Shown here: positions 1 to 64,000 of the stretch, piece by piece
How the letters are laid out: each line of letters opens with the position of its first letter
How positions within the stretch are numbered: the first letter of the stretch is position 1
Source: a virus
Strand: one strand, 5' to 3'
Virus record (IMG/VR): IMGVR_UViG_3300005534_000012
Location: 3,474 to 67,473 of that record
DNA length: 64,000 bases
The notes under the pieces: generated by a model
The model's database searches: none
The model's input: the letters and a program-made list of their open reading frames with translations, nothing else
What the model was told of the DNA's origin: nothing
Translations under genes and position numbers: made by a program

Positions 1-870
1 CGTTGTCTGGAAGGTAGATGAATAGTAGTAGCACCGCATTTGCTGTGTGTCGAATATGATGTAATCATATTGGAGAATGGGAGGACCTGTCCACGTAAAG
101 GTCACTCCCGCGCCAGTGCCGTCTACATCTTGGGCCGGGTTATTCAGAACGCATTGTGAGAACGGCCCGTTGAATCGGATTTTACCACCCCACGGAGCAG
201 TCCCGAGATTCGAAAACGGGAAAACCGTAGTGAAGTTGTTCTGCGCCAGAATCCCCCACGCTTGACCGTTCCAGGCAGGCAAAAAATCAAGAGCGTTGAT
301 GCCCAGGGGACCACCAAACCATTGCTGGACCTGTAAGGCTGTAGGAACTGTAACAGGGGGACCCCCGAACCCCCCAATGAGTGGGTTCGGGACTGGATTC
401 AACGAACGGAACCAGGGGTCGACCATGTGCAATTCAAGTTTCAGGTCTTGTCGATAGCCGCCCTGACCATACCGTGGGTCATACGATTCCTGTGACATCA
501 CACTATCGGGAGAATCCACATACACCGGGGCGGTCAATGCCGGAGCAAGTCCATCAATGAATAGATTCTGCACGGAATCAAAATTCAGAGACGTGAAAGC
601 GGCAGTCATCGTCCGTCGGTCGGCTCCCTTCCACGTCAGTTCAATATCCCGTGACGGAATTTTCCGGGGAGCCTGCGTCCGACGCTCTGACCCGTCAACC
701 ATGTTTTGATACAGGATGCTCGGCTTTGTGGCCTTGACAGTGATGCTATCTGGATTCCGAGGAAGAACAATCCCTCCGATTTGCCAAGTCGGGCGATTAT
801 TCAGCGGAACCCCTCGCTGCCCAGGGATTTCGTTGATGAGCGGGTCACTGTAAAATAGTAAGAGTGACAT
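1..870 (-). CDS. Putative distal tail / minor tail protein (partial, runs off window)
   Basis: Not in the ORF track. ATG at 870 overlaps the tape-measure stop (TAATG), and the frame is open to base 1 (MSLLLFYSDPLINEIPGQRG...). Position directly after the tape measure is typical of Dit. Confidence 0.65.
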   Translation of the reverse strand, partial: MSLLLFYSDPLINEIPGQRGVPLNNRPTWQIGGIVLPRNPDSITVKATKPSILYQNMVDGSERRTQAPRKIPSRDIELTWKGADRRTMTAAFTSLNFDSVQNLFIDGLAPALTAPVYVDSPDSVMSQESYDPRYGQGGYRQDLKLELHMVDPWFRSLNPVPNPLIGGFGGPPVTVPTALQVQQWFGGPLGINALDFLPAWNGQAWGILAQNNFTTVFPFSNLGTAPWGGKIRFNGPFSQCVLNNPAQDVDGTGAGVTFTWTGPPILQYDYIIFDTQQMRCYYYSSTFQTT

Positions 871-3800
871 TATGTCAATGTGCTCACGAAGTCACCACGC
901 AACCGCGCGGATGCAAACGATGAAGCGTTCATCGCATTGGTCAGGATGTTGGCGAGTTCTGGAATCTGCGCTCTCAATTCCTCAACGCTCGTTTCCGATA
1001 GCGTGGAATTCGGGAATAGGTTCACGGTGACAAACGGAGTCATTTGGGCCGGGGGACCACCGGGGGTTGACGGAGCGGTTGGAACCGTACTGCCGGGAAC
1101 ATAGCCGCCCGCCAAGTGGTTGTAGCCAGCATTCCCGCCCTGTAGGAAATAGGGAATATTCAATCCAGCCGTTCCGCCCAACAGCATTGTCGTGAACGAT
1201 GCCGCAAGTCGGTCTGCGTTCTGAGCCTGTTGCAGTTGGTCGTTCATGGCGCTCTGGAGAATCTTGTCGGCGGCTTCGGTCAGTTGGATATACTCAGCAA
1301 CACCGACGTGCTTACCAGAGCCGAGCGTGAAGACGCCGTTCTTCTCTGACGCGATACCGAGGTTCGGTCCCAACGCTTGGAGTTGTTTTAGTATCGACTG
1401 TTGTGAGGCGGTGTATCCGCTGAAATTGCCATTCAATCCAGCGAGGATACCCTCCATTTGCTGAATCTGGCCGCCAGCCATATTGTAGGTTTGCAGATAC
1501 TGCTGATACCCGGGCATCGTTTGGTCGGGTCGATACGAGGCTGGAGAGTTGTTGCCGAACAGTCCACCGAGCGCTCCGCCGATAGCACCACCGACAGGAC
1601 CAAAGAGTGAGCCGATGGCAGAACCAACGGTGGCCCAAGTGGAATTCGAACCGCCGCTTCCACCGTTGACCATGCCCGCCACGAGTTGGCCGACCGTGTC
1701 GCCGATGGCGAAGTTCTTTTCGTAGGCGGCGATACCGTTCATTTGGTTGTAGTAAGACTGCGCCGAATCAGTAAGGCCCGCTGGCTCTGATGCAATCCCG
1801 GTATAGCCCCCGGAGATGTTGTTGCCGCTACCGTCTTGCGCAACCGTGGGTAATGCATCGCCGTTGCTCTGCATCTGGTTCAGCACGTATTGCAGGCTGG
1901 AATCAATGCTGTCTAAGGACGAGGCGCTTGAGCCCACTGGCCCCAGATTGTCCGTGGCCGACGCTGAAGCGACTTGGACGCCCTGGGTATTTTGTTGATT
2001 GTTTTGTTGCTCTGCCTTGATGATGGCGTTAGCCGCATCCACAAGTTTCGCCGCCGCCTGACGGTGGTGGTCGGCCGCAGTTTGGTGTGCATGCAGAATG
2101 TCGTTGATGTGGACTTCTTTGACTTTTTCCGTCGAAGCCTTGAGGTCTGTTACCGCGCTTTTCAGCAGTATGGCGTTTTCGTGGTTCAACTGGGCATCGG
2201 TTTCGTGAATGCCCTGTTTGCCAAACGCCTGCTGGAAGAATCCGCCAACATTGTTCGACAGACTGTCGAACAGCGCGGCAACTTCGCTCTGAAGGAATTT
2301 CTGAACGAAGGTACGGACGAAGGTGCCCACGATACCCGTGGACATGTGGAGTCTCGTCATCACCTGCGTGATGAATGCGTCGAATTCTCCGCCGATGGCA
2401 TCGGTTGCGGCCTTGCCAGCGTTACGCAAGGACTGGTCGAGGTCCACGCCCCACTTCGCTTGCTTGATGCGGAGTTGGTCGATTTGCACTCCCGTGTCTT
2501 GAATCGTGTGCTGAAGGTTGACCAACTTGTCCTTTTGATTGTCAAGGTCTACGTTAGTCTGCTTCAACTGCCCATCGAGTTGCGTATAGAGCGCGATGAG
2601 GTCTTGGCACTGCTTGGTTTGGCCGAGCCCAGCGTCTTGCAGTTCCTTAATCTTGATGCCAAGCGCGTAGACTTGGTCGTTCAGTTCTGAACGCTTCTTC
2701 GTCTCTTGGTCGATTTCGTCGGACAGTTGGTGACGATACGACAACTCCATGTTGTATTCGTGCGCGAGTTCTTGAATCGTCGGATATTCTTTATTCTTGC
2801 GCTCGTCGGTCAACAGTTGCAGTTTGCGGTCGAAGGTGTCAGCCGCTTCGCCAGCCTTATTGAACATGTCAGCCAACGCGGCCCCAGAGGCCGTGTCGGT
2901 CGCGTCCATTTTGAGGGCGGACTTCAGGAGTTCTTGGTCCTTTTTCGCCGCAGCAGCAACAGCGGCCAGATGCTGTTCTGCCGCTACGATGTCTGCCTTA
3001 TTACCCCAAATCGGAATATTCTGTCCGCCGGGGGTTATCATGTCAATCCAACCGTTGTGGATGACACGACCCTGCTTTTTCTGCTCTGCTTCGACGGCCT
3101 TGACGAAGTCTATGATTCCCTTGATGGCGCTTTCTTTGATAGCCATGACCGCATCGTAAACGGTCTTCGCCTTCTTCGCCTTCGAAGAATTCATCAGGTT
3201 TTCGATGGCATCGCCAGCAGCAGCGTAGTCTGGGTTCTGGTCTACTTCTCCGCTGTCTGGAGAGTTGAACCCACTGTCGGTTTGTGACTTAGCCGCACCG
3301 CCAACGCCGTATTGTTTATAGATATTGCGCTGGAACGATGACGTTTGCTGATGAAGGAGGTGTTCATGTGCCTCCCAATATGACTTCCCAGCGGCTTGTG
3401 CGTCATCTCGTGCGGCCTGCTGATAGGCAGCGTCGAATGCTTCGTGTCCTTCTTTGCCCATTTTGGCAAAGACCGGAACGACGCTTTGCTGCCACCACTT
3501 GCCGATGTTTTCGCCAAGCGTCTTGATGTCGTTGAACCATGCAACGGGATTGAACAACGCATCTAAAACGATTTTAAGTGTGGTTTTTCCCCACGTTTCA
3601 AGGTCTGGAGTGATTCCTTGGAACCACTTCAGTACGTCTGCAGCCCACCGCTGAATAGCCGCGCCTGCCTCATCGAGGCCCTTGTGCACGTAGTACGACA
3701 GGCGACCGAAGAAGCCAGTGACTTGCTGCCAATGCGTGACGATAAGGGCTGCCCCAGCGACAACCGCGCCGATAATGAGGGGCCATATTCCGATGAGCCC

Positions 3801-5942
3801 GACAAGTACGTCGGTCACACCGACGACGGCGGTGCGAACAATGTTCCAGGCGCTGATGAAGGGACCACCGAGCGAGCGAGCAACGCCAGCAAGTGAGTAT
3901 TCCATCTTGCCAGTTACGGCATTGGCAACTCCCATTTTGGCGAAGAATCCACTTGTTGCTTCTTCGGCCTTGGCGAACATCGGCCCGATTTCGATTGCGA
4001 TGCCGACCATTTTCACAAGCGAGCCACCAACGATTGCGATGGGGCCCATGACGAGCGACAGGGCCGTTCCGAACAGTGCGGCCTCAACCGCTGCCTTTTT
4101 GATGGGTTCTGGAAGTGCCATGAACCAATCAATGAAACGCCCGATGCCGTCAATTGCCTTAGACAGGTCCGGCTCGATTTGTTTGAACAGGCTTAACCAT
4201 GCCGCCTTGACTTTGTTCTCAAGGTCGATGGCCTTACGCTCAATGTCGTTGATACGCGCTTCATACGCCTTGTCGGTTGAACCCGACGCGGTCATTCTCT
4301 CTTGTTCGCGTTGCATTCCGGCAGGACCGATTTGCGCGGCCTTAGTCGTCAACGCGGCTAAGTTGGGAATCGCCCATAGACCGCCAAGCGTGGCGAGAAC
4401 GTGAGCGGCTTCCTTTTGCTTGCCCTCAGCATTCATTGCTTCAATGGCTTTGCCGAGCGAGGCCAGCACTTCATACGGGTCACGCATGCGACCAGACTTG
4501 TCGTACATGCTGGCGCTGACGCCTTCGCTCTCCAGCGCGTTTTCGACCGCCTGCATGGCCTTCGGGTCCTGCGCCTGACGAGCGAACATACGCTTCAGGG
4601 TTTGACCCGCATTTGTTCCGGTGACTTTCACTTGAGCAAGCGAAGCGACCATCTCTGCGACTTGGTCGAAGGACAGGCCGAGTGAATGCGCCAGCGGGCC
4701 GAACGCCTTGAACGACTCTCCGGCCTTGCCGATTTCCGACGCCGTAGACAGAGCGATGTTCGTGAAGGTGTCGCTGACGTGCTGATAATTGCGCTGTGTC
4801 TCGGCCAGCGACTTGCCGGGATAGAATTGTGAGATGGCCGCGTTCATGTTGTACGCGGCTTCTTCAGGCGTTATCTGTTCGCCACGGCCCTGTGCGACGA
4901 GCATCGTCTTGATGTACGTCTCGAACATCTTGTCAAGGTAGGCGCGGTCCTGGTCGTTGTTCGCCCGCAATCCCTCGGGCATGGACGAGGTGAATTTGTA
5001 TGCGCCAGCGATGACATCTTCCATCGGAACGCCCGCTTTTTGCGCAAGTTTCGTCACATCATCGCGGAACTTCTCTGCTTGGTCTGCCGCGCCCGGGAAT
5101 GCTGTCGCCATCCGGCGCAGTGAATCGTCCATCTCAGCCGCGCTCTTGACGCCCGCACCAAGTACCATCGCCAGGATGCCCCCGGAAATGGTCGCGGAGT
5201 AGCCCCACGATACGACCTTCCGGCCGACGTTCCGCCACTCCATGCCGAGGTTGGACATCGCCTCTTGCGCGGCTTTTTCAGAGGCGATTATCTTCTCTTG
5301 CTGCGCCGCCATTTGAGCGGCCTGCGCCTCGTTGTTCACCATGCCGCCGTACATGCCCATCGGCACGGTGGCCTCAGCCGCAGACAGCGTTCGCCCGGAG
5401 CCCATGCCCCGCTTCATGTAGGCTTCTTCGGCGCTGGGGGCTCCGGCCATGAACCCGCCGAACTGCCCACCTCCGCCGTAGATGGAAGCCATCAATGCGC
5501 TGGCTTCGCGCGTGAGCGCCATGCGCTCGTCCATCGTCGCACGGAACAGTGCGGTCGTCTTCTCTATGTTCGCGGCTTCAATACGAGCGGCTTCGTTGGA
5601 AGCGCTTATCTGTGAATCGTAAGCGGCGGAGATTTGCCCGATTGATTCTTCGATGGCAAGGTTGAGTTTGACAAACTTCTGAGCCATCGAGGCGGCTGCT
5701 GCGCCGCCCTTGCCGTTGAGGCCATCGAACAACTCGTTGAAGGTGGCTCCAAGCGCACCAATCTGCTTTTGAATCTCGCCAAGAGACGCCTTGAGCCCCT
5801 GGAAAACCGGAGCACTCGTAGAGGTGGCCGCGCTTTGGAATTGAGCAACAGACTGACGCAATGCGTCAACCTGTTGCTTCATCTCCGATATTGCACTCAG
5901 ATTCTCCGCGAGAATCTGGAGTTGCACTTGGACCTTAGCCAC
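870..5942 (-). CDS. Tail tape measure protein
   Basis: 1690 aa, Ala-rich and helical, with a TP901-like core (GTNAGQTLKRMF), hydrophobic segments and Trp-spaced repeats. Follows the tail chaperone. Confidence 0.95.
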   Translation of the reverse strand: MAKVQVQLQILAENLSAISEMKQQVDALRQSVAQFQSAATSTSAPVFQGLKASLGEIQKQIGALGATFNELFDGLNGKGGAAAASMAQKFVKLNLAIEESIGQISAAYDSQISASNEAARIEAANIEKTTALFRATMDERMALTREASALMASIYGGGGQFGGFMAGAPSAEEAYMKRGMGSGRTLSAAEATVPMGMYGGMVNNEAQAAQMAAQQEKIIASEKAAQEAMSNLGMEWRNVGRKVVSWGYSATISGGILAMVLGAGVKSAAEMDDSLRRMATAFPGAADQAEKFRDDVTKLAQKAGVPMEDVIAGAYKFTSSMPEGLRANNDQDRAYLDKMFETYIKTMLVAQGRGEQITPEEAAYNMNAAISQFYPGKSLAETQRNYQHVSDTFTNIALSTASEIGKAGESFKAFGPLAHSLGLSFDQVAEMVASLAQVKVTGTNAGQTLKRMFARQAQDPKAMQAVENALESEGVSASMYDKSGRMRDPYEVLASLGKAIEAMNAEGKQKEAAHVLATLGGLWAIPNLAALTTKAAQIGPAGMQREQERMTASGSTDKAYEARINDIERKAIDLENKVKAAWLSLFKQIEPDLSKAIDGIGRFIDWFMALPEPIKKAAVEAALFGTALSLVMGPIAIVGGSLVKMVGIAIEIGPMFAKAEEATSGFFAKMGVANAVTGKMEYSLAGVARSLGGPFISAWNIVRTAVVGVTDVLVGLIGIWPLIIGAVVAGAALIVTHWQQVTGFFGRLSYYVHKGLDEAGAAIQRWAADVLKWFQGITPDLETWGKTTLKIVLDALFNPVAWFNDIKTLGENIGKWWQQSVVPVFAKMGKEGHEAFDAAYQQAARDDAQAAGKSYWEAHEHLLHQQTSSFQRNIYKQYGVGGAAKSQTDSGFNSPDSGEVDQNPDYAAAGDAIENLMNSSKAKKAKTVYDAVMAIKESAIKGIIDFVKAVEAEQKKQGRVIHNGWIDMITPGGQNIPIWGNKADIVAAEQHLAAVAAAAKKDQELLKSALKMDATDTASGAALADMFNKAGEAADTFDRKLQLLTDERKNKEYPTIQELAHEYNMELSYRHQLSDEIDQETKKRSELNDQVYALGIKIKELQDAGLGQTKQCQDLIALYTQLDGQLKQTNVDLDNQKDKLVNLQHTIQDTGVQIDQLRIKQAKWGVDLDQSLRNAGKAATDAIGGEFDAFITQVMTRLHMSTGIVGTFVRTFVQKFLQSEVAALFDSLSNNVGGFFQQAFGKQGIHETDAQLNHENAILLKSAVTDLKASTEKVKEVHINDILHAHQTAADHHRQAAAKLVDAANAIIKAEQQNNQQNTQGVQVASASATDNLGPVGSSASSLDSIDSSLQYVLNQMQSNGDALPTVAQDGSGNNISGGYTGIASEPAGLTDSAQSYYNQMNGIAAYEKNFAIGDTVGQLVAGMVNGGSGGSNSTWATVGSAIGSLFGPVGGAIGGALGGLFGNNSPASYRPDQTMPGYQQYLQTYNMAGGQIQQMEGILAGLNGNFSGYTASQQSILKQLQALGPNLGIASEKNGVFTLGSGKHVGVAEYIQLTEAADKILQSAMNDQLQQAQNADRLAASFTTMLLGGTAGLNIPYFLQGGNAGYNHLAGGYVPGSTVPTAPSTPGGPPAQMTPFVTVNLFPNSTLSETSVEELRAQIPELANILTNAMNASSFASARLRGDFVSTLT

Positions 5943-6312
5943 TCTTAAACAAGTCCTCTATCGCTTCGTCAAGTTCGTCAGGCTTCAGGTCGAACAGTTC
6001 TGCGGCTTGTGGGTCGCGCCGCCGCGCCATTTCGACCTTTTCCTTCGGGTCGAGGTCTGACGGATAGTCCGTCCGGTTGCTGTCCGCGCCCGCTGTTGCT
6101 TGACGTTCCTGGTCAAGAAGGTATTCGATGTCGGACACGCGGTCAAGAAAATCCAAATACGACCACTGCTCTACTTGCTCGGGGTCGATTCGGAAGTACC
6201 GGGCAACTGAAGCGACGAGACGACGAAGTTTTAGGTTGTCGACTCCTGCGGCTCCGCTGTCTCTAACGCTTTGCCCCTTGGTGTCTTTGCCGAACGCTTT
6301 GAGGAAGTAGGG
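5935..6312 (-). CDS. Tail assembly chaperone, -1 frameshift extension (gpT-like)
   Basis: The -1 frame is open from the slippery site to 5935 (PYFLKAFG...VARYFRIDPEQVEQWSYLDFLDRV...) and has no convincing start of its own. Confidence 0.75.
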   Translation of the reverse strand, partial: PYFLKAFGKDTKGQSVRDSGAAGVDNLKLRRLVASVARYFRIDPEQVEQWSYLDFLDRVSDIEYLLDQERQATAGADSNRTDYPSDLDPKEKVEMARRRDPQAAELFDLKPDELDEAIEDLFKSG

Positions 6313-6707
6313 TTTGTGGACTCTCGCTCCTCCGCTTCCTTGGCATACGTCTCATTGAAGGCGTTGTGCGCGGCAAGCAAGAGCGGGTAGGGAGCCTCCT
6401 CAGCGAGGTCCTTATTGATGCCCCTGTCCGCCAGTTGCTTTTGCTGTTGTTCGCTGACGGCAAACCACGGCTCGCTTGCGTCTTCGGGGTCGCAGCACAG
6501 CGTCTTGGCGACGTAAAAGACAATCGGGGGGATGAGTTCGAGGTCTACAGAGTCAGTCGAACGACCGTCCTTGCCCATGCTCTTGAGCATGAGGGCACGT
6601 TTTTTCGTGATATCGGTCATCTCGGCAACCGTCGGCATGCGCAGGCCGATGGTTATTCCCTGGAAGTCGAACGTGGTCGGTTTCTCGACGAAGCGCTTGA
6701 TGGACAT
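6231..6707 (-). CDS. Tail assembly chaperone (gpG-like)
   Basis: Start re-called at MSIKRFVEK (GAGGA SD). Contains an LRMPTVAEM motif and lies upstream of the tape measure. Confidence 0.8.
   Translation of the reverse strand: MSIKRFVEKPTTFDFQGITIGLRMPTVAEMTDITKKRALMLKSMGKDGRSTDSVDLELIPPIVFYVAKTLCCDPEDASEPWFAVSEQQQKQLADRGINKDLAEEAPYPLLLAAHNAFNETYAKEAEERESTNPTSSKRSAKTPRGKALETAEPQESTT
6309..6315 (-). promoter_or_regulatory. Programmed -1 ribosomal frameshift heptamer A AAC CCT
   Basis: X XXY YYZ pattern in the correct phase of the chaperone ORF. Slippage enters the frame ending at 5935. Confidence 0.7.
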
Positions 6708-6708
6708 G

Positions 6709-7014
6709 TTATCCTCTTTCCTTGGCCCGACGAATGACTCGTTCGGGATTGACTTTTTCCTTAGCGTGGTTACGTGAGACGTTGTAGTATTCCAGGTGGT
6801 TGTTGATGACCCGGATACAGTTGTTGCCCGCTGTACGAATGCGCGACTTGAGATGCTCGACGCCCTTTTCATCAAGGCCGAGGTTGTTCGCGTAGTCGCA
6901 CAACGAACCAAATTCAAACTCGATTGAGGCCCGAACCTGAATCTCAAACTTCGTTTTGGCGGTCGGCTCCCCCCGAATCGGGAGGGTGTCGTTTATGCTG
7001 GACTCGGTTGACAT
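6709..7014 (-). CDS. Hypothetical protein
   Basis: 101-aa ORF closely packed in the operon. Confidence 0.7.
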   Translation of the reverse strand: MSTESSINDTLPIRGEPTAKTKFEIQVRASIEFEFGSLCDYANNLGLDEKGVEHLKSRIRTAGNNCIRVINNHLEYYNVSRNHAKEKVNPERVIRRAKERG

Positions 7015-8069
7015 ATATTTACCCCCTGCAAAACTTGCAGCATGAGCGCTCCCAATTCTTGCGGTTGCATCTTGGCAGCAATTTTGCTGATATTGTCGGC
7101 GAGTTTTTTCGTATTCTCCTCATCCCGAAGCGCAAGAAGAACGTCCCGGACGACCTTTGGCGTTCCCCCCGAGAACAGCAATGCGGTCGCCCCATGCTGA
7201 AGGTACATCTCGTATGCCCCGAGTTGGGGAGCACATGTCGCTCTCCGTGCGGCAAACGCCGCTGACAAGTACGCGGTCATTCCGCCGTGCGACGGAACCT
7301 GAGCAACGAAGACCCGCTGCCCGAACTTGGCACACGAGAGCAACTCCTCGTAGGAAGAAACGGGCTGCATCTCGATATGCGTTAGTGTTTTGCTTTCGGT
7401 GATTTGCGTGGCGAGTTTACGGAAGTACGAGTTTTCACCCGTCTCACCATATCCCGCTACGAGAACCCTGTTGTAGCCCTCGACACCGAGGACAAGCGGG
7501 AGAAGGGCATTTTCAATGCCGCTGCCTTCGTTGAAGTCCGCAAGCACCGTGATGTCGAAATTCGGAACCGCCCCGTGCTTGGCGTCGATGATGGGCGACG
7601 GCCAGATAAGGGGCTCGACGCCGCATCGCCCATAAAGGCGGTCAACCGCGTCCGCCGCCTGATGTGACGGCACAAGGACCCGCTGTGCTTTACCCAGGGT
7701 CGCCAGCACCAGTTTGCGACGAAGCATTGGATGGTGAGCCAGCCAGAAGGACGTGCCGCCAATGACCGGGGCATTGTGACAAACGACAGAGAACGGCTGG
7801 TGCTGCGTCGGGTGTGTGGCGAAGTTGTACGCCACATAGAGCGAATAAAGGTCGGGACCGAGATGGACAACCGGAAAGTCTCCGGCCCACTTGGTCGCGT
7901 AGAGTTTTTCAATCTCTGCGAAGAAAGACCGACTTCCGGCCCATCCGCCATCAGGTCCCAGCCATTCTTCTTCTGGCGGGACTTCCAATACCGACACGGG
8001 GCCGTTCTTCATCGAGACGACAAGGTCGTTGAGAAACTTGTCGCGGGTCGCAAGGATATGGTACATCAC
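6993..8069 (-). CDS. Divergent GT-B fold glycosyltransferase-like protein
   Basis: GT4-like segments (VLVPSH, VLVAGYG, G..ALLF..G...V). The canonical E-x7-E motif is absent. GGGAGG SD. Confidence 0.6.
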   Translation of the reverse strand: MMYHILATRDKFLNDLVVSMKNGPVSVLEVPPEEEWLGPDGGWAGSRSFFAEIEKLYATKWAGDFPVVHLGPDLYSLYVAYNFATHPTQHQPFSVVCHNAPVIGGTSFWLAHHPMLRRKLVLATLGKAQRVLVPSHQAADAVDRLYGRCGVEPLIWPSPIIDAKHGAVPNFDITVLADFNEGSGIENALLPLVLGVEGYNRVLVAGYGETGENSYFRKLATQITESKTLTHIEMQPVSSYEELLSCAKFGQRVFVAQVPSHGGMTAYLSAAFAARRATCAPQLGAYEMYLQHGATALLFSGGTPKVVRDVLLALRDEENTKKLADNISKIAAKMQPQELGALMLQVLQGVNICQPSPA

Positions 8070-8210
8070 TTGCCTCCCCGTTTGACAAGTGCGCCCGTGA
8101 ATAAGAATTCATGACACGACTGGCAGTGTCGGGTGATGAACAATTCAGGATACGCTTCGCCTGTCGATGTATGGGTCGCCAACAGCGCACACTTAATGTG
8201 TATCCACCAC

Positions 8211-9437
8211 TTACGAAGCATGGGGAATCGCCTGAAGGACCGCATCCCATAGGGGCATGATGCGAGAGCATTCGTACTGTTGCATCTGCGTGGCTCCGAT
8301 GGCTCCGAGTTTGTCGCGGTAATCTCGATTGTCGTACAGGTAACACAACTTCTGGACGAGCGCGTCTACGTCTGAGGAGAACCGAGCGATGCAAGCCCCG
8401 TTGTCGGAGTGGGTTATATGCGATGGAATCAATTCGAATGGGTGCGCGGCAAACTCGATATTGGAGGTGTTCTCACTGACGAGCGCCGGAACGCCGCATG
8501 CTCGCGAGCGGATAGGCGGAAGGCCCGCTCCCTCTCCAATCGTCGTCAGGACGCAGACATCGAGCGAGCGATAGAGATTGACCATCCCCTCCTCGGTCAG
8601 TTGACCGACATCGTTCTGCGGATGGATGGTATTCTTCTCAAGACCGTTCCGGTAAATCAGTTCGGGGATTTGGAACCCGCCGTGAATCATCACGTCCCAT
8701 GTCGTCCAAGGGAGAACGAGTACGTCGTCTCGCATCTTCACAAATTTTCCGCAGGCTTCGAGGAATTCGTCGAAGCGTTTGCGGTATTGATTCGTCGCTA
8801 TCATGCCGACGATGAACTTGTCCTGCGGTAGATTCAACGCTTTACGCGCTTCAGCGCGGTCGCCCGGACAATAGATTTCAGGATGGGCGATGGGGATGAA
8901 GGGAACTCGCAGACCCATGTCTCGCAAAATGCCCGCTTGGGCATAGCGCGAATACGTGATGGGCACGTCGAACGAGGAGATGGCCTCATCCAGGCCTGCC
9001 GCCAGGAACTTGTCCTGGTATAGTCCGTCTAGCGGGAAATACGCAATGTGCGTGAAGTTCCGGCTGTCTCGATTGAGGATTTCCAAGGTTCCGGGGCGGG
9101 CCTGCGCCACACCGGGGTCAGCCTCTGGCTGTCCCATATAGCGGACCATCCACACGTCATACGACGAGATGACGACATCTGCCTTGGTCATCTCCAGGGC
9201 ATGCTTGATGTCGAGTTGACCGAACCGCGTCTCTTGGTTTTGCGCGTTCACGCGCAGGAGTCGGTGTCGCCACGGGCATTCAGATTCAGTGACGCCGGAA
9301 GTCCATCCATTGAACCCCAAGCACAACTGCCACACTTCATGCCCCTGGTCGTGCCAGTGGCGAAGGATATGGCGCAGTGACTCGTTGATGCCCGTGGCCC
9401 CGTGGTCGCTTAGGCCGAGGATTACGCGACGTTCCAT
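8211..9437 (-). CDS. Glycosyltransferase, GT4 / group 1
   Basis: ARKALNLPQDKFIVGM, NQYRK and LYRSLDVCVLTTIGEGAGLP...ACGVP motifs. Start re-called at MERRVILG (GGAG SD). Confidence 0.9.
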   Translation of the reverse strand: MERRVILGLSDHGATGINESLRHILRHWHDQGHEVWQLCLGFNGWTSGVTESECPWRHRLLRVNAQNQETRFGQLDIKHALEMTKADVVISSYDVWMVRYMGQPEADPGVAQARPGTLEILNRDSRNFTHIAYFPLDGLYQDKFLAAGLDEAISSFDVPITYSRYAQAGILRDMGLRVPFIPIAHPEIYCPGDRAEARKALNLPQDKFIVGMIATNQYRKRFDEFLEACGKFVKMRDDVLVLPWTTWDVMIHGGFQIPELIYRNGLEKNTIHPQNDVGQLTEEGMVNLYRSLDVCVLTTIGEGAGLPPIRSRACGVPALVSENTSNIEFAAHPFELIPSHITHSDNGACIARFSSDVDALVQKLCYLYDNRDYRDKLGAIGATQMQQYECSRIMPLWDAVLQAIPHAS

Positions 9438-9462
9438 GCTTTCTCCGACGATACTTTTGCCG

Positions 9463-9544
9463 CGCGACAGGCGTGCGAATTCACTTATTCGACGTATGCC
9501 TGGAGGCTCGGCGGGACTCGAACCCACATTTCACGCCTGTCGCG
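9463..9544 (-). ncRNA. Candidate structured RNA / 5' leader with tRNA-like T-arm
   Basis: A 13-bp perfect inverted repeat encloses GTGGG-TTCGAGT-CCCGC. A -10-like TATTCT lies 6 nt upstream. Confidence 0.5.
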
Positions 9545-9555
9545 ACAAATAGAAT

Positions 9556-9577
9556 AGCCGCCTCTTTCGAGGCGGCC
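9556..9577 (-). terminator. Hairpin GCCGCCTC-GAAA-GAGGCGGC, probable terminator
   Basis: 8-bp stem with a GAAA loop followed by TATTCTATTT, just downstream of the 9606 stop. Confidence 0.6.
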
Positions 9578-9605
9578 AGTCGGCACGTCGAATCGTCCGG
9601 GACGA

Positions 9606-9893
9606 TTACATCTCGTCGGCGAGTTTTTGACCTGTCGCGATGACCCAGGCCGCGCCCTCGTTCTCGAAGCCGTTGAGCGCCTGCGCGATAGCCGGGGCAA
9701 TCGACGCCAGGGTGCTCTTGATAAGGCCCTGGAGGAACACAGGAGCGCTTACGACGACACCCGTGATGGTGGCCTGAACTGCCGCGTCTTCCTTTGCCTC
9801 GAACGAGGCGAGGACCGTGGCTTCCTCTTGTTTCGCATACGCGACGAGCGCTTCGGCTTCCGGCTTCAGCGCATCCAGAATCGGGTTACCCAT
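9606..9893 (-). CDS. Hypothetical Ala-rich helical protein
   Basis: Start re-called at MGNPILDAL (AAGGAG SD). Confidence 0.7.
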   Translation of the reverse strand: MGNPILDALKPEAEALVAYAKQEEATVLASFEAKEDAAVQATITGVVVSAPVFLQGLIKSTLASIAPAIAQALNGFENEGAAWVIATGQKLADEM

Positions 9894-9950
9894 TGGCTTT
9901 CTCCTTGCAAGTGAGAGTAGAGCGAGTTTTCGAAGGACTCCCCTATAATA

Positions 9951-9989
9951 TAGCAACCTCCCGCAGCCCTAAACAACGGGAGGTTGCTA
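9951..9989 (-). terminator. 13-bp inverted repeat downstream of the tail tube gene
   Basis: TAGCAACCTCCCG / CGGGAGGTTGCTA. Confidence 0.55.
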
Positions 9990-10007
9990 CTATGGAACAG
10001 TTGTTCG

Positions 10008-10745
10008 TTAGTAGGCGTAGATGGTCAGGATGTTGGCGGCCGTCGCGGAGGCCGGAGCCACCGTGAAGGTCACTGTGGTCGTCGAGGAGGTCGAGCCGAC
10101 CGTGTAGTCGACCGTTTCCTTCAGGACCGTCAACAGCGGCGTCTCCACGCGAATCGTGTAGTAGCCGTCGCCCAACTGACGAGCCTTCTGCGAGAGCACG
10201 TAGGCAGTCGTCGAGCCGTTGCCCGTGAACTTGTCGAACTGGATGCCAGCGATGTTCACGAACCGACGCGGACGCTTGCACTTGCCCGAGATGTCAACCG
10301 CCAGCACCTTGTCGACTTCGAGGTCCCACGACTCTTTCTCGACCTGGACGTTCTGGTAGATGCAGAAGCCTTGGTAGGTTTCCGTCAGCGTACCTTCGGT
10401 GCCAGGGGTGATGAGACGCTCGACCACGTCGAAGACCGACGGGAGCGCGGGAACCTCGCCGACGAACGCGGCAGTCGTGGTGACAGGCGTGTTAGCCGCA
10501 CCATTTGAGATACCCGTCTGACCGAGCGCAGCGGCAAGGCCAGCGTAGGAGATGACGCTATACGCGATGGACAGCGTCGTCTCGGGAATCTTTTGGTAAT
10601 ACTCGACGATATTCGGGTCGCCGATTTCGAGAACTTTCTCAAGCGGCGTCGAAATGTCGGATTTGGCCGTCTTGATGAGGCCGATACCGACAGCGGAGCC
10701 GTTGGCATACCAACGTGCGTACCGACCGCCTTTAATAGTTGCCAA
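10008..10745 (-). CDS. Major tail (tube) protein
   Basis: Beta-rich, with EKVLEIGD and a Thr-rich C-terminal Ig-like extension (FTGNGSTTAY...DYTV...VTFTVAP). TTG start with GGAGG SD and its own promoter motif. Confidence 0.75.
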   Translation of the reverse strand: MATIKGGRYARWYANGSAVGIGLIKTAKSDISTPLEKVLEIGDPNIVEYYQKIPETTLSIAYSVISYAGLAAALGQTGISNGAANTPVTTTAAFVGEVPALPSVFDVVERLITPGTEGTLTETYQGFCIYQNVQVEKESWDLEVDKVLAVDISGKCKRPRRFVNIAGIQFDKFTGNGSTTAYVLSQKARQLGDGYYTIRVETPLLTVLKETVDYTVGSTSSTTTVTFTVAPASATAANILTIYAY

Positions 10746-10780
10746 CGTCGTATCCTCCGAGCGAACTGGCTGTTGCGACT

Positions 10781-10798
10781 AAGAAAATAGCCAAGTGA
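10781..10798 (-). promoter_or_regulatory. Putative late promoter (partial match)
   Basis: TCACTTGGCTATTTTCTT upstream of the tail tube gene. Confidence 0.45.
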
Positions 10799-10826
10799 CA
10801 GCCCGGAACGAGGGACGACGAGACGA

Positions 10827-11330
10827 CTAGGGGTTCGGGTCTGAAGTCGAACGACTGATGAAAAACGACCACGTATAGTCGCTTGCATAAAAGCCCGTAG
10901 GCTGCACAAAATTCCGGGGGTGACGCGACCCCGCGCTTCGCAATGACATCCCGTATTGCGAGAAAATGTACGCCCGTCGGTCCCGAGCGAATAGCAACCG
11001 TTGCTCCATCTCGTCCTGAGCGGCGAAGGTATTCGAGAAGACGGTGAACCCAATCGTCGCCATGACGAGGGTAACGGGGTTCCCGTTTGTATCGGGCCCC
11101 ATGAAGAAATTTTCGCTCAGGTGGTCGGGCTGAATCGCCAGGATGATTTTCGTCAGGGGGAGGGTGAGAAGTCCGGTATCTGGATTGTTGACGGATTCAT
11201 CACCGCCCAGGCGGATGTCCACGACGACCGGGTCGAAAAGCGGGGACCCGCCCCCGGGAATGGTCATCTCCGGGTCGTTCAACGCCGCCAGGAATTGATT
11301 CTTAGCAAGGAGCGGTAGTTGTTCAGCCAT
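10827..11330 (-). CDS. Putative tail terminator / completion protein
   Basis: Position before the tail tube gene and size (167 aa). Confidence 0.55.
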   Translation of the reverse strand: MAEQLPLLAKNQFLAALNDPEMTIPGGGSPLFDPVVVDIRLGGDESVNNPDTGLLTLPLTKIILAIQPDHLSENFFMGPDTNGNPVTLVMATIGFTVFSNTFAAQDEMEQRLLFARDRRAYIFSQYGMSLRSAGSRHPRNFVQPTGFYASDYTWSFFISRSTSDPNP

Positions 11331-12015
11331 TTGGCGTCCACTCCACATAGTACGCGCCCGAAGCGTCCAACTCTCCGCCGTCTTCGTCTGACACGCCGAC
11401 TTCTACCATGTCTCCATCGCCCACGGCATAAGAAACCATTCGAGCGACGAACGCTTCGATGACGGAAGGCACTTCAGCGGCGATACGTTCAGCCGCCCTC
11501 GTCATCCACGGGCGACCCGGCACGAACCGGCCAGTCGGGTGCCCGAAGACCCATTGCGTGTAGCCGTTGTGCACCATGCCAGCGTAATCAATGACAAGTT
11601 CACGGCCAGTCGGTCCCTTCGAACCTGGAGATTCCTTCCAGGGACGGGGCGAGTCGTCGCCCTCGGCTTTCATATTCGGGTCGATGTCGATAGTGATGAG
11701 TCCGATGATACCGCTCATCGCGTCTTGCGGGGCGATACGATGGGCCGCCAAAAGCGGTCCTGCTCCCGGAATGGCTGTCTCACATTCCTCACGCGCAATC
11801 CTCAACATGAGCGGAGCGACGACCGAGCGGTTCATTGCAGCCAAAATCTCGTCAATGCTCTCCTGGGAGAGAGCAGACATGCGAGCGTAGACATCGTCCA
11901 TCCACTTTCGCGCTTTTGCACCGGGGTCGATGTCAATGGTGATAGACGGAGCATCGCCGATGCCCTGAACCTGGAGCGGTTGCGAACCGACGAATACGCG
12001 GTTGAAGGAAGCCAT
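11323..12015 (-). CDS. Putative tail completion / neck protein (HK97 gp10-like)
   Basis: YAGMVHNG...GRPWMTRA motif and synteny. Confidence 0.6.
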   Translation of the reverse strand: MASFNRVFVGSQPLQVQGIGDAPSITIDIDPGAKARKWMDDVYARMSALSQESIDEILAAMNRSVVAPLMLRIAREECETAIPGAGPLLAAHRIAPQDAMSGIIGLITIDIDPNMKAEGDDSPRPWKESPGSKGPTGRELVIDYAGMVHNGYTQWVFGHPTGRFVPGRPWMTRAAERIAAEVPSVIEAFVARMVSYAVGDGDMVEVGVSDEDGGELDASGAYYVEWTPNG

Positions 12016-12530
12016 TATGCATTCCCTCGGGCGAGTTGCAGGCCCTTAGACAGCGTACAGGCCAAGCCAATCGTATCGTCTCCGACGTTCATCGGAAGCA
12101 CCCGGGTGACGTTGTATGTGTCACCGTTGGGCGCAGTGATGAGGTCAGGTCGAATCAACTGAGAGTCCGCGCGCGGGGCGAAGATGTTCCCCTTATAGTC
12201 GTGGTTGATGACCTTGCAGAACATCACCGCATCACCGATGTCTAGACGGCCCAGGTCCTTGACGAGTTGGATGAAGTTGCCACCCGAGCCATAAATGCCA
12301 TGACCAGGCTGCAAGTCAGCGAACATGAAATAAACCGCCGTCTGCGGGGTATTGGGCGTATAGCCCGTGCCGCCGCACAGCGGACAGAACTCCGAGCATG
12401 CATTCCGGTTGGGGACGAGGTTCGGACAATTATACGCAAGCGCCCGAGTGAGTTTCTTCTTCACCGGGGCGAATCGTTCAAGGTCCCGTTCGAATTCCCA
12501 CAGTCGGGCACTGCGACCCTGGATACTCAC
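12015..12530 (-). CDS. Putative head closure protein
   Basis: GTG start re-called. Contains CP...CPLCGGTGY and D-x-I...Y-x-V. Synteny supports the call. Confidence 0.55.
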   Translation of the reverse strand: MSIQGRSARLWEFERDLERFAPVKKKLTRALAYNCPNLVPNRNACSEFCPLCGGTGYTPNTPQTAVYFMFADLQPGHGIYGSGGNFIQLVKDLGRLDIGDAVMFCKVINHDYKGNIFAPRADSQLIRPDLITAPNGDTYNVTRVLPMNVGDDTIGLACTLSKGLQLARGNA

Positions 12531-12606
12531 TATCCACCGCCGCACACAGGACAATAAGACCATCCCTGGTCTGAACAGATGGGGCACGGCTGATATGTCG
12601 GCTGCA

Positions 12607-13317
12607 TCAGAAGAACCCGCCGCCGAACAGTCCGCCGAGCAAGACGCGCTCGTCGGGGGTGACGAGGTCATCATTGAAGACCTTGGTGTCGAGGTCTTGC
12701 ACAACGACGTTGAAGGCGCGGATGGGGCCACGCAGCAAGATACGATAGCGCTTGTAAAGCGTATCCCACTTGGCAGCGTTCAACGCCCAATCATCTGACT
12801 TCTTCGTATCGTCGATGATGACGGTGCCACGTCGATATTTCTCACTCGTCTCGATGTCCGCAGAGACGAGCGCATCACAGGCGAGGTGCGCGGCCTTCAT
12901 GATTTGCGCCATCTTGGCAAGGTCATTGAACGCAACGCCGGACGTGGTCGTCGAGCCATAAGGATATGTCGGGCCAAGGTCTTGCGAAACGATGAGCCCA
13001 GAGAACCAACATGAGGTGGATGCGGCAGACGACCCGAGCCGCGAATATGTGTATTGAGACGTTATCGCCGTGCCGATATCGGGCTTCATGCCGCCCGGTA
13101 TCGTCCAGTCCAGCGAGCCGTAGTTGATGTTGAAGTCCGTGCCGAGGACGAACAGATGGGGGGTTCCCGATGCCGTCCCCGACAAGGACAGAAATGAAAC
13201 GACCTCACGACGCGACAAATCGTAGTACGGGGTTCCGTCGTAGTAATACGGGTCCGCATACGGACGCTCAGGCAACTGCAATAAGTTGCGCAGGTCGGTT
13301 GTCGTGAGGAGTTGCAT
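12607..13317 (-). CDS. Putative head-tail adaptor
   Basis: LLTTTDLRNLL N-terminus, inserted beta domain, and synteny. Confidence 0.55.
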   Translation of the reverse strand: MQLLTTTDLRNLLQLPERPYADPYYYDGTPYYDLSRREVVSFLSLSGTASGTPHLFVLGTDFNINYGSLDWTIPGGMKPDIGTAITSQYTYSRLGSSAASTSCWFSGLIVSQDLGPTYPYGSTTTSGVAFNDLAKMAQIMKAAHLACDALVSADIETSEKYRRGTVIIDDTKKSDDWALNAAKWDTLYKRYRILLRGPIRAFNVVVQDLDTKVFNDDLVTPDERVLLGGLFGGGFF

Positions 13318-13964
13318 TAGGCTTCGGTGTGCTCCGCTTCCGGCTCACCCTGCGGGCGCGGAGGACGACCCCGACGATTGGTAGACGGAGGGGCCTTCAA
13401 AGCGGCGGTACTCGTCTGGTCAACGCCCTCGCCACGCGCCGCACTCTCCTCAGCAATGCGCTGACGCTGTTTTGCAGCCGCGCGAGCCTTCTGGAAATCG
13501 GGAGCGTGTTCGAAGTCGTCGATAAACTCGGCCGTCGGTTTCGTCGGCTTGTTGGGAGCCCAGACGATGCGCTCCTTGCGTCTTGCCCATACATCGGGAT
13601 ATAGTTCCTGCATCTTCTCGTCGGGCACCCGACGAATGACTCCCGTTTGCAACGCAAGATTCAAGTCGTCGCACGTTCCTTCCGCATCAATGCGGTCGAA
13701 CGCGCACTCGACCTCTTGGTCTTTTTCCTTGAGGTCGAAGGAAACTTTGTGCGTTGGAATCTGAACAGGGTCCGGCATCTCTCCGACACCGTTCACCTGA
13801 TTAGTCATTGAGTCAATAGTGACGATGGGACCCGGAATTCGGATTCCGGTGACGGGACTTGTGTAGTGCCCCGGCTGCGTATGCTGGTAAAACGCTCCGG
13901 GCTCGACACGCTCGATGACGATTTTACTCGCATCCACCGGGCGGGTGCGTTCCTTGATAGCCAT
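13317..13964 (-). CDS. Hypothetical protein
   Basis: 215 aa, AAGGAG SD, coupled to the next gene. Confidence 0.75.
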   Translation of the reverse strand: MAIKERTRPVDASKIVIERVEPGAFYQHTQPGHYTSPVTGIRIPGPIVTIDSMTNQVNGVGEMPDPVQIPTHKVSFDLKEKDQEVECAFDRIDAEGTCDDLNLALQTGVIRRVPDEKMQELYPDVWARRKERIVWAPNKPTKPTAEFIDDFEHAPDFQKARAAAKQRQRIAEESAARGEGVDQTSTAALKAPPSTNRRGRPPRPQGEPEAEHTEA

Positions 13965-13994
13965 TTGTGCTTTCTCCTTGACGGGCTGGTAAGT

Positions 13995-14012
13995 AAGAAC
14001 TTAGTCTAGTCG
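13995..14012 (-). promoter_or_regulatory. Putative late promoter
   Basis: CGACTAGACTAAGTTCTT, 16/18 identical to the site at 28395. Confidence 0.55.
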
Positions 14013-14909
14013 GCTCGTTGGGGCAGGCAGACCGTATGACGACAGCCACCGCTCAGAACCCGGAGGAATGAGCCCCCGCTCGTTCATGTACCGGATGAGA
14101 GCATTGCGCCACATTGGCTTGTTCTTGATGCGCGAGGAAGTCATCGCGGCACACAGTGGGACGGGTACGGCATATTCAGCGTTTGAGGTACGCTTGACCT
14201 GTCCCTTAGAACTCAAGAACGTGTAGATGAAATCGGCGAGGCCGAAGTACGTCGTCGCCCCCTCATTGTTCCCGTGATAGATACCGGGCGGCTGATTCAC
14301 GATGTCAAGGATAAGAGACGCCGCATCTCGATTGTATGTCATCGAGAAAACCCAGTCGTCGCGCATGACCATTTGGTCGTCCATCAGGGCACTTTCAATG
14401 ATGTGGTCGACGACATTCGTCCCCTGGTAGGCGAAGGGACCGAAAAGATGGGCCAAACGCACGATATACCCTTTCGGGTATCGAAGTGTCATGACTTCGC
14501 CAAGCCGCTTTGCGCGACCGAAAGCATTGATTGGGCCCGTGATGTCTTGCTCGGTGTACGGTTCCCAACGCGCATCGAGGATATGCTGCTTCTCGCCGCT
14601 GAAAACCATATCGCTTGAGACATAGATGACGGGGATGTCATACTTTTCCGCAGCGCGGCATACTGTTTGCGCCGAAATCCCCATGAGCGCTGTCGCCATC
14701 CCGGGGTGATACTCGGCCTCGATATAGTTGTGACTTTGAACAGCGTGGATAATCAGGTCCGGCTTGTGGGCGTCAACCAACGTGTTGATGACTCCGTTGT
14801 CGACGATATCGTGATGGCGACCATAGCCATACGCGGGCCCACGCGCTCTTGCCAAGGCGTGTAACGCGCGGCCAAGGTGTCCGGTTCCCCCAAATATCAG
14901 GGTCTTCAT
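14001..14909 (-). CDS. RmlD-like (dTDP-4-dehydrorhamnose reductase family) SDR protein
   Basis: GGTGHLG, YVSSDMVFSG, PYTEQD..GPINAFGRAKRLGE, and GIYH motifs. Confidence 0.85.
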   Translation of the reverse strand: MKTLIFGGTGHLGRALHALARARGPAYGYGRHHDIVDNGVINTLVDAHKPDLIIHAVQSHNYIEAEYHPGMATALMGISAQTVCRAAEKYDIPVIYVSSDMVFSGEKQHILDARWEPYTEQDITGPINAFGRAKRLGEVMTLRYPKGYIVRLAHLFGPFAYQGTNVVDHIIESALMDDQMVMRDDWVFSMTYNRDAASLILDIVNQPPGIYHGNNEGATTYFGLADFIYTFLSSKGQVKRTSNAEYAVPVPLCAAMTSSRIKNKPMWRNALIRYMNERGLIPPGSERWLSSYGLPAPTSRLD

Positions 14910-14956
14910 GGTACTCTGGAACATAGGTCCAACAGCAGTATCGGCGGACCCCGACC

Positions 14957-15577
14957 CTATTGCGCCCGATACCATCGGTTTAACCCGTCAAATTCGAGGA
15001 AATCGTATCCCGCTTCGACGACGAGATGGTCCCACGAGTCCCAATCTGGGATGTCGGTCGCAGGCACGGTCGCCTCGATAACAAGGATTTTTGGTCGTAA
15101 TTTCGTCCAATCGTTGCCTCGAATGACCTTTTCTTCCCATCCTTCTACGTCAATTTTCATAAAATCGACTTCAGTCGCGATTTGATTCGCGATGGATGCG
15201 AGCGGGAAGACGGGGACAGAAATCGTGCGAACCGCCGAGCCGTGGTGCCCGAGCGCTGTGGCGTACTCACGTCGGCCAGTGGACAGCCCCGTATTCTCGA
15301 TGATGTGGAATTCCAGGAATCCCTTTTCATCACCGACGGCCCACGGCAGATTGATGTCGCGTGGTCGCGCATCTTCGAGCAACAAGTGGTACGCCGGATT
15401 GGGCTCGAAGTTCATCCCACTCCATCCCCGGTCATAGAACCACTTCGTCACCGAATCAACGGACGGGTGCCATGCCCCGATGTCGATATAGAACCCCGGG
15501 CGGCTCAAATCCACAAGACTCGCGAGTTTCTCATCCTCGCCATGTTGAGCAAAGAAGCCCGGACTAGCCATTACCAC
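14957..15577 (-). CDS. FkbM-family SAM-dependent methyltransferase
   Basis: GFYIDIGAWHP, GWSGMNFEP, and DFMKIDVEGWE motifs. Confidence 0.92.
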   Translation of the reverse strand: MVMASPGFFAQHGEDEKLASLVDLSRPGFYIDIGAWHPSVDSVTKWFYDRGWSGMNFEPNPAYHLLLEDARPRDINLPWAVGDEKGFLEFHIIENTGLSTGRREYATALGHHGSAVRTISVPVFPLASIANQIATEVDFMKIDVEGWEEKVIRGNDWTKLRPKILVIEATVPATDIPDWDSWDHLVVEAGYDFLEFDGLNRWYRAQ

Positions 15578-16320
15578 CTCACGGGGTCGGGCGACGTGCG
15601 ATAGTCTCCGGTTAGCATCTGTCCGGTGACCACATATCGGACATTCGGCATGACGAAATAGCGGTCATTGTAGGCCGCAGTCGTGATGAGGCAGTAAGTT
15701 TCATCTTCGCGCACGGCCGACGCGACCATGTGGCCCCCAGAATCCATCGTCAAGAATCGACGGCACGAAGCGACGATGTCGATATATTCGTGCAGGTTCG
15801 CCACGACATAGGGGGCGGAGTTTCCTATTCCGGGCCGCGTGTAGAACTTTGAAGCAAGAACGGTCACGGTTTCATCAGGAGCGTATCGTTGGACAAACGC
15901 ACTGATGACACCGTTTAGATACTGCTGAGAGATGGAGCACGGGTCAAGAACGATTTTGGTCTGGAAGTCTTCGCGCATCTGGGGCTCGTAGTAAATCCGA
16001 GGATACGGTCTGCGCCCCGGCGGGAAGTGCTGCGGCGGGATACCATGAAGGCGCTGGATGAACTCAATCGGATTTTCTTGGAATCTGGCCTGCGAGAAGA
16101 ACTCCTTGTCGTGAACGCATCCCGCAGTTGGCATCTCGGTCGAGACGCCTTGGATATACGGATTGCTATTGTAGAGCAAATCGTACACTTCAGGGTTTCG
16201 GGCCTTCGTCTTGTCAGAAACGAAGACATCATATCCCATTTCGGTCAACCGCGCCGGGAGGGTTGAATAGAGAAGACCGTCGCCCAGGCCCCCGCGAGGC
16301 TCGTAAAGGACGGCTTTCAT
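15571..16320 (-). CDS. Putative glycosyltransferase (GT9-like motifs)
   Basis: GGLGDGL, NPYI, and FLTMDSGGHMVASA resemble heptosyltransferase-family motifs. Confidence 0.6.
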   Translation of the reverse strand: MKAVLYEPRGGLGDGLLYSTLPARLTEMGYDVFVSDKTKARNPEVYDLLYNSNPYIQGVSTEMPTAGCVHDKEFFSQARFQENPIEFIQRLHGIPPQHFPPGRRPYPRIYYEPQMREDFQTKIVLDPCSISQQYLNGVISAFVQRYAPDETVTVLASKFYTRPGIGNSAPYVVANLHEYIDIVASCRRFLTMDSGGHMVASAVREDETYCLITTAAYNDRYFVMPNVRYVVTGQMLTGDYRTSPDPVRW

Positions 16321-16766
16321 GAGAACAACGCCCCGACGACTGCAATCGCCTCATCCAATGTCGGAAGCACGAACCCTGCCGCCTCTCGAATCATCGAGTG
16401 ATTGTGGACGTTGTCTGGGCTCATAACGACGGCTAGGGGCTTGCGAAACGCATGGGCCCACGCGATTTCCATGACTGAGCCGATGCTGACCTTTTCCGCT
16501 CCGTCGAAATTGGCAATCACCGCGTCACAGCGGTAGGAGTCCCAAAAGTCTCGCGTCATAATGCCGCGCTGCGACGAGAGCACCTCTCCGGGATAAGCAT
16601 CAGCAATGCGCGTTTCCTTAAGGAGATAGTCCTTATGGCGCATCGGCGACAGGCCCCGAACCCCAAATTCGGCCAATCGTTCAACGGCATATTCCCGCCA
16701 GTCAGTGCATTGACCAAAGGTGCATCCGGTAATGGGTCCACAAAGATAAACGGTTGGTTTCATCAT
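16317..16766 (-). CDS. Nucleoside 2-deoxyribosyltransferase / nucleotide N-hydrolase family protein
   Basis: VYLCGPI, RD...DAVIAN, and SIGSVMEIAWA motifs. Confidence 0.85.
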   Translation of the reverse strand: MMKPTVYLCGPITGCTFGQCTDWREYAVERLAEFGVRGLSPMRHKDYLLKETRIADAYPGEVLSSQRGIMTRDFWDSYRCDAVIANFDGAEKVSIGSVMEIAWAHAFRKPLAVVMSPDNVHNHSMIREAAGFVLPTLDEAIAVVGALFS

Positions 16767-16831
16767 ATCCCAGAGAATAGGAAAGGCCCCGTCGTTGTGA
16801 CAGGGCCCCTATTTCCAACCCGGGACTAAGC

Positions 16832-17170
16832 CTATTCGAGGACGCCGTCGTCCGTATGCGCCCCTGCGTCCGGCTCTGCGCCGCTATTCCAGGCGTCTGA
16901 AGACGCCACCGCTACCGCTGCGAAATGGCTGATACCCGTGGCGTTGTCGTCACCCCGTTGGAGTTGCGCGGCCACACCGGGACGCTCCTCGCGCATGCGG
17001 ATACGAGCGATGCCCTTCGTCATATCAGACGAGGACTGTACGACCTGGCACGAGACGGTCGGCCCCACCGAGTCGATAACGACGCCCGACGCCAAAAGTC
17101 CGGTCAACTGGACAACGTGGTCGCCGGACGTGCCGTCCGTGGTATAGACGGCAGAAAGTGAATATGACAT
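16832..17170 (-). CDS. Hypothetical (possibly virion) protein
   Basis: AGGAGG SD, directly downstream of the major capsid gene. Confidence 0.7.
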   Translation of the reverse strand: MSYSLSAVYTTDGTSGDHVVQLTGLLASGVVIDSVGPTVSCQVVQSSSDMTKGIARIRMREERPGVAAQLQRGDDNATGISHFAAVAVASSDAWNSGAEPDAGAHTDDGVLE

Positions 17171-17191
17171 GGTAATCCTCCTGTGACGCTC

Positions 17192-17220
17192 AAGAAAATA
17201 GGCTCGTCGTTAGACGAGCC
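17192..17220 (-). terminator. Terminator after the capsid gene, overlapping a promoter-motif copy
   Basis: GGCTCGTC-TAAC-GACGAGCC followed by TATTTTCTT. Contains CGACGAGCCTATTTTCTT. Confidence 0.6.
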
Positions 17221-17244
17221 CACCTTCTTCTGACTGTCAAGCCT

Positions 17245-18372
17245 TCAAAAAGGCATCCGGCTCAGGGCCTGCGTGTAGAGCACTGCCGGGATGTAGCACT
17301 TCGTCACCTGGGCACGCTCCGTCTGGCGCTGGATGACCTTTTCTTCCTCCAGTAAGAGCGGCTGCTCGATGAACTTGACGCCAGCGAAGCCCTTCTGACC
17401 AGCGAGCAGTTCATTGTCGGGCATCTGCTTCGTGATGTAGATGTCCAACCCGAGGAAGTGGCTGATGACGCCTGAGTCAAGGACCTTCGATGCCATCGGG
17501 CCAGCGTTCAGGTAGTTGCTCACCTGCGAGATGAGCAGGAACTTCGCATACGACAGCGGCGACAGAACCATGAAGTCGGCCTTGTAGTTCCGGTTCGCGA
17601 TGTCGGTGACGAGGTTGACGATGTCGGCGAAGACCAACGTGCCAGCCGCGACACCCGACCCACCCGTGTTCGACTGCGAGGTCGAGACAGGCGTGTTGAT
17701 TGCCGCCGCAGCAGGCTGGGAGCCTTGCGCGACTTGCGCCGGGATACCCGTGCGAAGCGTGTTCAGGGTGTCAAGGTCTTCCTTGAGCGCCATGCGCATG
17801 CCGAGACGGGCGAGGTCCAACTGCATGAGCGGGTACGGCGTCCGGCGCTGTTGCTCATACGTGAAGCCGAGGCCACGGCCAATCTTCTTCACGAAGTGAG
17901 TGCGCCGAGTGACGATACCCTGGTCGTCTGGAATCGCGACACCTTGCGCGATTTCATAGACCTGACCCGAATCTTCGAAGGTTCTGATGACCACGGACTC
18001 GCGGTCAATCGGAATCTCCGTGACGAAGTTACTCGTCACCATAGCGTTCAGGTTCGCCATGAGAATCGTATCGAGGAACAACTCCGGTATCGTGCCGCGC
18101 ACGTCATCCGAAGTGAAGAATTCCTCGAACACGTCGCGAGTCAGGTCGATGCCCAGTTCCTTCTTGTAGAAGGCGGTGGCATCGCCAGCCTTGTAACCAC
18201 ATGCTTCCATGTAGTCCGCAACGCTGACACCGGACTCACGCAAGGTGCGTGAGACGGAGCCCTCTGCGAGGTCCGCTATGGGCATTGGTGCGAGGGCAAC
18301 ACCGCCGGACGCAGCCTGGACAGCCTCGACTGCGGCCTTGAGTTTTTCCTCGTTCAGTTTCGCCTTGAACAT
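17245..18372 (-). CDS. Major capsid protein (HK97 fold)
   Basis: EIAQG..IP, KKIGRGLGFTYE, and FLGLDIYITKQMP motifs. Follows the protease and decoration genes. Confidence 0.9.
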   Translation of the reverse strand: MFKAKLNEEKLKAAVEAVQAASGGVALAPMPIADLAEGSVSRTLRESGVSVADYMEACGYKAGDATAFYKKELGIDLTRDVFEEFFTSDDVRGTIPELFLDTILMANLNAMVTSNFVTEIPIDRESVVIRTFEDSGQVYEIAQGVAIPDDQGIVTRRTHFVKKIGRGLGFTYEQQRRTPYPLMQLDLARLGMRMALKEDLDTLNTLRTGIPAQVAQGSQPAAAAINTPVSTSQSNTGGSGVAAGTLVFADIVNLVTDIANRNYKADFMVLSPLSYAKFLLISQVSNYLNAGPMASKVLDSGVISHFLGLDIYITKQMPDNELLAGQKGFAGVKFIEQPLLLEEEKVIQRQTERAQVTKCYIPAVLYTQALSRMPF

Positions 18373-18418
18373 CGCTTTGGTTGCTCCTTGGTTTCCGATT
18401 GCGCCTAAGTGCTCGCTA

Positions 18419-18964
18419 TTACACGAGCACTAAGTCGACGAAAATTGTATCGCCTTGAGCCATAGTCACACCCGGACTGTTACCATCCGAGCCATCGAGC
18501 GTCGAATACGCGTGGCCCACGCGCAACTCGACGGAGTCGGTGCCGTCAACCCACTTGACGAAACCGTTGAAACCAGTCGTGATGTCCGGCTTGACCGGGT
18601 CGCCAGTCTGGAGAGTGCCGCCCGCATACGAACGAACGCGACCAGCGTGGACAACTGGAACCTTGCCGTTTCGCGCCACGACGAATGCGCTGATGTCTTC
18701 GGCGAGGACGCCGTAATATCGCGCGGCCGAGGTGGACGCGGGGACCGTTACCTGGGAGATGGGCACGAGTTTGCCTGTCGCAGATGCGAGCGCAACGGGC
18801 ATGCCACGATAGCACCCGCCGCTTGAGGCTAGCGGATTGAGGTCCGTCGCCTGATTCGCAGCATAGGTGCCAGCCGCCCAAGCCGGGTCAAGGAAAGCGT
18901 CTGCTCGCCGGGAGAAAGACTCATCAACAACGACAGCGTTGATGCGAGTGAACGTGGTAGCCAT
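18419..18964 (-). CDS. Capsid decoration / cement protein
   Basis: YGVLAED...VPVVHAGRV...GDPV pattern. Lies between the scaffold and capsid genes. Confidence 0.65.
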   Translation of the reverse strand: MATTFTRINAVVVDESFSRRADAFLDPAWAAGTYAANQATDLNPLASSGGCYRGMPVALASATGKLVPISQVTVPASTSAARYYGVLAEDISAFVVARNGKVPVVHAGRVRSYAGGTLQTGDPVKPDITTGFNGFVKWVDGTDSVELRVGHAYSTLDGSDGNSPGVTMAQGDTIFVDLVLV

Positions 18965-20556
18965 TACTTATTCGTCTCCTTGGCCTGGGGTCCGATTGGG
19001 GTGGAAAGGCGACCGCGCTTGGGTTTGCTCGAAGCCGTCTTACCGTCCGCCGAGGTTTCGAACTGAACACCCATCTCTCTCAGACGAGATTTGGAGTCTA
19101 GTTCGACCCGTTTCGCGCGCTCCTCACGGGTTTCGGTCTTTCCCGTTGCCACGAAAATCGTCTCGCGCACGACCTTTAGCGCTGAATAATCTAGTCCCGA
19201 AATCTCGGTGGAATAGGCTTTCCGGTCCTCGGGAGCCTTGAGTCCCTTTTTGATTGCGGTTTCGACACACTCATTCTGAAGGTCCGCAAGAATCTTGCGA
19301 CCCAGTTCAGCGGCCTCTTTGGCTTCGTTGACGGCCTCTGCCGCCTTATCTGTCACGGCTTTGATGGCCGATTCCGCCTGCTCGCGAACGCCCTTGAGCG
19401 TTTCCGCGTACTGGCCCTCGTCCATCTTGACCGTCTCGGTGTTGCCTTCGCGCTGGCAAACCGGGCATTTGCTCTCGCCGAACAGTTTGAACGCTGAGTT
19501 AGCAGACGCGGTCGCCACGGGGGCAATCGTCTTGTCGCGCTCCTCTTGGGCCTTCAGAAGTTCAGCCTCGGCCTTCTCCTGTGCGGTTTTGGCTTCGGCA
19601 GCCTTGGCCTCAGCGTCGGTTTTGGCTTTCTCAGCATCGGCGAGTTTGGCTTTCAGGGCCTCTTTCTCGTCATCGGGCTCGTCGTCGGCATCGGCCGCCG
19701 CTTTGCGAGCGGCTTCCTCGTCCTCAACCGCCTTCGCGACCGCCGCCTGGGCATCGGTCAACGCTTTTTGTGCGGCCTTGAGGTCTTCTGCCGCCTGCTC
19801 CTTAGTTTTCATAACAGCCTCCGAGAGTGATTTGAACGAGCCACCCAGCGCCTCGCGCAGGGACAAACGACGATACTTTCCTTCCTCGTCATCACTCATA
19901 ACATGAGCCACAACCGAGCCAGGAACAGCAACAGCCGACAATTCAAGGGGTTCGAACGCGCCCTTGGTCTTGACGATGGCCTCGATGCCTTCGTATTTTT
20001 CACCAGGATAGTGCTCGTTATTGCACGGGAATTTCTCACTGCAAATCGAGCAAACGGCTTCGGGAACCATGACGTGAATCGAAGACTCCCGCAGGAGTCC
20101 GGCGTCAAGTTTCTTGATGAACGACTCTATCTCGTCAGAGACGTTGCGAGCCGTATAGACATGCACGAGCGTTCCGGTCGTGCCCCAGGGCGTTTTGACA
20201 AGCGTCGAACGGTAGATTCGAGCATGCTGAGACGCCGCATTGAGCGCATGGTCAGCACTCCCTAGGAGGCTGCTCGCTGCGCTCGCGTTGAAAAGATACG
20301 GAATACCTTCCCACTTTTTCGCTGAGAGTCGCTGGCTTTGCGCGGTGTATTGGACCTTATTCCGCGTCGGCTCGTCGTCGATAGCGAGCACCGGGAATGT
20401 GTAAAGTTCGCCGCGCTCAAAAGGGCGTCGCGTATATTTGTTGATGAGCGCCAATTCCTCGTCGGAAATGGCTTTGCCCGTGCGGGCTCCCTCGGCGAAA
20501 ATCGTCGCTGGGAGAACGCTATTGTGGATAGTTTCCCAAAAGTTTTCGATGCGCAT
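18964..20556 (-). CDS. Prohead protease fused to scaffold domain
   Basis: LALINKYT, ADH, ESSI, CSIC, and ELSAVAVP motifs. Ala/Glu/Lys coiled-coil C-terminal half. Confidence 0.85.
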   Translation of the reverse strand: MRIENFWETIHNSVLPATIFAEGARTGKAISDEELALINKYTRRPFERGELYTFPVLAIDDEPTRNKVQYTAQSQRLSAKKWEGIPYLFNASAASSLLGSADHALNAASQHARIYRSTLVKTPWGTTGTLVHVYTARNVSDEIESFIKKLDAGLLRESSIHVMVPEAVCSICSEKFPCNNEHYPGEKYEGIEAIVKTKGAFEPLELSAVAVPGSVVAHVMSDDEEGKYRRLSLREALGGSFKSLSEAVMKTKEQAAEDLKAAQKALTDAQAAVAKAVEDEEAARKAAADADDEPDDEKEALKAKLADAEKAKTDAEAKAAEAKTAQEKAEAELLKAQEERDKTIAPVATASANSAFKLFGESKCPVCQREGNTETVKMDEGQYAETLKGVREQAESAIKAVTDKAAEAVNEAKEAAELGRKILADLQNECVETAIKKGLKAPEDRKAYSTEISGLDYSALKVVRETIFVATGKTETREERAKRVELDSKSRLREMGVQFETSADGKTASSKPKRGRLSTPIGPQAKETNK

Positions 20557-20564
20557 GACTGACG

Positions 20565-20582
20565 AAGAAAATAGTCATGCGA
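20565..20582 (-). promoter_or_regulatory. Putative late promoter (partial match)
   Basis: TCGCATGACTATTTTCTT just upstream of an SD-less ATG. Confidence 0.45.
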
Positions 20583-20592
20583 CGAGACGAGA

Positions 20593-20766
20593 TTAGGCGG
20601 GAGCGGGCTGAGGGGGTACGGACTCTACAACTTGGCCGTTTTGGATGGTATTTAAGCGTCGGCAGTGTTTATTCGGGCATTTGACCTGAAGTGTCAGTTC
20701 AGCCACCAGGGCTCCCTGAAACTTCAGGTTTATGCGGTTGCAGTTGGGACAGCGAACCTCTATCAC
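20593..20766 (-). CDS. Mu Com-like zinc-finger protein
   Basis: GTG start overlapping the upstream TGA. EVRCPNCNR...QVKCPNKHCRRLN matches the Com-family pattern. Confidence 0.7.
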   Translation of the reverse strand: MIEVRCPNCNRINLKFQGALVAELTLQVKCPNKHCRRLNTIQNGQVVESVPPQPAPA

Positions 20767-22091
20767 GTCAACCGCGATTCGTAACGCTTCCCGTTGTAGA
20801 AGGCCGACCCGTTGACGATACGGACAGGAGTAAGGTCGAAATCGTTGGGACCGCCGTCTTCGAGGTACGTCACGACGAGCATCCCCTGTTGCCAATTCTG
20901 ACGAACTCCAACGGCAGGGATTGCACTGCGCATTCGTCGCTGGCGGATGTTGTCCACGGGTTCGTCGACTCGACATAGGCATCCCACGCCAATACGACCT
21001 CGTTCGACCTTTTCACCAAAAAGGTGAACAGTCCGCCATTCCATTTCGCGTCGGTGGTTGTCCCCGTAGATGATAGTGGCTCGTTCTTCAGAAACTTTTG
21101 AAGGCTGATGTTGGAAGGCCAGATACGGAGCGAGGCGGACAACACCTCCGGGCCACGCCGCCGAATATCGAATTCCCATCTCGTCCAATCCGAGGAGCAT
21201 TGGAACAGAGTGGATGGGCCACGCATCCGGTTTCTCCTTACCCTCAAGCCACGCTCTTTTGATGCCATGCGCTGCAAGAGCGTTTTTGATGATGAGGTTC
21301 GGAAGACGCGCTTCGTGGTTGCCTTCGCAATAGTCCTGCTGGACCTGTGGACCACAGGCAGATTTTTTCTCGGCCAACCAGCGCTTCGTCCGATTTAGTG
21401 TCATCTGGGTCGTCCGCTGGAATTCCGCCTGCTGTGGATACTTGGGCTGCCATTCGGCGAGGTCCATCACGTCGCCGCCCTCAATCGAGCGGTCGGGGCG
21501 GATATCGTGGCAGATTTGCAACACGACATCCATCGCATGCTCGTCATGGAACGTCTCATACGAAGTCGCGGGGATGGATTCTTCGCCTATCTCGTCACGC
21601 CAGTAGCCGATTTGGTTGTCGGCCGTGATGACGGCGACCTTGAGATTCTCGGGGCGGATGCGAGCCTTTCCCGTATAGCGGATAACGGCAGGCGGAGCGG
21701 GTTGGACAACAGGCCATTTCGGGCCATCCTTCCATGTCGGTTCGAAGACGACCGACATATTCGGAAGGTCAACGGTCTGAATTTTGTTGTCTTCGTCCTT
21801 GATGAACCCTCGATGGGTTCCAATGCGGACCTTCTTGATGTCGCCGACCGCATCCGGGTCGATGTTGTTCTTAGCCAGCAAATCCATGATGTGCTGCGAC
21901 TTGCGAAGCAAATCATCACCGTTGCCCAGCGTGTCAACCTGACGGGGGCCAACGATTTTATTCAATCGCTGTTTAACAGTGGAGGCTGCGAGTCCAAGGT
22001 GACGGGCTAGGGCTGCTGCGTTATTCTTGTGTTCCTTCAGTAACGCTTTCAAAGACTCGTCCGACAAGTTTGCGAGTATCGTCTTCGACAC
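20763..22091 (-). CDS. Calcineurin-like metallophosphoesterase with N-terminal HTH
   Basis: ADNQIG, GGDVMD, GNHE, and GDNHR motifs. N-terminal ALARHLGLAASTV. Confidence 0.75.
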   Translation of the reverse strand: MSKTILANLSDESLKALLKEHKNNAAALARHLGLAASTVKQRLNKIVGPRQVDTLGNGDDLLRKSQHIMDLLAKNNIDPDAVGDIKKVRIGTHRGFIKDEDNKIQTVDLPNMSVVFEPTWKDGPKWPVVQPAPPAVIRYTGKARIRPENLKVAVITADNQIGYWRDEIGEESIPATSYETFHDEHAMDVVLQICHDIRPDRSIEGGDVMDLAEWQPKYPQQAEFQRTTQMTLNRTKRWLAEKKSACGPQVQQDYCEGNHEARLPNLIIKNALAAHGIKRAWLEGKEKPDAWPIHSVPMLLGLDEMGIRYSAAWPGGVVRLAPYLAFQHQPSKVSEERATIIYGDNHRREMEWRTVHLFGEKVERGRIGVGCLCRVDEPVDNIRQRRMRSAIPAVGVRQNWQQGMLVVTYLEDGGPNDFDLTPVRIVNGSAFYNGKRYESRLT

Positions 22092-23703
22092 CGGGGTCCT
22101 CCATTACGCGCTGAAGCAAAGACAATGCCTCATGGCGCTTGCCTTTCGGTCGCTTATCGGGCGTCGGGGCTGACCGATTCTTCCCCTTCGGACCTTTTTT
22201 GCTGTCACCAACCTTCGTATTGACGGGCTTCTTCGCGACAGGCGTACCGTCTGGATTGACCTTATTCGGGTCAACTTGCGGCGGTAACGCCTCGGGGGCC
22301 GCAGCCTTATCGACCGGACCACCCTTGAACCCGCGCGTGGCATGGCGAGCCCCGGTGTCTTGGTCTATGAATCCGGCCTGCACCGCCGCCGCGCCGTTCG
22401 AGATATTGTATTCGTTGGTCCGCGCTTGTGCCTCAGCACCTTCGGTGTCGTGGTCCTTGAACGTCATAGTCGCGTGGTCATCGAGGTGACGCAGTTTGGC
22501 GAACTGCTTCAACGCAGGCGTCAGCATGACAGTGACGCGCGTTCGGATGTATTCCACAAGCGACTGTGAGACTTGCCATTGCAACTGCGCCATGATGGGG
22601 TTGACCGTTGTGTCGCGCCCAAGCGGACCCGGCGACATCCCGAGCACGGGCCAGAACTGGTCTTCGATATGTTTCTGGGCCGATGTCGGGTCAATCTGGT
22701 GCCCCGACGGTCCCGCATACTCAAGTTTGGCGTCAGGCGTATGCAAAAACGAGTCAGTCGGATTGAGCGCGGCAATCTTCGTATTGAGGTCTGCCATCGC
22801 CTCATTGACTTGCTCTTGTGTCTGCTGCTCCTCGGGAACGTATGTGATATTGAGGCGCGGAACGTGCTGGTGCAGCATCTCCGCGACATCCTTTTCCATC
22901 TGCAACTTGATTTTGGTCACAAACGGCAACGATGCCATCGGTGGCTTGCCATAGGCATACCACGAATCGGTGTTGCACAGCCCGCAAAGAATCTCGTCTT
23001 TGTCGAAGAACGTCGGAGTCGTCGGCACTCCCCCGAAAATGAACTCGCTCGGGCGATGCAGGAGTTGGATGTAACCCTGAACATTGAGGTCCTTGTCACG
23101 CAATTTTCGAATCGCCGTCGCGCGAATCGGACGGAACGTGATTTTCGGACCATTCTCCGGGTCGATGACGACGACCGGAGCGCGATATGAATTCGCCAGC
23201 GTCAGCAGTTCGAACGTGACCGAGCGAACGACCTCGCTAAAATCAACTTCGGGGTCTTCTATCATGCCTTCTTGAAAGGCTTCTTGGATTTCAGGGTCGG
23301 GATGCTGAAGCGCGAACCCTTCGACGATGAGATTGGCAACGGTGTTGAACGTGCCAGAAATCATCGTGACCGAGTCACGCATTTCTTCCATGAAGGCTAG
23401 GTCGTGGAGAAGCGGCTCCCAATACCAACCATACGCCATCCACAACTGTTGTTCAGCGGCCTGACCGCCGAGTAGCGCCCCCTTGGGAATCTGAAGTTTT
23501 TTACCCGGGCCAGTCTTCGCATCAGCGGCTTGCTTGATTTCGTAAAAGCGTTCGCCCGTCAGTTTCTTGAGGGTCTTGTCGAGGTCGCGCAAAAGCGACT
23601 CGTCACGCGAGTGCCCATAGGGCCGAATCTGCGTCTCAAGGTGACTACGACCCTTCGGTATGCGCTTAGGGTTCTTTGGGCCACGTTCAACACGGGTGTT
23701 CAT
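22021..23703 (-). CDS. Portal protein
   Basis: 560 aa between the terminase and protease genes, with a YAYGKPP motif. Confidence 0.8.
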   Translation of the reverse strand: MNTRVERGPKNPKRIPKGRSHLETQIRPYGHSRDESLLRDLDKTLKKLTGERFYEIKQAADAKTGPGKKLQIPKGALLGGQAAEQQLWMAYGWYWEPLLHDLAFMEEMRDSVTMISGTFNTVANLIVEGFALQHPDPEIQEAFQEGMIEDPEVDFSEVVRSVTFELLTLANSYRAPVVVIDPENGPKITFRPIRATAIRKLRDKDLNVQGYIQLLHRPSEFIFGGVPTTPTFFDKDEILCGLCNTDSWYAYGKPPMASLPFVTKIKLQMEKDVAEMLHQHVPRLNITYVPEEQQTQEQVNEAMADLNTKIAALNPTDSFLHTPDAKLEYAGPSGHQIDPTSAQKHIEDQFWPVLGMSPGPLGRDTTVNPIMAQLQWQVSQSLVEYIRTRVTVMLTPALKQFAKLRHLDDHATMTFKDHDTEGAEAQARTNEYNISNGAAAVQAGFIDQDTGARHATRGFKGGPVDKAAAPEALPPQVDPNKVNPDGTPVAKKPVNTKVGDSKKGPKGKNRSAPTPDKRPKGKRHEALSLLQRVMEDPGVEDDTRKLVGRVFESVTEGTQE

Positions 23704-23710
23704 GTCGACT

Positions 23711-23728
23711 TAGAAAGTAGCCGAGCCG
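23711..23728 (-). promoter_or_regulatory. Putative late promoter (partial match)
   Basis: CGGCTCGGCTACTTTCTA upstream of the SD-less portal ATG. Confidence 0.4.
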
Positions 23729-23729
23729 A

Positions 23730-25523
23730 CTACCGAGGCTTGAACCCCATAAAATTCGGGGAACGCTCCCGCAAGAGGGGCATCTGGGCGACCCAATATG
23801 CGGCTCCGGCCATCGCGTCGATAACGTCTTTCGAGCCGCCCAGCGGGTGGTCGATTTTCTTGCCGTTCTGAATCCGAAGCGAACGCCACTCCCGGTAGCC
23901 AACGCAGACGGGCGAAGGGTCCTCGTCGTTGAGTGGGTCGCCGTCCGGGTAGATGAAACAGCGACCGTCCATGACGAATTCTTTGAACGTGTCGTGAACC
24001 TCGGTGTTCCGGTCTACGGAAAGTAGTTTGACGATGTCTTCTTCCTTGATTTTCTTATCGGGGTCTTGCCAGCGGTCGCGAACCTGACGTTTCCCGAGGA
24101 CCTTGTCCATGATTTGCCGGGAATCGACCGACTGCCAGCCGTCATACGACAACGCCCAAATCTTGTGACCCCGCTGTTGGATAGCCTGGACGTACTCACG
24201 AATGTCGCCGAAGTTGATTTCCTTCTCACCCTCGGTCGGGGCGAACTGTTTGATGAGCGTGAAAACGCACGTCGGGCGCTCTATCGGCAACCACAGGTCC
24301 TGAGAGCGGCCACAGGCGATACACGCCTGCGCCTCACGGAAGTTGAATTGGTTACACGGACAGCGCTTCACCGTGACGGGATTTCCCTGCCGCGCCATCG
24401 CGAAGCCGCACTTGTCCTTATTCAAGCCAAGGTCGATATGGATAGCATAGAAACGCGCCGGGAGCCCGTAGAACGTATTTTCGAACTGCCCATACTCGTT
24501 GTATGGTTTCGTCAGCCCGAGTTTCCCGCCAGCCGCGATAGCCTTCAGGTAGAACTCAGGAGACTTGATGTATCCGTCAACGGCAAACGGCGGGTCACAC
24601 TCATACATCGCCCGAGCCATTTCGGGGTTGCGGGCGTAGTCTACGTCGAAGTCTGATTTCTTAACGCGCGGGTTGACCTCCCACGTCGCTAATGGGCCGC
24701 TCGTCCAGCCCCAAGTCGTATTCTCGTTCTCCTTACGCTTCGTTTGAGTAAAGTCGTTGATATAGCGAGGGTAGGAGATAATGACCAATTTACCCACGCC
24801 AGGAAATCGAGAGTTAATGCTAGTGCGAAGAACTCGATAAATGGCATCGGCGGCTTTCTCCGTTTTCTGCCCCTCGGCTTTATTCATGGCTCGAACGACA
24901 TTGGTGTCCTTGAACGCCGACGCTTCGTCCATGACGGCGTAATACATGTTCTTGCCTTCAACCGCATCGCCGTCAGCAGCGGCTGAGATGAATTCTATCT
25001 CGTGGTCGAATTTGATGATGGTCGACTGGATGTCATATTTGCCTTGGAACCATTTCGACCCACGAAGCAATCCCTTGACCTGATTGAGATAGACGCCCTT
25101 CGCTTGGTCTTTGACGTAAGCGACGTTCACGAGTTGGAATCCGGTATTGGGAGCGAGCCCGTAATAAGCATACGGGTCCTTCAGGCACAACAATGAGTAC
25201 GTCTGGCGCAGTCCCCCGAGCGCAGACAGGAAATCCTTGCCAGAACCCTTGCCCCACTCGGCGACGAATTCAATCTTCTGGTTCGTTCGCGGGTCGATGT
25301 CGTCCATCGCCTCCAGCATACCGAACTGCTTATCAGACAATGTGACGCCAGATGCCGACCGATGGGGATTCAACCCCATGTATTCACGGTCGTACAACCA
25401 AACGTCAAGCGGGGCGCGTTCTTCTGCCCACGTATCGGAGAAATGGACCGAGGGCGGTGGAAGCGACTCGAACCAATCGTCTATCGTGGTTAGAAGCAGA
25501 GGGTTAGACGGTTCTTTTGGCAT
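23730..25523 (-). CDS. Terminase large subunit
   Basis: Walker A GKGSGKD, Walker B AVMDE, and nuclease motifs HIDLG, YDGWQS, DHP..GSKDVIDA. Confidence 0.95.
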   Translation of the reverse strand: MPKEPSNPLLLTTIDDWFESLPPPSVHFSDTWAEERAPLDVWLYDREYMGLNPHRSASGVTLSDKQFGMLEAMDDIDPRTNQKIEFVAEWGKGSGKDFLSALGGLRQTYSLLCLKDPYAYYGLAPNTGFQLVNVAYVKDQAKGVYLNQVKGLLRGSKWFQGKYDIQSTIIKFDHEIEFISAAADGDAVEGKNMYYAVMDEASAFKDTNVVRAMNKAEGQKTEKAADAIYRVLRTSINSRFPGVGKLVIISYPRYINDFTQTKRKENENTTWGWTSGPLATWEVNPRVKKSDFDVDYARNPEMARAMYECDPPFAVDGYIKSPEFYLKAIAAGGKLGLTKPYNEYGQFENTFYGLPARFYAIHIDLGLNKDKCGFAMARQGNPVTVKRCPCNQFNFREAQACIACGRSQDLWLPIERPTCVFTLIKQFAPTEGEKEINFGDIREYVQAIQQRGHKIWALSYDGWQSVDSRQIMDKVLGKRQVRDRWQDPDKKIKEEDIVKLLSVDRNTEVHDTFKEFVMDGRCFIYPDGDPLNDEDPSPVCVGYREWRSLRIQNGKKIDHPLGGSKDVIDAMAGAAYWVAQMPLLRERSPNFMGFKPR

Positions 25524-25692
25524 GTTCGAGGCAGGCTTCCCCTATAATCCCGAAAACAATACGGAGGAGAATGGCTGGAACCAATATCCACCACGAGTGA
25601 TACCAAACTCCCACGAGAAATGTAAACGTCAGAAAGACGTTCACCGCTCCGACAAAACCTGTCAGCAATGCTGCTGCGGCCTGATGAGTCAT
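25504..25692 (-). CDS. Small membrane protein
   Basis: Two hydrophobic segments (MTHQAAAALL...). ATGA-coupled to the upstream ORF. Confidence 0.5.
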   Translation of the reverse strand: MTHQAAAALLTGFVGAVNVFLTFTFLVGVWYHSWWILVPAILLRIVFGIIGEACLEHAKRTV

Positions 25693-25934
25693 TTTGTGTC
25701 TCCATCCACAAGGCGAGTATGATGCCCAACGCGAGAACATATAGGGCCGCCCATCCCAGCGTCTTGAGCATCTTCAAACGCTGTTTCGGCATCGAAACTA
25801 TCGAGTGGCGATGGGCGAGCAAGTATAAGGCCCAAGACCGCCCCCAAGAAGAAGGTCCCGATAGCAGTCATATAACCGATGAGACTTACGGTCCCGCTCG
25901 ATATACACGGTATAACGAAAAGTAAGAGGCTCAT
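25689..25934 (-). CDS. Small membrane protein
   Basis: Hydrophobic N-terminal half. Confidence 0.45.
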   Translation of the reverse strand: MSLLLFVIPCISSGTVSLIGYMTAIGTFFLGAVLGLILARPSPLDSFDAETAFEDAQDAGMGGPICSRVGHHTRLVDGDTK

Positions 25935-26092
25935 AGGGAAACGCCACTCCCGCGAGTTCGTACTCGCAAAGATGCCTTAGGGATGAAACGCAGGGACTGC
26001 TTTTGCTAATCCCGCTTGACCCGGGCGGCACACCGACATTGACCAAAATCCATCCGGCAAGCAACCCGACGATAAAAATGAGAAACAGCGAC

Positions 26093-26746
26093 CTAAACGG
26101 CATTTTCTGTCTCCTTGTATTCAGCATCAATAACGTCTGTCGGGGGCGGTAACGCTACGGGCTCTGCTTTCTTGAACTTCCCGCGCAGCGCCGCAATCGC
26201 ATCGTAAATCTTCCCATATAGTTCAGGCGACTGTTCCCGCACGATTTCAAGAATCGTGTTCTGCGTCGTCTGGTAGAACTGCACATTGAAGTTGATGCTT
26301 GTCTTCTCACCGACGAGTTTGAGCAGTTCGGCCCGCTGTTTTGAGATTTGGCTGAGTTGCGAAATGATGACCGGGACGTATCCCGGACGCTGCATCCCGG
26401 TCAGCGGTTTCCCAGTCTGCTCGCCCGTTTCAGGGTCCCGCTCATATATCGGTTCGCCTTGACTATCCACCCGAACGACGATTTTGGTCGCCCAATCGAG
26501 CATCTCGTTCAGATTATCGGCATAGGCGTCCAGTTTGCGCAGTTCTTCATGCGTTCTGGCGACGAAGTCTTTGATGAACTGCTCGTCGGGAACCCCGTCG
26601 CGCATCCGCAATTCGATATATTTGACATCGGCCCGGATGGTATCGGGGGAACACCCAAGTTTTTCGGCAATCCGGGGAACGGTATATCCCCGGGCATACC
26701 ATTTAGAGACGGCCTTCAGCCGCTCAACAACGTCGTAGTTGGGCAT
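26093..26746 (-). CDS. Putative terminase small subunit (HTH)
   Basis: GYTVPRIAEKLGCSPDTIRAD HTH and RAELLKL. Upstream of the large terminase. Start re-called at MPNYDVV. Confidence 0.7.
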   Translation of the reverse strand: MPNYDVVERLKAVSKWYARGYTVPRIAEKLGCSPDTIRADVKYIELRMRDGVPDEQFIKDFVARTHEELRKLDAYADNLNEMLDWATKIVVRVDSQGEPIYERDPETGEQTGKPLTGMQRPGYVPVIISQLSQISKQRAELLKLVGEKTSINFNVQFYQTTQNTILEIVREQSPELYGKIYDAIAALRGKFKKAEPVALPPPTDVIDAEYKETENAV

Positions 26747-26809
26747 ACCCATAAAGTAGGAAGGTGTGAATGTCCGACGAAGTGACGATATATATGTGGG
26801 GACACAACC

Positions 26810-27004
26810 ATGCTGAAGAACCGTGGTCAAATCAAGCACATCCTCGACGACTTCGAAAAGCAGACCGGAAAACGACTGTCAAATCTCGACGAGGAACTTG
26901 AGGGAGAGCCTCCCGTCGCTCCAAAAGGCCGACCGAAAGGAAGCAAGGACCGTGACAATCGCAAGCGCCGTATATCTCATCTGCCGAGGGTGCAAGGTCG
27001 GTAA
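26810..27004 (+). CDS. Small basic protein with AT-hook-like KGRPKGSK
   Basis: 64-aa ORF divergent from the terminase genes. Confidence 0.45.
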   Translation: MLKNRGQIKHILDDFEKQTGKRLSNLDEELEGEPPVAPKGRPKGSKDRDNRKRRISHLPRVQGR

Positions 27005-27731
27005 ACGCTATTCCATTGAGGATGAGTCTTCAATGGCGAACTCAGACTTTGGGGAAAAACACCGTCTGCACGATGGCGGCGTAGACATGGTCACTGAGGA
27101 AGTCTTTGTAACGGAACAGATGAACGATGGCTATTCAGACCTTGACGGCATTGCTAAGGCGTTGCCATTATACCGAAAGGCGGGACAGCCTGGACTGTCC
27201 CCAAGCGGCGTTCCTGCTCCATTTGGCGTACCTGCGAAAGTAACGCCACGACCTCATGCTACCGTCAACACCGCACCTCCCATCACGCTCGACAGTCGAC
27301 CGTCATGGGACGAGTATTTCCTCAATCTCGCCGCAGTCGTCGCAACGCGAGGAACTTGCTCTCGACTACAAGTGGGCGCGGTTCTGGTCAGTAAGGACCG
27401 TCGCATCTTGTCAACCGGATACAACGGAGCCCCCGCAGGCACTCGTCACTGCAATCACACACCAGATGGTGGTGATTTAGACAGCGGACATTGCTCTATC
27501 GCTGAACACGCAGAAGGGAACTGCCTACTCTACTCTGACTTTACGGCGCGGCAAGGTGCGACGATGTATCTGACGTGCCAACCGTGCTTACGGTGTTGTC
27601 GGCAGATGGTGACATCGGGGGTGACGCGGGTGGTATTCCGGGCGCGATATGGAGCATCGCTTGACCCGATTGAACGGCTATGTGCGGAGGCAGGGGTCCA
27701 TTTGGTGCACGTCGCTTCGCCCACCACTTAG
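26952..27731 (+). CDS. dCMP deaminase (ComEB-like) with N-terminal extension
   Basis: RPSWDEYF, STGYNGAP, HAE, and PCLRC motifs. The start (GTG with AAGGA) is uncertain. Confidence 0.9.
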   Translation: MTIASAVYLICRGCKVGKRYSIEDESSMANSDFGEKHRLHDGGVDMVTEEVFVTEQMNDGYSDLDGIAKALPLYRKAGQPGLSPSGVPAPFGVPAKVTPRPHATVNTAPPITLDSRPSWDEYFLNLAAVVATRGTCSRLQVGAVLVSKDRRILSTGYNGAPAGTRHCNHTPDGGDLDSGHCSIAEHAEGNCLLYSDFTARQGATMYLTCQPCLRCCRQMVTSGVTRVVFRARYGASLDPIERLCAEAGVHLVHVASPTT

Positions 27732-27806
27732 CAACCCATCCGGCGACCAATGAAAACGCCGCGCTTTCTACATAACTGAAAGCCGTCGATTCAATCATAT
27801 TCTTCA

Positions 27807-27941
27807 TCAGAACTCTGTTTCCTCACACCCATCGTCAACGATAGATTCAATTTCTCCCACTTCGTCCTCTAACTGGTCACACAATACACATGCGCACCCG
27901 ACTTTATGAAATTTTTGGGGCTTACTCGCATACCCGCACAT
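27807..27941 (-). CDS. Small Cys-rich acidic protein (44 aa)
   Basis: GGAGG SD. Sequence MCGYASKPQKFHKVGCACVLCDQLEDE..., below the ORF-track size cutoff. Confidence 0.45.
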   Translation of the reverse strand: MCGYASKPQKFHKVGCACVLCDQLEDEVGEIESIVDDGCEETEF

Positions 27942-27997
27942 AGTCCGTCCTCCGGGAAATTGGCTCTTAGAGAGCCTAACCGGACTAGGTGACGGGC

Positions 27998-28264
27998 CTA
28001 CCCCTCGTCGTTTTTAGCGAACCGAGCGAGTCCTATTTCCGTCAGGCGGTATTTCGGGTGCTGACGGGTCAATTTCGTAGAATGGAATTCTAACAGCCCC
28101 TTCTCGACGAGGCGACGAAGGGCGCATCGGGTAGCGTTGTCAGTCGCCTGCAAATCTTGCTCTGGGTGGTCGTTGAAAAACTCGGCGATTTCACGCGCAG
28201 ATTTGTCTGGATTTTCGTGGACGTATGCAAACAGAGCGGTTTGCCGAGCATTCAGGTCGCTCAT
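27998..28264 (-). CDS. Winged-helix DNA-binding protein
   Basis: SAREIAE...ALRRLVEKGLL...YRLTEIG. Confidence 0.75.
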   Translation of the reverse strand: MSDLNARQTALFAYVHENPDKSAREIAEFFNDHPEQDLQATDNATRCALRRLVEKGLLEFHSTKLTRQHPKYRLTEIGLARFAKNDEG

Positions 28265-28394
28265 GATTCTCCCTTGATTGTTTCTTTGGCAATTTCTTCA
28301 AGCAACAGCCTGCGCCGAAAGTCAGCACACATTTCGAAAAGTTCTTCGTACCAAACCATTGCTCCGCATAATATAGTCGTGTCGTCCAACGCGA

Positions 28395-28412
28395 CGACTA
28401 GACTAGATTCTT
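28395..28412 (+). promoter_or_regulatory. Putative late promoter
   Basis: CGACTAGACTAGATTCTT upstream of the structural cassette. Confidence 0.55.
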
Positions 28413-28443
28413 GCTTGTCACCATCTCGCTCAGGAGACAAGCA

Positions 28444-29358
28444 ATGCCCGCAATTACCGAACGCCTTTCAGCCCAACGAACAAGCGTTCGTCCGCGCCCG
28501 CTAACCCTCAAAGCGCTCGGGGAAGACATTCGCCATCTGCGAAGTGGTGTTTTGGATGTCGGTTCGTTCATCAACGGCTACCGTAAACAATACAACCCTG
28601 TCGAATTTCTCATCCATGACGCGAAGGGCAATCTCAAAGCCGTTCGGCGTTCGCACAATCTTCGAACCACGATGGGCCGCGACCAGTGGCAACGCCTCTC
28701 TATGGCGGGCGACATCACCGCGAACGCAACAGGTTACACTGGCGTAACGGGCACAGCGTCTTCTGCCCCCAGCGCAACGACGCTTACCAATTCTGGCGCG
28801 GCATTCCCGACCTCCGGCGGTGTCAACGGCTCACTTCAGGGCCACATCATCGTTTGTCCGGTAGCGGGCGTCTATGGCGTCATCATGTCCAACACGGCAA
28901 CGGTCATCACCGTCGACCAGTGGTACAACATGGCGTCCTCGTCCGGCGCAGCCGGAACAACTCCCTCGAACGGTGCAGCGTATGCGATTCTTCCGTTCGC
29001 TGGGGCCGCGCTCTGGGTCGGCCTAAGCACGAACTCGGCCGCCGCAGCAGCGGGCGACGTTCTGCGTACCGCAGACGGACTGTTCGCAGACGGCACGACA
29101 GGAGCCGCAGCCACTGAACAAACTGGGAGCGGCCTTGCTCGGGCGTTCATTCAACCGACCTTTTCAGCCGGACAGTATCTTTTGTCGAAAGTTTTCACCT
29201 ACACGGGCTCATCGTCAGTCGCCATCGCCAAGGTCGTCATGTGCAACTCCCTTGCAGCGGCTGGCTCACTTCTATTCCTTGAATCACTCTTGCCTGCCGT
29301 GGGCACCGTCGCCCAAAACGGCGACACCATCACCATAAACTGGACGGTGACACTATGA
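28444..29358 (+). CDS. Putative virion structural protein
   Basis: Gly/Ala/Ser/Thr-rich beta protein with HNLRTTMG and a C-terminal GDTITINWTVTL. AGGAG SD. Confidence 0.6.
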   Translation: MPAITERLSAQRTSVRPRPLTLKALGEDIRHLRSGVLDVGSFINGYRKQYNPVEFLIHDAKGNLKAVRRSHNLRTTMGRDQWQRLSMAGDITANATGYTGVTGTASSAPSATTLTNSGAAFPTSGGVNGSLQGHIIVCPVAGVYGVIMSNTATVITVDQWYNMASSSGAAGTTPSNGAAYAILPFAGAALWVGLSTNSAAAAAGDVLRTADGLFADGTTGAAATEQTGSGLARAFIQPTFSAGQYLLSKVFTYTGSSSVAIAKVVMCNSLAAAGSLLFLESLLPAVGTVAQNGDTITINWTVTL

Positions 29359-29771
29359 GTCCCACCCTTCGCAATGTCCTCATCTTCGCAATCTGTTGCG
29401 GGATGATTTACTCCATCGGGCAACCGAGTAAACCGCAGCCCCTTGGCCCGCTGGCAACGCCAGCGCTTGCCGCTCCCATCACCGATGAAGCGCCCATCGG
29501 CCTTGTGAGAGTGAACGCGCCGCTCGTTCCCGATGCACAAGCGACCATTCCGCCCTACATGCCTCCGGCCTGTCTGCAAATGGGTGGCTGTGCGAACTGC
29601 ACCTATTTCGCAACGACGCAAATGGTTCACGAAGTCATCACCTGGAAGAAACTCTCGTGGCCGTGGGTCGGCAATTTCGAAGGCGTCGTCAAGGACATCC
29701 CGGCCGCATATTATCAGAAATGGGCCAAGGGCGGCGCGTTTCAATGCACGACGTGGGTCTACTCGCAGTAA
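29355..29771 (+). CDS. Hypothetical protein with N-terminal hydrophobic segment
   Basis: ATGA-coupled, 138 aa. Confidence 0.55.
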   Translation: MSPTLRNVLIFAICCGMIYSIGQPSKPQPLGPLATPALAAPITDEAPIGLVRVNAPLVPDAQATIPPYMPPACLQMGGCANCTYFATTQMVHEVITWKKLSWPWVGNFEGVVKDIPAAYYQKWAKGGAFQCTTWVYSQ

Positions 29772-29772
29772 C

Positions 29773-30588
29773 GTGGGTTTTTCTTCGTATGACCAACTCA
29801 TCCAAGCGATAACCGCAAGCGGTCAATCGGACCATTACGATTTCTTCAAAGCGGGCACCGCGCCAACAGCAACCGCCGTATGGCACACATGTTGGGCGGA
29901 CCCCGGTGCACCTGCGGCAGGCGCAACTCCCGCTACGACTCCGGGAACCTCATATTCCACGACGGCAGGCGGTATCGGGTTCCCGAACGTCTCAACCAAA
30001 ACACGCCACATGCTCACATTTGGAGCGTCTGCGGTGCAGAACTGCGCTTTGATGGTCTACGACCGCCTCGTCGCTGTCTCGGGAATCGGCACGACGACGA
30101 CAGGTTCGAAAACTATATCGTCAACGGCCCTCCCGCGCTACACGTCGGGCACAACGGTTCAAGCGTGGCTCGAATTCACAACAGCGTCCGCCACAGGCTC
30201 GACGCTTGTTGCTCATCTCCTGTCGTACACGGGCGATGTCAACGGCGCAGGGCAAGTCGGAGGGTCAATCACCGCCCCTGCCGCCATCATGAAAATTGGC
30301 GATATGGTGGGTCCCATGCCGCTTGCGGCAGGAGACGCTGGCATCACCGCCATCTCAACGCTCAATGTGGATACGGCCAACACAACCACAGGCATCGTCA
30401 ATGTCGTACTTCTTCGCCCCCTTGCTTATCTGCCAATCATCGGCTCGCAGTGGAACGAGCGTGACATGGTTTTACAACTCGCCGCCCTTGAAAGACTGTA
30501 CGACGGACATACGCTCGGATTTCAATTCCTTGCAGGCGCAGCGAGCGCTCAAACGATTTGGGGCAGTCTCCGAAGCGGCTATAACTAA
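29773..30588 (+). CDS. Putative virion structural protein
   Basis: GTG start re-called (MGFSSYDQLI). Thr/Ala/Gly-rich with YDRL and PLAAGDAGI. Confidence 0.6.
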   Translation: MGFSSYDQLIQAITASGQSDHYDFFKAGTAPTATAVWHTCWADPGAPAAGATPATTPGTSYSTTAGGIGFPNVSTKTRHMLTFGASAVQNCALMVYDRLVAVSGIGTTTTGSKTISSTALPRYTSGTTVQAWLEFTTASATGSTLVAHLLSYTGDVNGAGQVGGSITAPAAIMKIGDMVGPMPLAAGDAGITAISTLNVDTANTTTGIVNVVLLRPLAYLPIIGSQWNERDMVLQLAALERLYDGHTLGFQFLAGAASAQTIWGSLRSGYN

Positions 30589-30597
30589 GGGGGCGAA

Positions 30598-31833
30598 ATG
30601 TCTGGTAGTTTCGGCCTCCTGACCCGGACGAATGATTCAGCCCGGGAAATGGCATTTTTTACGTTTAAGGGACTAAGAAACGGCTATGCCCGGGGATGGT
30701 CCCTGCCCCTCACACCGTCTCAGGCCCAATCACTTATTTACCTCACCGCTGCTTATTCATATTCACCGTCGGATACGCTGAACGCCGTCACCGATACGCC
30801 GGGTCAAAACGTCGCACTCGCTCGCTCACCAAGCGACACCCTGGGAGCAATCACCGATACCCCGACACAAGAGGTGGCGTTGCCCCGAGCCGTAACCGAC
30901 AACCTGTCCGCTATAACGGAAAACGTAAGTCGCGGTGTCAATCTGTCGCGAGCGCTAACAGATGCACTTGCAGCGTTGACCGACACTCCCACTCGGCTCA
31001 TCGTTCTCGTCCGGTCGGCATCTGATTCACTGGCCGCCCCGAGCGATACCCCTCAGCAGGCTGTTGGGCTGACTCGCGCTGTCACCGATGCCATTCCGGC
31101 TGTATCAGATTCTGTCACCCGGACACACGGGGTGCTTCGGGCGGTGACAGATTCACTCGCGGCAATCTCTGATTCCGTCACGCGCGGACTTTCCCTCGTC
31201 AGAAATGTGCCAGATGGTCCTCTTGGGCTGTCCGATACGGTCACGCGGGCGAATCAGTCCTTCACTCGCTCAGTGTCTGACAGCATTCCGGCCCCGACCG
31301 ATAGCACAACGAGGGTTGTTCGCGTCATCCGGGTCGTGACCGACAGCGTTCCGGCCCCGACCGATAGCGTAGTCCGGCTCGCGCAGTCCTTCACGCGCTC
31401 GGTGTCAGATATTTTGGGGTCAATTTCTGACAGTGTGACCCGAAATTCACACATGACGATGTCGGTTTCGGACACCCTGAACGCGATTTCCGAACAAATC
31501 ACCCGAAATGTGGCCCAAAATCGAGCAATTTCGGACATTTTGGGGCCAATTTCCGAAAATTTGACGAGAAATGTCGCAATTTCCCGAAATGTGACAGATT
31601 CTATCCCCGCGCCGACAGATTCGGTTGCTGCGACCTTCGTAAACCTGATTCGGGGAATTTTCAACCGATTTATGGCCGTTTGCAGCACTTTCGTGGCAAA
31701 AATGGCCGTTCCAACGGTTTACAATCTGTACGCTCCGGTCTGCGCGACCTTCAAAATCACGCTTTCGGTCCCACAGACCTACATTCTTCTCGCACCCGTC
31801 TGTAAGACGTACATCATAACCGCTGGAGACTGA
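30598..31833 (+). CDS. Repeat-rich fibre-like protein
   Basis: About 14 copies of a 21-22-aa repeat (R-S-V-[ST]-D-x-[LI]-x-A-x-[ST]-D-S-V-T-R). Confidence 0.7.
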   Translation: MSGSFGLLTRTNDSAREMAFFTFKGLRNGYARGWSLPLTPSQAQSLIYLTAAYSYSPSDTLNAVTDTPGQNVALARSPSDTLGAITDTPTQEVALPRAVTDNLSAITENVSRGVNLSRALTDALAALTDTPTRLIVLVRSASDSLAAPSDTPQQAVGLTRAVTDAIPAVSDSVTRTHGVLRAVTDSLAAISDSVTRGLSLVRNVPDGPLGLSDTVTRANQSFTRSVSDSIPAPTDSTTRVVRVIRVVTDSVPAPTDSVVRLAQSFTRSVSDILGSISDSVTRNSHMTMSVSDTLNAISEQITRNVAQNRAISDILGPISENLTRNVAISRNVTDSIPAPTDSVAATFVNLIRGIFNRFMAVCSTFVAKMAVPTVYNLYAPVCATFKITLSVPQTYILLAPVCKTYIITAGD

Positions 31834-31835
31834 AG

Positions 31836-32141
31836 ATGTCGAACCCCGTCTCGAATTTCATCGTCGCCGGAAGCGCTGGATTCACGTTCAAGGTCTATAC
31901 CGGAGTCAATCAGACTGGCGCAGTCGGAACGCTGTACGTCCAGGGCGTCGGAGATGCAAGTCCCCGAGCGCTCTCCATGACGATTGATGGCACCGACAAC
32001 ACGGTGATGAACCGAACTGTGACGAAAAATGACTTTCCGACAGCCGGAAAGTGCACCGTTCAGTATTTCATGACTGTTGGCGGTGGGGACCCGACGAAAG
32101 TCTTGGAGCAAGTCATCGACATCGCTCCCGCGCTTGCCTAG
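31836..32141 (+). CDS. Small beta-sandwich protein (BppU N-terminal-like)
   Basis: DFPTAGKCTVQ pattern, at the end of the fibre cassette. Confidence 0.45.
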   Translation: MSNPVSNFIVAGSAGFTFKVYTGVNQTGAVGTLYVQGVGDASPRALSMTIDGTDNTVMNRTVTKNDFPTAGKCTVQYFMTVGGGDPTKVLEQVIDIAPALA

Positions 32142-32383
32142 ACCTGTTTGACGAGCGTCAGTTGCGTCGGGGACCCGTCAATGCCAGCCGTGGCTGACGC
32201 AGTCGTGGACGCTACCATGTGCAACGAATCGCCTGTTGCGGGATTCGTCACCTTATACCGTCCAATATTGGGATAGGTAGACGGAGCCGCTGCCGTATTC
32301 GCGCCAGCCGCTGCCGCGCTCACACAAACCCAGCCGTCCCGGGTAGAAGAACCAACCGTTGGGGTAAACGGAGTGTCGGACAT
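32138..32383 (-). CDS. Hypothetical protein
   Basis: GAGGAG SD and its own promoter motif. Confidence 0.65.
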   Translation of the reverse strand: MSDTPFTPTVGSSTRDGWVCVSAAAAGANTAAAPSTYPNIGRYKVTNPATGDSLHMVASTTASATAGIDGSPTQLTLVKQV

Positions 32384-32406
32384 GAAAATTCTCCTCTAGC
32401 GTCCCC

Positions 32407-32424
32407 AAGAATATAGACTCGTCG
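32407..32424 (-). promoter_or_regulatory. Putative late promoter
   Basis: CGACGAGTCTATATTCTT. Confidence 0.55.
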
Positions 32425-32508
32425 GCTCGTCAAACGTGCCGATATACATGTAGAGGCGACTGGTAATGTTGTCCACAGTCGCCTTTCTTTTCATGAAAGG
32501 CAGACCCA

Positions 32509-32940
32509 ATGAAGTTCATGCTCCTCGCGCTGGCGCTGTGGTTCGGTTCGCTGACCCCTGCGTTTGCCGATGACCGCTTCAACCTCGCTCTCGTCCCCAA
32601 TGTCAGTGCCAAACCCGGAGGGTCGACCAACTACGGTATCGACTATCGAGCGTTCAAAACCCGCAACGACGCTCTTTCGCTCAATGCCGGAATCATCGGT
32701 GCCGATGCGTGTCATAAGGCCGCCGATAGCGTCGGTCAGAACGCCTGCGTCTTTCGTCCGCAGTTCGAAATCGCGGCCGAAATCAAGATGCCGAGCGGAG
32801 CGAAATTCCTTCGCAACGCTGGATTCAGTATCGGCGCACGTCCGTTCGACAAAATCGACCTTCCCCCGAACCGCAACACGCACACGCTCCAGGGTCAGGT
32901 GAATACCCAACTGTTCTATCAGTTGGAATTCAATATCTAA
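32509..32940 (+). CDS. Secreted / envelope protein with Sec signal peptide
   Basis: MKFMLLALALWFGSLTPAFA/DD signal, followed by a beta-strand-like mature region. Confidence 0.7.
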   Translation: MKFMLLALALWFGSLTPAFADDRFNLALVPNVSAKPGGSTNYGIDYRAFKTRNDALSLNAGIIGADACHKAADSVGQNACVFRPQFEIAAEIKMPSGAKFLRNAGFSIGARPFDKIDLPPNRNTHTLQGQVNTQLFYQLEFNI

Positions 32941-32942
32941 CC

Positions 32943-33182
32943 GTGGGGAGGGCCCGCATCCGGGCTCGGAATCGCGGATGCTACACAAAAACGCGCTACC
33001 ACGACATGCGACAAGCAATGGCAGTCATCCGGGCCCGTCAGCGCGGCGGGGCCGGATACCTCCGAGCCTACCAGTGCTTCGCCTGTCACGGGGTCCATAT
33101 CACCCACACCCACTCAAAAGAAGAATCGTGGTCGGAATTACAGCAACTTGATGAAGTTGTCGCAAATTCGACAACATCGTAA
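32943..33182 (+). CDS. Small Zn-binding phage protein
   Basis: C..K.RY...RAYQCFAC.G.H pattern. Confidence 0.6.
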   Translation: MGRARIRARNRGCYTKTRYHDMRQAMAVIRARQRGGAGYLRAYQCFACHGVHITHTHSKEESWSELQQLDEVVANSTTS

Positions 33183-33196
33183 AGGAACAGCAAACT

Positions 33197-33481
33197 ATGT
33201 ATAAGGCTCTCTGGCGATTGACGGAAATCATAGGCTTGGCGCTCTTGATAGGGCCTTCCGTCTACGCCCTCAACTCGTTCTTCGGACCCTATACCGACTA
33301 CAACACAGCCGCCATCTGCGCCGTGGGCTGGCTTGTGATGACGCGAGTCTTACAAACGGCTGAGGTGAACGCCCTCGTCACCGGAATAGAACTGAAAGAA
33401 TACGTCCCCGCACCCCGTCCGAACACTCACACCGTCATCGAGGTCGGTGACGAACTGCCCCCCATAAAGGAGGCCCTATGA
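33197..33481 (+). CDS. Small membrane protein
   Basis: Two hydrophobic helices, AAGGA SD. Confidence 0.6.
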   Translation: MYKALWRLTEIIGLALLIGPSVYALNSFFGPYTDYNTAAICAVGWLVMTRVLQTAEVNALVTGIELKEYVPAPRPNTHTVIEVGDELPPIKEAL

Positions 33482-33747
33482 ACACCAGCATCCAGTGCGG
33501 TGACCTCGCCAAGGACGGCATCACCGGATACGAGGGCATCGTCGTCGCTCGGACGGAATGGCTGAACAAGTGCGTCCGCATCACCATCCAGGCGAAGGAA
33601 ATGAAAGACGGGAAACCCGTCGAGAATCAAACCTTCGATGAGGAACAAGTCGTCCTTATCCGGTCGCGGGCGTTTACCCAAACCAAAAGTAAGCAGACCG
33701 GAGGCCCCACGCCAGCGCCGTCACGCGGCCAAGTGACGAAACGCTGA
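33478..33747 (+). CDS. Hypothetical phage protein
   Basis: AGGAGG SD. GD.AKD.ITGYEGIV...GGP pattern. Confidence 0.75.
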   Translation: MNTSIQCGDLAKDGITGYEGIVVARTEWLNKCVRITIQAKEMKDGKPVENQTFDEEQVVLIRSRAFTQTKSKQTGGPTPAPSRGQVTKR

Positions 33748-33922
33748 TGGTGGTGCAAATCCCCGCCCCCAACGAGCCGACTATCCCACGAGAGGTTCGG
33801 AAGGGGCGGCCTCGCACGGGCCGAATCGAAAACTCGCTTGCATACCTGGGCCGCGAGTTGTTGACCGACAGGGCCGTATTCCAACAGCAAGGATATGTCG
33901 ACGATTCCGTAGGAGGGGACTG

Positions 33923-34258
33923 ATGCAAGACACGACGCGCAAGGTCATCAACGAACACCGGATACAAGAGATTGACTCCCTGGGCGGCTCGTGTACCTGT
34001 CGGTACGTATGGTTTAATTGTGGCGGGATTCCCTCCAGCGTCCATTCTTACGGTGCACACCTAGTCGAGATGATAACCCGGGCCTATGTAGCCCAATGGG
34101 AAGACCTCCGAGCGGCGACCCAGCGACCATCGACGGTTCTTTCGGCCGAAGAATTCGACGCATTCGTCAATGACTGCATCAATGCCGAAGCCGACTCTCG
34201 GGGAGGGCTATCGAAAACCATCCAAGCGGTCAAAGACCGAGTCAGGAGAGCGACATGA
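33923..34258 (+). CDS. Hypothetical protein
   Basis: GGAGG SD. Confidence 0.65.
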   Translation: MQDTTRKVINEHRIQEIDSLGGSCTCRYVWFNCGGIPSSVHSYGAHLVEMITRAYVAQWEDLRAATQRPSTVLSAEEFDAFVNDCINAEADSRGGLSKTIQAVKDRVRRAT

Positions 34259-34533
34259 GCATCAAAGAGGTCACGGGCGAACCCCTCCAGGCGACCCTGA
34301 AAATTTCAGACCTTCGGCCGATGCTCGGGAAATTGAACTGGCAACTCCGCCGCATCAACAAAACCATCGTGGTTCAAACGGTAAGCATAGATTCTGAAAT
34401 CGTCATCGACGTGACGACGAGGAACTATGCCGATTGGACCGTGCACTGCGACCGTTGCGACCTGGAATATGCGGCCGGGACCCACGAAAAGGTCTTCTGC
34501 CCACGCTGTGACCAAGAGGAGATATACTCGTGA
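34255..34533 (+). CDS. Hypothetical protein with C-terminal Zn ribbon
   Basis: CDRC...CPRC, translationally coupled. Confidence 0.65.
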   Translation: MSIKEVTGEPLQATLKISDLRPMLGKLNWQLRRINKTIVVQTVSIDSEIVIDVTTRNYADWTVHCDRCDLEYAAGTHEKVFCPRCDQEEIYS

Positions 34534-35171
34534 AGTTCGTAGCCATCGACACCGAGACGACGGGACTGGACCCGACCATCAACGGCATCCTGTCCATCGC
34601 GGCCTACCACTTCGAAATCGCCCCCAGCGGGGCGATGACGAAGCCAAAACGGCTGTTCGCGGAATCCTGCAACCCCGGAGATGTCGAGTGGAACGATTGG
34701 TCGCTGGGGCAACACGCCATTAACCAGATGACCCCCACAACCCTAGAGGGGCAAATGGGACCCCGAGCGCTGGGCTACGAGTTCTACAAAGCGCTGAAAC
34801 AATACGACACCAATCCAATTACCGAACCCTGGCTTCCCATCTACCAGAACGCCGCCTTCGACATCTCGTTCCTTCGTCTGTGCGTCCCACCCGAATCCAT
34901 GCACCGACTTTCCCGCCGTTACCTCGACACGTACACGATGCAATACTTGTGCTTCGGGGAAATCGTCTCTCTCGATGCACTGTGCGAAAAACTCGGGGTG
35001 CCGCTGTCCGGATACCACACCGCCGCCGGGGATGCTCTGGCGACAGCGCTGTGCTTCCAGACCATGTGGAGACTCATGCGGCCCGAACCGATGCAGGCGA
35101 GTATTGCACGGCATGGGGTAGCGGGAACCCTCGAAGCATCCCGTACTGGCAACGGGCTCCCAACAGACTAG
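34530..35171 (+). CDS. DEDDh 3'-5' exonuclease (DnaQ-like)
   Basis: IDTETTG, NAAFD, LDT, and HTAAGDA motifs. Confidence 0.9.
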   Translation: MKFVAIDTETTGLDPTINGILSIAAYHFEIAPSGAMTKPKRLFAESCNPGDVEWNDWSLGQHAINQMTPTTLEGQMGPRALGYEFYKALKQYDTNPITEPWLPIYQNAAFDISFLRLCVPPESMHRLSRRYLDTYTMQYLCFGEIVSLDALCEKLGVPLSGYHTAAGDALATALCFQTMWRLMRPEPMQASIARHGVAGTLEASRTGNGLPTD

Positions 35172-35192
35172 ATGGGACCCTTTTTAATTCCG

Positions 35193-35303
35193 TGTAACGG
35201 TACTTAATTCCTGTAATGGTACTTAACCCCTTAACTATTAAGGGGTTTTTCTTTGTAACGGTACTTGATTTTGTAACGGTACTGAAATCGTGTAACGGTA
35301 CTT
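35193..35303 (+). repeat. Five direct repeats of TGTAACGGTACTT (plus one inverted copy at 35488-35498)
   Basis: Copies start at 35193, 35212, 35254, 35272 and 35291, each with at most 1 mismatch. Confidence 0.9.
35225..35254 (+). terminator. Intrinsic terminator
   Basis: AACCCCTTAA-CTA-TTAAGGGGTT followed by a T tract. Confidence 0.7.
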
Positions 35304-35356
35304 AAAATATACCCCCCACCCCTATCCCCACTTATCCCACTATGCGGGAAATATGA

Positions 35357-35700
35357 AGTCCCGTCACATTTTTATTCTGAAAAATACCAAAAATGTGTTT
35401 TGTGGGGCCCCCCACAGCACGCACAATCCCACCCCCCGGGACAATGGGGCAGAAATTCCCACTCTGCGGGACAAATTCGTGGTTCTTGTACCGTTACACG
35501 GAACCGAGCACTTGACAGTCGTGTGCGTCCCGCCGTGTGGGAATAAGGGCAGGACCTTGACAAAATGACATTATCGTGCTCCGGGACAAATTGTCCCTAT
35601 ATACGGGACGAAACCCACTATACGGGACATAAATTGGGCCTTGCGTCCTATACCTGTCCCACGCTACCGTTAGTGCATGAAACAGGCAAACTACGTCCCG
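35357..35700. repeat. Cluster of CGGGAC(A) motifs in both orientations
   Basis: About 8 copies, including the palindrome GGGACAA-A-TTGTCCC at 35583-35597. Confidence 0.65.
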
Positions 35701-35990
35701 CAAAGCGGCAAATCTATCGCCTAGTTTCATGCGTCCGTTAGGACGCGCGCGTTTCTCGCGCTCGCTAGGCCCCGCGTTCGACGTTCCACGTACGCAGGCG
35801 GGCGACAGCACCGATATCCCGGGTGAAAAGGGGCTACCCGTCCCTCGCGCGTGTCAGTAAGCGCGGGGGCAACGATAAGGTAGGTCAGGGAAAAAGCAGA
35901 CCTGGTTTCCCTATGGCACGGGAAACGCAGGGAGCGAGAAAGCACAGGGATTCAAATGGAAACCCCTAGGCGGCCCGTCAAACGGCCGCC
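35675..35990 (+). ncRNA. Candidate multi-hairpin ncRNA / early leader
   Basis: Back-to-back stems with no convincing ORF. A possible promoter TTGCGT-N18-TACCGT lies immediately upstream. Confidence 0.45.
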
Positions 35991-36058
35991 ATGCGTGGCA
36001 CCTGTACCGGACAGTCATTTGACGCGGGAAACAGGGCCTTCAAAAGAAGGGGTCTAAA

Positions 36059-36349
36059 ATGTCCATCACACTTGAGACCGAAAACACCACCACAGAAGCA
36101 ACCGAGAAGAACGTCGGCCCGAGCGTTAAGGGCTTCTACAACCAAGCCGCCAAGGCAATCGCGGCAGAGGAAACGACCCTGGCGAATGTCGCCTCACAAA
36201 TCATCGCAGACAGCGGTTCGGCAGTCGAAGCGATTGCGACCGTCGGAAACGTCACCAAAATGCAAAGAGCGGACTTGGCCCGCGAACAGGCCCGCTTGGA
36301 CTTCATCCTCGCTCTGGGGAAAGAAGTCCTGCGGCAGGCGACCGCGTAA
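36059..36349 (+). CDS. Hypothetical early protein
   Basis: AAGGGG SD, 96 aa. Confidence 0.7.
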   Translation: MSITLETENTTTEATEKNVGPSVKGFYNQAAKAIAAEETTLANVASQIIADSGSAVEAIATVGNVTKMQRADLAREQARLDFILALGKEVLRQATA

Positions 36350-36863
36350 ATGCGGTATCCAAAAGGACTCCGGCCCCAGAAGGCGACAAATCGCCTTTGG
36401 ACAGAAGCCGGGAAACGCGCCCCGCGATAACAGGCGGGCGGAGGGGGCGACCCTTCCGCCCCCTCAAACCAGGGTATCGGCTAAGGCGGGTATCCTGCTT
36501 TGAGGGACTGCCTCATTCCACAGAAAGGAATATGTGCCTATGACCTAGGTGCCCCTTAGGTGCCCTCGAACCAACCCGGCAATCCACAGGCGCATAGGTG
36601 CCTGCCAAAATGGCATCTCATTAGGTGCCCTCGTTATTCACACGGAAGGGCGCGGACGAAAGTGTCGCGCCTTTCGGCGTGCATAACGCACGGAAGGGAG
36701 TACCCATGAAAACCCTACGGGAATTGGTGGATTTTTCCAAGGTGGAAGCATCCACTGCGGCGTTCAGCGCCAAAATGGTCGAAGGAATCCAGGCCCGCCT
36801 CGCACAGGCGAAACAAGCAAGCGAATCAGCCGAACACAAACGCGGCTAGAAAGCAGCATATCC

Positions 36864-37223
36864 ATGCACACCGGATGCTGTCACGTCAAATACGTGAGCG
36901 GATATCCGGTCGCGTTCTGCGCCACACCTGCCAAATGCAAACTGAAGTTCGAAATGGGCCTGCCGAAGTGGATGGCAGACCTGTACGACGTTTGGCAGGG
37001 CGCAGACGTGACCCTGATTCAGCCCGACAGAAAGATGCACAACTACAGCGGCAAAATCAGGTTCTGCACACGTCATGCGAAAGCAATCATGCAAGGTAGT
37101 GAGGCAACGCAAGAGCGCAACCTGCGCCGTGCAATCCAGGACGTGTTCGACTATCTTAACCACAAGGCCAAATTCGCGGCTAGATTCACGCGCACGGTCA
37201 GTCAGGAATTGGTGGTAGCATGA
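36864..37223 (+). CDS. Hypothetical early protein
   Basis: 119-aa ORF on the co-oriented strand. Confidence 0.6.
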   Translation: MHTGCCHVKYVSGYPVAFCATPAKCKLKFEMGLPKWMADLYDVWQGADVTLIQPDRKMHNYSGKIRFCTRHAKAIMQGSEATQERNLRRAIQDVFDYLNHKAKFAARFTRTVSQELVVA

Positions 37224-37571
37224 GAGCGATGAATTGGCGTGAAGAACGCCTCGCACGAGTCAAAGCGCAACGAACGCGCACGATTCTGCGCGGACTAGCG
37301 CGGCGGCTGAAAGCGCTCTACCAAAAGGCCCTATGGGCTGGGCTGGCATAACTAGACACCCGTTCTGCCCGTGAAAGCGGGCAGTATGGCACATTCCAGC
37401 GGACGGCATGTATATGCGCGTTGGAATAGCCGATAGCAAAGGACGGTGTCGAAATGTGGGATAAAAACGACCCGCAATTCATCAGCGAACCGACAGACGC
37501 ACTTGAGCAAGCGCGTCAAATCATCAAACGTGAGAACGCGCGTTTAGCGCTGAATCACGTCTCAAACGCCA

Positions 37572-37886
37572 ATGCTGAATGGCACAAGAAAATGCAACGG
37601 CTGTTCGGCGACACGAATGGCTAAGGCCAAGGTCGGCGGCATACCGACGTATGCGCGTGACCACAAGAACAGGCTCATGGGCCGCGTGGCCCAAATCTGC
37701 CAGCGATACGCAGACGGCACCATGCAGGTGAGATTGCACGGACAACGTCGGCCCGTGTTAGGTGCCCACATTCCAGGCTACGGATTCATCATGGGTGATG
37801 AACAACAGATTTCCACCTTTAAGCGCAAACATGTGAAGCAGGAGGTCGACACATGGGAAGAAAGCGCCCTGCTCGCGAGGCTCTAG
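37572..37886 (+). CDS. Hypothetical early protein
   Basis: ORF on the co-oriented strand. Start uncertain. Confidence 0.5.
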   Translation: MLNGTRKCNGCSATRMAKAKVGGIPTYARDHKNRLMGRVAQICQRYADGTMQVRLHGQRRPVLGAHIPGYGFIMGDEQQISTFKRKHVKQEVDTWEESALLARL

Positions 37887-38374
37887 AAAGCATCGCGAAA
37901 TTCCTCATCCTCGTCGCGCTGTTCTATGGTGCGGTGTGGATTGCCGTCAAATTCACACCGCTCAATTCGTGGTGAGAAGGGACAACGCAAAAGTGAAATA
38001 CAATCTTATGCCGCTTCTCCAAACCATCTGTGGGCTCATAATTCTCATCTTCGGCCATAGCGACCAATATCTGGTGTCACTGGGATGCACAATCCTCATC
38101 TTCGCAAGGCTGGATAGAATCGAGGATAAAATTGATGGGCTCAAATAAGAATGATGTGGGGGCCATAAGATGAACGTCTCAGACCACAAGTGCAGAACGC
38201 TCATTTTTGGGCTTCACACCTCGCAGCGCGAAAAAGACCTAGCGATGGACCTACTCGAAGCGCGCGATGCGATTAGACGGATGCGAGAAAACCTGAACAG
38301 AATAATAAAACAGGCAAACTTTCTCATCCGCGCAATAGAAACTATCGACACGAAGAAGGGAGCCTAAAAAGAAA

Positions 38375-38578
38375 ATGTCAAGTGGGTTAGCAAACGCGGT
38401 CAAGACAAGCAAAATGCCGTTCGCACCGCGCCACCACCACCACATCGCTGAAACAGAACAGCAAGGTGGTGCGCATCGCATCGCTAAACGCGCGAAAGCA
38501 AAACTGGCGCGTAAAGCACGGCAGATACAGCGGACGCGAGACAAGTCGCAACGCTGTAACCGCAACAAGCGAGGTTAA
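38375..38578 (+). CDS. Small basic protein
   Basis: Lys/Arg-rich, 67 aa. Confidence 0.55.
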   Translation: MSSGLANAVKTSKMPFAPRHHHHIAETEQQGGAHRIAKRAKAKLARKARQIQRTRDKSQRCNRNKRG

Positions 38579-38580
38579 CC

Positions 38581-38820
38581 GTGCGCAACTTTCGCTTAGG
38601 CAAATTCAATCCAACAGACAAATTCAAGAAACTGTGCGCCATGACCGAGGAAGTAGGCATGCGTCGCTGTGCGGTCGCCGCAGGCATGCTGGCGCTCTAC
38701 ATAGGCGACGAAGACCTGACGCTGTTCGTTGATTACCTCATAGAAGACGGCATCACAAAAGAGGGCCTCATCTACCTCGCCAAAGCATGCCTAGACGGCA
38801 TCGCTGATATATCAGAGTAA
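38581..38820 (+). CDS. Hypothetical early protein
   Basis: GAGG SD, GTG start. Confidence 0.6.
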   Translation: MRNFRLGKFNPTDKFKKLCAMTEEVGMRRCAVAAGMLALYIGDEDLTLFVDYLIEDGITKEGLIYLAKACLDGIADISE

Positions 38821-38834
38821 GTAGGCCTAAACGA

Positions 38835-39035
38835 ATGAGACGGCCAACAGTTCTAGAAAATTTCCGTATCGTTACAAAACTTACGCACATCAACGAAACA
38901 ACACAAAAACTTATTAACGAGTTTATAGAAAAATTTAACGACCACGGACAAGAAGGGCATTTCGAGGTTCAATATCTAACCTCGTTAACGGGAGCAGAAT
39001 TGCGGTTTCATTTCTTCTGGGACCACATAGAATAA
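38835..39035 (+). CDS. Hypothetical early protein
   Basis: 66 aa, AT-rich. Confidence 0.5.
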   Translation: MRRPTVLENFRIVTKLTHINETTQKLINEFIEKFNDHGQEGHFEVQYLTSLTGAELRFHFFWDHIE

Positions 39036-39046
39036 GAAGGACAGCA

Positions 39047-39082
39047 GCCCCCACGAGAAAATCGTGGGGGTTACTTTTTATT
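39047..39082 (+). terminator. Intrinsic terminator
   Basis: CCCCCACGA-GAAAA-TCGTGGGGG followed by TTACTTTTTATT. Confidence 0.65.
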
Positions 39083-39114
39083 GTCTAGTCCCAACCTCCA
39101 ATGCAGGAGCAAAT

Positions 39115-39357
39115 ATGCAAATCACAATCAATCTCGACGACGCAATCGTCGACCAGATAGTGCATGCGCGCGAGCAAATGAAAGCATGCGGTGAAGCGAT
39201 GGGCGCGACGGCGAAAACCGACGCGTACAAAGACCACCAAGTGCAACGTGCGTTCTGGAAAGGTGAATACGACCACCTAAGAGAGCGCATCGGAACACTG
39301 TGCGCAGACCTGTTCATGCGCCACCTGTCACGCGATGAGAAGAAAGCGCAACGATGA
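39115..39357 (+). CDS. Hypothetical early protein
   Basis: AGGAG SD before MQITINLDD. Confidence 0.65.
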   Translation: MQITINLDDAIVDQIVHAREQMKACGEAMGATAKTDAYKDHQVQRAFWKGEYDHLRERIGTLCADLFMRHLSRDEKKAQR

Positions 39358-39523
39358 GCACAGACAGATTCCACGTTCCCGAATGGGAACCGTATAAGGC
39401 ATCGCAAAAGGTGCTTTATTTCGCTCGCAAACTCACAGGTGAAGATTCCCGCGCAACACAGGAAGCCAGAGCACGGCACAACGAACGTGCTCTGGACCTG
39501 ATTGAAGCGCTGAAGACGCGCTC

Positions 39524-39706
39524 ATGAGGGTAATCGAAGGCTCTTTTGACGAACCGAAAAACGACGACGCAGACAGAAGGGAATTAAGCACTTCGCTTCC
39601 CCACGCATGGCTATACGATGAGAGAAGACATCATTACATTTGCACAACATGTGGCATCACTACTGGGGAGGGGGCGACTCGCCTCGTATTTGGGGGGTGC
39701 TCATGA
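39524..39706 (+). CDS. FxEP-tag family small Zn-finger-like protein 1
   Basis: MRVIEGSFDEPKNDD...HAW...CTTC...C. Confidence 0.7.
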   Translation: MRVIEGSFDEPKNDDADRRELSTSLPHAWLYDERRHHYICTTCGITTGEGATRLVFGGCS

Positions 39707-39888
39707 GGGTAATCGAAGGTTCTTTTGACGAACCCATCCACCACGACCCCCCACTGGCGCTTCCCCACCGATGGGACTACAACAATGGAGCAAGCCGCAC
39801 CCAGGCGCAGTATTATCGTTGCCAAGACTGTGATATAACTGCACCAAACGGTACACGCCTTGTGTTTGGGCATTGCAGGCCGCAATGA
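39703..39888 (+). CDS. FxEP-tag family small Zn-finger-like protein 2
   Basis: MRVIEGSFDEPIHHD...HRW...CQDC...C. Paralog of the preceding gene, ATGA overlap. Confidence 0.7.
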   Translation: MRVIEGSFDEPIHHDPPLALPHRWDYNNGASRTQAQYYRCQDCDITAPNGTRLVFGHCRPQ

Positions 39889-40148
39889 TAAATGGGCGCG
39901 AACACGAGCGCATGGTGCGCAGGGCAATCGACGCAGACAAAATCGCGGCCGAGAACAATCGTGAAATGGACCAATGCAAACTGTGTTACACAGACTTGGC
40001 GACATTTCACGATACAGAATTCTTCTACGAATGGGTGACACCAAGCGGGCTACGAATGCGAGCGCATCCGTGGTGCACACCGAAAGTCATGCAGGCGTAT
40101 GCGACGAAATGCAACATCAAAAGCGCCAAAGCGAAAGGATGGAAATAA
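39885..40148 (+). CDS. Hypothetical protein
   Basis: ATGA-coupled. CKLC...HPWC. Confidence 0.55.
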   Translation: MINGREHERMVRRAIDADKIAAENNREMDQCKLCYTDLATFHDTEFFYEWVTPSGLRMRAHPWCTPKVMQAYATKCNIKSAKAKGWK

Positions 40149-40367
40149 GTGTCTATCAGAATAGACGACGAACTACAACGGAACACAGTCAAACGATGGC
40201 GGATTTGGAAAGCCGCTGTCAAACTGCTTTCGTCTTGCTACTATCTCGAAGAAAACCACAGTTACCACTACGACGAGAATGCAAAAATGACGAAAGTCAA
40301 TCAGAACGGGGTAAACGGCTTCCTTGTCCCCATCGTCGTTTTCGTTCCTGAACACGACTGCGAATAA
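40149..40367 (+). CDS. Hypothetical protein
   Basis: 72 aa, GTG start. Confidence 0.5.
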   Translation: MSIRIDDELQRNTVKRWRIWKAAVKLLSSCYYLEENHSYHYDENAKMTKVNQNGVNGFLVPIVVFVPEHDCE

Positions 40368-40469
40368 CAACGCGCGGGAGCACTCCCGCGTATGGTTCTC
40401 AAGCGGCGACACCGTGAGAGAGCCCCCAATATGGGAGTGCACTCAACCAACAAAACGAAAGAGGAATCA

Positions 40470-40691
40470 ATGCCCACACCGTTTCAACTCAAGCGGACCT
40501 ATCTTTTCGCGGACGGGACCGAAATCGAATTCGAGTCCGTGAAGAAGGTCAAGATTCAGGACAATGGCAAGCATGTCATCACGCTGATGAGCGGAAAGCG
40601 CGTCATCGTGAACAACGACTATCGGACGTGCACCATCGAGGGTGAGCGCCCATCGTCAACGCATGGTCGTTCCCCGCAGAGAGTGCGGTAG
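40470..40691 (+). CDS. Hypothetical protein
   Basis: GAGGA SD before MPTPFQLKR. Confidence 0.65.
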   Translation: MPTPFQLKRTYLFADGTEIEFESVKKVKIQDNGKHVITLMSGKRVIVNNDYRTCTIEGERPSSTHGRSPQRVR

Positions 40692-40793
40692 TCTCCAACC
40701 CACGCGGAACGCGGGGGGCGCAAGCCCCTCGTATGATTGCTGAGGGCTAAACCCATACGCAATCCCTTCTAGCGTTTCGCTGAAAGGAATATC

Positions 40794-41024
40794 ATGCAAC
40801 AACCAGACTGCCCAAACTGTCTGGTCAATCGACATGTCGCACCGCGCATCAATACGCAAGCACTCTATTGGTGCGCTATTTGTAAGACCACATTCGAAGG
40901 ACCAGAGAGAACGCACAATCGAAAGCGTAAGGCAAAAGGCCAACGCAAATTCGAAAACTACACGCTCGATGAACTGATGGCAACAGTGCATCGAATGACT
41001 CACACGCCGAAAGGAGCAACATAA
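40794..41024 (+). CDS. Small Zn-ribbon protein
   Basis: CPNC...CAIC, AAGGA SD. Confidence 0.65.
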   Translation: MQQPDCPNCLVNRHVAPRINTQALYWCAICKTTFEGPERTHNRKRKAKGQRKFENYTLDELMATVHRMTHTPKGAT

Positions 41025-41026
41025 CC

Positions 41027-42622
41027 GTGCCAACGCCAGTTGCTGAAGAAGGACCGAAACGATACTCTGGGTCATTGTCAATGGCAAAGCGTATCGTTTC
41101 GGCCATCAAAAGAGGACATCAGCAGTCCATCCGAACCGTCTTCCTCGAATTCAACCTCAAGCGCCACCAAGGGCCCAAATACGTAAGGTGGCTCCGCAAG
41201 GCCATCGGAGTCTCAATCAGCGTTTGCGCCGATTGCAACAGTCCGTCGATTGCAAGCCTCACGCGAACGCTCACGTCAGAGGCAAAGCGCGTGTGCCCGC
41301 ATTGCGCCCGCAATTACACCCATTGTCAAGAGTGCCAAACGACGTTCCTGCGAACCGCGATGCATATAGACGAATATCGGGCGATATGCATTCCGTGTCG
41401 TGACAGATTCTACAGCCGATGCACGATATGCGAAGTCCTCTGGCGACAATCAGAAATGTCCTCAAGAGACAGAAGCATTTGTGCGCACTGTTTCATGAGT
41501 CGCCCGCGCGACCTCGATTTCAACCCCCGGCTCTTGGGAGAGCCGCCCAACATCGCAGGCCACGGAGACAACGTGCTGGGATATTGTGCGCCATTCCCAC
41601 GTCCAAAAGACGGCATCTTGCTCGGCGTCGAATTAGAGGTCGAAGTCCAAGGATTGGGCTCGCCGAATAGAGATGGCGATGGGCGCTTGATTTCAAGCAG
41701 TGTCGTGCAAGAAGTCGCCACGCACACGCATACGTTGCTTCATGAAGATGGGCGACGATTCGCGTTCCTCAAACAAGACGGCTCACTGAGCGGATACGCA
41801 GGCGGTTTCGAAATCGTCAGCGCACCCGCAGGACTCGACGACCACGCAAGAATATGGCGGCGATTCTTCCAAGAGCGCAACCAACGCTTGCGGGGGCACG
41901 AATCAGGCAACTGCGGCATGCATATCCATATCGGCCGATATGGCATGTCATTTCCTCCATTTCTAGAGCCGATTGAAAAGCGCAAACCAACCGTGCCCGG
42001 ATTATCGCCGGGGGTTCGTGAGAGTCGAACGCGACTTGGCGAAACTGCGGCCCATCTGTGGCGCATGTGGCAGTTTCTCAGTCACCCAGACCATTACGGA
42101 CTCGTAACCGACATCGCAGGACGAAGCCTCACCACAGGCAACGGCGGGAACTTCGCGGCGATACGCAGAGACGACAGGCGCTCCACCGCCCGAAGCGTCA
42201 AGCCGCAATATCAATCGGGCGCAAGCAGACGCTACATGGCGTTGAATTGGCTGAACGACAACACGGTCGAATTCAGAATGTTCAATTCAACGCTCAACTA
42301 CAATACGTTCATGAAGAACCTCGAATTCGCGCATGCTCTGGTCATGTTCACGCGACCAGGGAGAATCGCGTTCATCCAGAAACAATGCCTCAAGGAATTT
42401 TTTGAATTCGTCAAGGACGAACGAAAAACGTATCCTGCGTTATTCGCCTTCCTGGGATTCAAAAACTACGGGCACGGAATGTTCAAGGTCAAACCGCGAC
42501 CCGTCGCCATGCAAGAAACCCAACAACAGGCTCCACAGCCAACAACACTCGCTGTGCCAACACCTGAAATCGTGGATGCACAGCCAACAACGACAAGGAG
42601 ACGCCGCATAGTATGTGCGTAA
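41027..42622 (+). CDS. Putative amidoligase (COOH-NH2 ligase) with N-terminal CxxC repeats
   Basis: GVELEVE, DGSL, FEIVS, CGMHIH, RYMALN, and TVEFRMF motifs. Confidence 0.88.
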   Translation: MPTPVAEEGPKRYSGSLSMAKRIVSAIKRGHQQSIRTVFLEFNLKRHQGPKYVRWLRKAIGVSISVCADCNSPSIASLTRTLTSEAKRVCPHCARNYTHCQECQTTFLRTAMHIDEYRAICIPCRDRFYSRCTICEVLWRQSEMSSRDRSICAHCFMSRPRDLDFNPRLLGEPPNIAGHGDNVLGYCAPFPRPKDGILLGVELEVEVQGLGSPNRDGDGRLISSSVVQEVATHTHTLLHEDGRRFAFLKQDGSLSGYAGGFEIVSAPAGLDDHARIWRRFFQERNQRLRGHESGNCGMHIHIGRYGMSFPPFLEPIEKRKPTVPGLSPGVRESRTRLGETAAHLWRMWQFLSHPDHYGLVTDIAGRSLTTGNGGNFAAIRRDDRRSTARSVKPQYQSGASRRYMALNWLNDNTVEFRMFNSTLNYNTFMKNLEFAHALVMFTRPGRIAFIQKQCLKEFFEFVKDERKTYPALFAFLGFKNYGHGMFKVKPRPVAMQETQQQAPQPTTLAVPTPEIVDAQPTTTRRRRIVCA

Positions 42623-43890
42623 TCATTCACAAACCAGCCGAACGAGAACTGACCGAATGGACCCTTCGGGAGGGACTACGCCGAAATTCAGACGGATGGG
42701 GGCTAGTCGCATATCCCGAAGGGCGCGGCTCAGAACCCGTCATCCACAGGGGACTGACAGGTATCGACGATTTCCTCAAGACGTATGAGCCATACGCCAA
42801 GGGCGTCGAAACAGTCATCCATTTCCGTTTTGCAACTCATGGCCTGAAAGACCTGGAGAACTGTCATCCGTATGACGTGGTTCCGGGCGTGGTCATGATG
42901 CACAACGGAATCTTGAGCGTCAAAACGCCGGACAAGGACCTGTCAGACACCGGGCATTTCGTCCAACTCATCAAGCCAATGCTCGAAGAAGACCCCACAA
43001 TGGTCGAAAAAGAGCACTGGCTGAAGATGGTCGGCGAACTAATCGGCAAGGGCAACAAACTCGTCTTCATGACAAAGAACGGCGTGTTCTACGTCAACAA
43101 AGAACAAGGCTCAATCGACAAAGACGTGTGGTTCTCGAACAGCACGTTATTCTATTCCACGCCGTCTTCATATAAACAGCCGCCGTATGGCGTCACGCAC
43201 TACGGATACGGATGCCAAATAGATGAAGACGACTGCTACGACCTGGGAACTGTTTCAGACTCCTTTCGCAAATATAAAAGAGGCAAGCGAGGGAGTCGCA
43301 AGCCGTCGGCTTTTACGCCGACTACGCCTCCAGCAAGCCCGAAACCGGCGCTGAAACCCGGGACTTATACCGCGAACACGGTCCCGGTCAGCACCTATCA
43401 GCAAGCACAGATAGACGAGAAATGGAGAATGTTCTACACGACATCGGCAAACGAGTTAGCGGCTCGTGCGGAGCCGATGGAAGAACAGTACGTCTGTCTG
43501 TGGGGCGAGATGATGGTGAAACGTCCCCAAGAAATCTACGATTTCGTGTATAAGCATCCGTGGCTTGCGACCTACATGCTGTATGTGATGGGTCGCCAGG
43601 AGTTGATGGGCGACAAGGTCGATATGGCCGTCGAACTGCAACTCAACGAGAATGCCGAACACGACATCTATTTGCGGAAGCAAAAAGAGGCCGACGAAAA
43701 AGCGATTGAGGCCGCAACCAAAATCGCTCAAGAAGCCACCCGTCAGGGTATCGAACTGAACGGTTGCTCGGCGGCACAGATACAAGCACAGATAATCGCG
43801 GGCAATCCGTTGACGACGAAAGAAGACATGGTCGACGGAATCCCGATTATCCGGCCTCCGCAGGCTCAGGCCCCTGTAATCGTACTATGA
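42613..43890 (+). CDS. Class II glutamine amidotransferase (Ntn hydrolase)
   Basis: N-terminal M-C, NSDGWG, HFRFATHG, NCHP, HNG, and SDT motifs. Confidence 0.92.
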   Translation: MCVIIHKPAERELTEWTLREGLRRNSDGWGLVAYPEGRGSEPVIHRGLTGIDDFLKTYEPYAKGVETVIHFRFATHGLKDLENCHPYDVVPGVVMMHNGILSVKTPDKDLSDTGHFVQLIKPMLEEDPTMVEKEHWLKMVGELIGKGNKLVFMTKNGVFYVNKEQGSIDKDVWFSNSTLFYSTPSSYKQPPYGVTHYGYGCQIDEDDCYDLGTVSDSFRKYKRGKRGSRKPSAFTPTTPPASPKPALKPGTYTANTVPVSTYQQAQIDEKWRMFYTTSANELAARAEPMEEQYVCLWGEMMVKRPQEIYDFVYKHPWLATYMLYVMGRQELMGDKVDMAVELQLNENAEHDIYLRKQKEADEKAIEAATKIAQEATRQGIELNGCSAAQIQAQIIAGNPLTTKEDMVDGIPIIRPPQAQAPVIVL

Positions 43891-44486
43891 TTACGATACA
43901 GGAAGCCAGGACAAGCGCAGAAAAGCGCTCGCAATTCCTTGAGGAGTTGCAACGCGCATATAGGCCTGCGCTTGTCCGCTTCATCAAGGAACATCCGCTA
44001 GACGACACAAGCGATGCATCGCAAGATGTCATCGTTCAAGGGTTTCTCTACCGGGCGAATCGAGCGATTGATTCTGTGGACCTTGATGACGACGGTCGCG
44101 GAAACCATGACCCGGCGGCCTATTGTGCGGCACAGGGAATGTACGGCGCGAGAGACGCCGTGCGTTCCCTGACGCACGAGCGGCACAAAGTGCACAAGAA
44201 CACTGTCCTGTTCCCCACTGCCGCCGAAATGGCACAGTGGGGATTCGACAAAGAAGAACCAGACGTTGCAGACGACGTATGCTTCAAGCGAGACATGGAA
44301 GAATTTCTGGAGTGGCTAACCACGCCGGAAAGAGACGTCTGCAACTTGCTGGCGCTAGGCTACGGACGAAAACCACAAGGCATTGTGGAAATTGCTAACA
44401 TCCTCGATACGTCCATCGTGAGAGTGAAAAACATTCTCTCGCGAGTACGTATCAAGGCCACTATTCTGCTGAAAGCAGGCACATAA
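43887..44486 (+). CDS. Sigma-70-like RNA polymerase factor
   Basis: LTTPERDV...EIANILDTSIVRVKNILSR resembles a region-4 HTH, with a region-2-like segment. ATGA-coupled start. Confidence 0.65.
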   Translation: MITIQEARTSAEKRSQFLEELQRAYRPALVRFIKEHPLDDTSDASQDVIVQGFLYRANRAIDSVDLDDDGRGNHDPAAYCAAQGMYGARDAVRSLTHERHKVHKNTVLFPTAAEMAQWGFDKEEPDVADDVCFKRDMEEFLEWLTTPERDVCNLLALGYGRKPQGIVEIANILDTSIVRVKNILSRVRIKATILLKAGT

Positions 44487-44512
44487 TCGACTTCGCTGAA
44501 CACGGCGCGGAA

Positions 44513-44725
44513 ATGGAAATCTTTTCCGACCAAATGAATGACGGTCGGAAAAGACGCTACAATATCTACGCCCTACGACTGGTCTGGTATCCTATCATCT
44601 TTGGATGGATAGGAATATGCTTATTCGGAATGTGGTGCGGATGGTGGGTCGCAACGATACCGCTCATCGGCGGTTTCCTTGCGCTCGCCATGACGCACAG
44701 GAGGTTCTATCGTGGCACCCTATAA
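44513..44725 (+). CDS. Small membrane protein
   Basis: Two hydrophobic segments. Confidence 0.55.
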   Translation: MEIFSDQMNDGRKRRYNIYALRLVWYPIIFGWIGICLFGMWCGWWVATIPLIGGFLALAMTHRRFYRGTL

Positions 44726-44942
44726 ATTAGAAACGACAGATTTCGAGGAGCCGAAACACAAAGACACAGACGAAGCGCAATTCATGCGCCTCAATCAAGA
44801 ATACTCCGAGGAGGATGAATACGAATACTCCGAGGAGGATGAATACGAATACGCAGACTACGATGAGGAGGAAGGTTACGTTTCTTTCCAGTGTTCCGAC
44901 CCGACTTGCCCAGAATGCAATCCAAACGGGAACGAGGAATAA
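44712..44942 (+). CDS. FxEP-tag family acidic protein 3
   Basis: MAPYKLETTDFEEPKHKD, a Glu/Tyr-rich tract, and C...C..C. Ends GNEE. Confidence 0.7.
   Translation: MAPYKLETTDFEEPKHKDTDEAQFMRLNQEYSEEDEYEYSEEDEYEYADYDEEEGYVSFQCSDPTCPECNPNGNEE
44799..44852 (+). repeat. 24-bp tandem duplication encoding EYSEEDEY x2
   Basis: GAATACTCCGAGGAGGATGAATAC x2 followed by GAATAC. Confidence 0.9.
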
Positions 44943-45379
44943 TGCTTCTACAGCAGCCTCCTACATTAGATTTCAAGGAACCCGAAGCGGTCGACTACTT
45001 CCTCACGACCACCCAGCGGGCAATTGCAAGGTACATTGAGCGTCCAATCTCGCTAGAGAAAATACGGGAGATTCGCCTTGAGATGAACCGCTCACCAGAG
45101 TTTGCTGACCATATAGCGCGACACAGCCAATATAACCAGCCAAGTTTAATCTTGAAGGCGCGGACAACGCTTCTCGGTGCCATGCGAAACAAGATTCCAA
45201 ACTTTGTCCGCCTTTACTCAGATAAAATTGGCGGCACCATCTACCTCACAGGATGGTATGACGCAACCATATCTCTACGAACGCGCTACCTCCCGACCTT
45301 CTTAACAAGTCGCGTGATGGGCGAAGAATTTCATTTCGCGTTTGACCCATTTCTAAGGAAAGTGAAGGTATTCTCTTAA
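44942..45379 (+). CDS. Hypothetical protein (weak DFKEP tag)
   Basis: TAATG-coupled start MLLQQPPTLDFKEPE. Confidence 0.6.
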   Translation: MLLQQPPTLDFKEPEAVDYFLTTTQRAIARYIERPISLEKIREIRLEMNRSPEFADHIARHSQYNQPSLILKARTTLLGAMRNKIPNFVRLYSDKIGGTIYLTGWYDATISLRTRYLPTFLTSRVMGEEFHFAFDPFLRKVKVFS

Positions 45380-45565
45380 ATGATGGTGCTCAATAAGGAC
45401 GACTTTGCGGAACCGCAACACAACGACCCGCCGCAAAGCGAAAACAGAAACCTCCACATTTGGATTCCATTCAGCAGGGGCATAATGGTTTGCGAACGCT
45501 GCTTGCGTAGAACGCAAGCATCTGTGCCCTCACGCATCGGCTGTACGCCAAGGCGACCCCGCTAA
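45380..45565 (+). CDS. FxEP-tag family small Zn-finger-like protein 4
   Basis: DDFAEPQHNDPP...HIW...CERC...C. Confidence 0.7.
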   Translation: MMVLNKDDFAEPQHNDPPQSENRNLHIWIPFSRGIMVCERCLRRTQASVPSRIGCTPRRPR

Positions 45566-45762
45566 TGGCAACAGCGGCAAGGGTTTTTGAGGGGACCTTT
45601 GACGAGCCCAAACACAGAGAGCCAAGGGCCCACTCATGGACGAACCATTATGCTCAAACGCCACATAGGCCACTGACGTACCGATGCATCCACTGCGGAA
45701 AGGTCGCCACCGTTGACGTGATTTACTTAATAAGGTATGAAGAATGTCTCCCTATAAACTAG
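45565..45762 (+). CDS. FxEP-tag family small Zn-finger-like protein 5
   Basis: RVFEGTFDEPKHRE...HSW...CIHC...C. Confidence 0.7.
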   Translation: MATAARVFEGTFDEPKHREPRAHSWTNHYAQTPHRPLTYRCIHCGKVATVDVIYLIRYEECLPIN

Positions 45763-46118
45763 ACAACGACGACTTTGAGGAACCGCAACACAACGATACG
45801 GAAATCCCCAGACACGATTTGAGTCGCCCACGCGAGGGGATATCGTTTGACCTTTTTGACCGTGCAAATACGCTGGCAATGGCAGACCAATACCGTCAGA
45901 TGGCCGAAAACATGGAAAGACTATATAATACCGCGCCAGTCTCCACAGCCAGCACACAATCCGTACAATTTGACCAAGCCGCTCTCGACCAAGTGGTGCG
46001 GGAACTATTTAGCCCGATAATCGGCGACATCCCAGACGAAGAAGAAGACAACGAAGAAGAAATAGAATACCAGCCGGGGTGGGGCGTTGAATCTCTAGAG
46101 GACGATGTAACTGAATGA
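45744..46118 (+). CDS. FxEP-tag family acidic protein 6
   Basis: MSPYKLDNDDFEEPQHND, with an acidic C-terminus ending in E. Confidence 0.7.
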   Translation: MSPYKLDNDDFEEPQHNDTEIPRHDLSRPREGISFDLFDRANTLAMADQYRQMAENMERLYNTAPVSTASTQSVQFDQAALDQVVRELFSPIIGDIPDEEEDNEEEIEYQPGWGVESLEDDVTE

Positions 46119-46508
46119 GTCGCGCTAAAAAGATTAGACCCCCGGGCCAACGAGGGCCGAAGCCCGCGCAAGATTCTACCTCATTATTCCACACTACGGA
46201 ACCATTTCGTCATTTTGTCCTGCTTTTCGGCATATTCAAGCGTTTTCGTCAAATCTTCATATAGGTGCACTTCATTTTGCAATCGTTCGAATCTTCGTTT
46301 CTGCATCAGGACCGAGAATTCGAACGTGAACACAAGCAGAGAAAGCGAATGAGCGAAGCGAATCGTTTTTCGATGCGTGTTCGACACACACTGATTTCTG
46401 TTCCTTCTTGTGCAATGCGACATTTGTCGTAGGTGCACTTTGATTTGCAGTTGCGTCAATCCTTGGTGGCGTGACGTGACGATATGTCTATAGAAAGGTG
46501 GCTCATGA

Positions 46509-46980
46509 ATGTCGCAATGCAATCACGACCTTGCAAAAAGAGTCGTACCAGGCGTCTTCTACTGCTCCGACTGTGGTAGTGGGCTCGATGTGGATTTCGA
46601 AACCATTTCTAGCGATGCACTCGAAGTGGCACTGGCGGCTGCCGAGGCGGATAAGGCCGCTTCCGCTGAAAGTGTTGCGCAAACGGGCGTACGACAAGAC
46701 GTACGTCAAGCGGGCGCAGAGGTCGCTTCAGAGTCAGGGGGTGGAGTATCTGTCACCGACAAGTCAAAAAGCAAAAAGCCTAAAAGACCGGGCCGTCCCC
46801 GAACAAGACCGATACCGCAAACTGTGCCAATCGGAGTTTTGTCGGAACACGTATCTGATAGACGCGAAGAACCGCACCCGGTCCAAGTTTTGCCCCCCAT
46901 GCCAGAAGATTCGGGAGCGCAAGTTGGCGACCGACCGAGCCCGCAAGCGTCGTCAGGAATACAAGCCGGAACGAATGTGA
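46509..46980 (+). CDS. Zn-finger protein, apparently split across two frames
   Basis: The N-terminal CNH...CSDC lies in one frame, and the C-terminal CQSEFC...CPPC lies in the +1 frame ending at 46980. Confidence 0.4.
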
Positions 46981-47137
46981 ACCCGTGGGAAGAAATGCAT
47001 TGCCCGAATTACAACGCTATAGGCGGCGGGTGTGACGGCTTCATGCGCACCTACGATGCACACGTCGCTGGCATGTTCATGATGAAATGCGACGTGTGCC
47101 CTGCGCAAGTCGTCTGCATGCCCAACGGGCCGAACTG

Positions 47138-47317
47138 ATGTTGTTTTTCAAAAACCTAGAAAGCATGGTACAGCAGGCGCAGACCGTAGTGTGGCGGGTC
47201 AAATGTCAGCACTGCGGGAGCGAATACGGCGTGATGATAGACAGAGCGCCGCTTTACTGTAGCGCCTGCGGTGAGGTCAATCCGCTCGTCACACCGATGT
47301 CGATGAAAGGAACCTGA
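47138..47317 (+). CDS. Small Zn-ribbon protein
   Basis: CQHC...CSAC, TGATG coupling. Confidence 0.55.
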   Translation: MLFFKNLESMVQQAQTVVWRVKCQHCGSEYGVMIDRAPLYCSACGEVNPLVTPMSMKGT

Positions 47318-47318
47318 A

Positions 47319-47567
47319 GTGAGATACTGGACAGGTCGGTTGCTTATCGCCCTTGGAATCACGCTGTTGGTGTGTATGTTCGCATACTACGATGTGTACG
47401 GCTCGATTTTGGTTTACCGATTTCAAAACGACTGCGCCGATGTAAGCGGTCATATCATGAGCGATGGCGGCCCGAGCAGTGTATGCGTCGATAGCAGTTA
47501 TAATCACGATTTGTTTCGCGCCCCTGTCATGTGGCCCATGCACAACTATCCGGGAGCGTCCAAATGA
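47319..47567 (+). CDS. Small membrane-anchored protein
   Basis: N-terminal TM helix, AAGGA SD. Confidence 0.55.
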   Translation: MRYWTGRLLIALGITLLVCMFAYYDVYGSILVYRFQNDCADVSGHIMSDGGPSSVCVDSSYNHDLFRAPVMWPMHNYPGASK

Positions 47568-47857
47568 TGCAAGCAACGCCGCAGACGACCTCACAGATAG
47601 CGTACCAGCGTTCAAGGCGCGGTTCGCAGGACAGACTTCGGCGCATTGAATCATTCGTCCGCAGTCGGGGAATAATGGGCGCGACGGGTGACGAGATAGA
47701 GATTGAACTGGGAATCAAGCACCAGTCGCTTGGTCATCCCCTTCTCCAACTGCGAGAGAACAACGTCCTGTGGAACAGCGGAAAAACTCGCCCCACTCGC
47801 TCGGGGTACGCCGCCATCGTGTGGGTGCATCGTTGGTATAAATTGGAGGGACATTGA
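47564..47857 (+). CDS. Winged-helix DNA-binding protein
   Basis: GATGDEIE..LG..HQS...SGKTRPTRSG..AIVW. Confidence 0.7.
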   Translation: MMQATPQTTSQIAYQRSRRGSQDRLRRIESFVRSRGIMGATGDEIEIELGIKHQSLGHPLLQLRENNVLWNSGKTRPTRSGYAAIVWVHRWYKLEGH

Positions 47858-48588
47858 GAATAGTCTGCATCAGCGATACGCATACGTATGGCCCGATAAT
47901 GCAACGCCCGATACCATTGGGCGACGTGCTCATCCATTCTGGGGACCTAACATTTCGAGGCACAGAAACCGAGGTTCGTGCGGAGTTAACGTGGCTGGCA
48001 TCGCAACCGCATGAGAACAAATTGTTCATCGCGGGAAACCATGACTTCTTCTTCGACCCCAATCATCCGGCCGAATTTCGTGGGTGGAAACTGCGCCCGC
48101 ATATCGAGGTTGCAGATATGCTTGCTGAATTGCCGGGGTTGACATATTTGGAAGATTCGGGTGTTCTCATCGACGGAATCATTTTCTACGGTTCTCCGTG
48201 GCAACCACCGTTCTATGATTGGGCGTTCAATCTGGGGAGTCGTGGAAATCCTTCGGCGCAGGAGGTGTGGTCGAACATTCCCCTAGATACGAATGTGCTC
48301 ATCACGCACGGCCCCCCGGCGGGAATACTCGATTGGACCTATGATACGATGCGTAAACCCCACTATCTAAACAATGATGAATATGATTTTGGGGGACGAG
48401 ACAATCGTAAGGGGTGCCCCGTTCTGCGAGAGAAGATTGCAGAATTGAAACAATTAAAACTCCACACATTCGGCCATCTTCATGAGGCGTATGGTTTTGA
48501 AGAACGAGACGGTGTGATGTTCTTCAATGCCGCTATCAACACCCGCGAATATGAGCCGATAAATCCCCCAATGGTATTTGACCTATGA
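47854..48588 (+). CDS. Calcineurin-like metallophosphoesterase
   Basis: SDTH, GD, GNHD, THGPP, and GHLHE motifs. Confidence 0.92.
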   Translation: MRIVCISDTHTYGPIMQRPIPLGDVLIHSGDLTFRGTETEVRAELTWLASQPHENKLFIAGNHDFFFDPNHPAEFRGWKLRPHIEVADMLAELPGLTYLEDSGVLIDGIIFYGSPWQPPFYDWAFNLGSRGNPSAQEVWSNIPLDTNVLITHGPPAGILDWTYDTMRKPHYLNNDEYDFGGRDNRKGCPVLREKIAELKQLKLHTFGHLHEAYGFEERDGVMFFNAAINTREYEPINPPMVFDL

Positions 48589-48730
48589 TAATCTCACAGA
48601 AACAAGTCGCCCAAATCGTCCGGTCTTATATGCTTAACCCGGAGCCGACATTAAAGTCGCTTGAGTGGTATATGACTGAAGCGTTACGCGAGGCGGGCCT
48701 TGACGTTGAGCCATATCAGGAGGCACCGAA

Positions 48731-49831
48731 ATGACCGACTTCTCTGAACTGCCGAAGAAGTGGCGCGACCAAGCAGTAATGCCGGGTTATACCGATGATT
48801 CCCGCCAAACTCTCTACGAGTGCGCCAACGAACTCGACGAGGCGATAGCCCAACACAAACCCGCACCCCCGGACGGCACCTGGGAGTTGACGCTCAATAA
48901 GTATCAGCGCGACAACCTCATGTGGCTTATCGGACTGTGCGGCTATCCGTACCCCGAGAACGAACCCATCGGTGACTTCCCGTTAGCGAATACGGGAGAT
49001 TGGCTTGGAGAGGTCTATAACCCTCTGGCCCCGGGAGGCGATGTTTCTCCGAACATTTCGCGCCAGAGCGTTCAAGATAGAATTGACTGCAGTCACGAAA
49101 TAAGTCGCAGGCTTATCGGGGACCTGACGAGGCGGTTGGATGACGCGCAGACATATAACGAACGACTCCTCGAAGCCATCCGTGCGCTCTACTATGCAGG
49201 CGTGTGGACGTGTGACAGGGACGTGGACGAGGCCGCACTTTGGACGGCGGTGCGTGACGCGGCTGGATTCCCGCCCGGACAATCACCGAAGCCGGGCGCA
49301 CCCCCGAAGGTCGTGGTGAGCGACCGCATCAAGCAAATCCAAGCCGACCCATCTGGAGACAGAACCCGCCGCGCATTAGAAAAGCAGTTGAACGCGCTAG
49401 AGGGCGGGGTCGTGGTGAGCGATGAGGCGCGGGAACGAGCGGCCCTCGCTGTGGCAAGAAAGTTTGTACCTAGCGCGGTTGCGCCGTCATCCGCAGAATA
49501 CGCGGCCGTAGATGCGGTCCTCGCCGCGCTACAACCCGAGGAGAAGATACTGCGCGATGGTTCCGGCGTTGCTCATTGTTGCGCGACTTGCGGCGTAAAT
49601 CTCCAAAGTCTGTCGGAACGACAATGCGCTAAATGCAGGCTCGCGGACCCTGGACGGTATGCGAAGTTGGTGGCGCGCTCCCGACAAGTGGTAGCAGATT
49701 GGCGCGACGAGCGTTCGAAAACCAACAACCTGATGATGTTGAAATCACTTGGACAAAACCTCTGCGGGGCACTTCACGAAATGATTGGGACCATCGAAGA
49801 ACTGACGAACCGCACCAAGACGACGCCGTGA
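48731..49831 (+). CDS. Hypothetical mosaic protein
   Basis: AGGAGG SD, 366 aa, with a repeated VVVSD module junction. Confidence 0.7.
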   Translation: MTDFSELPKKWRDQAVMPGYTDDSRQTLYECANELDEAIAQHKPAPPDGTWELTLNKYQRDNLMWLIGLCGYPYPENEPIGDFPLANTGDWLGEVYNPLAPGGDVSPNISRQSVQDRIDCSHEISRRLIGDLTRRLDDAQTYNERLLEAIRALYYAGVWTCDRDVDEAALWTAVRDAAGFPPGQSPKPGAPPKVVVSDRIKQIQADPSGDRTRRALEKQLNALEGGVVVSDEARERAALAVARKFVPSAVAPSSAEYAAVDAVLAALQPEEKILRDGSGVAHCCATCGVNLQSLSERQCAKCRLADPGRYAKLVARSRQVVADWRDERSKTNNLMMLKSLGQNLCGALHEMIGTIEELTNRTKTTP

Positions 49832-50212
49832 GTATTTTATGTTTCTTCGGTTTGCACGACCGCAGTCGCGAGGGCCGATTCGACCGCGTAAGCGAGTACC
49901 TGTTCAACTGCGGCATGAGCAAGGCGATTTGGTATCGTTGCCCGAGATGCGGGCGGAATTATTGCGTGTTCGTATGAGCACCAAGACGAAAGGCACGACG
50001 AAATGAACCGCTGCGCTCTTTGCGGCCTGTTCTCCAAGTGGAAGTATCTAAGACGGCGCGATAACGGCATCCCGTGGGACTTCTACGGCGCGGATGAGTG
50101 GATGGAACACGCGCCCGGACACGGCTGTGCGGCCGGACTGAACAAGGGAGAGAAGGCGTGAGCACGTTTGAGGTTCCCCGCGATGCGGCGGCTCAAGCAG
50201 AAAGAGAAATGA

Positions 50213-51505
50213 ATGGAATTTAAGCACCTGTCAGCCTCCAGCATCAACAAATACGTTGATTGTCCGGCGGCGTGGCTGAATGCATACGACGAGAACACTC
50301 GCGTTCGTACAAGCAATCAATATACCGAGGCTGGAACCCTAGTCCACGGGGCCGCAGAGCGCTGGCGTGACCCGAAAAACGGCTATCCCCAGACTCTAGA
50401 GGGCCTCCACGAGGCGTACTACGCCGCGTGCTCGCAAGAGCGGGTCACTGAAAGTCTTGCCGTTTTTAAGCGCGGCTATGACCTGTGTGCGAAGTTGTTC
50501 GAGATGGAATGCACAAACCCCGTAGTACCAATCCACGTCGCCACTACAATCGCCGTAGAACACGCCTTTGACGGTTTCATCTTGGGAAAGTGGACACGTC
50601 CGGTAAAAGGATTCATCGACCGAGTTGCGACGATAGACCGTGCGCAGGGGCCACAATTCCTGACGCTTATTATTGAGGACTACAAGACGGGGCGCGTCAA
50701 GGACAAGGACGAGTTGACGAGCAAGGATGTCCAGCCCACCCTCTATTACCTTTACGCTAAACATGTTCTCATCCCCCAAATCGAAAGCCAAGTCGCAATG
50801 AATGGCGAGCATTTCAAGGTCGTGAAAATAGTGCTCGTCTGGACGTATATCGACGAACAAGAAGTCGTCACCTTGTCAGACGAAGACTTCGATGAAGACA
50901 AATTCGTCAAATACCTCGACGGTATCAGTGCGAAGATGCTTCGGGACGTTGAAGATAGCGAAATGGCCGAACATCAGGGGTTGTCAGAAGCAGAGTTTCT
51001 TGCGAATCGGGAGAAAATCAACCCGTACTGCTCATGGTGCCCTCGGATGAATTCATGCCAAACCTTCCAGCGCATGCTGAGGATGAAGGCCGTGAACAAC
51101 ATGGCCGACCCGAATTTGAACTGGGAGGAGTGGTTCAAAGAACGCGAATCGTTCTCGTCGGTGCGTAAGTATGCCGATGAGCGCGTGAAACAGATGGATG
51201 CGGACTTCCGCATGTATCTACAGCAGGAAAAACTCGACTACGTTGGAGTGGGTAATCGGCTATGGCATGCCGACTATCAAAACGCCTCCGACTATGACAC
51301 CCAGAGGGTTCGGGAAATCTTGGGGACAGAGTTTCTGCTTCTGAACACTTCTATAACGAAGAAGGCGGTAGAGGCCGAGGTCAGTCGCCTCCGGGCGCTT
51401 CTGCCCCCGGAAGACTTCGCAGAAATACAAGCACAACTCGACAAGGCCCTCATTCCCCATCGTGGGCCGTCGGTGGTTCGTTCACGCGCTATGAAAGGAA
51501 AATGA
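50213..51505 (+). CDS. PD-(D/E)XK nuclease (RecB/Cas4-like)
   Basis: LSASSI...CP, GTLVH, GFIDRV, DYKTG, Q..LY, and CSWCP....C motifs. Confidence 0.9.
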   Translation: MEFKHLSASSINKYVDCPAAWLNAYDENTRVRTSNQYTEAGTLVHGAAERWRDPKNGYPQTLEGLHEAYYAACSQERVTESLAVFKRGYDLCAKLFEMECTNPVVPIHVATTIAVEHAFDGFILGKWTRPVKGFIDRVATIDRAQGPQFLTLIIEDYKTGRVKDKDELTSKDVQPTLYYLYAKHVLIPQIESQVAMNGEHFKVVKIVLVWTYIDEQEVVTLSDEDFDEDKFVKYLDGISAKMLRDVEDSEMAEHQGLSEAEFLANREKINPYCSWCPRMNSCQTFQRMLRMKAVNNMADPNLNWEEWFKERESFSSVRKYADERVKQMDADFRMYLQQEKLDYVGVGNRLWHADYQNASDYDTQRVREILGTEFLLLNTSITKKAVEAEVSRLRALLPPEDFAEIQAQLDKALIPHRGPSVVRSRAMKGK

Positions 51506-51741
51506 TGAAACTGTTACGACATCGCGCTTCCAAGCGGAAGGTCGATTTTGCGACATGGTACGATGCGGACCATATCCGCATCCAAATGCTGCCCGCAAAG
51601 GCGGCGTACACCCAGCGGGCGGAAATGTACGAAGCCTCAACAGACGGCAAGCATTGGGTTCCGGTGGCTGAAGTGTTCCCGAAACCGCAGACCTTCACAG
51701 ACCAAAGACCGCACTACGTCCACACAAGGAAGGCGTTATGA
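51502..51741 (+). CDS. Hypothetical protein
   Basis: Translationally coupled ORF. Confidence 0.55.
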   Translation: MMKLLRHRASKRKVDFATWYDADHIRIQMLPAKAAYTQRAEMYEASTDGKHWVPVAEVFPKPQTFTDQRPHYVHTRKAL

Positions 51742-52196
51742 GGCTCGGATTCAATCTCAAGGAAGACCCGCAGGGCATCCTTGAATCTGTCGGGTCAACC
51801 CTGTGCTCGGTTCGAGGAGTTGACGACAAGCGAACGCTATTCCTTATCGGAGTAACGTCTCCGCTCAACAACGTCGGTGCCTTTACCGAAGCACACGTAG
51901 AAATGATTCGCAATATGGATGCGTTGGCTGTCTTCTTCTACGAAGAAGCGTTCGACGTTTCCCATTTTGCGGAATTGTCACCCGTCCAGAAATTCTTCGT
52001 CCGGGGCGTCGAAGACCAACTTGCCCGCAAGGTGGTTTACGTCGGTTGCTTTGCCACCCCGACGAAGATTCAATGGGTGGACGTGCCGTCTGACGACAAA
52101 GACAGGTGGCGCGGGCAGAATAAAGAAGATGTCATGGATGCCGTTATCAACGGTGTGCTTGACGATATATCAGCAGAAAGAGGTGCTCATGAATAA
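51738..52196 (+). CDS. Hypothetical protein
   Basis: Translationally coupled ORF. Confidence 0.65.
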   Translation: MRLGFNLKEDPQGILESVGSTLCSVRGVDDKRTLFLIGVTSPLNNVGAFTEAHVEMIRNMDALAVFFYEEAFDVSHFAELSPVQKFFVRGVEDQLARKVVYVGCFATPTKIQWVDVPSDDKDRWRGQNKEDVMDAVINGVLDDISAERGAHE

Positions 52197-53376
52197 CAGC
52201 GGATGGGGGAGACTCGGTAAGGATGCCCCGCGTGACAGCGGCCTTCCCTTTGTCAATTTCAAGGACGGTGAGGTCGTTCGCGTCCGCCTCATCGCAGGTC
52301 CGGGGAAATACGCAGAACCCCAGCAACGGTGGCAACACTGGGCCCCGAGCGATGCGAAGGTCGCGGGAGCGGTGTCGTGCGCTGGCCTACGCCAGGGGTG
52401 TATCTTCCACGAAGGTCCGCTTGCGTGGCGGTCCAACGGCCCGTTCTACATGAACGCCATCCAATACACGACCGACAAGGATACGAAGGCCGTCACCCGC
52501 ACCATTTTGGTGATGCGGATGAATCGGACGATTGGAGACGCTATCAAAGACCAATCGTTCAACATGCTGGGTATCGACCCGGCCGAGGTGGACTGGCTCA
52601 TCAAGCGCTCAGGCTCGAAAAAGGAAGACACACGCTACGAGGTCACTCGTGCGCAAAACGTCATGGACCCCGGTCCAATCGACCTGTCTCTCTTTCCCGT
52701 GCAAGAAGCGTATGCGGACAAGAACGTGCCGCAACTCATCGACTACGACCTGTTCGACGGTGTCCGGCCGATGACGGCGCTTGAACAGCGGGCGTGGTTC
52801 CAAGCCAACGTCCTCGGCGAGGAACAAGAGGCATTGCCGGGGGCTCCCGCGCAGACCGCACTTGGGGCCCCTGCTCCTGCGCTGTCTTCGCCGGAGAAGA
52901 ACGTCACGCCGCGCCCTGCCCCGCAAATCGGGCTGTCCACGTCACCCCCGCCTGCCCCGCCTCCGACAGAACACTATGCGGCCTTGCCGGACCCGTGGCA
53001 GATGGGAACCTCGATGGGTGAACTGCCGACGCCGAAACTCGAATGGATTGTGCAACAGGGCACAAACGCCGGGTTCCAGCAGAAGCACGTTGATGCGGCC
53101 ACTTCGATTCTCCAAGACAGGGGGGTCATTCCGAGAGGTGTGCCATTCAGCACGTTCAGCGGAATCGAGGCGCTATCGAACGACGAATTGCAGGCAAAAA
53201 TCCGCAAATACGTCGGAGATTCACCGATACTGTCAGGCGTCGGGGAGACACGCAAGTTCTTCACCTACGCTGGCGGGTCTGCGCTTCGAACCCTCCCGCG
53301 TGAGGGACTGCTAAAACTCGTTGCCTTGATTGACCAGGGTGACGACGCTGTGAGGGCCGTGGTACATGCCGCGTAA
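52189..53376 (+). CDS. Putative single-stranded DNA-binding protein
   Basis: F..FKDGE..RVRL, QHW, and D..IKRSG..EDTRY pattern. Located before recA. Confidence 0.55.
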   Translation: MNNSGWGRLGKDAPRDSGLPFVNFKDGEVVRVRLIAGPGKYAEPQQRWQHWAPSDAKVAGAVSCAGLRQGCIFHEGPLAWRSNGPFYMNAIQYTTDKDTKAVTRTILVMRMNRTIGDAIKDQSFNMLGIDPAEVDWLIKRSGSKKEDTRYEVTRAQNVMDPGPIDLSLFPVQEAYADKNVPQLIDYDLFDGVRPMTALEQRAWFQANVLGEEQEALPGAPAQTALGAPAPALSSPEKNVTPRPAPQIGLSTSPPPAPPPTEHYAALPDPWQMGTSMGELPTPKLEWIVQQGTNAGFQQKHVDAATSILQDRGVIPRGVPFSTFSGIEALSNDELQAKIRKYVGDSPILSGVGETRKFFTYAGGSALRTLPREGLLKLVALIDQGDDAVRAVVHAA

Positions 53377-54511
53377 AGCCAAACCTGCGGCAGACAAGAA
53401 GGGAGGCGCGAAAGCGCCTCCGTCTTCTCGTCCTGTCGTTGACATCGCCGCTATCAACAAGATGGTCGTCAAGGAATTTGGCGATGAGGCGATTCCAACG
53501 GTTGAATCGCTCCGTAATATCCCCGTGATTTCAACGGGACTGCTCTCGCTCGACCATGCCCTCGGCGTTGGTGGATGGGCGCTCGGTCGCCTGCATTCGA
53601 TTGAGGGGCCCGAACACAGTGGTAAGACGGCTCTTGCGTTGCTCGGAATCGCGCAAATCCAGCGCGAAGACCCCAACGCGATTGTAGCCTTTATCGACAT
53701 GGAAAAGACGTATTCATCATCGCTTGCCAAGTTGTGCGGCGTTGATATCGACTCCAAAAAATTGCTCATCTATCAGGTCCCCAACGCCGAAGATGCGCTT
53801 TTGCTCGTGACAAAACTCCTCGGGTATGAGGATGAAAACGGAAGATGGGTTCGCAAATATGAAGCGGCGGTCAAGGCGATATGCTACGACAGTTGGGCGG
53901 GGTCTGCCACCGAAACCTCGGGGATGGCTCCTCTCTCCAGGGTGGGAGCGAATTGGCTTCCGCAGATTTCTGGAATGCTGGCCCACACGAAAACAATCTT
54001 CTGGATGATTAACCAAGTCCGGCAGAAACCCGGCGTGATGTTCGGCGACCCCGAATACTCGCCCGGGGGCCAGACGCTCAAACACGCGCAGACGACGCGG
54101 CTGTGGGTCCATAAGCGCGGGCCAGTCGAGAAAGACGACAGCGGGCGGCGTACAGGTCACACGATGGAATTGAAGGTGGACAAGAACAAACTTGCCCCGC
54201 CCTTCGCCAAAGTGTACGTGGACCTGAACTACGTTCGAGGGTTCGATAAGATTTCCGACGCTTATGCCTGCTCCCAAATCCTGGGGATGGATTTCCATGA
54301 GCGTGTCGGCGGGAACAAAATCGTTTTTGACGACATCGAAGCGAATGGCGAGAAAGCGTTTTTCGATGAACTGAGGACCGACCCGGAAGCATTCGACAAG
54401 TTTATGGAGGTGGTTCGACGTGGCATCGAGGCCCAAAGAGAAACCGCTGTCAGAGTCCCCACGGTGGTTGCAGAAGATGGTGACGTACCTGAACCTCAAG
54501 GGGACGACTGA
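53366..54511 (+). CDS. recA: RecA-like recombinase
   Basis: ISTG..SLD.ALG.GG, GPEHSGKT, INQVR.KPGVMFG.PE, and KNKLAPPF motifs. Confidence 0.95.
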   Translation: MPRKAKPAADKKGGAKAPPSSRPVVDIAAINKMVVKEFGDEAIPTVESLRNIPVISTGLLSLDHALGVGGWALGRLHSIEGPEHSGKTALALLGIAQIQREDPNAIVAFIDMEKTYSSSLAKLCGVDIDSKKLLIYQVPNAEDALLLVTKLLGYEDENGRWVRKYEAAVKAICYDSWAGSATETSGMAPLSRVGANWLPQISGMLAHTKTIFWMINQVRQKPGVMFGDPEYSPGGQTLKHAQTTRLWVHKRGPVEKDDSGRRTGHTMELKVDKNKLAPPFAKVYVDLNYVRGFDKISDAYACSQILGMDFHERVGGNKIVFDDIEANGEKAFFDELRTDPEAFDKFMEVVRRGIEAQRETAVRVPTVVAEDGDVPEPQGDD

Positions 54512-55019
54512 GCGCGTCTTAGGAATCGACCCCGGAACGGCCAATCTCGCTTACTGTTTTTTCCGTCCGGGAAAAGACGGGGACCTCATAGTAACGGGTA
54601 AAATCGGTACAGAGCGCCCATTGCCCGTGGGGCTGAAGGTCGAGGCTCTCATCACGCAGTTGGCCGCGTATGTCGAGCCCTGGTCCCCGACTCTTGTCGT
54701 GAAAGAGGGGCCAGCATACGGCATGCCGATGAAGGCCGTTGAAATGGGGCGCATTCATCAGGCCATAGACAGATTTGCTTTTGAGCGAGGTATCCCGCTT
54801 ATCGAACTATCTCCGCAGTCGATTCGCTCATTCATCGGGTCCAAGTCCAAGAGCGATACGAAACTTCGACTGTTCCAAAAATACGGTGTCGAGTTTCGCA
54901 GTGAGGATGAGGCCGACGCTTATGCCACCGCCAGGGCAGGCATCGCTCGCTGGAACGGTGAGTTGAAAACTGCAAAAGAGAAGGCCGCTGAAAAACGAGC
55001 GGCCAGAAAGGCAGGATAA
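54477..55019 (+). CDS. ruvC: RuvC-like Holliday junction resolvase
   Basis: LGIDPG, VKEG, and DEADA motifs. Confidence 0.88.
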   Translation: MVTYLNLKGTTERVLGIDPGTANLAYCFFRPGKDGDLIVTGKIGTERPLPVGLKVEALITQLAAYVEPWSPTLVVKEGPAYGMPMKAVEMGRIHQAIDRFAFERGIPLIELSPQSIRSFIGSKSKSDTKLRLFQKYGVEFRSEDEADAYATARAGIARWNGELKTAKEKAAEKRAARKAG

Positions 55020-55376
55020 TTGCTGACACTTGATACGATTCTCGACCGAGCCGATGAAGACCCGGACTACATCATCGACGAACTGTCAAACATCATTGAC
55101 AACCCGAAAATGGAGATTCCGGCGTCCTTTACGAAAGTTCAGGACGTTCTTATCGGCCAAGAACTGCAATCGTACTACATCGGGATGTACGGCTTCCTCA
55201 TCAGCCTATGGGGATGCGTCCGAGTCAATGCTGGTAAGGATTCCAACCGCATCGCCGTGCGCGATTTCCTTGAGAAAGCCGCATCGGTGTGCAAACTCAA
55301 ATACGAAGCCGCGTCACGGGGCCTGACCGGGTTCCAACTCTTGCAAGAGGAAGCCAAAGATGTCCGACGCATCTAA
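55020..55376 (+). CDS. Hypothetical protein
   Basis: AGGA SD, TTG start. Confidence 0.65.
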   Translation: MLTLDTILDRADEDPDYIIDELSNIIDNPKMEIPASFTKVQDVLIGQELQSYYIGMYGFLISLWGCVRVNAGKDSNRIAVRDFLEKAASVCKLKYEAASRGLTGFQLLQEEAKDVRRI

Positions 55377-55818
55377 ATTCAACCCGATTGTGCACCTCGT
55401 CAAGGTCTTCCGACGGAAGCCGGAAGATTTTAGCACCCCGTGGTGCACAATCGTCATGAATCCAGAGCCCTCGAAAGAGGCGAAACCGGGGCTCTGGAGG
55501 CGATACTCCTTAGAGTTTTACCGCCCTCAACGCCTGCCGGAAGTGTTGGAAAACGGCATCATTGACGTGCTGACCGCGCTTATGACGACATATTCGTGCC
55601 TGAAGGTCAATAAGCCGATGGATGCGCTCAAGCGTAAGGAATTGGAAGCGCTCATCGAACAGGCACAGGCGCGTGACATTTACGAGGCCTTCGATGCCTA
55701 TGTCGATTTAATCGACATTCAGTACGACCGCCTATCAGATATTCCAGATACGATAAAATGGATTGGAGGTGACGGCAATGGTCCACGTAGTTCTCGGCCC
55801 GACAAGGTCAAGACTTGA
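55360..55818 (+). CDS. Hypothetical protein
   Basis: GAGGA SD. Confidence 0.6.
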   Translation: MSDASKFNPIVHLVKVFRRKPEDFSTPWCTIVMNPEPSKEAKPGLWRRYSLEFYRPQRLPEVLENGIIDVLTALMTTYSCLKVNKPMDALKRKELEALIEQAQARDIYEAFDAYVDLIDIQYDRLSDIPDTIKWIGGDGNGPRSSRPDKVKT

Positions 55819-57280
55819 AGGACCGATTGACGAAGCGCACCTTAACCACCTCCGAAAGGAATTGTCGTTTCTTCAACAAGGCGCGTGGTTCTCACAGAGT
55901 TATCGCAATAAGCAGTGGGATGGCCGCACCTATTTCTTGACGAGGATAAAACGGGAATTCCCCACGGGCCTTGCGGCTCGGGTCATCCAACTTCTCCAGG
56001 CGCTCAAACTCGACTACCAAATACAGGACGCAAGGGCGCAGTTCGACAGCGGGGCTGTCCAGTATATGCCGACGCGCAACGAATTTGTCTTGCGCGACTA
56101 TCAAAAGGAAGCGGTTGACACCGCGCTACGTCACGGAAGCGGCGTTTTGCGGATGGCGACCGGAGCAGGAAAAAGCGCTGTTGCTATCTCTATCGTGGCC
56201 GAGTACGAACGACCCGCTATCATTCTCGTCCATCGGCGTGACCTCATGTATCAGATGCTCGACATGCTTCGGGGTGATGACCGAGATGGGCGACGGGTTC
56301 CGGGTATGTGCCTGTACCCCGAGTTGGTGGGCCAGGTCGGGGGAGGCGTCTATGCTCCTAACCTTATCACAGTTGCAACCGTTCAGACACTTTGTGCCGC
56401 TCTAGGAGTCACAGGAGATGACGAAACAGACGAGTCGGATGCTACTGGGGCTCGTCGCTTCAGCGACAGAATTGAAAGATGCCTGTCAGAGGCTCAAGTC
56501 ATTGTCGTCGACGAATGTCACCACGTACCCGCTAATACGATTTACGAAATCCTCAAACGCGCAATATCGGCCCCCTTTAGATTTGGCCTATCGGCAACTG
56601 ACTGGCGGGACGACGGATGCGATATGTTCATTGAGGCGGCTCTTGGACCTCGCATCGTCAATATCTCACTGTCAGAACTTATTGGTCGAGGCTGGCTCGT
56701 CCCGCCGAAAATCCAGGTCTTCGATATCGAGGCCCCGCGTCAAAAATACGAAGGCCCGGAAAGATGGTCGTCCGTCGAAACGCACTTCATTGTCAAAAAT
56801 GAAGCGCTGAACCAACAGTCGGCAAACATCACTCGCAAATGGCATGCGGCGGGGCGCACAGTGCTGACCCTGGTCAACCGCATCGCCCACGGGAAACGAA
56901 TGGCGGAATTACTCAATGGAAACAATGTACGCACTGCTTTCCTCTCCGGCGACGATAGCGACGAATTCCGTAAGGCTACACTCGATGACGTCCGCTCAAA
57001 GAAGATTCGTTCTCTGGTGGCTACTTCGATTGCTGATGAGGGCCTTAATTTGCCATCGCTCGACGCGGTTAATCTCGTGGGAGGTGGAAAATCATCCACC
57101 AAATTGTATCAACGCATCGGCCGAACCCTCCGGCCTGCCCCCGGGAAGGAATACGCTGTGGTCGCTGACTTTATGGTCGGAGGCCATGAATGGCTAGAAG
57201 AACACGCCCGCATCAGGGAGAACATGTACCATCGTGAGCCCGCGTTTGAAATCGTTCCGTCGAGCGTAGACTTGGTATGA
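55778..57280 (+). CDS. Superfamily 2 DNA helicase (UvsW/ResIII-like)
   Basis: LRDYQ, ATGAGKS, DECH, SAT, and QRIGRTLR motifs. Confidence 0.93.
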   Translation: MVHVVLGPTRSRLEGPIDEAHLNHLRKELSFLQQGAWFSQSYRNKQWDGRTYFLTRIKREFPTGLAARVIQLLQALKLDYQIQDARAQFDSGAVQYMPTRNEFVLRDYQKEAVDTALRHGSGVLRMATGAGKSAVAISIVAEYERPAIILVHRRDLMYQMLDMLRGDDRDGRRVPGMCLYPELVGQVGGGVYAPNLITVATVQTLCAALGVTGDDETDESDATGARRFSDRIERCLSEAQVIVVDECHHVPANTIYEILKRAISAPFRFGLSATDWRDDGCDMFIEAALGPRIVNISLSELIGRGWLVPPKIQVFDIEAPRQKYEGPERWSSVETHFIVKNEALNQQSANITRKWHAAGRTVLTLVNRIAHGKRMAELLNGNNVRTAFLSGDDSDEFRKATLDDVRSKKIRSLVATSIADEGLNLPSLDAVNLVGGGKSSTKLYQRIGRTLRPAPGKEYAVVADFMVGGHEWLEEHARIRENMYHREPAFEIVPSSVDLV

Positions 57281-57768
57281 CCTTCATGTGCCGTCAGGCC
57301 CGCAATAGGCTTGGCGCAGAGCCGTGGACGCACGAACGCCAACTGCAAATCGAAATGCTTCTGTTGGCTTCGGCGGGCTACAGCAGACCGCTCGACCAGC
57401 ATGCGGAGATTCTCTATGAAATCCAGACTGACTACTTGGTTGACGACTACCCGGTGGAAGACCTTATTGGGCTGGCGGACCTCGTATGCAAGTATGAAGC
57501 GAAACTCATTCGGAGAACAATGCTTGAAATACGGCCTCGTGGCGTGTATTCTATTCGTTATCTGTGTGGCGCTTTACGGCGTGACGACGGGCGGATTATC
57601 GCCGAGGCCCGTCGTGAAACCCGTATCCAGGACCTTGTTACCCGTTCAACTCGACTCACCGTTGACGACAACCGCGACACTTACCAAGATGTCGATGCCG
57701 TGGAATCCATGTGGAGAGAGTTGGAAACCGATGATAGGATTCAGCAAGTGATTGATGAAGCGACTTAG
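57277..57768 (+). CDS. Hypothetical protein
   Basis: Coupled between the helicase and primase genes. Confidence 0.6.
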   Translation: MTFMCRQARNRLGAEPWTHERQLQIEMLLLASAGYSRPLDQHAEILYEIQTDYLVDDYPVEDLIGLADLVCKYEAKLIRRTMLEIRPRGVYSIRYLCGALRRDDGRIIAEARRETRIQDLVTRSTRLTVDDNRDTYQDVDAVESMWRELETDDRIQQVIDEAT

Positions 57769-60325
57769 GTCAATCGACGCAGTCAAGGAAGAACTGCGCA
57801 ACGCGACCGACATGGTCGCGCTTATCGGTCGTTATGTCGAGTTGCACCAACAGGGCAAGAATTTCTTCGGGAAATGCCCTTTCCATGAGGACGACAGCCC
57901 GTCGTTCAATGTCACGCCGTCAAAGAACGTCTGGTCGTGCCTTGGCTGTCGTCAGGCCGGGGACGTGTATCGCTTCATCGAGAAATTCCACCAGTGTAGT
58001 TTTCTCGACGCGATTGAGATTATCTCTGAACTGACCGGGTTCAACCTCGCGCCCTTCTACCGGGAATTGACGCCAGAAGAAGCGCTCCTCTCGAAGTGCT
58101 ACGAGGCCACGTCGAAAATAGCCGACGCTCTGTGCGACGAGTTGACGCTCCATCCCGAAATCATGGATTGGTTCTACGAGCGCGGAATAGGACCGCTCTC
58201 ACTAGAGCGCTTCAAGGTCGGCTACTGTCCATCTGTGGCATGGATTGAGGAAAAGGTCGAGGCGGGTCTTTTACAGATGATAGAGCCGTCCGCCGCAAAC
58301 CGTGAGGCGGTTTTTGGCGGACACATACTCTACCCTCAATTTACCCCGTCAGGCGAAGTTTGGGGCTGGTATGCTCGAACGGATGGCAAGCCCAAATACC
58401 GAGGGCCAAGCCGGGAGTCCTTCCTGTTCAGTGGCACGGCGCGTCTGTACGGCTTGCACCTTGCCCGCCGTATGCCCGGAGTCAGAGAATCCGGTCTTGT
58501 CCTCGTAGAAGGCTTCAATGACGCGATTGCGGCCCAACAATACGGTTTCCCTGCGGTAGCAACTTGCGGCACCGAACTTACGGCGGACCATATACAGACG
58601 CTTCAGGCTCACTCGATTAGCAAAGCCATTGTCGTCTTCGATGGCGATGACGGCGGGCGCTCCGGGATGATGCGGCTGGCTCTCCGTGCGCACGAGGTCC
58701 ACAACATCGACCTCAAATTCGGAACCATACCGGGCGACCCGGATGAGTTTCTGACGCAACGAGGCGGGGAGGCGTTCGCACAGGTCCTCAAGGACGCTGT
58801 CTACAGTATAGAGTACGTCCTGACCCGTAACGAAGATGGTGACCTGTCGAGCACCACCGCGCAACTCGACTTTCTCAATCGGGTACGGCCATTCGTTCTC
58901 GCGTACCCGCGCAATTCCATCTACAGAGGCATCGCCAGCAGGCTTCTCGCTGACCGACTGAACCTCAATGTCGACGCGATTAGCGATTTTCTCGATGAGG
59001 GAATGCGGGATGACCCGCTCGTTTCGATTTCGGGAGAGCAAATCGTTCTCGCCGGACTCTTGGCCGACGCTGGCAATTTCATCAGGATGCCCGAACTGCG
59101 CGCGGATGACTTTGCCCTGGGTCGCCATAAGGTTTTGTTCTCCCTATTGCGTGAATTGTACCACGATGGCGTTCCGGTAAACGAAGATATTGTTTTGACC
59201 GAAGCGCGGAACAGGCAGATGGGCCAACACGTCTTCGACCTTATCGAGCGGCTTCACTCTGTGACTGTTTCCAATATCGAGTATCATTATTCAGACATAC
59301 GCGAAAAATCCTTGCGCCGTCGTGCTATTGACATCAGCACCAATTTCGGTTCCGTCATACGGGATATGCAACAGCCTGCCGCGCAGTCGCTTGCTCAATT
59401 AAGCGAAAGCGTCACGGGACTGGTCGTGAGGCCGACGCGCAATGTCGTTGTCTCGGGCGCGGTGGCAACGGACCTTGCCGTGACGCAGATGCAAGAGCGG
59501 ATGGCGTCTCCAAGCGCCATCCGGGGACTCTCGCTTGGCCGAGACTGGTCTTACCTCAATGGATGGATTTCGGGCCTTGGTCCGGGTCGGGTTCACCTCC
59601 TGGCGGCCCTCACAGGGGTCGGCAAGAGCGTTATCGGCCTTGCGAACTGGGTCCACTGTCTATCAATCAAGGACAACGGCCCGAAAGCCGCAGGCATCAT
59701 CTTCGCGATGGAAATGAGCGCTTCAGAGAACCTGTCGCGGCTTGCGGCGATTGAGAGCGGGGTTCCACAGGCGCACATTCGAGACGGCCGTTTCGTCTCG
59801 AACGAGACAGCAAAAATGGTCATCGAAGCATACGCGAAAATCAAGAAAGCAAAACTGACGTGGGTCGAGCGGACCCTTTCGATGCCGGATATTGCCTTCC
59901 AATGTCGGATGCTCAAAACGAAGGGACTGCTCGACTACGTCGTCATCGACTATATGCAGTTGCTCGATTTGTCTCCGTACAACGACCGTTGGAGCAGAAC
60001 GGAAAAATACTGTCAAGCGTCCAGTGACTTGCACGACTTGGCCGAAGACTTGAATGTTCCCATAGTCGCGATAGCCCAACTCAATCGCAATGCGTATGAA
60101 GATGAGATTTCTACTGCGCGGGATATTGGGGAATGCTTTCGGATTTATCAGGACTGTCATGTTTGTTACACCTTGACCCGACACGGAGAAAATCGCTTGG
60201 TCGGATTCCTAGACAAGAATCGGGACGGTGTTTCGAACATGGCGTGTGAACTGTATTACGACAATGCTCCCGGGACGGCAACCCTTCGGGCCCGGGAGCA
60301 GAACGTCAGAAACATGACGATATAA
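57755..60325 (+). CDS. DnaG-type primase fused to DnaB-type helicase
   Basis: CPFH...C.GC zinc finger, TOPRIM VEG..D and FDGD, Walker A TGVGKS, IDYMQL, and AQLNR. Confidence 0.93.
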   Translation: MKRLRSIDAVKEELRNATDMVALIGRYVELHQQGKNFFGKCPFHEDDSPSFNVTPSKNVWSCLGCRQAGDVYRFIEKFHQCSFLDAIEIISELTGFNLAPFYRELTPEEALLSKCYEATSKIADALCDELTLHPEIMDWFYERGIGPLSLERFKVGYCPSVAWIEEKVEAGLLQMIEPSAANREAVFGGHILYPQFTPSGEVWGWYARTDGKPKYRGPSRESFLFSGTARLYGLHLARRMPGVRESGLVLVEGFNDAIAAQQYGFPAVATCGTELTADHIQTLQAHSISKAIVVFDGDDGGRSGMMRLALRAHEVHNIDLKFGTIPGDPDEFLTQRGGEAFAQVLKDAVYSIEYVLTRNEDGDLSSTTAQLDFLNRVRPFVLAYPRNSIYRGIASRLLADRLNLNVDAISDFLDEGMRDDPLVSISGEQIVLAGLLADAGNFIRMPELRADDFALGRHKVLFSLLRELYHDGVPVNEDIVLTEARNRQMGQHVFDLIERLHSVTVSNIEYHYSDIREKSLRRRAIDISTNFGSVIRDMQQPAAQSLAQLSESVTGLVVRPTRNVVVSGAVATDLAVTQMQERMASPSAIRGLSLGRDWSYLNGWISGLGPGRVHLLAALTGVGKSVIGLANWVHCLSIKDNGPKAAGIIFAMEMSASENLSRLAAIESGVPQAHIRDGRFVSNETAKMVIEAYAKIKKAKLTWVERTLSMPDIAFQCRMLKTKGLLDYVVIDYMQLLDLSPYNDRWSRTEKYCQASSDLHDLAEDLNVPIVAIAQLNRNAYEDEISTARDIGECFRIYQDCHVCYTLTRHGENRLVGFLDKNRDGVSNMACELYYDNAPGTATLRAREQNVRNMTI

Positions 60326-60341
60326 GGATAGGAGGTTCATT

Positions 60342-61166
60342 ATGTCTCAAGGTATCGCGTTCGGTGGTCACAAGTGTGCGGGCAAGGATGAAGCGCTGGC
60401 TTATGTCTTGGCGACTCGTGCTAACTTCATGACCGTGCGCTGTAAAACGCCCATCGTGCAAGGCTACGAGTATTGGAAATCGCAGGGCAACGCCGTCCAG
60501 TGGCTTCCAGACGGGACTGCGGAACACGTCACTGTTCCGGTTCCGGCAACCTTTTGGCAATACGTGAAGGAACGTGACGACCGCGAGATGATTTGGTACT
60601 CCAAAAACATCTTGAGGACGTTCGACAACCTCGTCGTTGCCAAGTACCTCGAAAAGAGAATTCCCGATGTTATTCGCAACGAATGGCTCCCGGCTATTCC
60701 CGACATGCGGTTTCCCGAAGAAGCGAAAACGTGTGCAGACCTCGGGCTAACGCTCATCAAAATCGAGGCGTCAGAAGAAGTCCGCAAACAGCGGATGATG
60801 CAGGTCTACGGAAACCTAAACCACTGGGTTCCCGATGACCCGTCAGAGAAATACGTTGACAGCCTCAAATACAACTACATAGTGACAAACGAAGGCTCAA
60901 TGGTGAGTTTCCATCTTCAACTTGAGCGCGTTATCAGTCGCTACTACCCACGGCGTCCGGCGTTTGACATGGAGAAAGATTACACCGGAATGCCCGTGCA
61001 AATCATCAACTGCGACGATGAACGCTTCGGGCGCATCGGCGTGGTGATGAACCACGACACTACGTCGGTCCAGGTGTCACTTTCGACAGCGGAAAAGATA
61101 GACATAGAGCACTTTTTCGTGACTGACGTATTGATAAATCCCCCTACATCACTCCTGTCTCTCTAG
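60342..61166 (+). CDS. Deoxynucleoside monophosphate kinase-like protein
   Basis: GHKCAGKD P-loop, DMRFPEE, and SE....NEG motifs. Confidence 0.75.
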   Translation: MSQGIAFGGHKCAGKDEALAYVLATRANFMTVRCKTPIVQGYEYWKSQGNAVQWLPDGTAEHVTVPVPATFWQYVKERDDREMIWYSKNILRTFDNLVVAKYLEKRIPDVIRNEWLPAIPDMRFPEEAKTCADLGLTLIKIEASEEVRKQRMMQVYGNLNHWVPDDPSEKYVDSLKYNYIVTNEGSMVSFHLQLERVISRYYPRRPAFDMEKDYTGMPVQIINCDDERFGRIGVVMNHDTTSVQVSLSTAEKIDIEHFFVTDVLINPPTSLLSL

Positions 61167-61185
61167 CATAGAAAGGACAACATCT

Positions 61186-62334
61186 ATGCCTGAAACCTTG
61201 GAAGAATTAGACTATACAGTCCCCGGTCCCATCCCCGCTCGACCAATCGTCATGTCAGGAAACCTGACGATTTGGCCGGGAGAGGTGAACGGCAAATCCA
61301 TCGCCATGCTCGGAAACACGGGCTCCGGCAAGTCAACCTCTTGTCGTCGATTCCTCGAACAGATGATGGAGGCCAACGTGCCGTTCTCGGTGGCGGATAT
61401 TGAAGATGAGTATTACGGGCTCAAGGAATTGGGTGACGTGATTCTCGCTGGTCCCATCAGCCACGGCGATGCCGAAATCGACATTCAACTCACGACGGAA
61501 AAACAGTGCTATGCTCTGGCGACTCGCGCGTATTTGGAAAAGCGCAACGTCGTCCTGATGCTAGGCGACCTCGACGACAACGTGCGCAAGAATTTCTTGA
61601 GCGCGTATGCGATGGGGCTGTTCGCCGCCGGGAAGGATGTCCAAACCCGGACGCCTCATCTGTTCGTTATCGAGGAGGCGCATGAATACGTCCCCCAGGT
61701 CGGCGTCTCAAGAACCGACGCATGCTTCGTCGCCCTCACGCGGTGCATTCGCAGGGGCCGCAAGCGCGGTATAGCCGTCATGCTTGTCAGCCAACGGCCA
61801 GCCAACATCGCCAAAGACCTCCTGACGCAGTGCCAGATTTTCTTCTGCCATCAGGTGTTGTATCCGACCGATAAAACGACGTATGCAACGATACTTGACG
61901 TGGAGAATCTCGACAGGCGGCTGGATGACTTCGTTCCGGGAGAGGTCTTCTATTTCCACGGGAAGGAGTTGGTACAAACCATCATCAGTCTTCCGAAGAC
62001 GAAATCGCCGTCAATCACTCCCGGTCGATATGAGTTGCCGGACCCAGAATGCTTCCGCCCGGTTGCCGAGCGTGAAGAAATCCAGGCCGAGGTCAACAAC
62101 ACCCCGACAGAAAACACCGACCTTCGGGTTCTCACGGTTCAGGACCACGAAACGCTTCTCGCGGAGCGGGCCTCGCTCATCACGCAAGTCGAACAACTCC
62201 ATCGGGCCCTAGCGCTTTCCCTTGAGAGCGACGACGCTCTTGAGGTGCTTGAGCGGAGTCTTGCGAAGACGTATGCTCCGGGCACGAGAACTGCGCTACA
62301 AATGGCAATCAGTGCCTTGAGGGCCGCTTCATGA
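61186..62334 (+). CDS. HerA/DUF87-like P-loop ATPase
   Basis: GNTGSGKS, D..DEY, FVIEEAH, RGRKRG, and SQRP motifs. Confidence 0.85.
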   Translation: MPETLEELDYTVPGPIPARPIVMSGNLTIWPGEVNGKSIAMLGNTGSGKSTSCRRFLEQMMEANVPFSVADIEDEYYGLKELGDVILAGPISHGDAEIDIQLTTEKQCYALATRAYLEKRNVVLMLGDLDDNVRKNFLSAYAMGLFAAGKDVQTRTPHLFVIEEAHEYVPQVGVSRTDACFVALTRCIRRGRKRGIAVMLVSQRPANIAKDLLTQCQIFFCHQVLYPTDKTTYATILDVENLDRRLDDFVPGEVFYFHGKELVQTIISLPKTKSPSITPGRYELPDPECFRPVAEREEIQAEVNNTPTENTDLRVLTVQDHETLLAERASLITQVEQLHRALALSLESDDALEVLERSLAKTYAPGTRTALQMAISALRAAS

Positions 62335-62462
62335 GGCGTATACTACTGCCCAACCCGCCCAGGGGCCTTTCTCGACAAGAGAAGGCCGCATGGGTGACTG
62401 CCAACGGAGGTTCCATTGGATAACAACACTCGCTTCACTCTCACCGAACTAGGAGAATCACT

Positions 62463-62792
62463 ATGTACGAATTCCCCACAAAACTCGAACCGGATGCAGA
62501 CGGTCTGCTCCCCGGCGGACACGAAATCCCCGAGGGACATGAATACCTCGGCTCCCTAGCATCTCAAGACGAGATGAACGAATACGCTTTTTCGAATCTG
62601 TTGCCAGAACATAAAATTCATACAGATTCGCATATCAGCGCCAGCATTGACCGCCCGGAACAAGGCAGTCACCACGGGCGGTTGCGTATTCGCCAAATCT
62701 CCGATGGGGCGTTGCAGGCCCATGTTTTCCGTAAGGACGACAAGGACACTGGCACCACTCATATCGTGGTGAAGACAGCGCTCGGACAATGA
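62463..62792 (+). CDS. Hypothetical protein
   Basis: AGGAG SD. Confidence 0.65.
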   Translation: MYEFPTKLEPDADGLLPGGHEIPEGHEYLGSLASQDEMNEYAFSNLLPEHKIHTDSHISASIDRPEQGSHHGRLRIRQISDGALQAHVFRKDDKDTGTTHIVVKTALGQ

Positions 62793-62998
62793 CGATTCCC
62801 GAACAGGCCGCACCGCACGACACCGCCCCTATCGCCCAAGACGGGGAACAGTATCCCCTGTTGTGGGTGCGGCTTCGGGAATTCTACGACAACCTGGGGC
62901 AAGAGATTCAGAAACAGCGCGACCCTGTCCGTATGGAAATGCGGGCCAGGGTTCGCGATTTGTTGAACGGGCACCACGACTTGAGGAGCATGAAATGA
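62789..62998 (+). CDS. Hypothetical protein
   Basis: ATGA-coupled. Confidence 0.55.
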   Translation: MTIPEQAAPHDTAPIAQDGEQYPLLWVRLREFYDNLGQEIQKQRDPVRMEMRARVRDLLNGHHDLRSMK

Positions 62999-63255
62999 GT
63001 CTTGGGAAGACCTTGATAAAATCGGGCGACAACATGATGAGCGCCGGGTGCGGATGTCTTCTCATCGGCCTGTTGTGGCTTCTGGGCATCATCTTTGTCG
63101 GGGTGATTCTCTGAATGGAGAAACTAAGGTGTCGCCCAATCTTCAGTCGCGCTTACGCCTTAGTTTCTTTCGTCCCCACCATATCACGAGACGAGAATCG
63201 AATCGGTATCAAATGACACAGTCCTGGCCGACAATGGGGAGATAATATCAACACA

Positions 63256-64000
63256 ATGGGATTTGCGAATCTCCATGTGCACACAGGCTATAGTCTGCTC
63301 GACGGAATGGTGCGAATTCCCGAGTTGGTCGAGAAGGTGAAGGGCATGGGGCAAACGGCTTGTGCCATCACCGACCACGGGACCCTAGCGGGTGCTGTAA
63401 AATTCACGGAAGCGTGTCTTGCCGAGGGCATCAAACCCATTGTCGGACAGGAATTCTACATTGCGCCGGATTCACGGCTAAGGAAGAAATATGCAAAAGG
63501 AGAGCATTCGTACTCTCATCTCATCCTGTTTGCAAAGAATGAAGTTGGGTGGAAGAATCTCATACATCTTTCCACCAATGCCTTCGAAGAAGGGTTTTAC
63601 CGTAAGCCTCGTATTGATAGAGAAATCCTCGCGCGTCACAGTGAGGGACTTATTTGTACCTCCGCATGTTGCGGAGGCGATGTCAGTGTTTTCCTCATGG
63701 GAGCGAGCGGCGAGGAAAACGCTAAGGTCGCATACGACCCGGGCCAAGCCACGGCACGGCTTGCGTGGTATCGGTCAGTCTTTGGCGAAGACTTCTACGC
63801 AGAAATGCAATCTTACGGTGCCGCATACCAAGAAAGCATCAACGATTTCTATAGACGGAATATGCCTGCGGAACAACTCATCGCAACCGCAGACTGTCAC
63901 TATCTCAACGTAGAGGATGCTGACACGCACGACACGCTGTTGTGCTTCCAGACCTATTCGAAAAAGAACGACCCCGACCGCTGGCGCTTTGTCGCCAACA
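63256..64000 (+). CDS. dnaE: DNA polymerase III alpha subunit, PHP domain (partial, runs off window)
   Basis: Not in the ORF track. Translates as MGFANLHVHTGYSLLDG...AITDHG...GIKPIVGQEFY...HLILFAKNEVGWKNL...KPRID. Confidence 0.93.
   Translation, partial: MGFANLHVHTGYSLLDGMVRIPELVEKVKGMGQTACAITDHGTLAGAVKFTEACLAEGIKPIVGQEFYIAPDSRLRKKYAKGEHSYSHLILFAKNEVGWKNLIHLSTNAFEEGFYRKPRIDREILARHSEGLICTSACCGGDVSVFLMGASGEENAKVAYDPGQATARLAWYRSVFGEDFYAEMQSYGAAYQESINDFYRRNMPAEQLIATADCHYLNVEDADTHDTLLCFQTYSKKNDPDRWRFVAN

Follow-up and report, generated by a model that had tools for sequence, protein, structure and literature searches.

A small-protein family with a common N-terminal motif in an early-type gene array of an uncultured soil phage

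An uncultured, siphovirus-like phage from a soil metagenome encodes, in one early-type gene array, six to seven small proteins that form a real family, so far unique to this one phage; the members carry the same short motif (the tag) in front of differing bodies (Table 1). The array lies in the window, the 64-kb stretch of DNA that was analysed, and extends from a terminator-like hairpin (39046-39072) to a gene-poor spacer of 390 nt (46119-46508). The tag occurs at the N-terminus only, is under selection as a peptide and lies outside the confidently folded core. With slightly less than even confidence, we infer that tandem amplification gave rise to a lineage-specific family, with an N-terminal motif that would dock its members on a common partner.

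Table 1 Tagged genes and selected neighbours in the array (positions in the window; nt of the tag in brackets)
Feature	Position	Strand	Product	Tag	Remarks
Packed gene array with all tagged genes	39046..46508	+
Tagged gene 1	39524..39706	+	60 aa	RVIEGSFDEPKNDD (39527-39568), N replaces H	H-x-W...CxxC...C core in body; ATG overlaps upstream stop (ATGA)
Tagged gene 2	39703..39888	+	61 aa from ATG	RVIEGSFDEPIHHD (39706-39747)	Zinc-ribbon-like core
Amidoligase_2 (PF12224) enzyme	41027..42622	+	531 aa		N-terminal array of CxxC pairs
Class-II (Ntn) glutamine-amidotransferase-like protein	42613..43890	+	425 aa		MCVII start
Divergent ECF-like sigma factor candidate	43887..44486	+	199 aa
Tagged gene 3	44712..44942	+	76 aa, pI 4.1	KLETTDFEEPKHKD (44724-44765)	Acidic EEDEYEY repeats, then C-x4-C-x2-C, then C-terminal E-C-N-P; GTG start, AGGAGG ribosome-binding site 7 nt upstream
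Probable degenerate member	44942..45379	+	145 aa, pI 9.7	N-terminal TLDFKEPEAVD	F at residue 11, no His
Tagged gene 4	45380..45565	+	61 aa, pI 9.8	VLNKDDFAEPQHND (45386-45427)	Zinc-ribbon-like core
Tagged gene 5	45565..45762	+	65 aa	RVFEGTFDEPKHRE (45580-45621)	Zinc-ribbon-like core; start overlaps upstream stop (TAATG)
Tagged gene 6	45744..46118	+	124 aa, pI 4.1, no Cys	KLDNDDFEEPQHND (45756-45797)	Predicted: ~39 disordered N-terminal residues, helices 40-63 and 78-93, acidic disordered tail

All six ORFs in which the preliminary description had noted a common motif near the start exist as described, and the weaker DFKEP of a seventh was located in the probable degenerate member. With all six frames of the window translated, the pattern F-x-E-P-x-[HN]-x-[DE] has six matches against 0.048 expected from residue frequencies (Poisson P for at least six, 1.6e-11), and 300 simulations of the window by a first-order Markov model gave a mean of 0.047 and a maximum of 1; the pattern was set post hoc from the data themselves, so that its P values are generous. 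All six matches lie on the + strand, each in frame with its own ORF (genome frames 0, 0, 1, 1, 2 and 2), with the Phe at residues 8, 8, 11, 9, 12 and 11, which bears out the N-terminal restriction proposed earlier. Plain F.EP matches 18 times in the window, seven of them being the tagged ORFs, and outside the window the record has another 3,473 bases, which hold no extra copy of the tag. The tag reaches further 5' than first described: the core is preceded by an acid and, before that, by a pair of residues that are hydrophobic or basic (RVIE, RVFE, KLE, KLD, VLN), and the full tag of ~14 residues reads [hydrophobic/basic]2-[DE]-x-x-[DST]-F-[DEA]-E-P-x-H-x-[DE]. When 149 + strand ORFs from 35-64 kb were compared all against all by their N-termini, tag pairs scored 76, 59, 51 and 44 and unrelated pairs at most 38. 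The two tag sub-types distinguished earlier were recovered with the distribution given there, the first in both clusters of tagged genes; gene 4 is intermediate, with a tag nearest to that of gene 6 and a zinc-ribbon body. The longest form of gene 2 begins at TTG 39640; ATG 39703 was preferred as its start, as the context there, CTCATGAGGGTAATCGAAGG, is that of gene 1 repeated.

Over the eight core codons, mean information is 1.65, 1.76 and 1.21 bits at positions 1, 2 and 3, respectively, and the five fixed residues of the tag are variable at one of 10 first and second positions against four of five third positions (Fisher p 0.017). That third codon positions vary most suggests that selection acts on the peptide and not on DNA or RNA. 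The earlier argument from synonymous codons is upheld by this pattern and by old synonymous divergence: copies differ by TTT/TTC, GAA/GAG, CCG/CCC and GAC/GAT, and the tags of genes 1 and 5 have nine of 14 residues in common with only four identical codons, likewise those of genes 3 and 6. We therefore found no sign of a motif kept as a DNA or RNA element regardless of frame, an outcome that had been raised at the outset, and we assign next to no probability to a site similar to a translational operator or promoter that falls by chance just inside several ORFs. The constant spacing from the start codons and the high nucleotide identity of some tags (36/42 between genes 1 and 2, 33/42 between genes 4 and 6) would suit such a site, but third positions hold most of the variation, distant pairs retain residues via different codons, all copies are in frame with an ORF of 60-124 codons, and sigma-70-like promoters are not enriched in the region (9 vs 8.7 expected). 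Against a docking motif, it counts that conservation of the tag is seen in six paralogs of one genome and that near-identical tag DNA in two pairs could mean recent duplication or gene conversion, not long-term selection.

Four of the six carriers are paralogous over their full length, H22, W24, C40, C43 and C58 being invariant in them, with gene 2 a tandem duplicate of gene 1 (56% identity); the division into four H-x-W...CxxC...C cores and two acidic members thus stands as first reported. Run against 1,362 genome ORFs, a profile of the zinc-ribbon body alone retrieved the four tagged copies and no others (E <= 1.6e-14; next best 0.012), so each copy of that body has the tag; the tag is also present without it. 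The carrier bodies range in pI from 4.1 to 9.8 and contain three Cys or none, and hence no single surface is common to them. In the AF2 model of gene 2, residues 1-20 have a pLDDT of 55-59 and no secondary structure, against ~81 for the three-stranded core, and in gene 6 the first ~39 residues have a pLDDT of 56-60. The tag is accordingly modelled as a disordered extension, a prediction drawing on 1 to 4 sequences and weak as evidence.

An unlikely but by no means negligible alternative is a plain paralog family, in which a single ancestral gene for a small zinc-binding protein underwent six to seven duplications, the N-terminal peptide is itself the effector (e.g. an E/H/D peptide that inserts into a target and is inhibitory or binds metal) and the remainder of the protein drifts or decays in some copies. 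The end-to-end alignment of the four zinc ribbons points this way, as do the C-terminal E-C-x-P of gene 3 and E-Y-x-P of gene 6, which MAFFT aligns with [HEG]-C-x-P of the zinc ribbons, the bridging of both tag sub-types by gene 4, and the commonness of adjacent small paralog sets in phage early regions (3/79 loci). However, past residues 2-21 no similarity could be detected between the two acidic members, or between either of them and the zinc-ribbon body, and the pI range and the loss of all Cys in gene 6 favour distinct body roles over one decaying role. Chiefly, the paralog and docking readings differ in whether the bodies matter. The N-terminus may also be conserved as the active part of diverging paralogs, without a separate 'cargo', which again would speak against docking. 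The proposal of a constant tag on variable cargo holds for an N-terminal tag on bodies of divergent charge and was overstated otherwise, as four of the six carriers are full-length paralogs and the C-terminal element of the acidic pair aligns; common descent with a fast-evolving middle accounts for much of the pattern.

The family had been taken for an undescribed one, and indeed the tagged proteins had no matches in Pfam, PHROG and NCBIfam. A profile search of the kind that the preliminary description had suggested for the tag, together with a survey of its co-occurrence with amidoligase and GATase genes, was exhaustive over 1.84 billion representative proteins and found no relatives beyond this phage, nor did word-based and DNA-pattern searches. 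Elsewhere in phages, 83 loci with amidoligase or GATase relatives were surveyed, and a comparable tagged family occurs in none. Tag-like N-termini were found neither in four of these (L003, L004, L007 and L008) nor, bar one chance antisense ORF of 48 aa, in 79 further viral loci with amidoligase relatives; the 83 loci hold no multi-gene N-terminal motif family, bar three ordinary adjacent paralog sets, and none of their 17,170 ORFs matched the tag family profiles (best E 0.015). The pattern DFEEPxHxD appeared in ~15 of 80 metagenome loci, in proteins with an internal ADFEEPGHEDV that we take to be ATPase-inhibitor zeta-like (DUF1476-type). These were rejected as relatives and regarded as a by-product of the pattern search: at least ~58 residues separate their motif from the first in-frame start, the sequence around it is unrelated to that of the tagged proteins, the ORF ends 46-51 codons past the motif, and Pfam scans of the tagged proteins at E <= 0.1 gave no zeta-like match.

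The clusters of tagged genes flank the amidoligase/GATase pair as first described, one on each side, though only loosely: four other small genes separate the first cluster from the amidoligase, and the ECF-like sigma gene and a 2-TM gene separate the GATase from the second. Similar pairs occur in LUZ24-like phages, phiEco32 and the OM43 phages MEP401/402, and in MW202733 and MEP401 the order is the same, with the amidoligase followed by a protein of ~290-305 aa; unlike in this phage, none of the relatives examined has a tagged small-protein family. The early region around the pair has many small ORFs here, and its GATase-like member has a C-terminal extension of 225 aa without family assignment. 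According to passages in PMC3890496 and PMC10580990, LUZ24-like and OM43 phages have the pair. Its function in phages is called unexplored in a passage of PMC10580990, where cell-wall modification is proposed (citing Iyer 2009), and a passage of PMC8989533 proposes DNA hypermodification.

We consider it improbable that the tag is a recognition element or modification site for this pair, as the preliminary description had favoured. The enzyme would activate a carboxylate, e.g. of the invariant Glu of F-x-E-P or of the acidic tails, for amidation with GATase-derived ammonia or ligation of an amine, following the logic of RiPP leaders or Pup/PafA. Both enzymes and all tagged genes share one packed array, a Glu is among the invariant tag residues, the amidoligase retains 17 of 17 family-invariant residues of the catalytic region, and the GATase-like protein begins MC..., as Ntn amidotransferases do. 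Co-folding of one carrier, a tagged zinc ribbon, with the amidoligase only (alignments of 4 and 58 rows) gave scores of 0.51, 0.00 and 0.40, the median of 0.40 against 0.00 for the best of three controls being weak support, a pass that the tool grades as more often wrong than right. In calibration, 58 of 80 solved complexes and two of 110 mismatches reached the mark; at <=0.60 stood only seven of those 80 complexes and both mismatches. Contact agreement in the runs was at least 0% and partner pLDDT at least 43, and the score covers the whole carrier without a reported interface. The absence of a comparable family from all 83 loci argues against a general association of tag and enzyme.

RiPP leaders, such as those of graspetides or the aromatic-x-x-Pro motif of lasso precursors, resemble the tag in that several precursor-like genes next to a carboxylate-amine ligase and an Ntn-amidotransferase-like protein have a divergent remainder behind a conserved N-terminal motif, with an aromatic residue and a Pro at +3. 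In contrast, RiPP precursors are not typically folded zinc-binding proteins of 60-124 aa, Pfam found no RRE/PqqD domain here, and instead of an ATP-grasp or Asn-synthetase-like cyclase the array encodes a glutamine-synthetase-like Amidoligase_2. Pup/PafA-Dop combines a small acidic protein, reactive at its C-terminal GGQ/GGE, with a ligase of glutamine-synthetase fold. Our array likewise encodes small, partly disordered acidic proteins, a carboxylate-amine ligase of that fold and an amidase-type partner, which are proposed to act similarly; unlike Pup, the tagged proteins have an N-terminal conserved element, no C-terminal GG[QE] and no proteasome context.

T4 internal proteins bear a short N-terminal capsid-targeting sequence on otherwise different small proteins that addresses them to one partner, and T4 prohead-protease sites have the consensus L/I-x-E. 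The tag is likewise a short N-terminal peptide common to otherwise different small proteins with, presumably, one partner. We give only a slim chance to a sorting signal of this kind, or to a turnover signal in the form of an N-terminal degron by which a host protease would time the removal of early proteins. Its location at the extreme N-terminus would fit, and the hydrophobic-hydrophobic-acid triplet ahead of the core (VIE, VFE, KLE, KLD) resembles the T4 sites. Yet there is no sequence similarity to the T4 signal, the tagged genes lie in an early/replication-strand array >13 kb from the head genes, and PHROGs and Pfam recognised no prohead protease in the head module.

We thus prefer, tentatively, a docking motif, bearing in mind that the proteins are predicted ORF products and the partner a candidate, with one weak co-fold with the amidoligase. 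Repeated local duplication inside one early-type array would have given rise to the six to seven small proteins, a lineage-specific family of which the ~14-residue N-terminal linear motif is the most constrained part and would serve as a short docking peptide. This peptide would bring each member to one shared partner, for which a host hub protein or RNA polymerase with the phage's ECF-like sigma is the preferred candidate, followed by the amidoligase/GATase pair. Once docked, the bodies may act differently, four as H/C3 zinc-ribbon-like, one as acidic repeat and one as helical protein with an acidic tail, and the basic protein of 145 aa perhaps represents a further body type.

The phage is represented by an IMG/VR record of 67,473 bp with a completeness rating of 96%, of which bases 3474-67473 form the window. 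Its structural genes, among which the tape measure, the major head protein and the large terminase were identified, lie on the minus strand. In a plus-strand block starting at ~36 kb, small ORFs come first and genes for replication and recombination after them, the latter including a metallophosphoesterase, a PD-(D/E)XK nuclease, a RecA-like protein, helicases and a primase-helicase. The single sequencing run containing the region is a soil metagenome, which may be the source of the phage; no RNA sequencing run containing the region was among the runs listed. The same tagged proteins (39524-46118) are also recorded on a second contig, which at 78,977 bases exceeds the record of 67,473 bases in length, so the genome of the phage or its flanking sequence may reach beyond the latter. 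All tagged genes are located within one tightly packed plus-strand array in which many starts overlap the stop upstream.

Structural landmarks and gene order of the array with the tagged genes; tags 1-6 are ORFs 39524, 39703, 44712, 45380, 45565 and 45744, named by their start
Feature	Position	Strand
Tape measure	870-5942	-
Major head protein	17245-18372	-
Large terminase	23730-25523	-
Array limits, terminator-like hairpin to 390-nt spacer	39046-39072 to 46119-46508	+
Array order 1, two small genes		+
Array order 2, tag 1 and tag 2		+
Array order 3, four small genes, one a zinc ribbon		+
Array order 4, Amidoligase_2	41027-42622	+
Array order 5, class-II GATase-like protein	42613-43890	+
Array order 6, divergent ECF-like sigma candidate	43887-44486	+
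Array order 7, 70-aa two-TM protein	44513-44725	+
Array order 8, tag 3, weak copy, tags 4, 5 and 6		+

The N-terminal tag is a real and statistically solid finding. All six ORFs of the preliminary description are present with their N-terminal motifs. When the 64 kb are translated in all six frames, the pattern F.EP.[HN].[DE] occurs six times, always on the plus strand and in frame with an ORF of 60-124 codons, and the motif Phe falls at residue 8-12 in each. For this pattern, picked after the data were seen, 0.048 matches are expected from residue frequencies, and simulating the window 300 times with a first-order Markov model produced 0.047 matches on average and at most one. When the N-termini of 149 plus-strand ORFs were all compared with one another without use of the motif, tag pairs again came out on top, with scores of 76, 59, 51 and 44 versus at most 38 for unrelated pairs. 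The weaker seventh copy was also found: ORF 44942-45379 has TLDFKEPEAVD with its F at residue 11 and is probably a degenerate family member. No further copy of the motif occurs elsewhere in the record. Outside the window, ~1,324 bases ahead of its first base, the tail-gene region contains the string AFAEPQRRR (plus strand), 17 codons past a stop in a 195-codon plus-strand frame. The string has FAEPQ in common with 45380 and is probably a chance occurrence in a frame that runs antisense to real genes. The core of the tag is as initially noted, but the motif is longer, being preceded by a hydrophobic/basic pair and an acid (RVIE, RVFE, KLE, KLD, VLN) before [DST]-F-[DEA]-E-P-x-H-x-[DE].

Averaged over the eight codons of the core, the first and second positions carry 1.65 and 1.76 bits of information and the third 1.21 bits. 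In the codons of the five fixed residues, variation affects four of the five third positions versus one of the ten first and second positions (Fisher p = 0.017). The distant pair 39524 and 45565 has 9 of 14 tag residues in common but only 4 codons, and the same holds for 44712 and 45744. As variation falls mostly at third positions and distant pairs encode the same residues with different codons, the codon pattern indicates that the tag is under selection as a peptide, as had been proposed. The same two observations speak against a nucleic-acid element, a DNA or RNA signal that happens to be translated, which we regard as extremely improbable. The tag DNA is near-identical in 39524/39703 (36/42 nt) and in 45380/45744 (33/42 nt), which fits recent duplication or gene conversion; hence these two pairs contribute little independent evidence.

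Behind the tag, four proteins have an H-x-W...CxxC...C body and two are acidic, in agreement with the preliminary description. Proteins 39524, 39703, 45380 and 45565 align end to end with F8, E10, P11, H22, W24, C40, C43 and C58 invariant, so that their zinc-ribbon-like bodies have a single His and three Cys that are invariant. AF2 on the four-row alignment predicted a small three-stranded core (pLDDT ~81), preceded by residues 1-20, comprising the tag, at pLDDT 55-59 and without secondary structure. The N-terminal peptide, predicted as disordered, is the most constrained element of the family. The zinc-ribbon model gave nothing significant with Foldseek against the PDB (best E 1.3) or against BFVD (best E 0.22). 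With VIA-align, 14 of 48,161 chains reached Z >= 2, all of them C1 or cysteine-rich domains or proteins containing one, and the best match was weak (Z 3.3, rmsd 4.8 over 57 residues). In Pfam, PHROG and NCBIfam the tagged proteins retrieved only sub-threshold zinc-ribbon noise. A zinc-binding anti-sigma (ZAS) domain, in which the motif is spaced H-x3-C-x2-C, was rejected for the four paralogs, where the gap between His and CxxC is 15-17 residues. The pI ranges from 4.1 to 9.8 within the family. Both acidic members have a pI of 4.1: 44712 has EEDEYEY repeats after the tag and ends in C-x4-C-x2-C and E-C-N-P, and 45744 is free of Cys and has a predicted disordered stretch of ~39 residues, then two predicted helices and an acidic tail.

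Searching the genome with a profile of the zinc-ribbon body alone retrieved no copies other than the four tagged ones; the tag is thus on every copy of this body, and it is also found on other bodies. MAFFT places E-C-N-P and E-Y-Q-P, at the C-termini of the acidic members, opposite [HEG]-C-x-P in the zinc ribbons, and 45380 combines a 45744-like tag with a zinc-ribbon body. On the basis of this C-terminal match and of the combination in 45380, we think that the tagged family descended from a single gene. The characterization of the family as a constant tag with variable cargo is therefore apt insofar as the tag occurs on different bodies, but has to be qualified by the common descent proposed here. 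Plain paralogs in which the peptide itself acts as the effector offer another explanation, which we consider rather unlikely.

The tag family is a new, lineage-restricted group of small early phage proteins. The DNA of 39200-46600 had no match among 50,697 phage records. Searches of IMG/VR for related loci with the amidoligase, TerL or the primase-helicase singly yielded none, and that with the GATase yielded two distant loci, both without tags; among metagenome contigs, the amidoligase gave 212 pattern matches and 0 relatives. At the protein level, the alignment of the six proteins, run against 5.8 billion proteins in a word-based search (E <= 10), left 4 matching sequences among 214 candidates, all of them the phage's own. 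An exhaustive HMMER search of 1,835,955,588 representatives gave six matches at E <= 0.001: four own proteins and two artefacts, long tandem-repeat proteins in which many weak stretches (15 and 19) were summed. The preliminary view that this is not a described family is thus borne out, no relative outside the phage being found among these representatives. Clusters of exact sequences had 1-2 members, the same phage from other assemblies, and the ESM Atlas returned no usable match for 39703 and 45744. DNA patterns for the tag led to nothing beyond chance matches: DFEEPxHxD gave two stretches in IMG/VR, both internal to longer ORFs, and at least 119 in metagenomes, with no N-terminal tag on a small ORF among the 80 loci read; EG[ST]FDEPxH gave three stretches in IMG/VR, none N-terminal in an open small ORF. 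Among the papers listed in a literature search for the tag peptide strings none was relevant, as none dealt with phages or bacterial proteins to judge by title or abstract.

About 15 of the 80 metagenome loci read with the DFEEPxHxD pattern (L015, L016, L023, L024, L028, L041, L043, L048, L049, L058, L060, L069, L070, L074 and L086) encode a protein family with an internal ADFEEPGHEDV, located mid-protein (consensus ...VV[KR][AS]DFEEPGHEDV[VF]RK...). We take this family to be of the alpha-proteobacterial ATPase-inhibitor zeta / DUF1476 type; it has only the searched pattern in common with the phage tag.

The amidoligase encoded between the two groups of tags matches Pfam Amidoligase_2 (PF12224) with 29.2 bits (cut-off 22) over the C-terminal part of the model only (200-245 of 245). 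It has 184 relatives at E <= 1e-5, many with PF12224, and a PDB sequence search gave nothing below E 0.4. Across 58 sequences including the amidoligase of the window, 17 columns are invariant, all present in 41027, among them G200, E202, E204, D251, S253, E262, H299, H301, R366, N407, E415 and R417. Its N-terminal ~170 residues (41027-41600, plus strand) contain about eight CxxC pairs; as this array also appears in the consensus of the 58 Amidoligase_2 relatives, the multi-zinc-ribbon N-terminal region is a feature of the phage-type subfamily. The adjacent GATase-like protein starts MCVII, with the Cys directly after the initiator Met, and scores 22.7 bits with GATase_4, just under the cut-off of 23, besides matches to phrog_25883 (E 2e-7) and to the glmS N-terminal region (E 1e-4). 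Relatives in two external loci (L004 and L008) likewise start MC. Residues 18-190 of the 199-aa sigma candidate align with positions 3-160 of the 165 in TIGR02937 (sigma70-ECF) at 28.8 bits, below the cut-off of 42.9; it matches phrog_1740 (E 6e-4) and has no Pfam match at E <= 0.01. The 70-aa two-TM gene directly follows it, a frequent place of anti-sigma genes, and the two products may represent a phage ECF-like sigma with its membrane partner.

Amidoligase_2 is common in viral contigs, as 492 of the 580 pattern matches listed from IMG/VR encode relatives. A protein of ~290-305 aa follows the amidoligase, with small ORFs around, also in MW202733 and MEP401. In the portions of the publications available, amidoligase and GATase are listed as a pair in LUZ24-like phages (PMC3890496) and in OM43 phages (PMC10580990), the role of the phage pair is called unexplored (PMC10580990), and amidoligase/amidotransferase domains adjoin thymidine-hypermodification genes (PMC8989533). 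Titles, abstract starts and some passages of this literature contained neither an experimental characterisation of the pair nor an N-terminal motif family like that of the tag. To our knowledge, the unexplored state of the pair dates back to 2009. The C-terminal half of a 302-aa protein encoded at the strand switch of our phage (26823-27731, plus strand) contains a dCMP/cytidine deaminase domain (PF00383, E 1.9e-19). Its presence in the same genome as the amidoligase/GATase pair could be a hint of nucleotide or DNA modification, and no hydroxymethylase or kinase was found among the proteins scanned. Other enzyme-like proteins encoded in the window are a 438-aa glycosyltransferase-like protein within the tail/structural module (8211-9527, minus strand; phrog_2170, E 5.7e-24), a 442-aa protein encoded between the terminase/portal region and the head genes (20763-22091, minus strand) with a metallo-phosphoesterase PHROG match (phrog_20266, E 6e-45), and a second metallophosphoesterase in the plus-strand block (47854-48588, PF00149).

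The intervening amidoligase had been suggested as a possible reader of the tag, with co-occurrence of the tag and the amidoligase and GATase genes as a check. The survey of 83 loci with amidoligase/GATase relatives (996,590 bases, 17,170 ORFs) does not support such co-occurrence: no tag-like N-terminus was found save in one chance antisense ORF, and tag-family profiles reached a best E of 0.015. The simple gene caller used for the survey found three of the six tagged genes in the window as a control, so single genes could have been missed, a whole family hardly. A multi-gene N-terminal motif family was found in 0 of the 83 loci. Three carry adjacent paralog sets, namely a trio of 103-116 aa with an N-terminal LW..K.PK in common (L162, 5438-7495, plus strand) and pairs in L131 (3000-3645, minus strand) and L159 (9780-10387, plus strand); these are ordinary tandem paralogs with no relation to the tag family.

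Co-folding of the amidoligase with a tagged zinc ribbon gave 0.51, 0.00 and 0.40 (median 0.40) versus 0.00 for the best of three controls, with contact agreement between runs of at least 0%, a partner pLDDT of at least 43 and the interface not reported. In the calibration of this method, 58 of 80 solved complexes passed the mark, as did 2 of 110 mismatches; passes with scores of 0.60 or under comprised only 7 of these 80 complexes but both mismatches. The result is weak support that slightly raises the probability of the tagged proteins being amidoligase substrates, without establishing it, and in view of the 83 loci lacking a tag-like family this reading is quite unlikely. In its specific form, in which all six would be natural substrates of the Amidoligase_2/GATase pair, the N-terminal peptide being recognised and the invariant Glu or the acidic tails being amidated or amine-ligated, we judge it improbable. 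None of 20 array proteins had a PqqD/RRE Pfam match. In a RiPP system the precursors would be expected to accompany their modifying enzyme from genome to genome, and no such pairing was seen for the tag family in the 83 loci. A Pup-like modifier was rejected, since the C-terminal GG[QE] of Pup is absent from the six tagged proteins, which end in ...GGCS, ...CRPQ, ...NGNEE, ...RRPR, ...LPIN and ...DVTE. The capsid-targeting sequence of T4 works with a prohead protease; none was recognised with PHROGs and Pfam in the head module of this phage, several proteins of which have no family assignment. More generally, a sorting signal or degron is a very unlikely role for the tag.

The most likely mechanism, put forward tentatively, is that the tag serves as a short linear docking motif for one shared candidate partner, to which the peptide would recruit each of the differently equipped family members. 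Mimicry of an SSB tail, a clamp-binding motif, a TolB box or a ZAS domain was dismissed, the sequences not fitting the respective consensus, and intrinsic destabilisation of the ribosome by D/E/P-rich N-termini would leave the invariant Phe and the near-invariant His unexplained.

Short linear motifs common to otherwise unlike small phage proteins are seldom recognised, because such proteins mostly lack relatives for comparison. Six to seven copies in one genome render the motif definable, here from the paralogs of one uncultured phage, and directly mutable. Should the tag dock on a host hub, this hub would be a takeover target on which several effectors converge. If instead the neighbouring amidoligase/GATase pair reads the tag, the tagged proteins would provide the first testable substrate for a pair widespread in phages, and, were they indeed its substrates, they would represent a leader-directed, phage-encoded protein modification of an undescribed kind.
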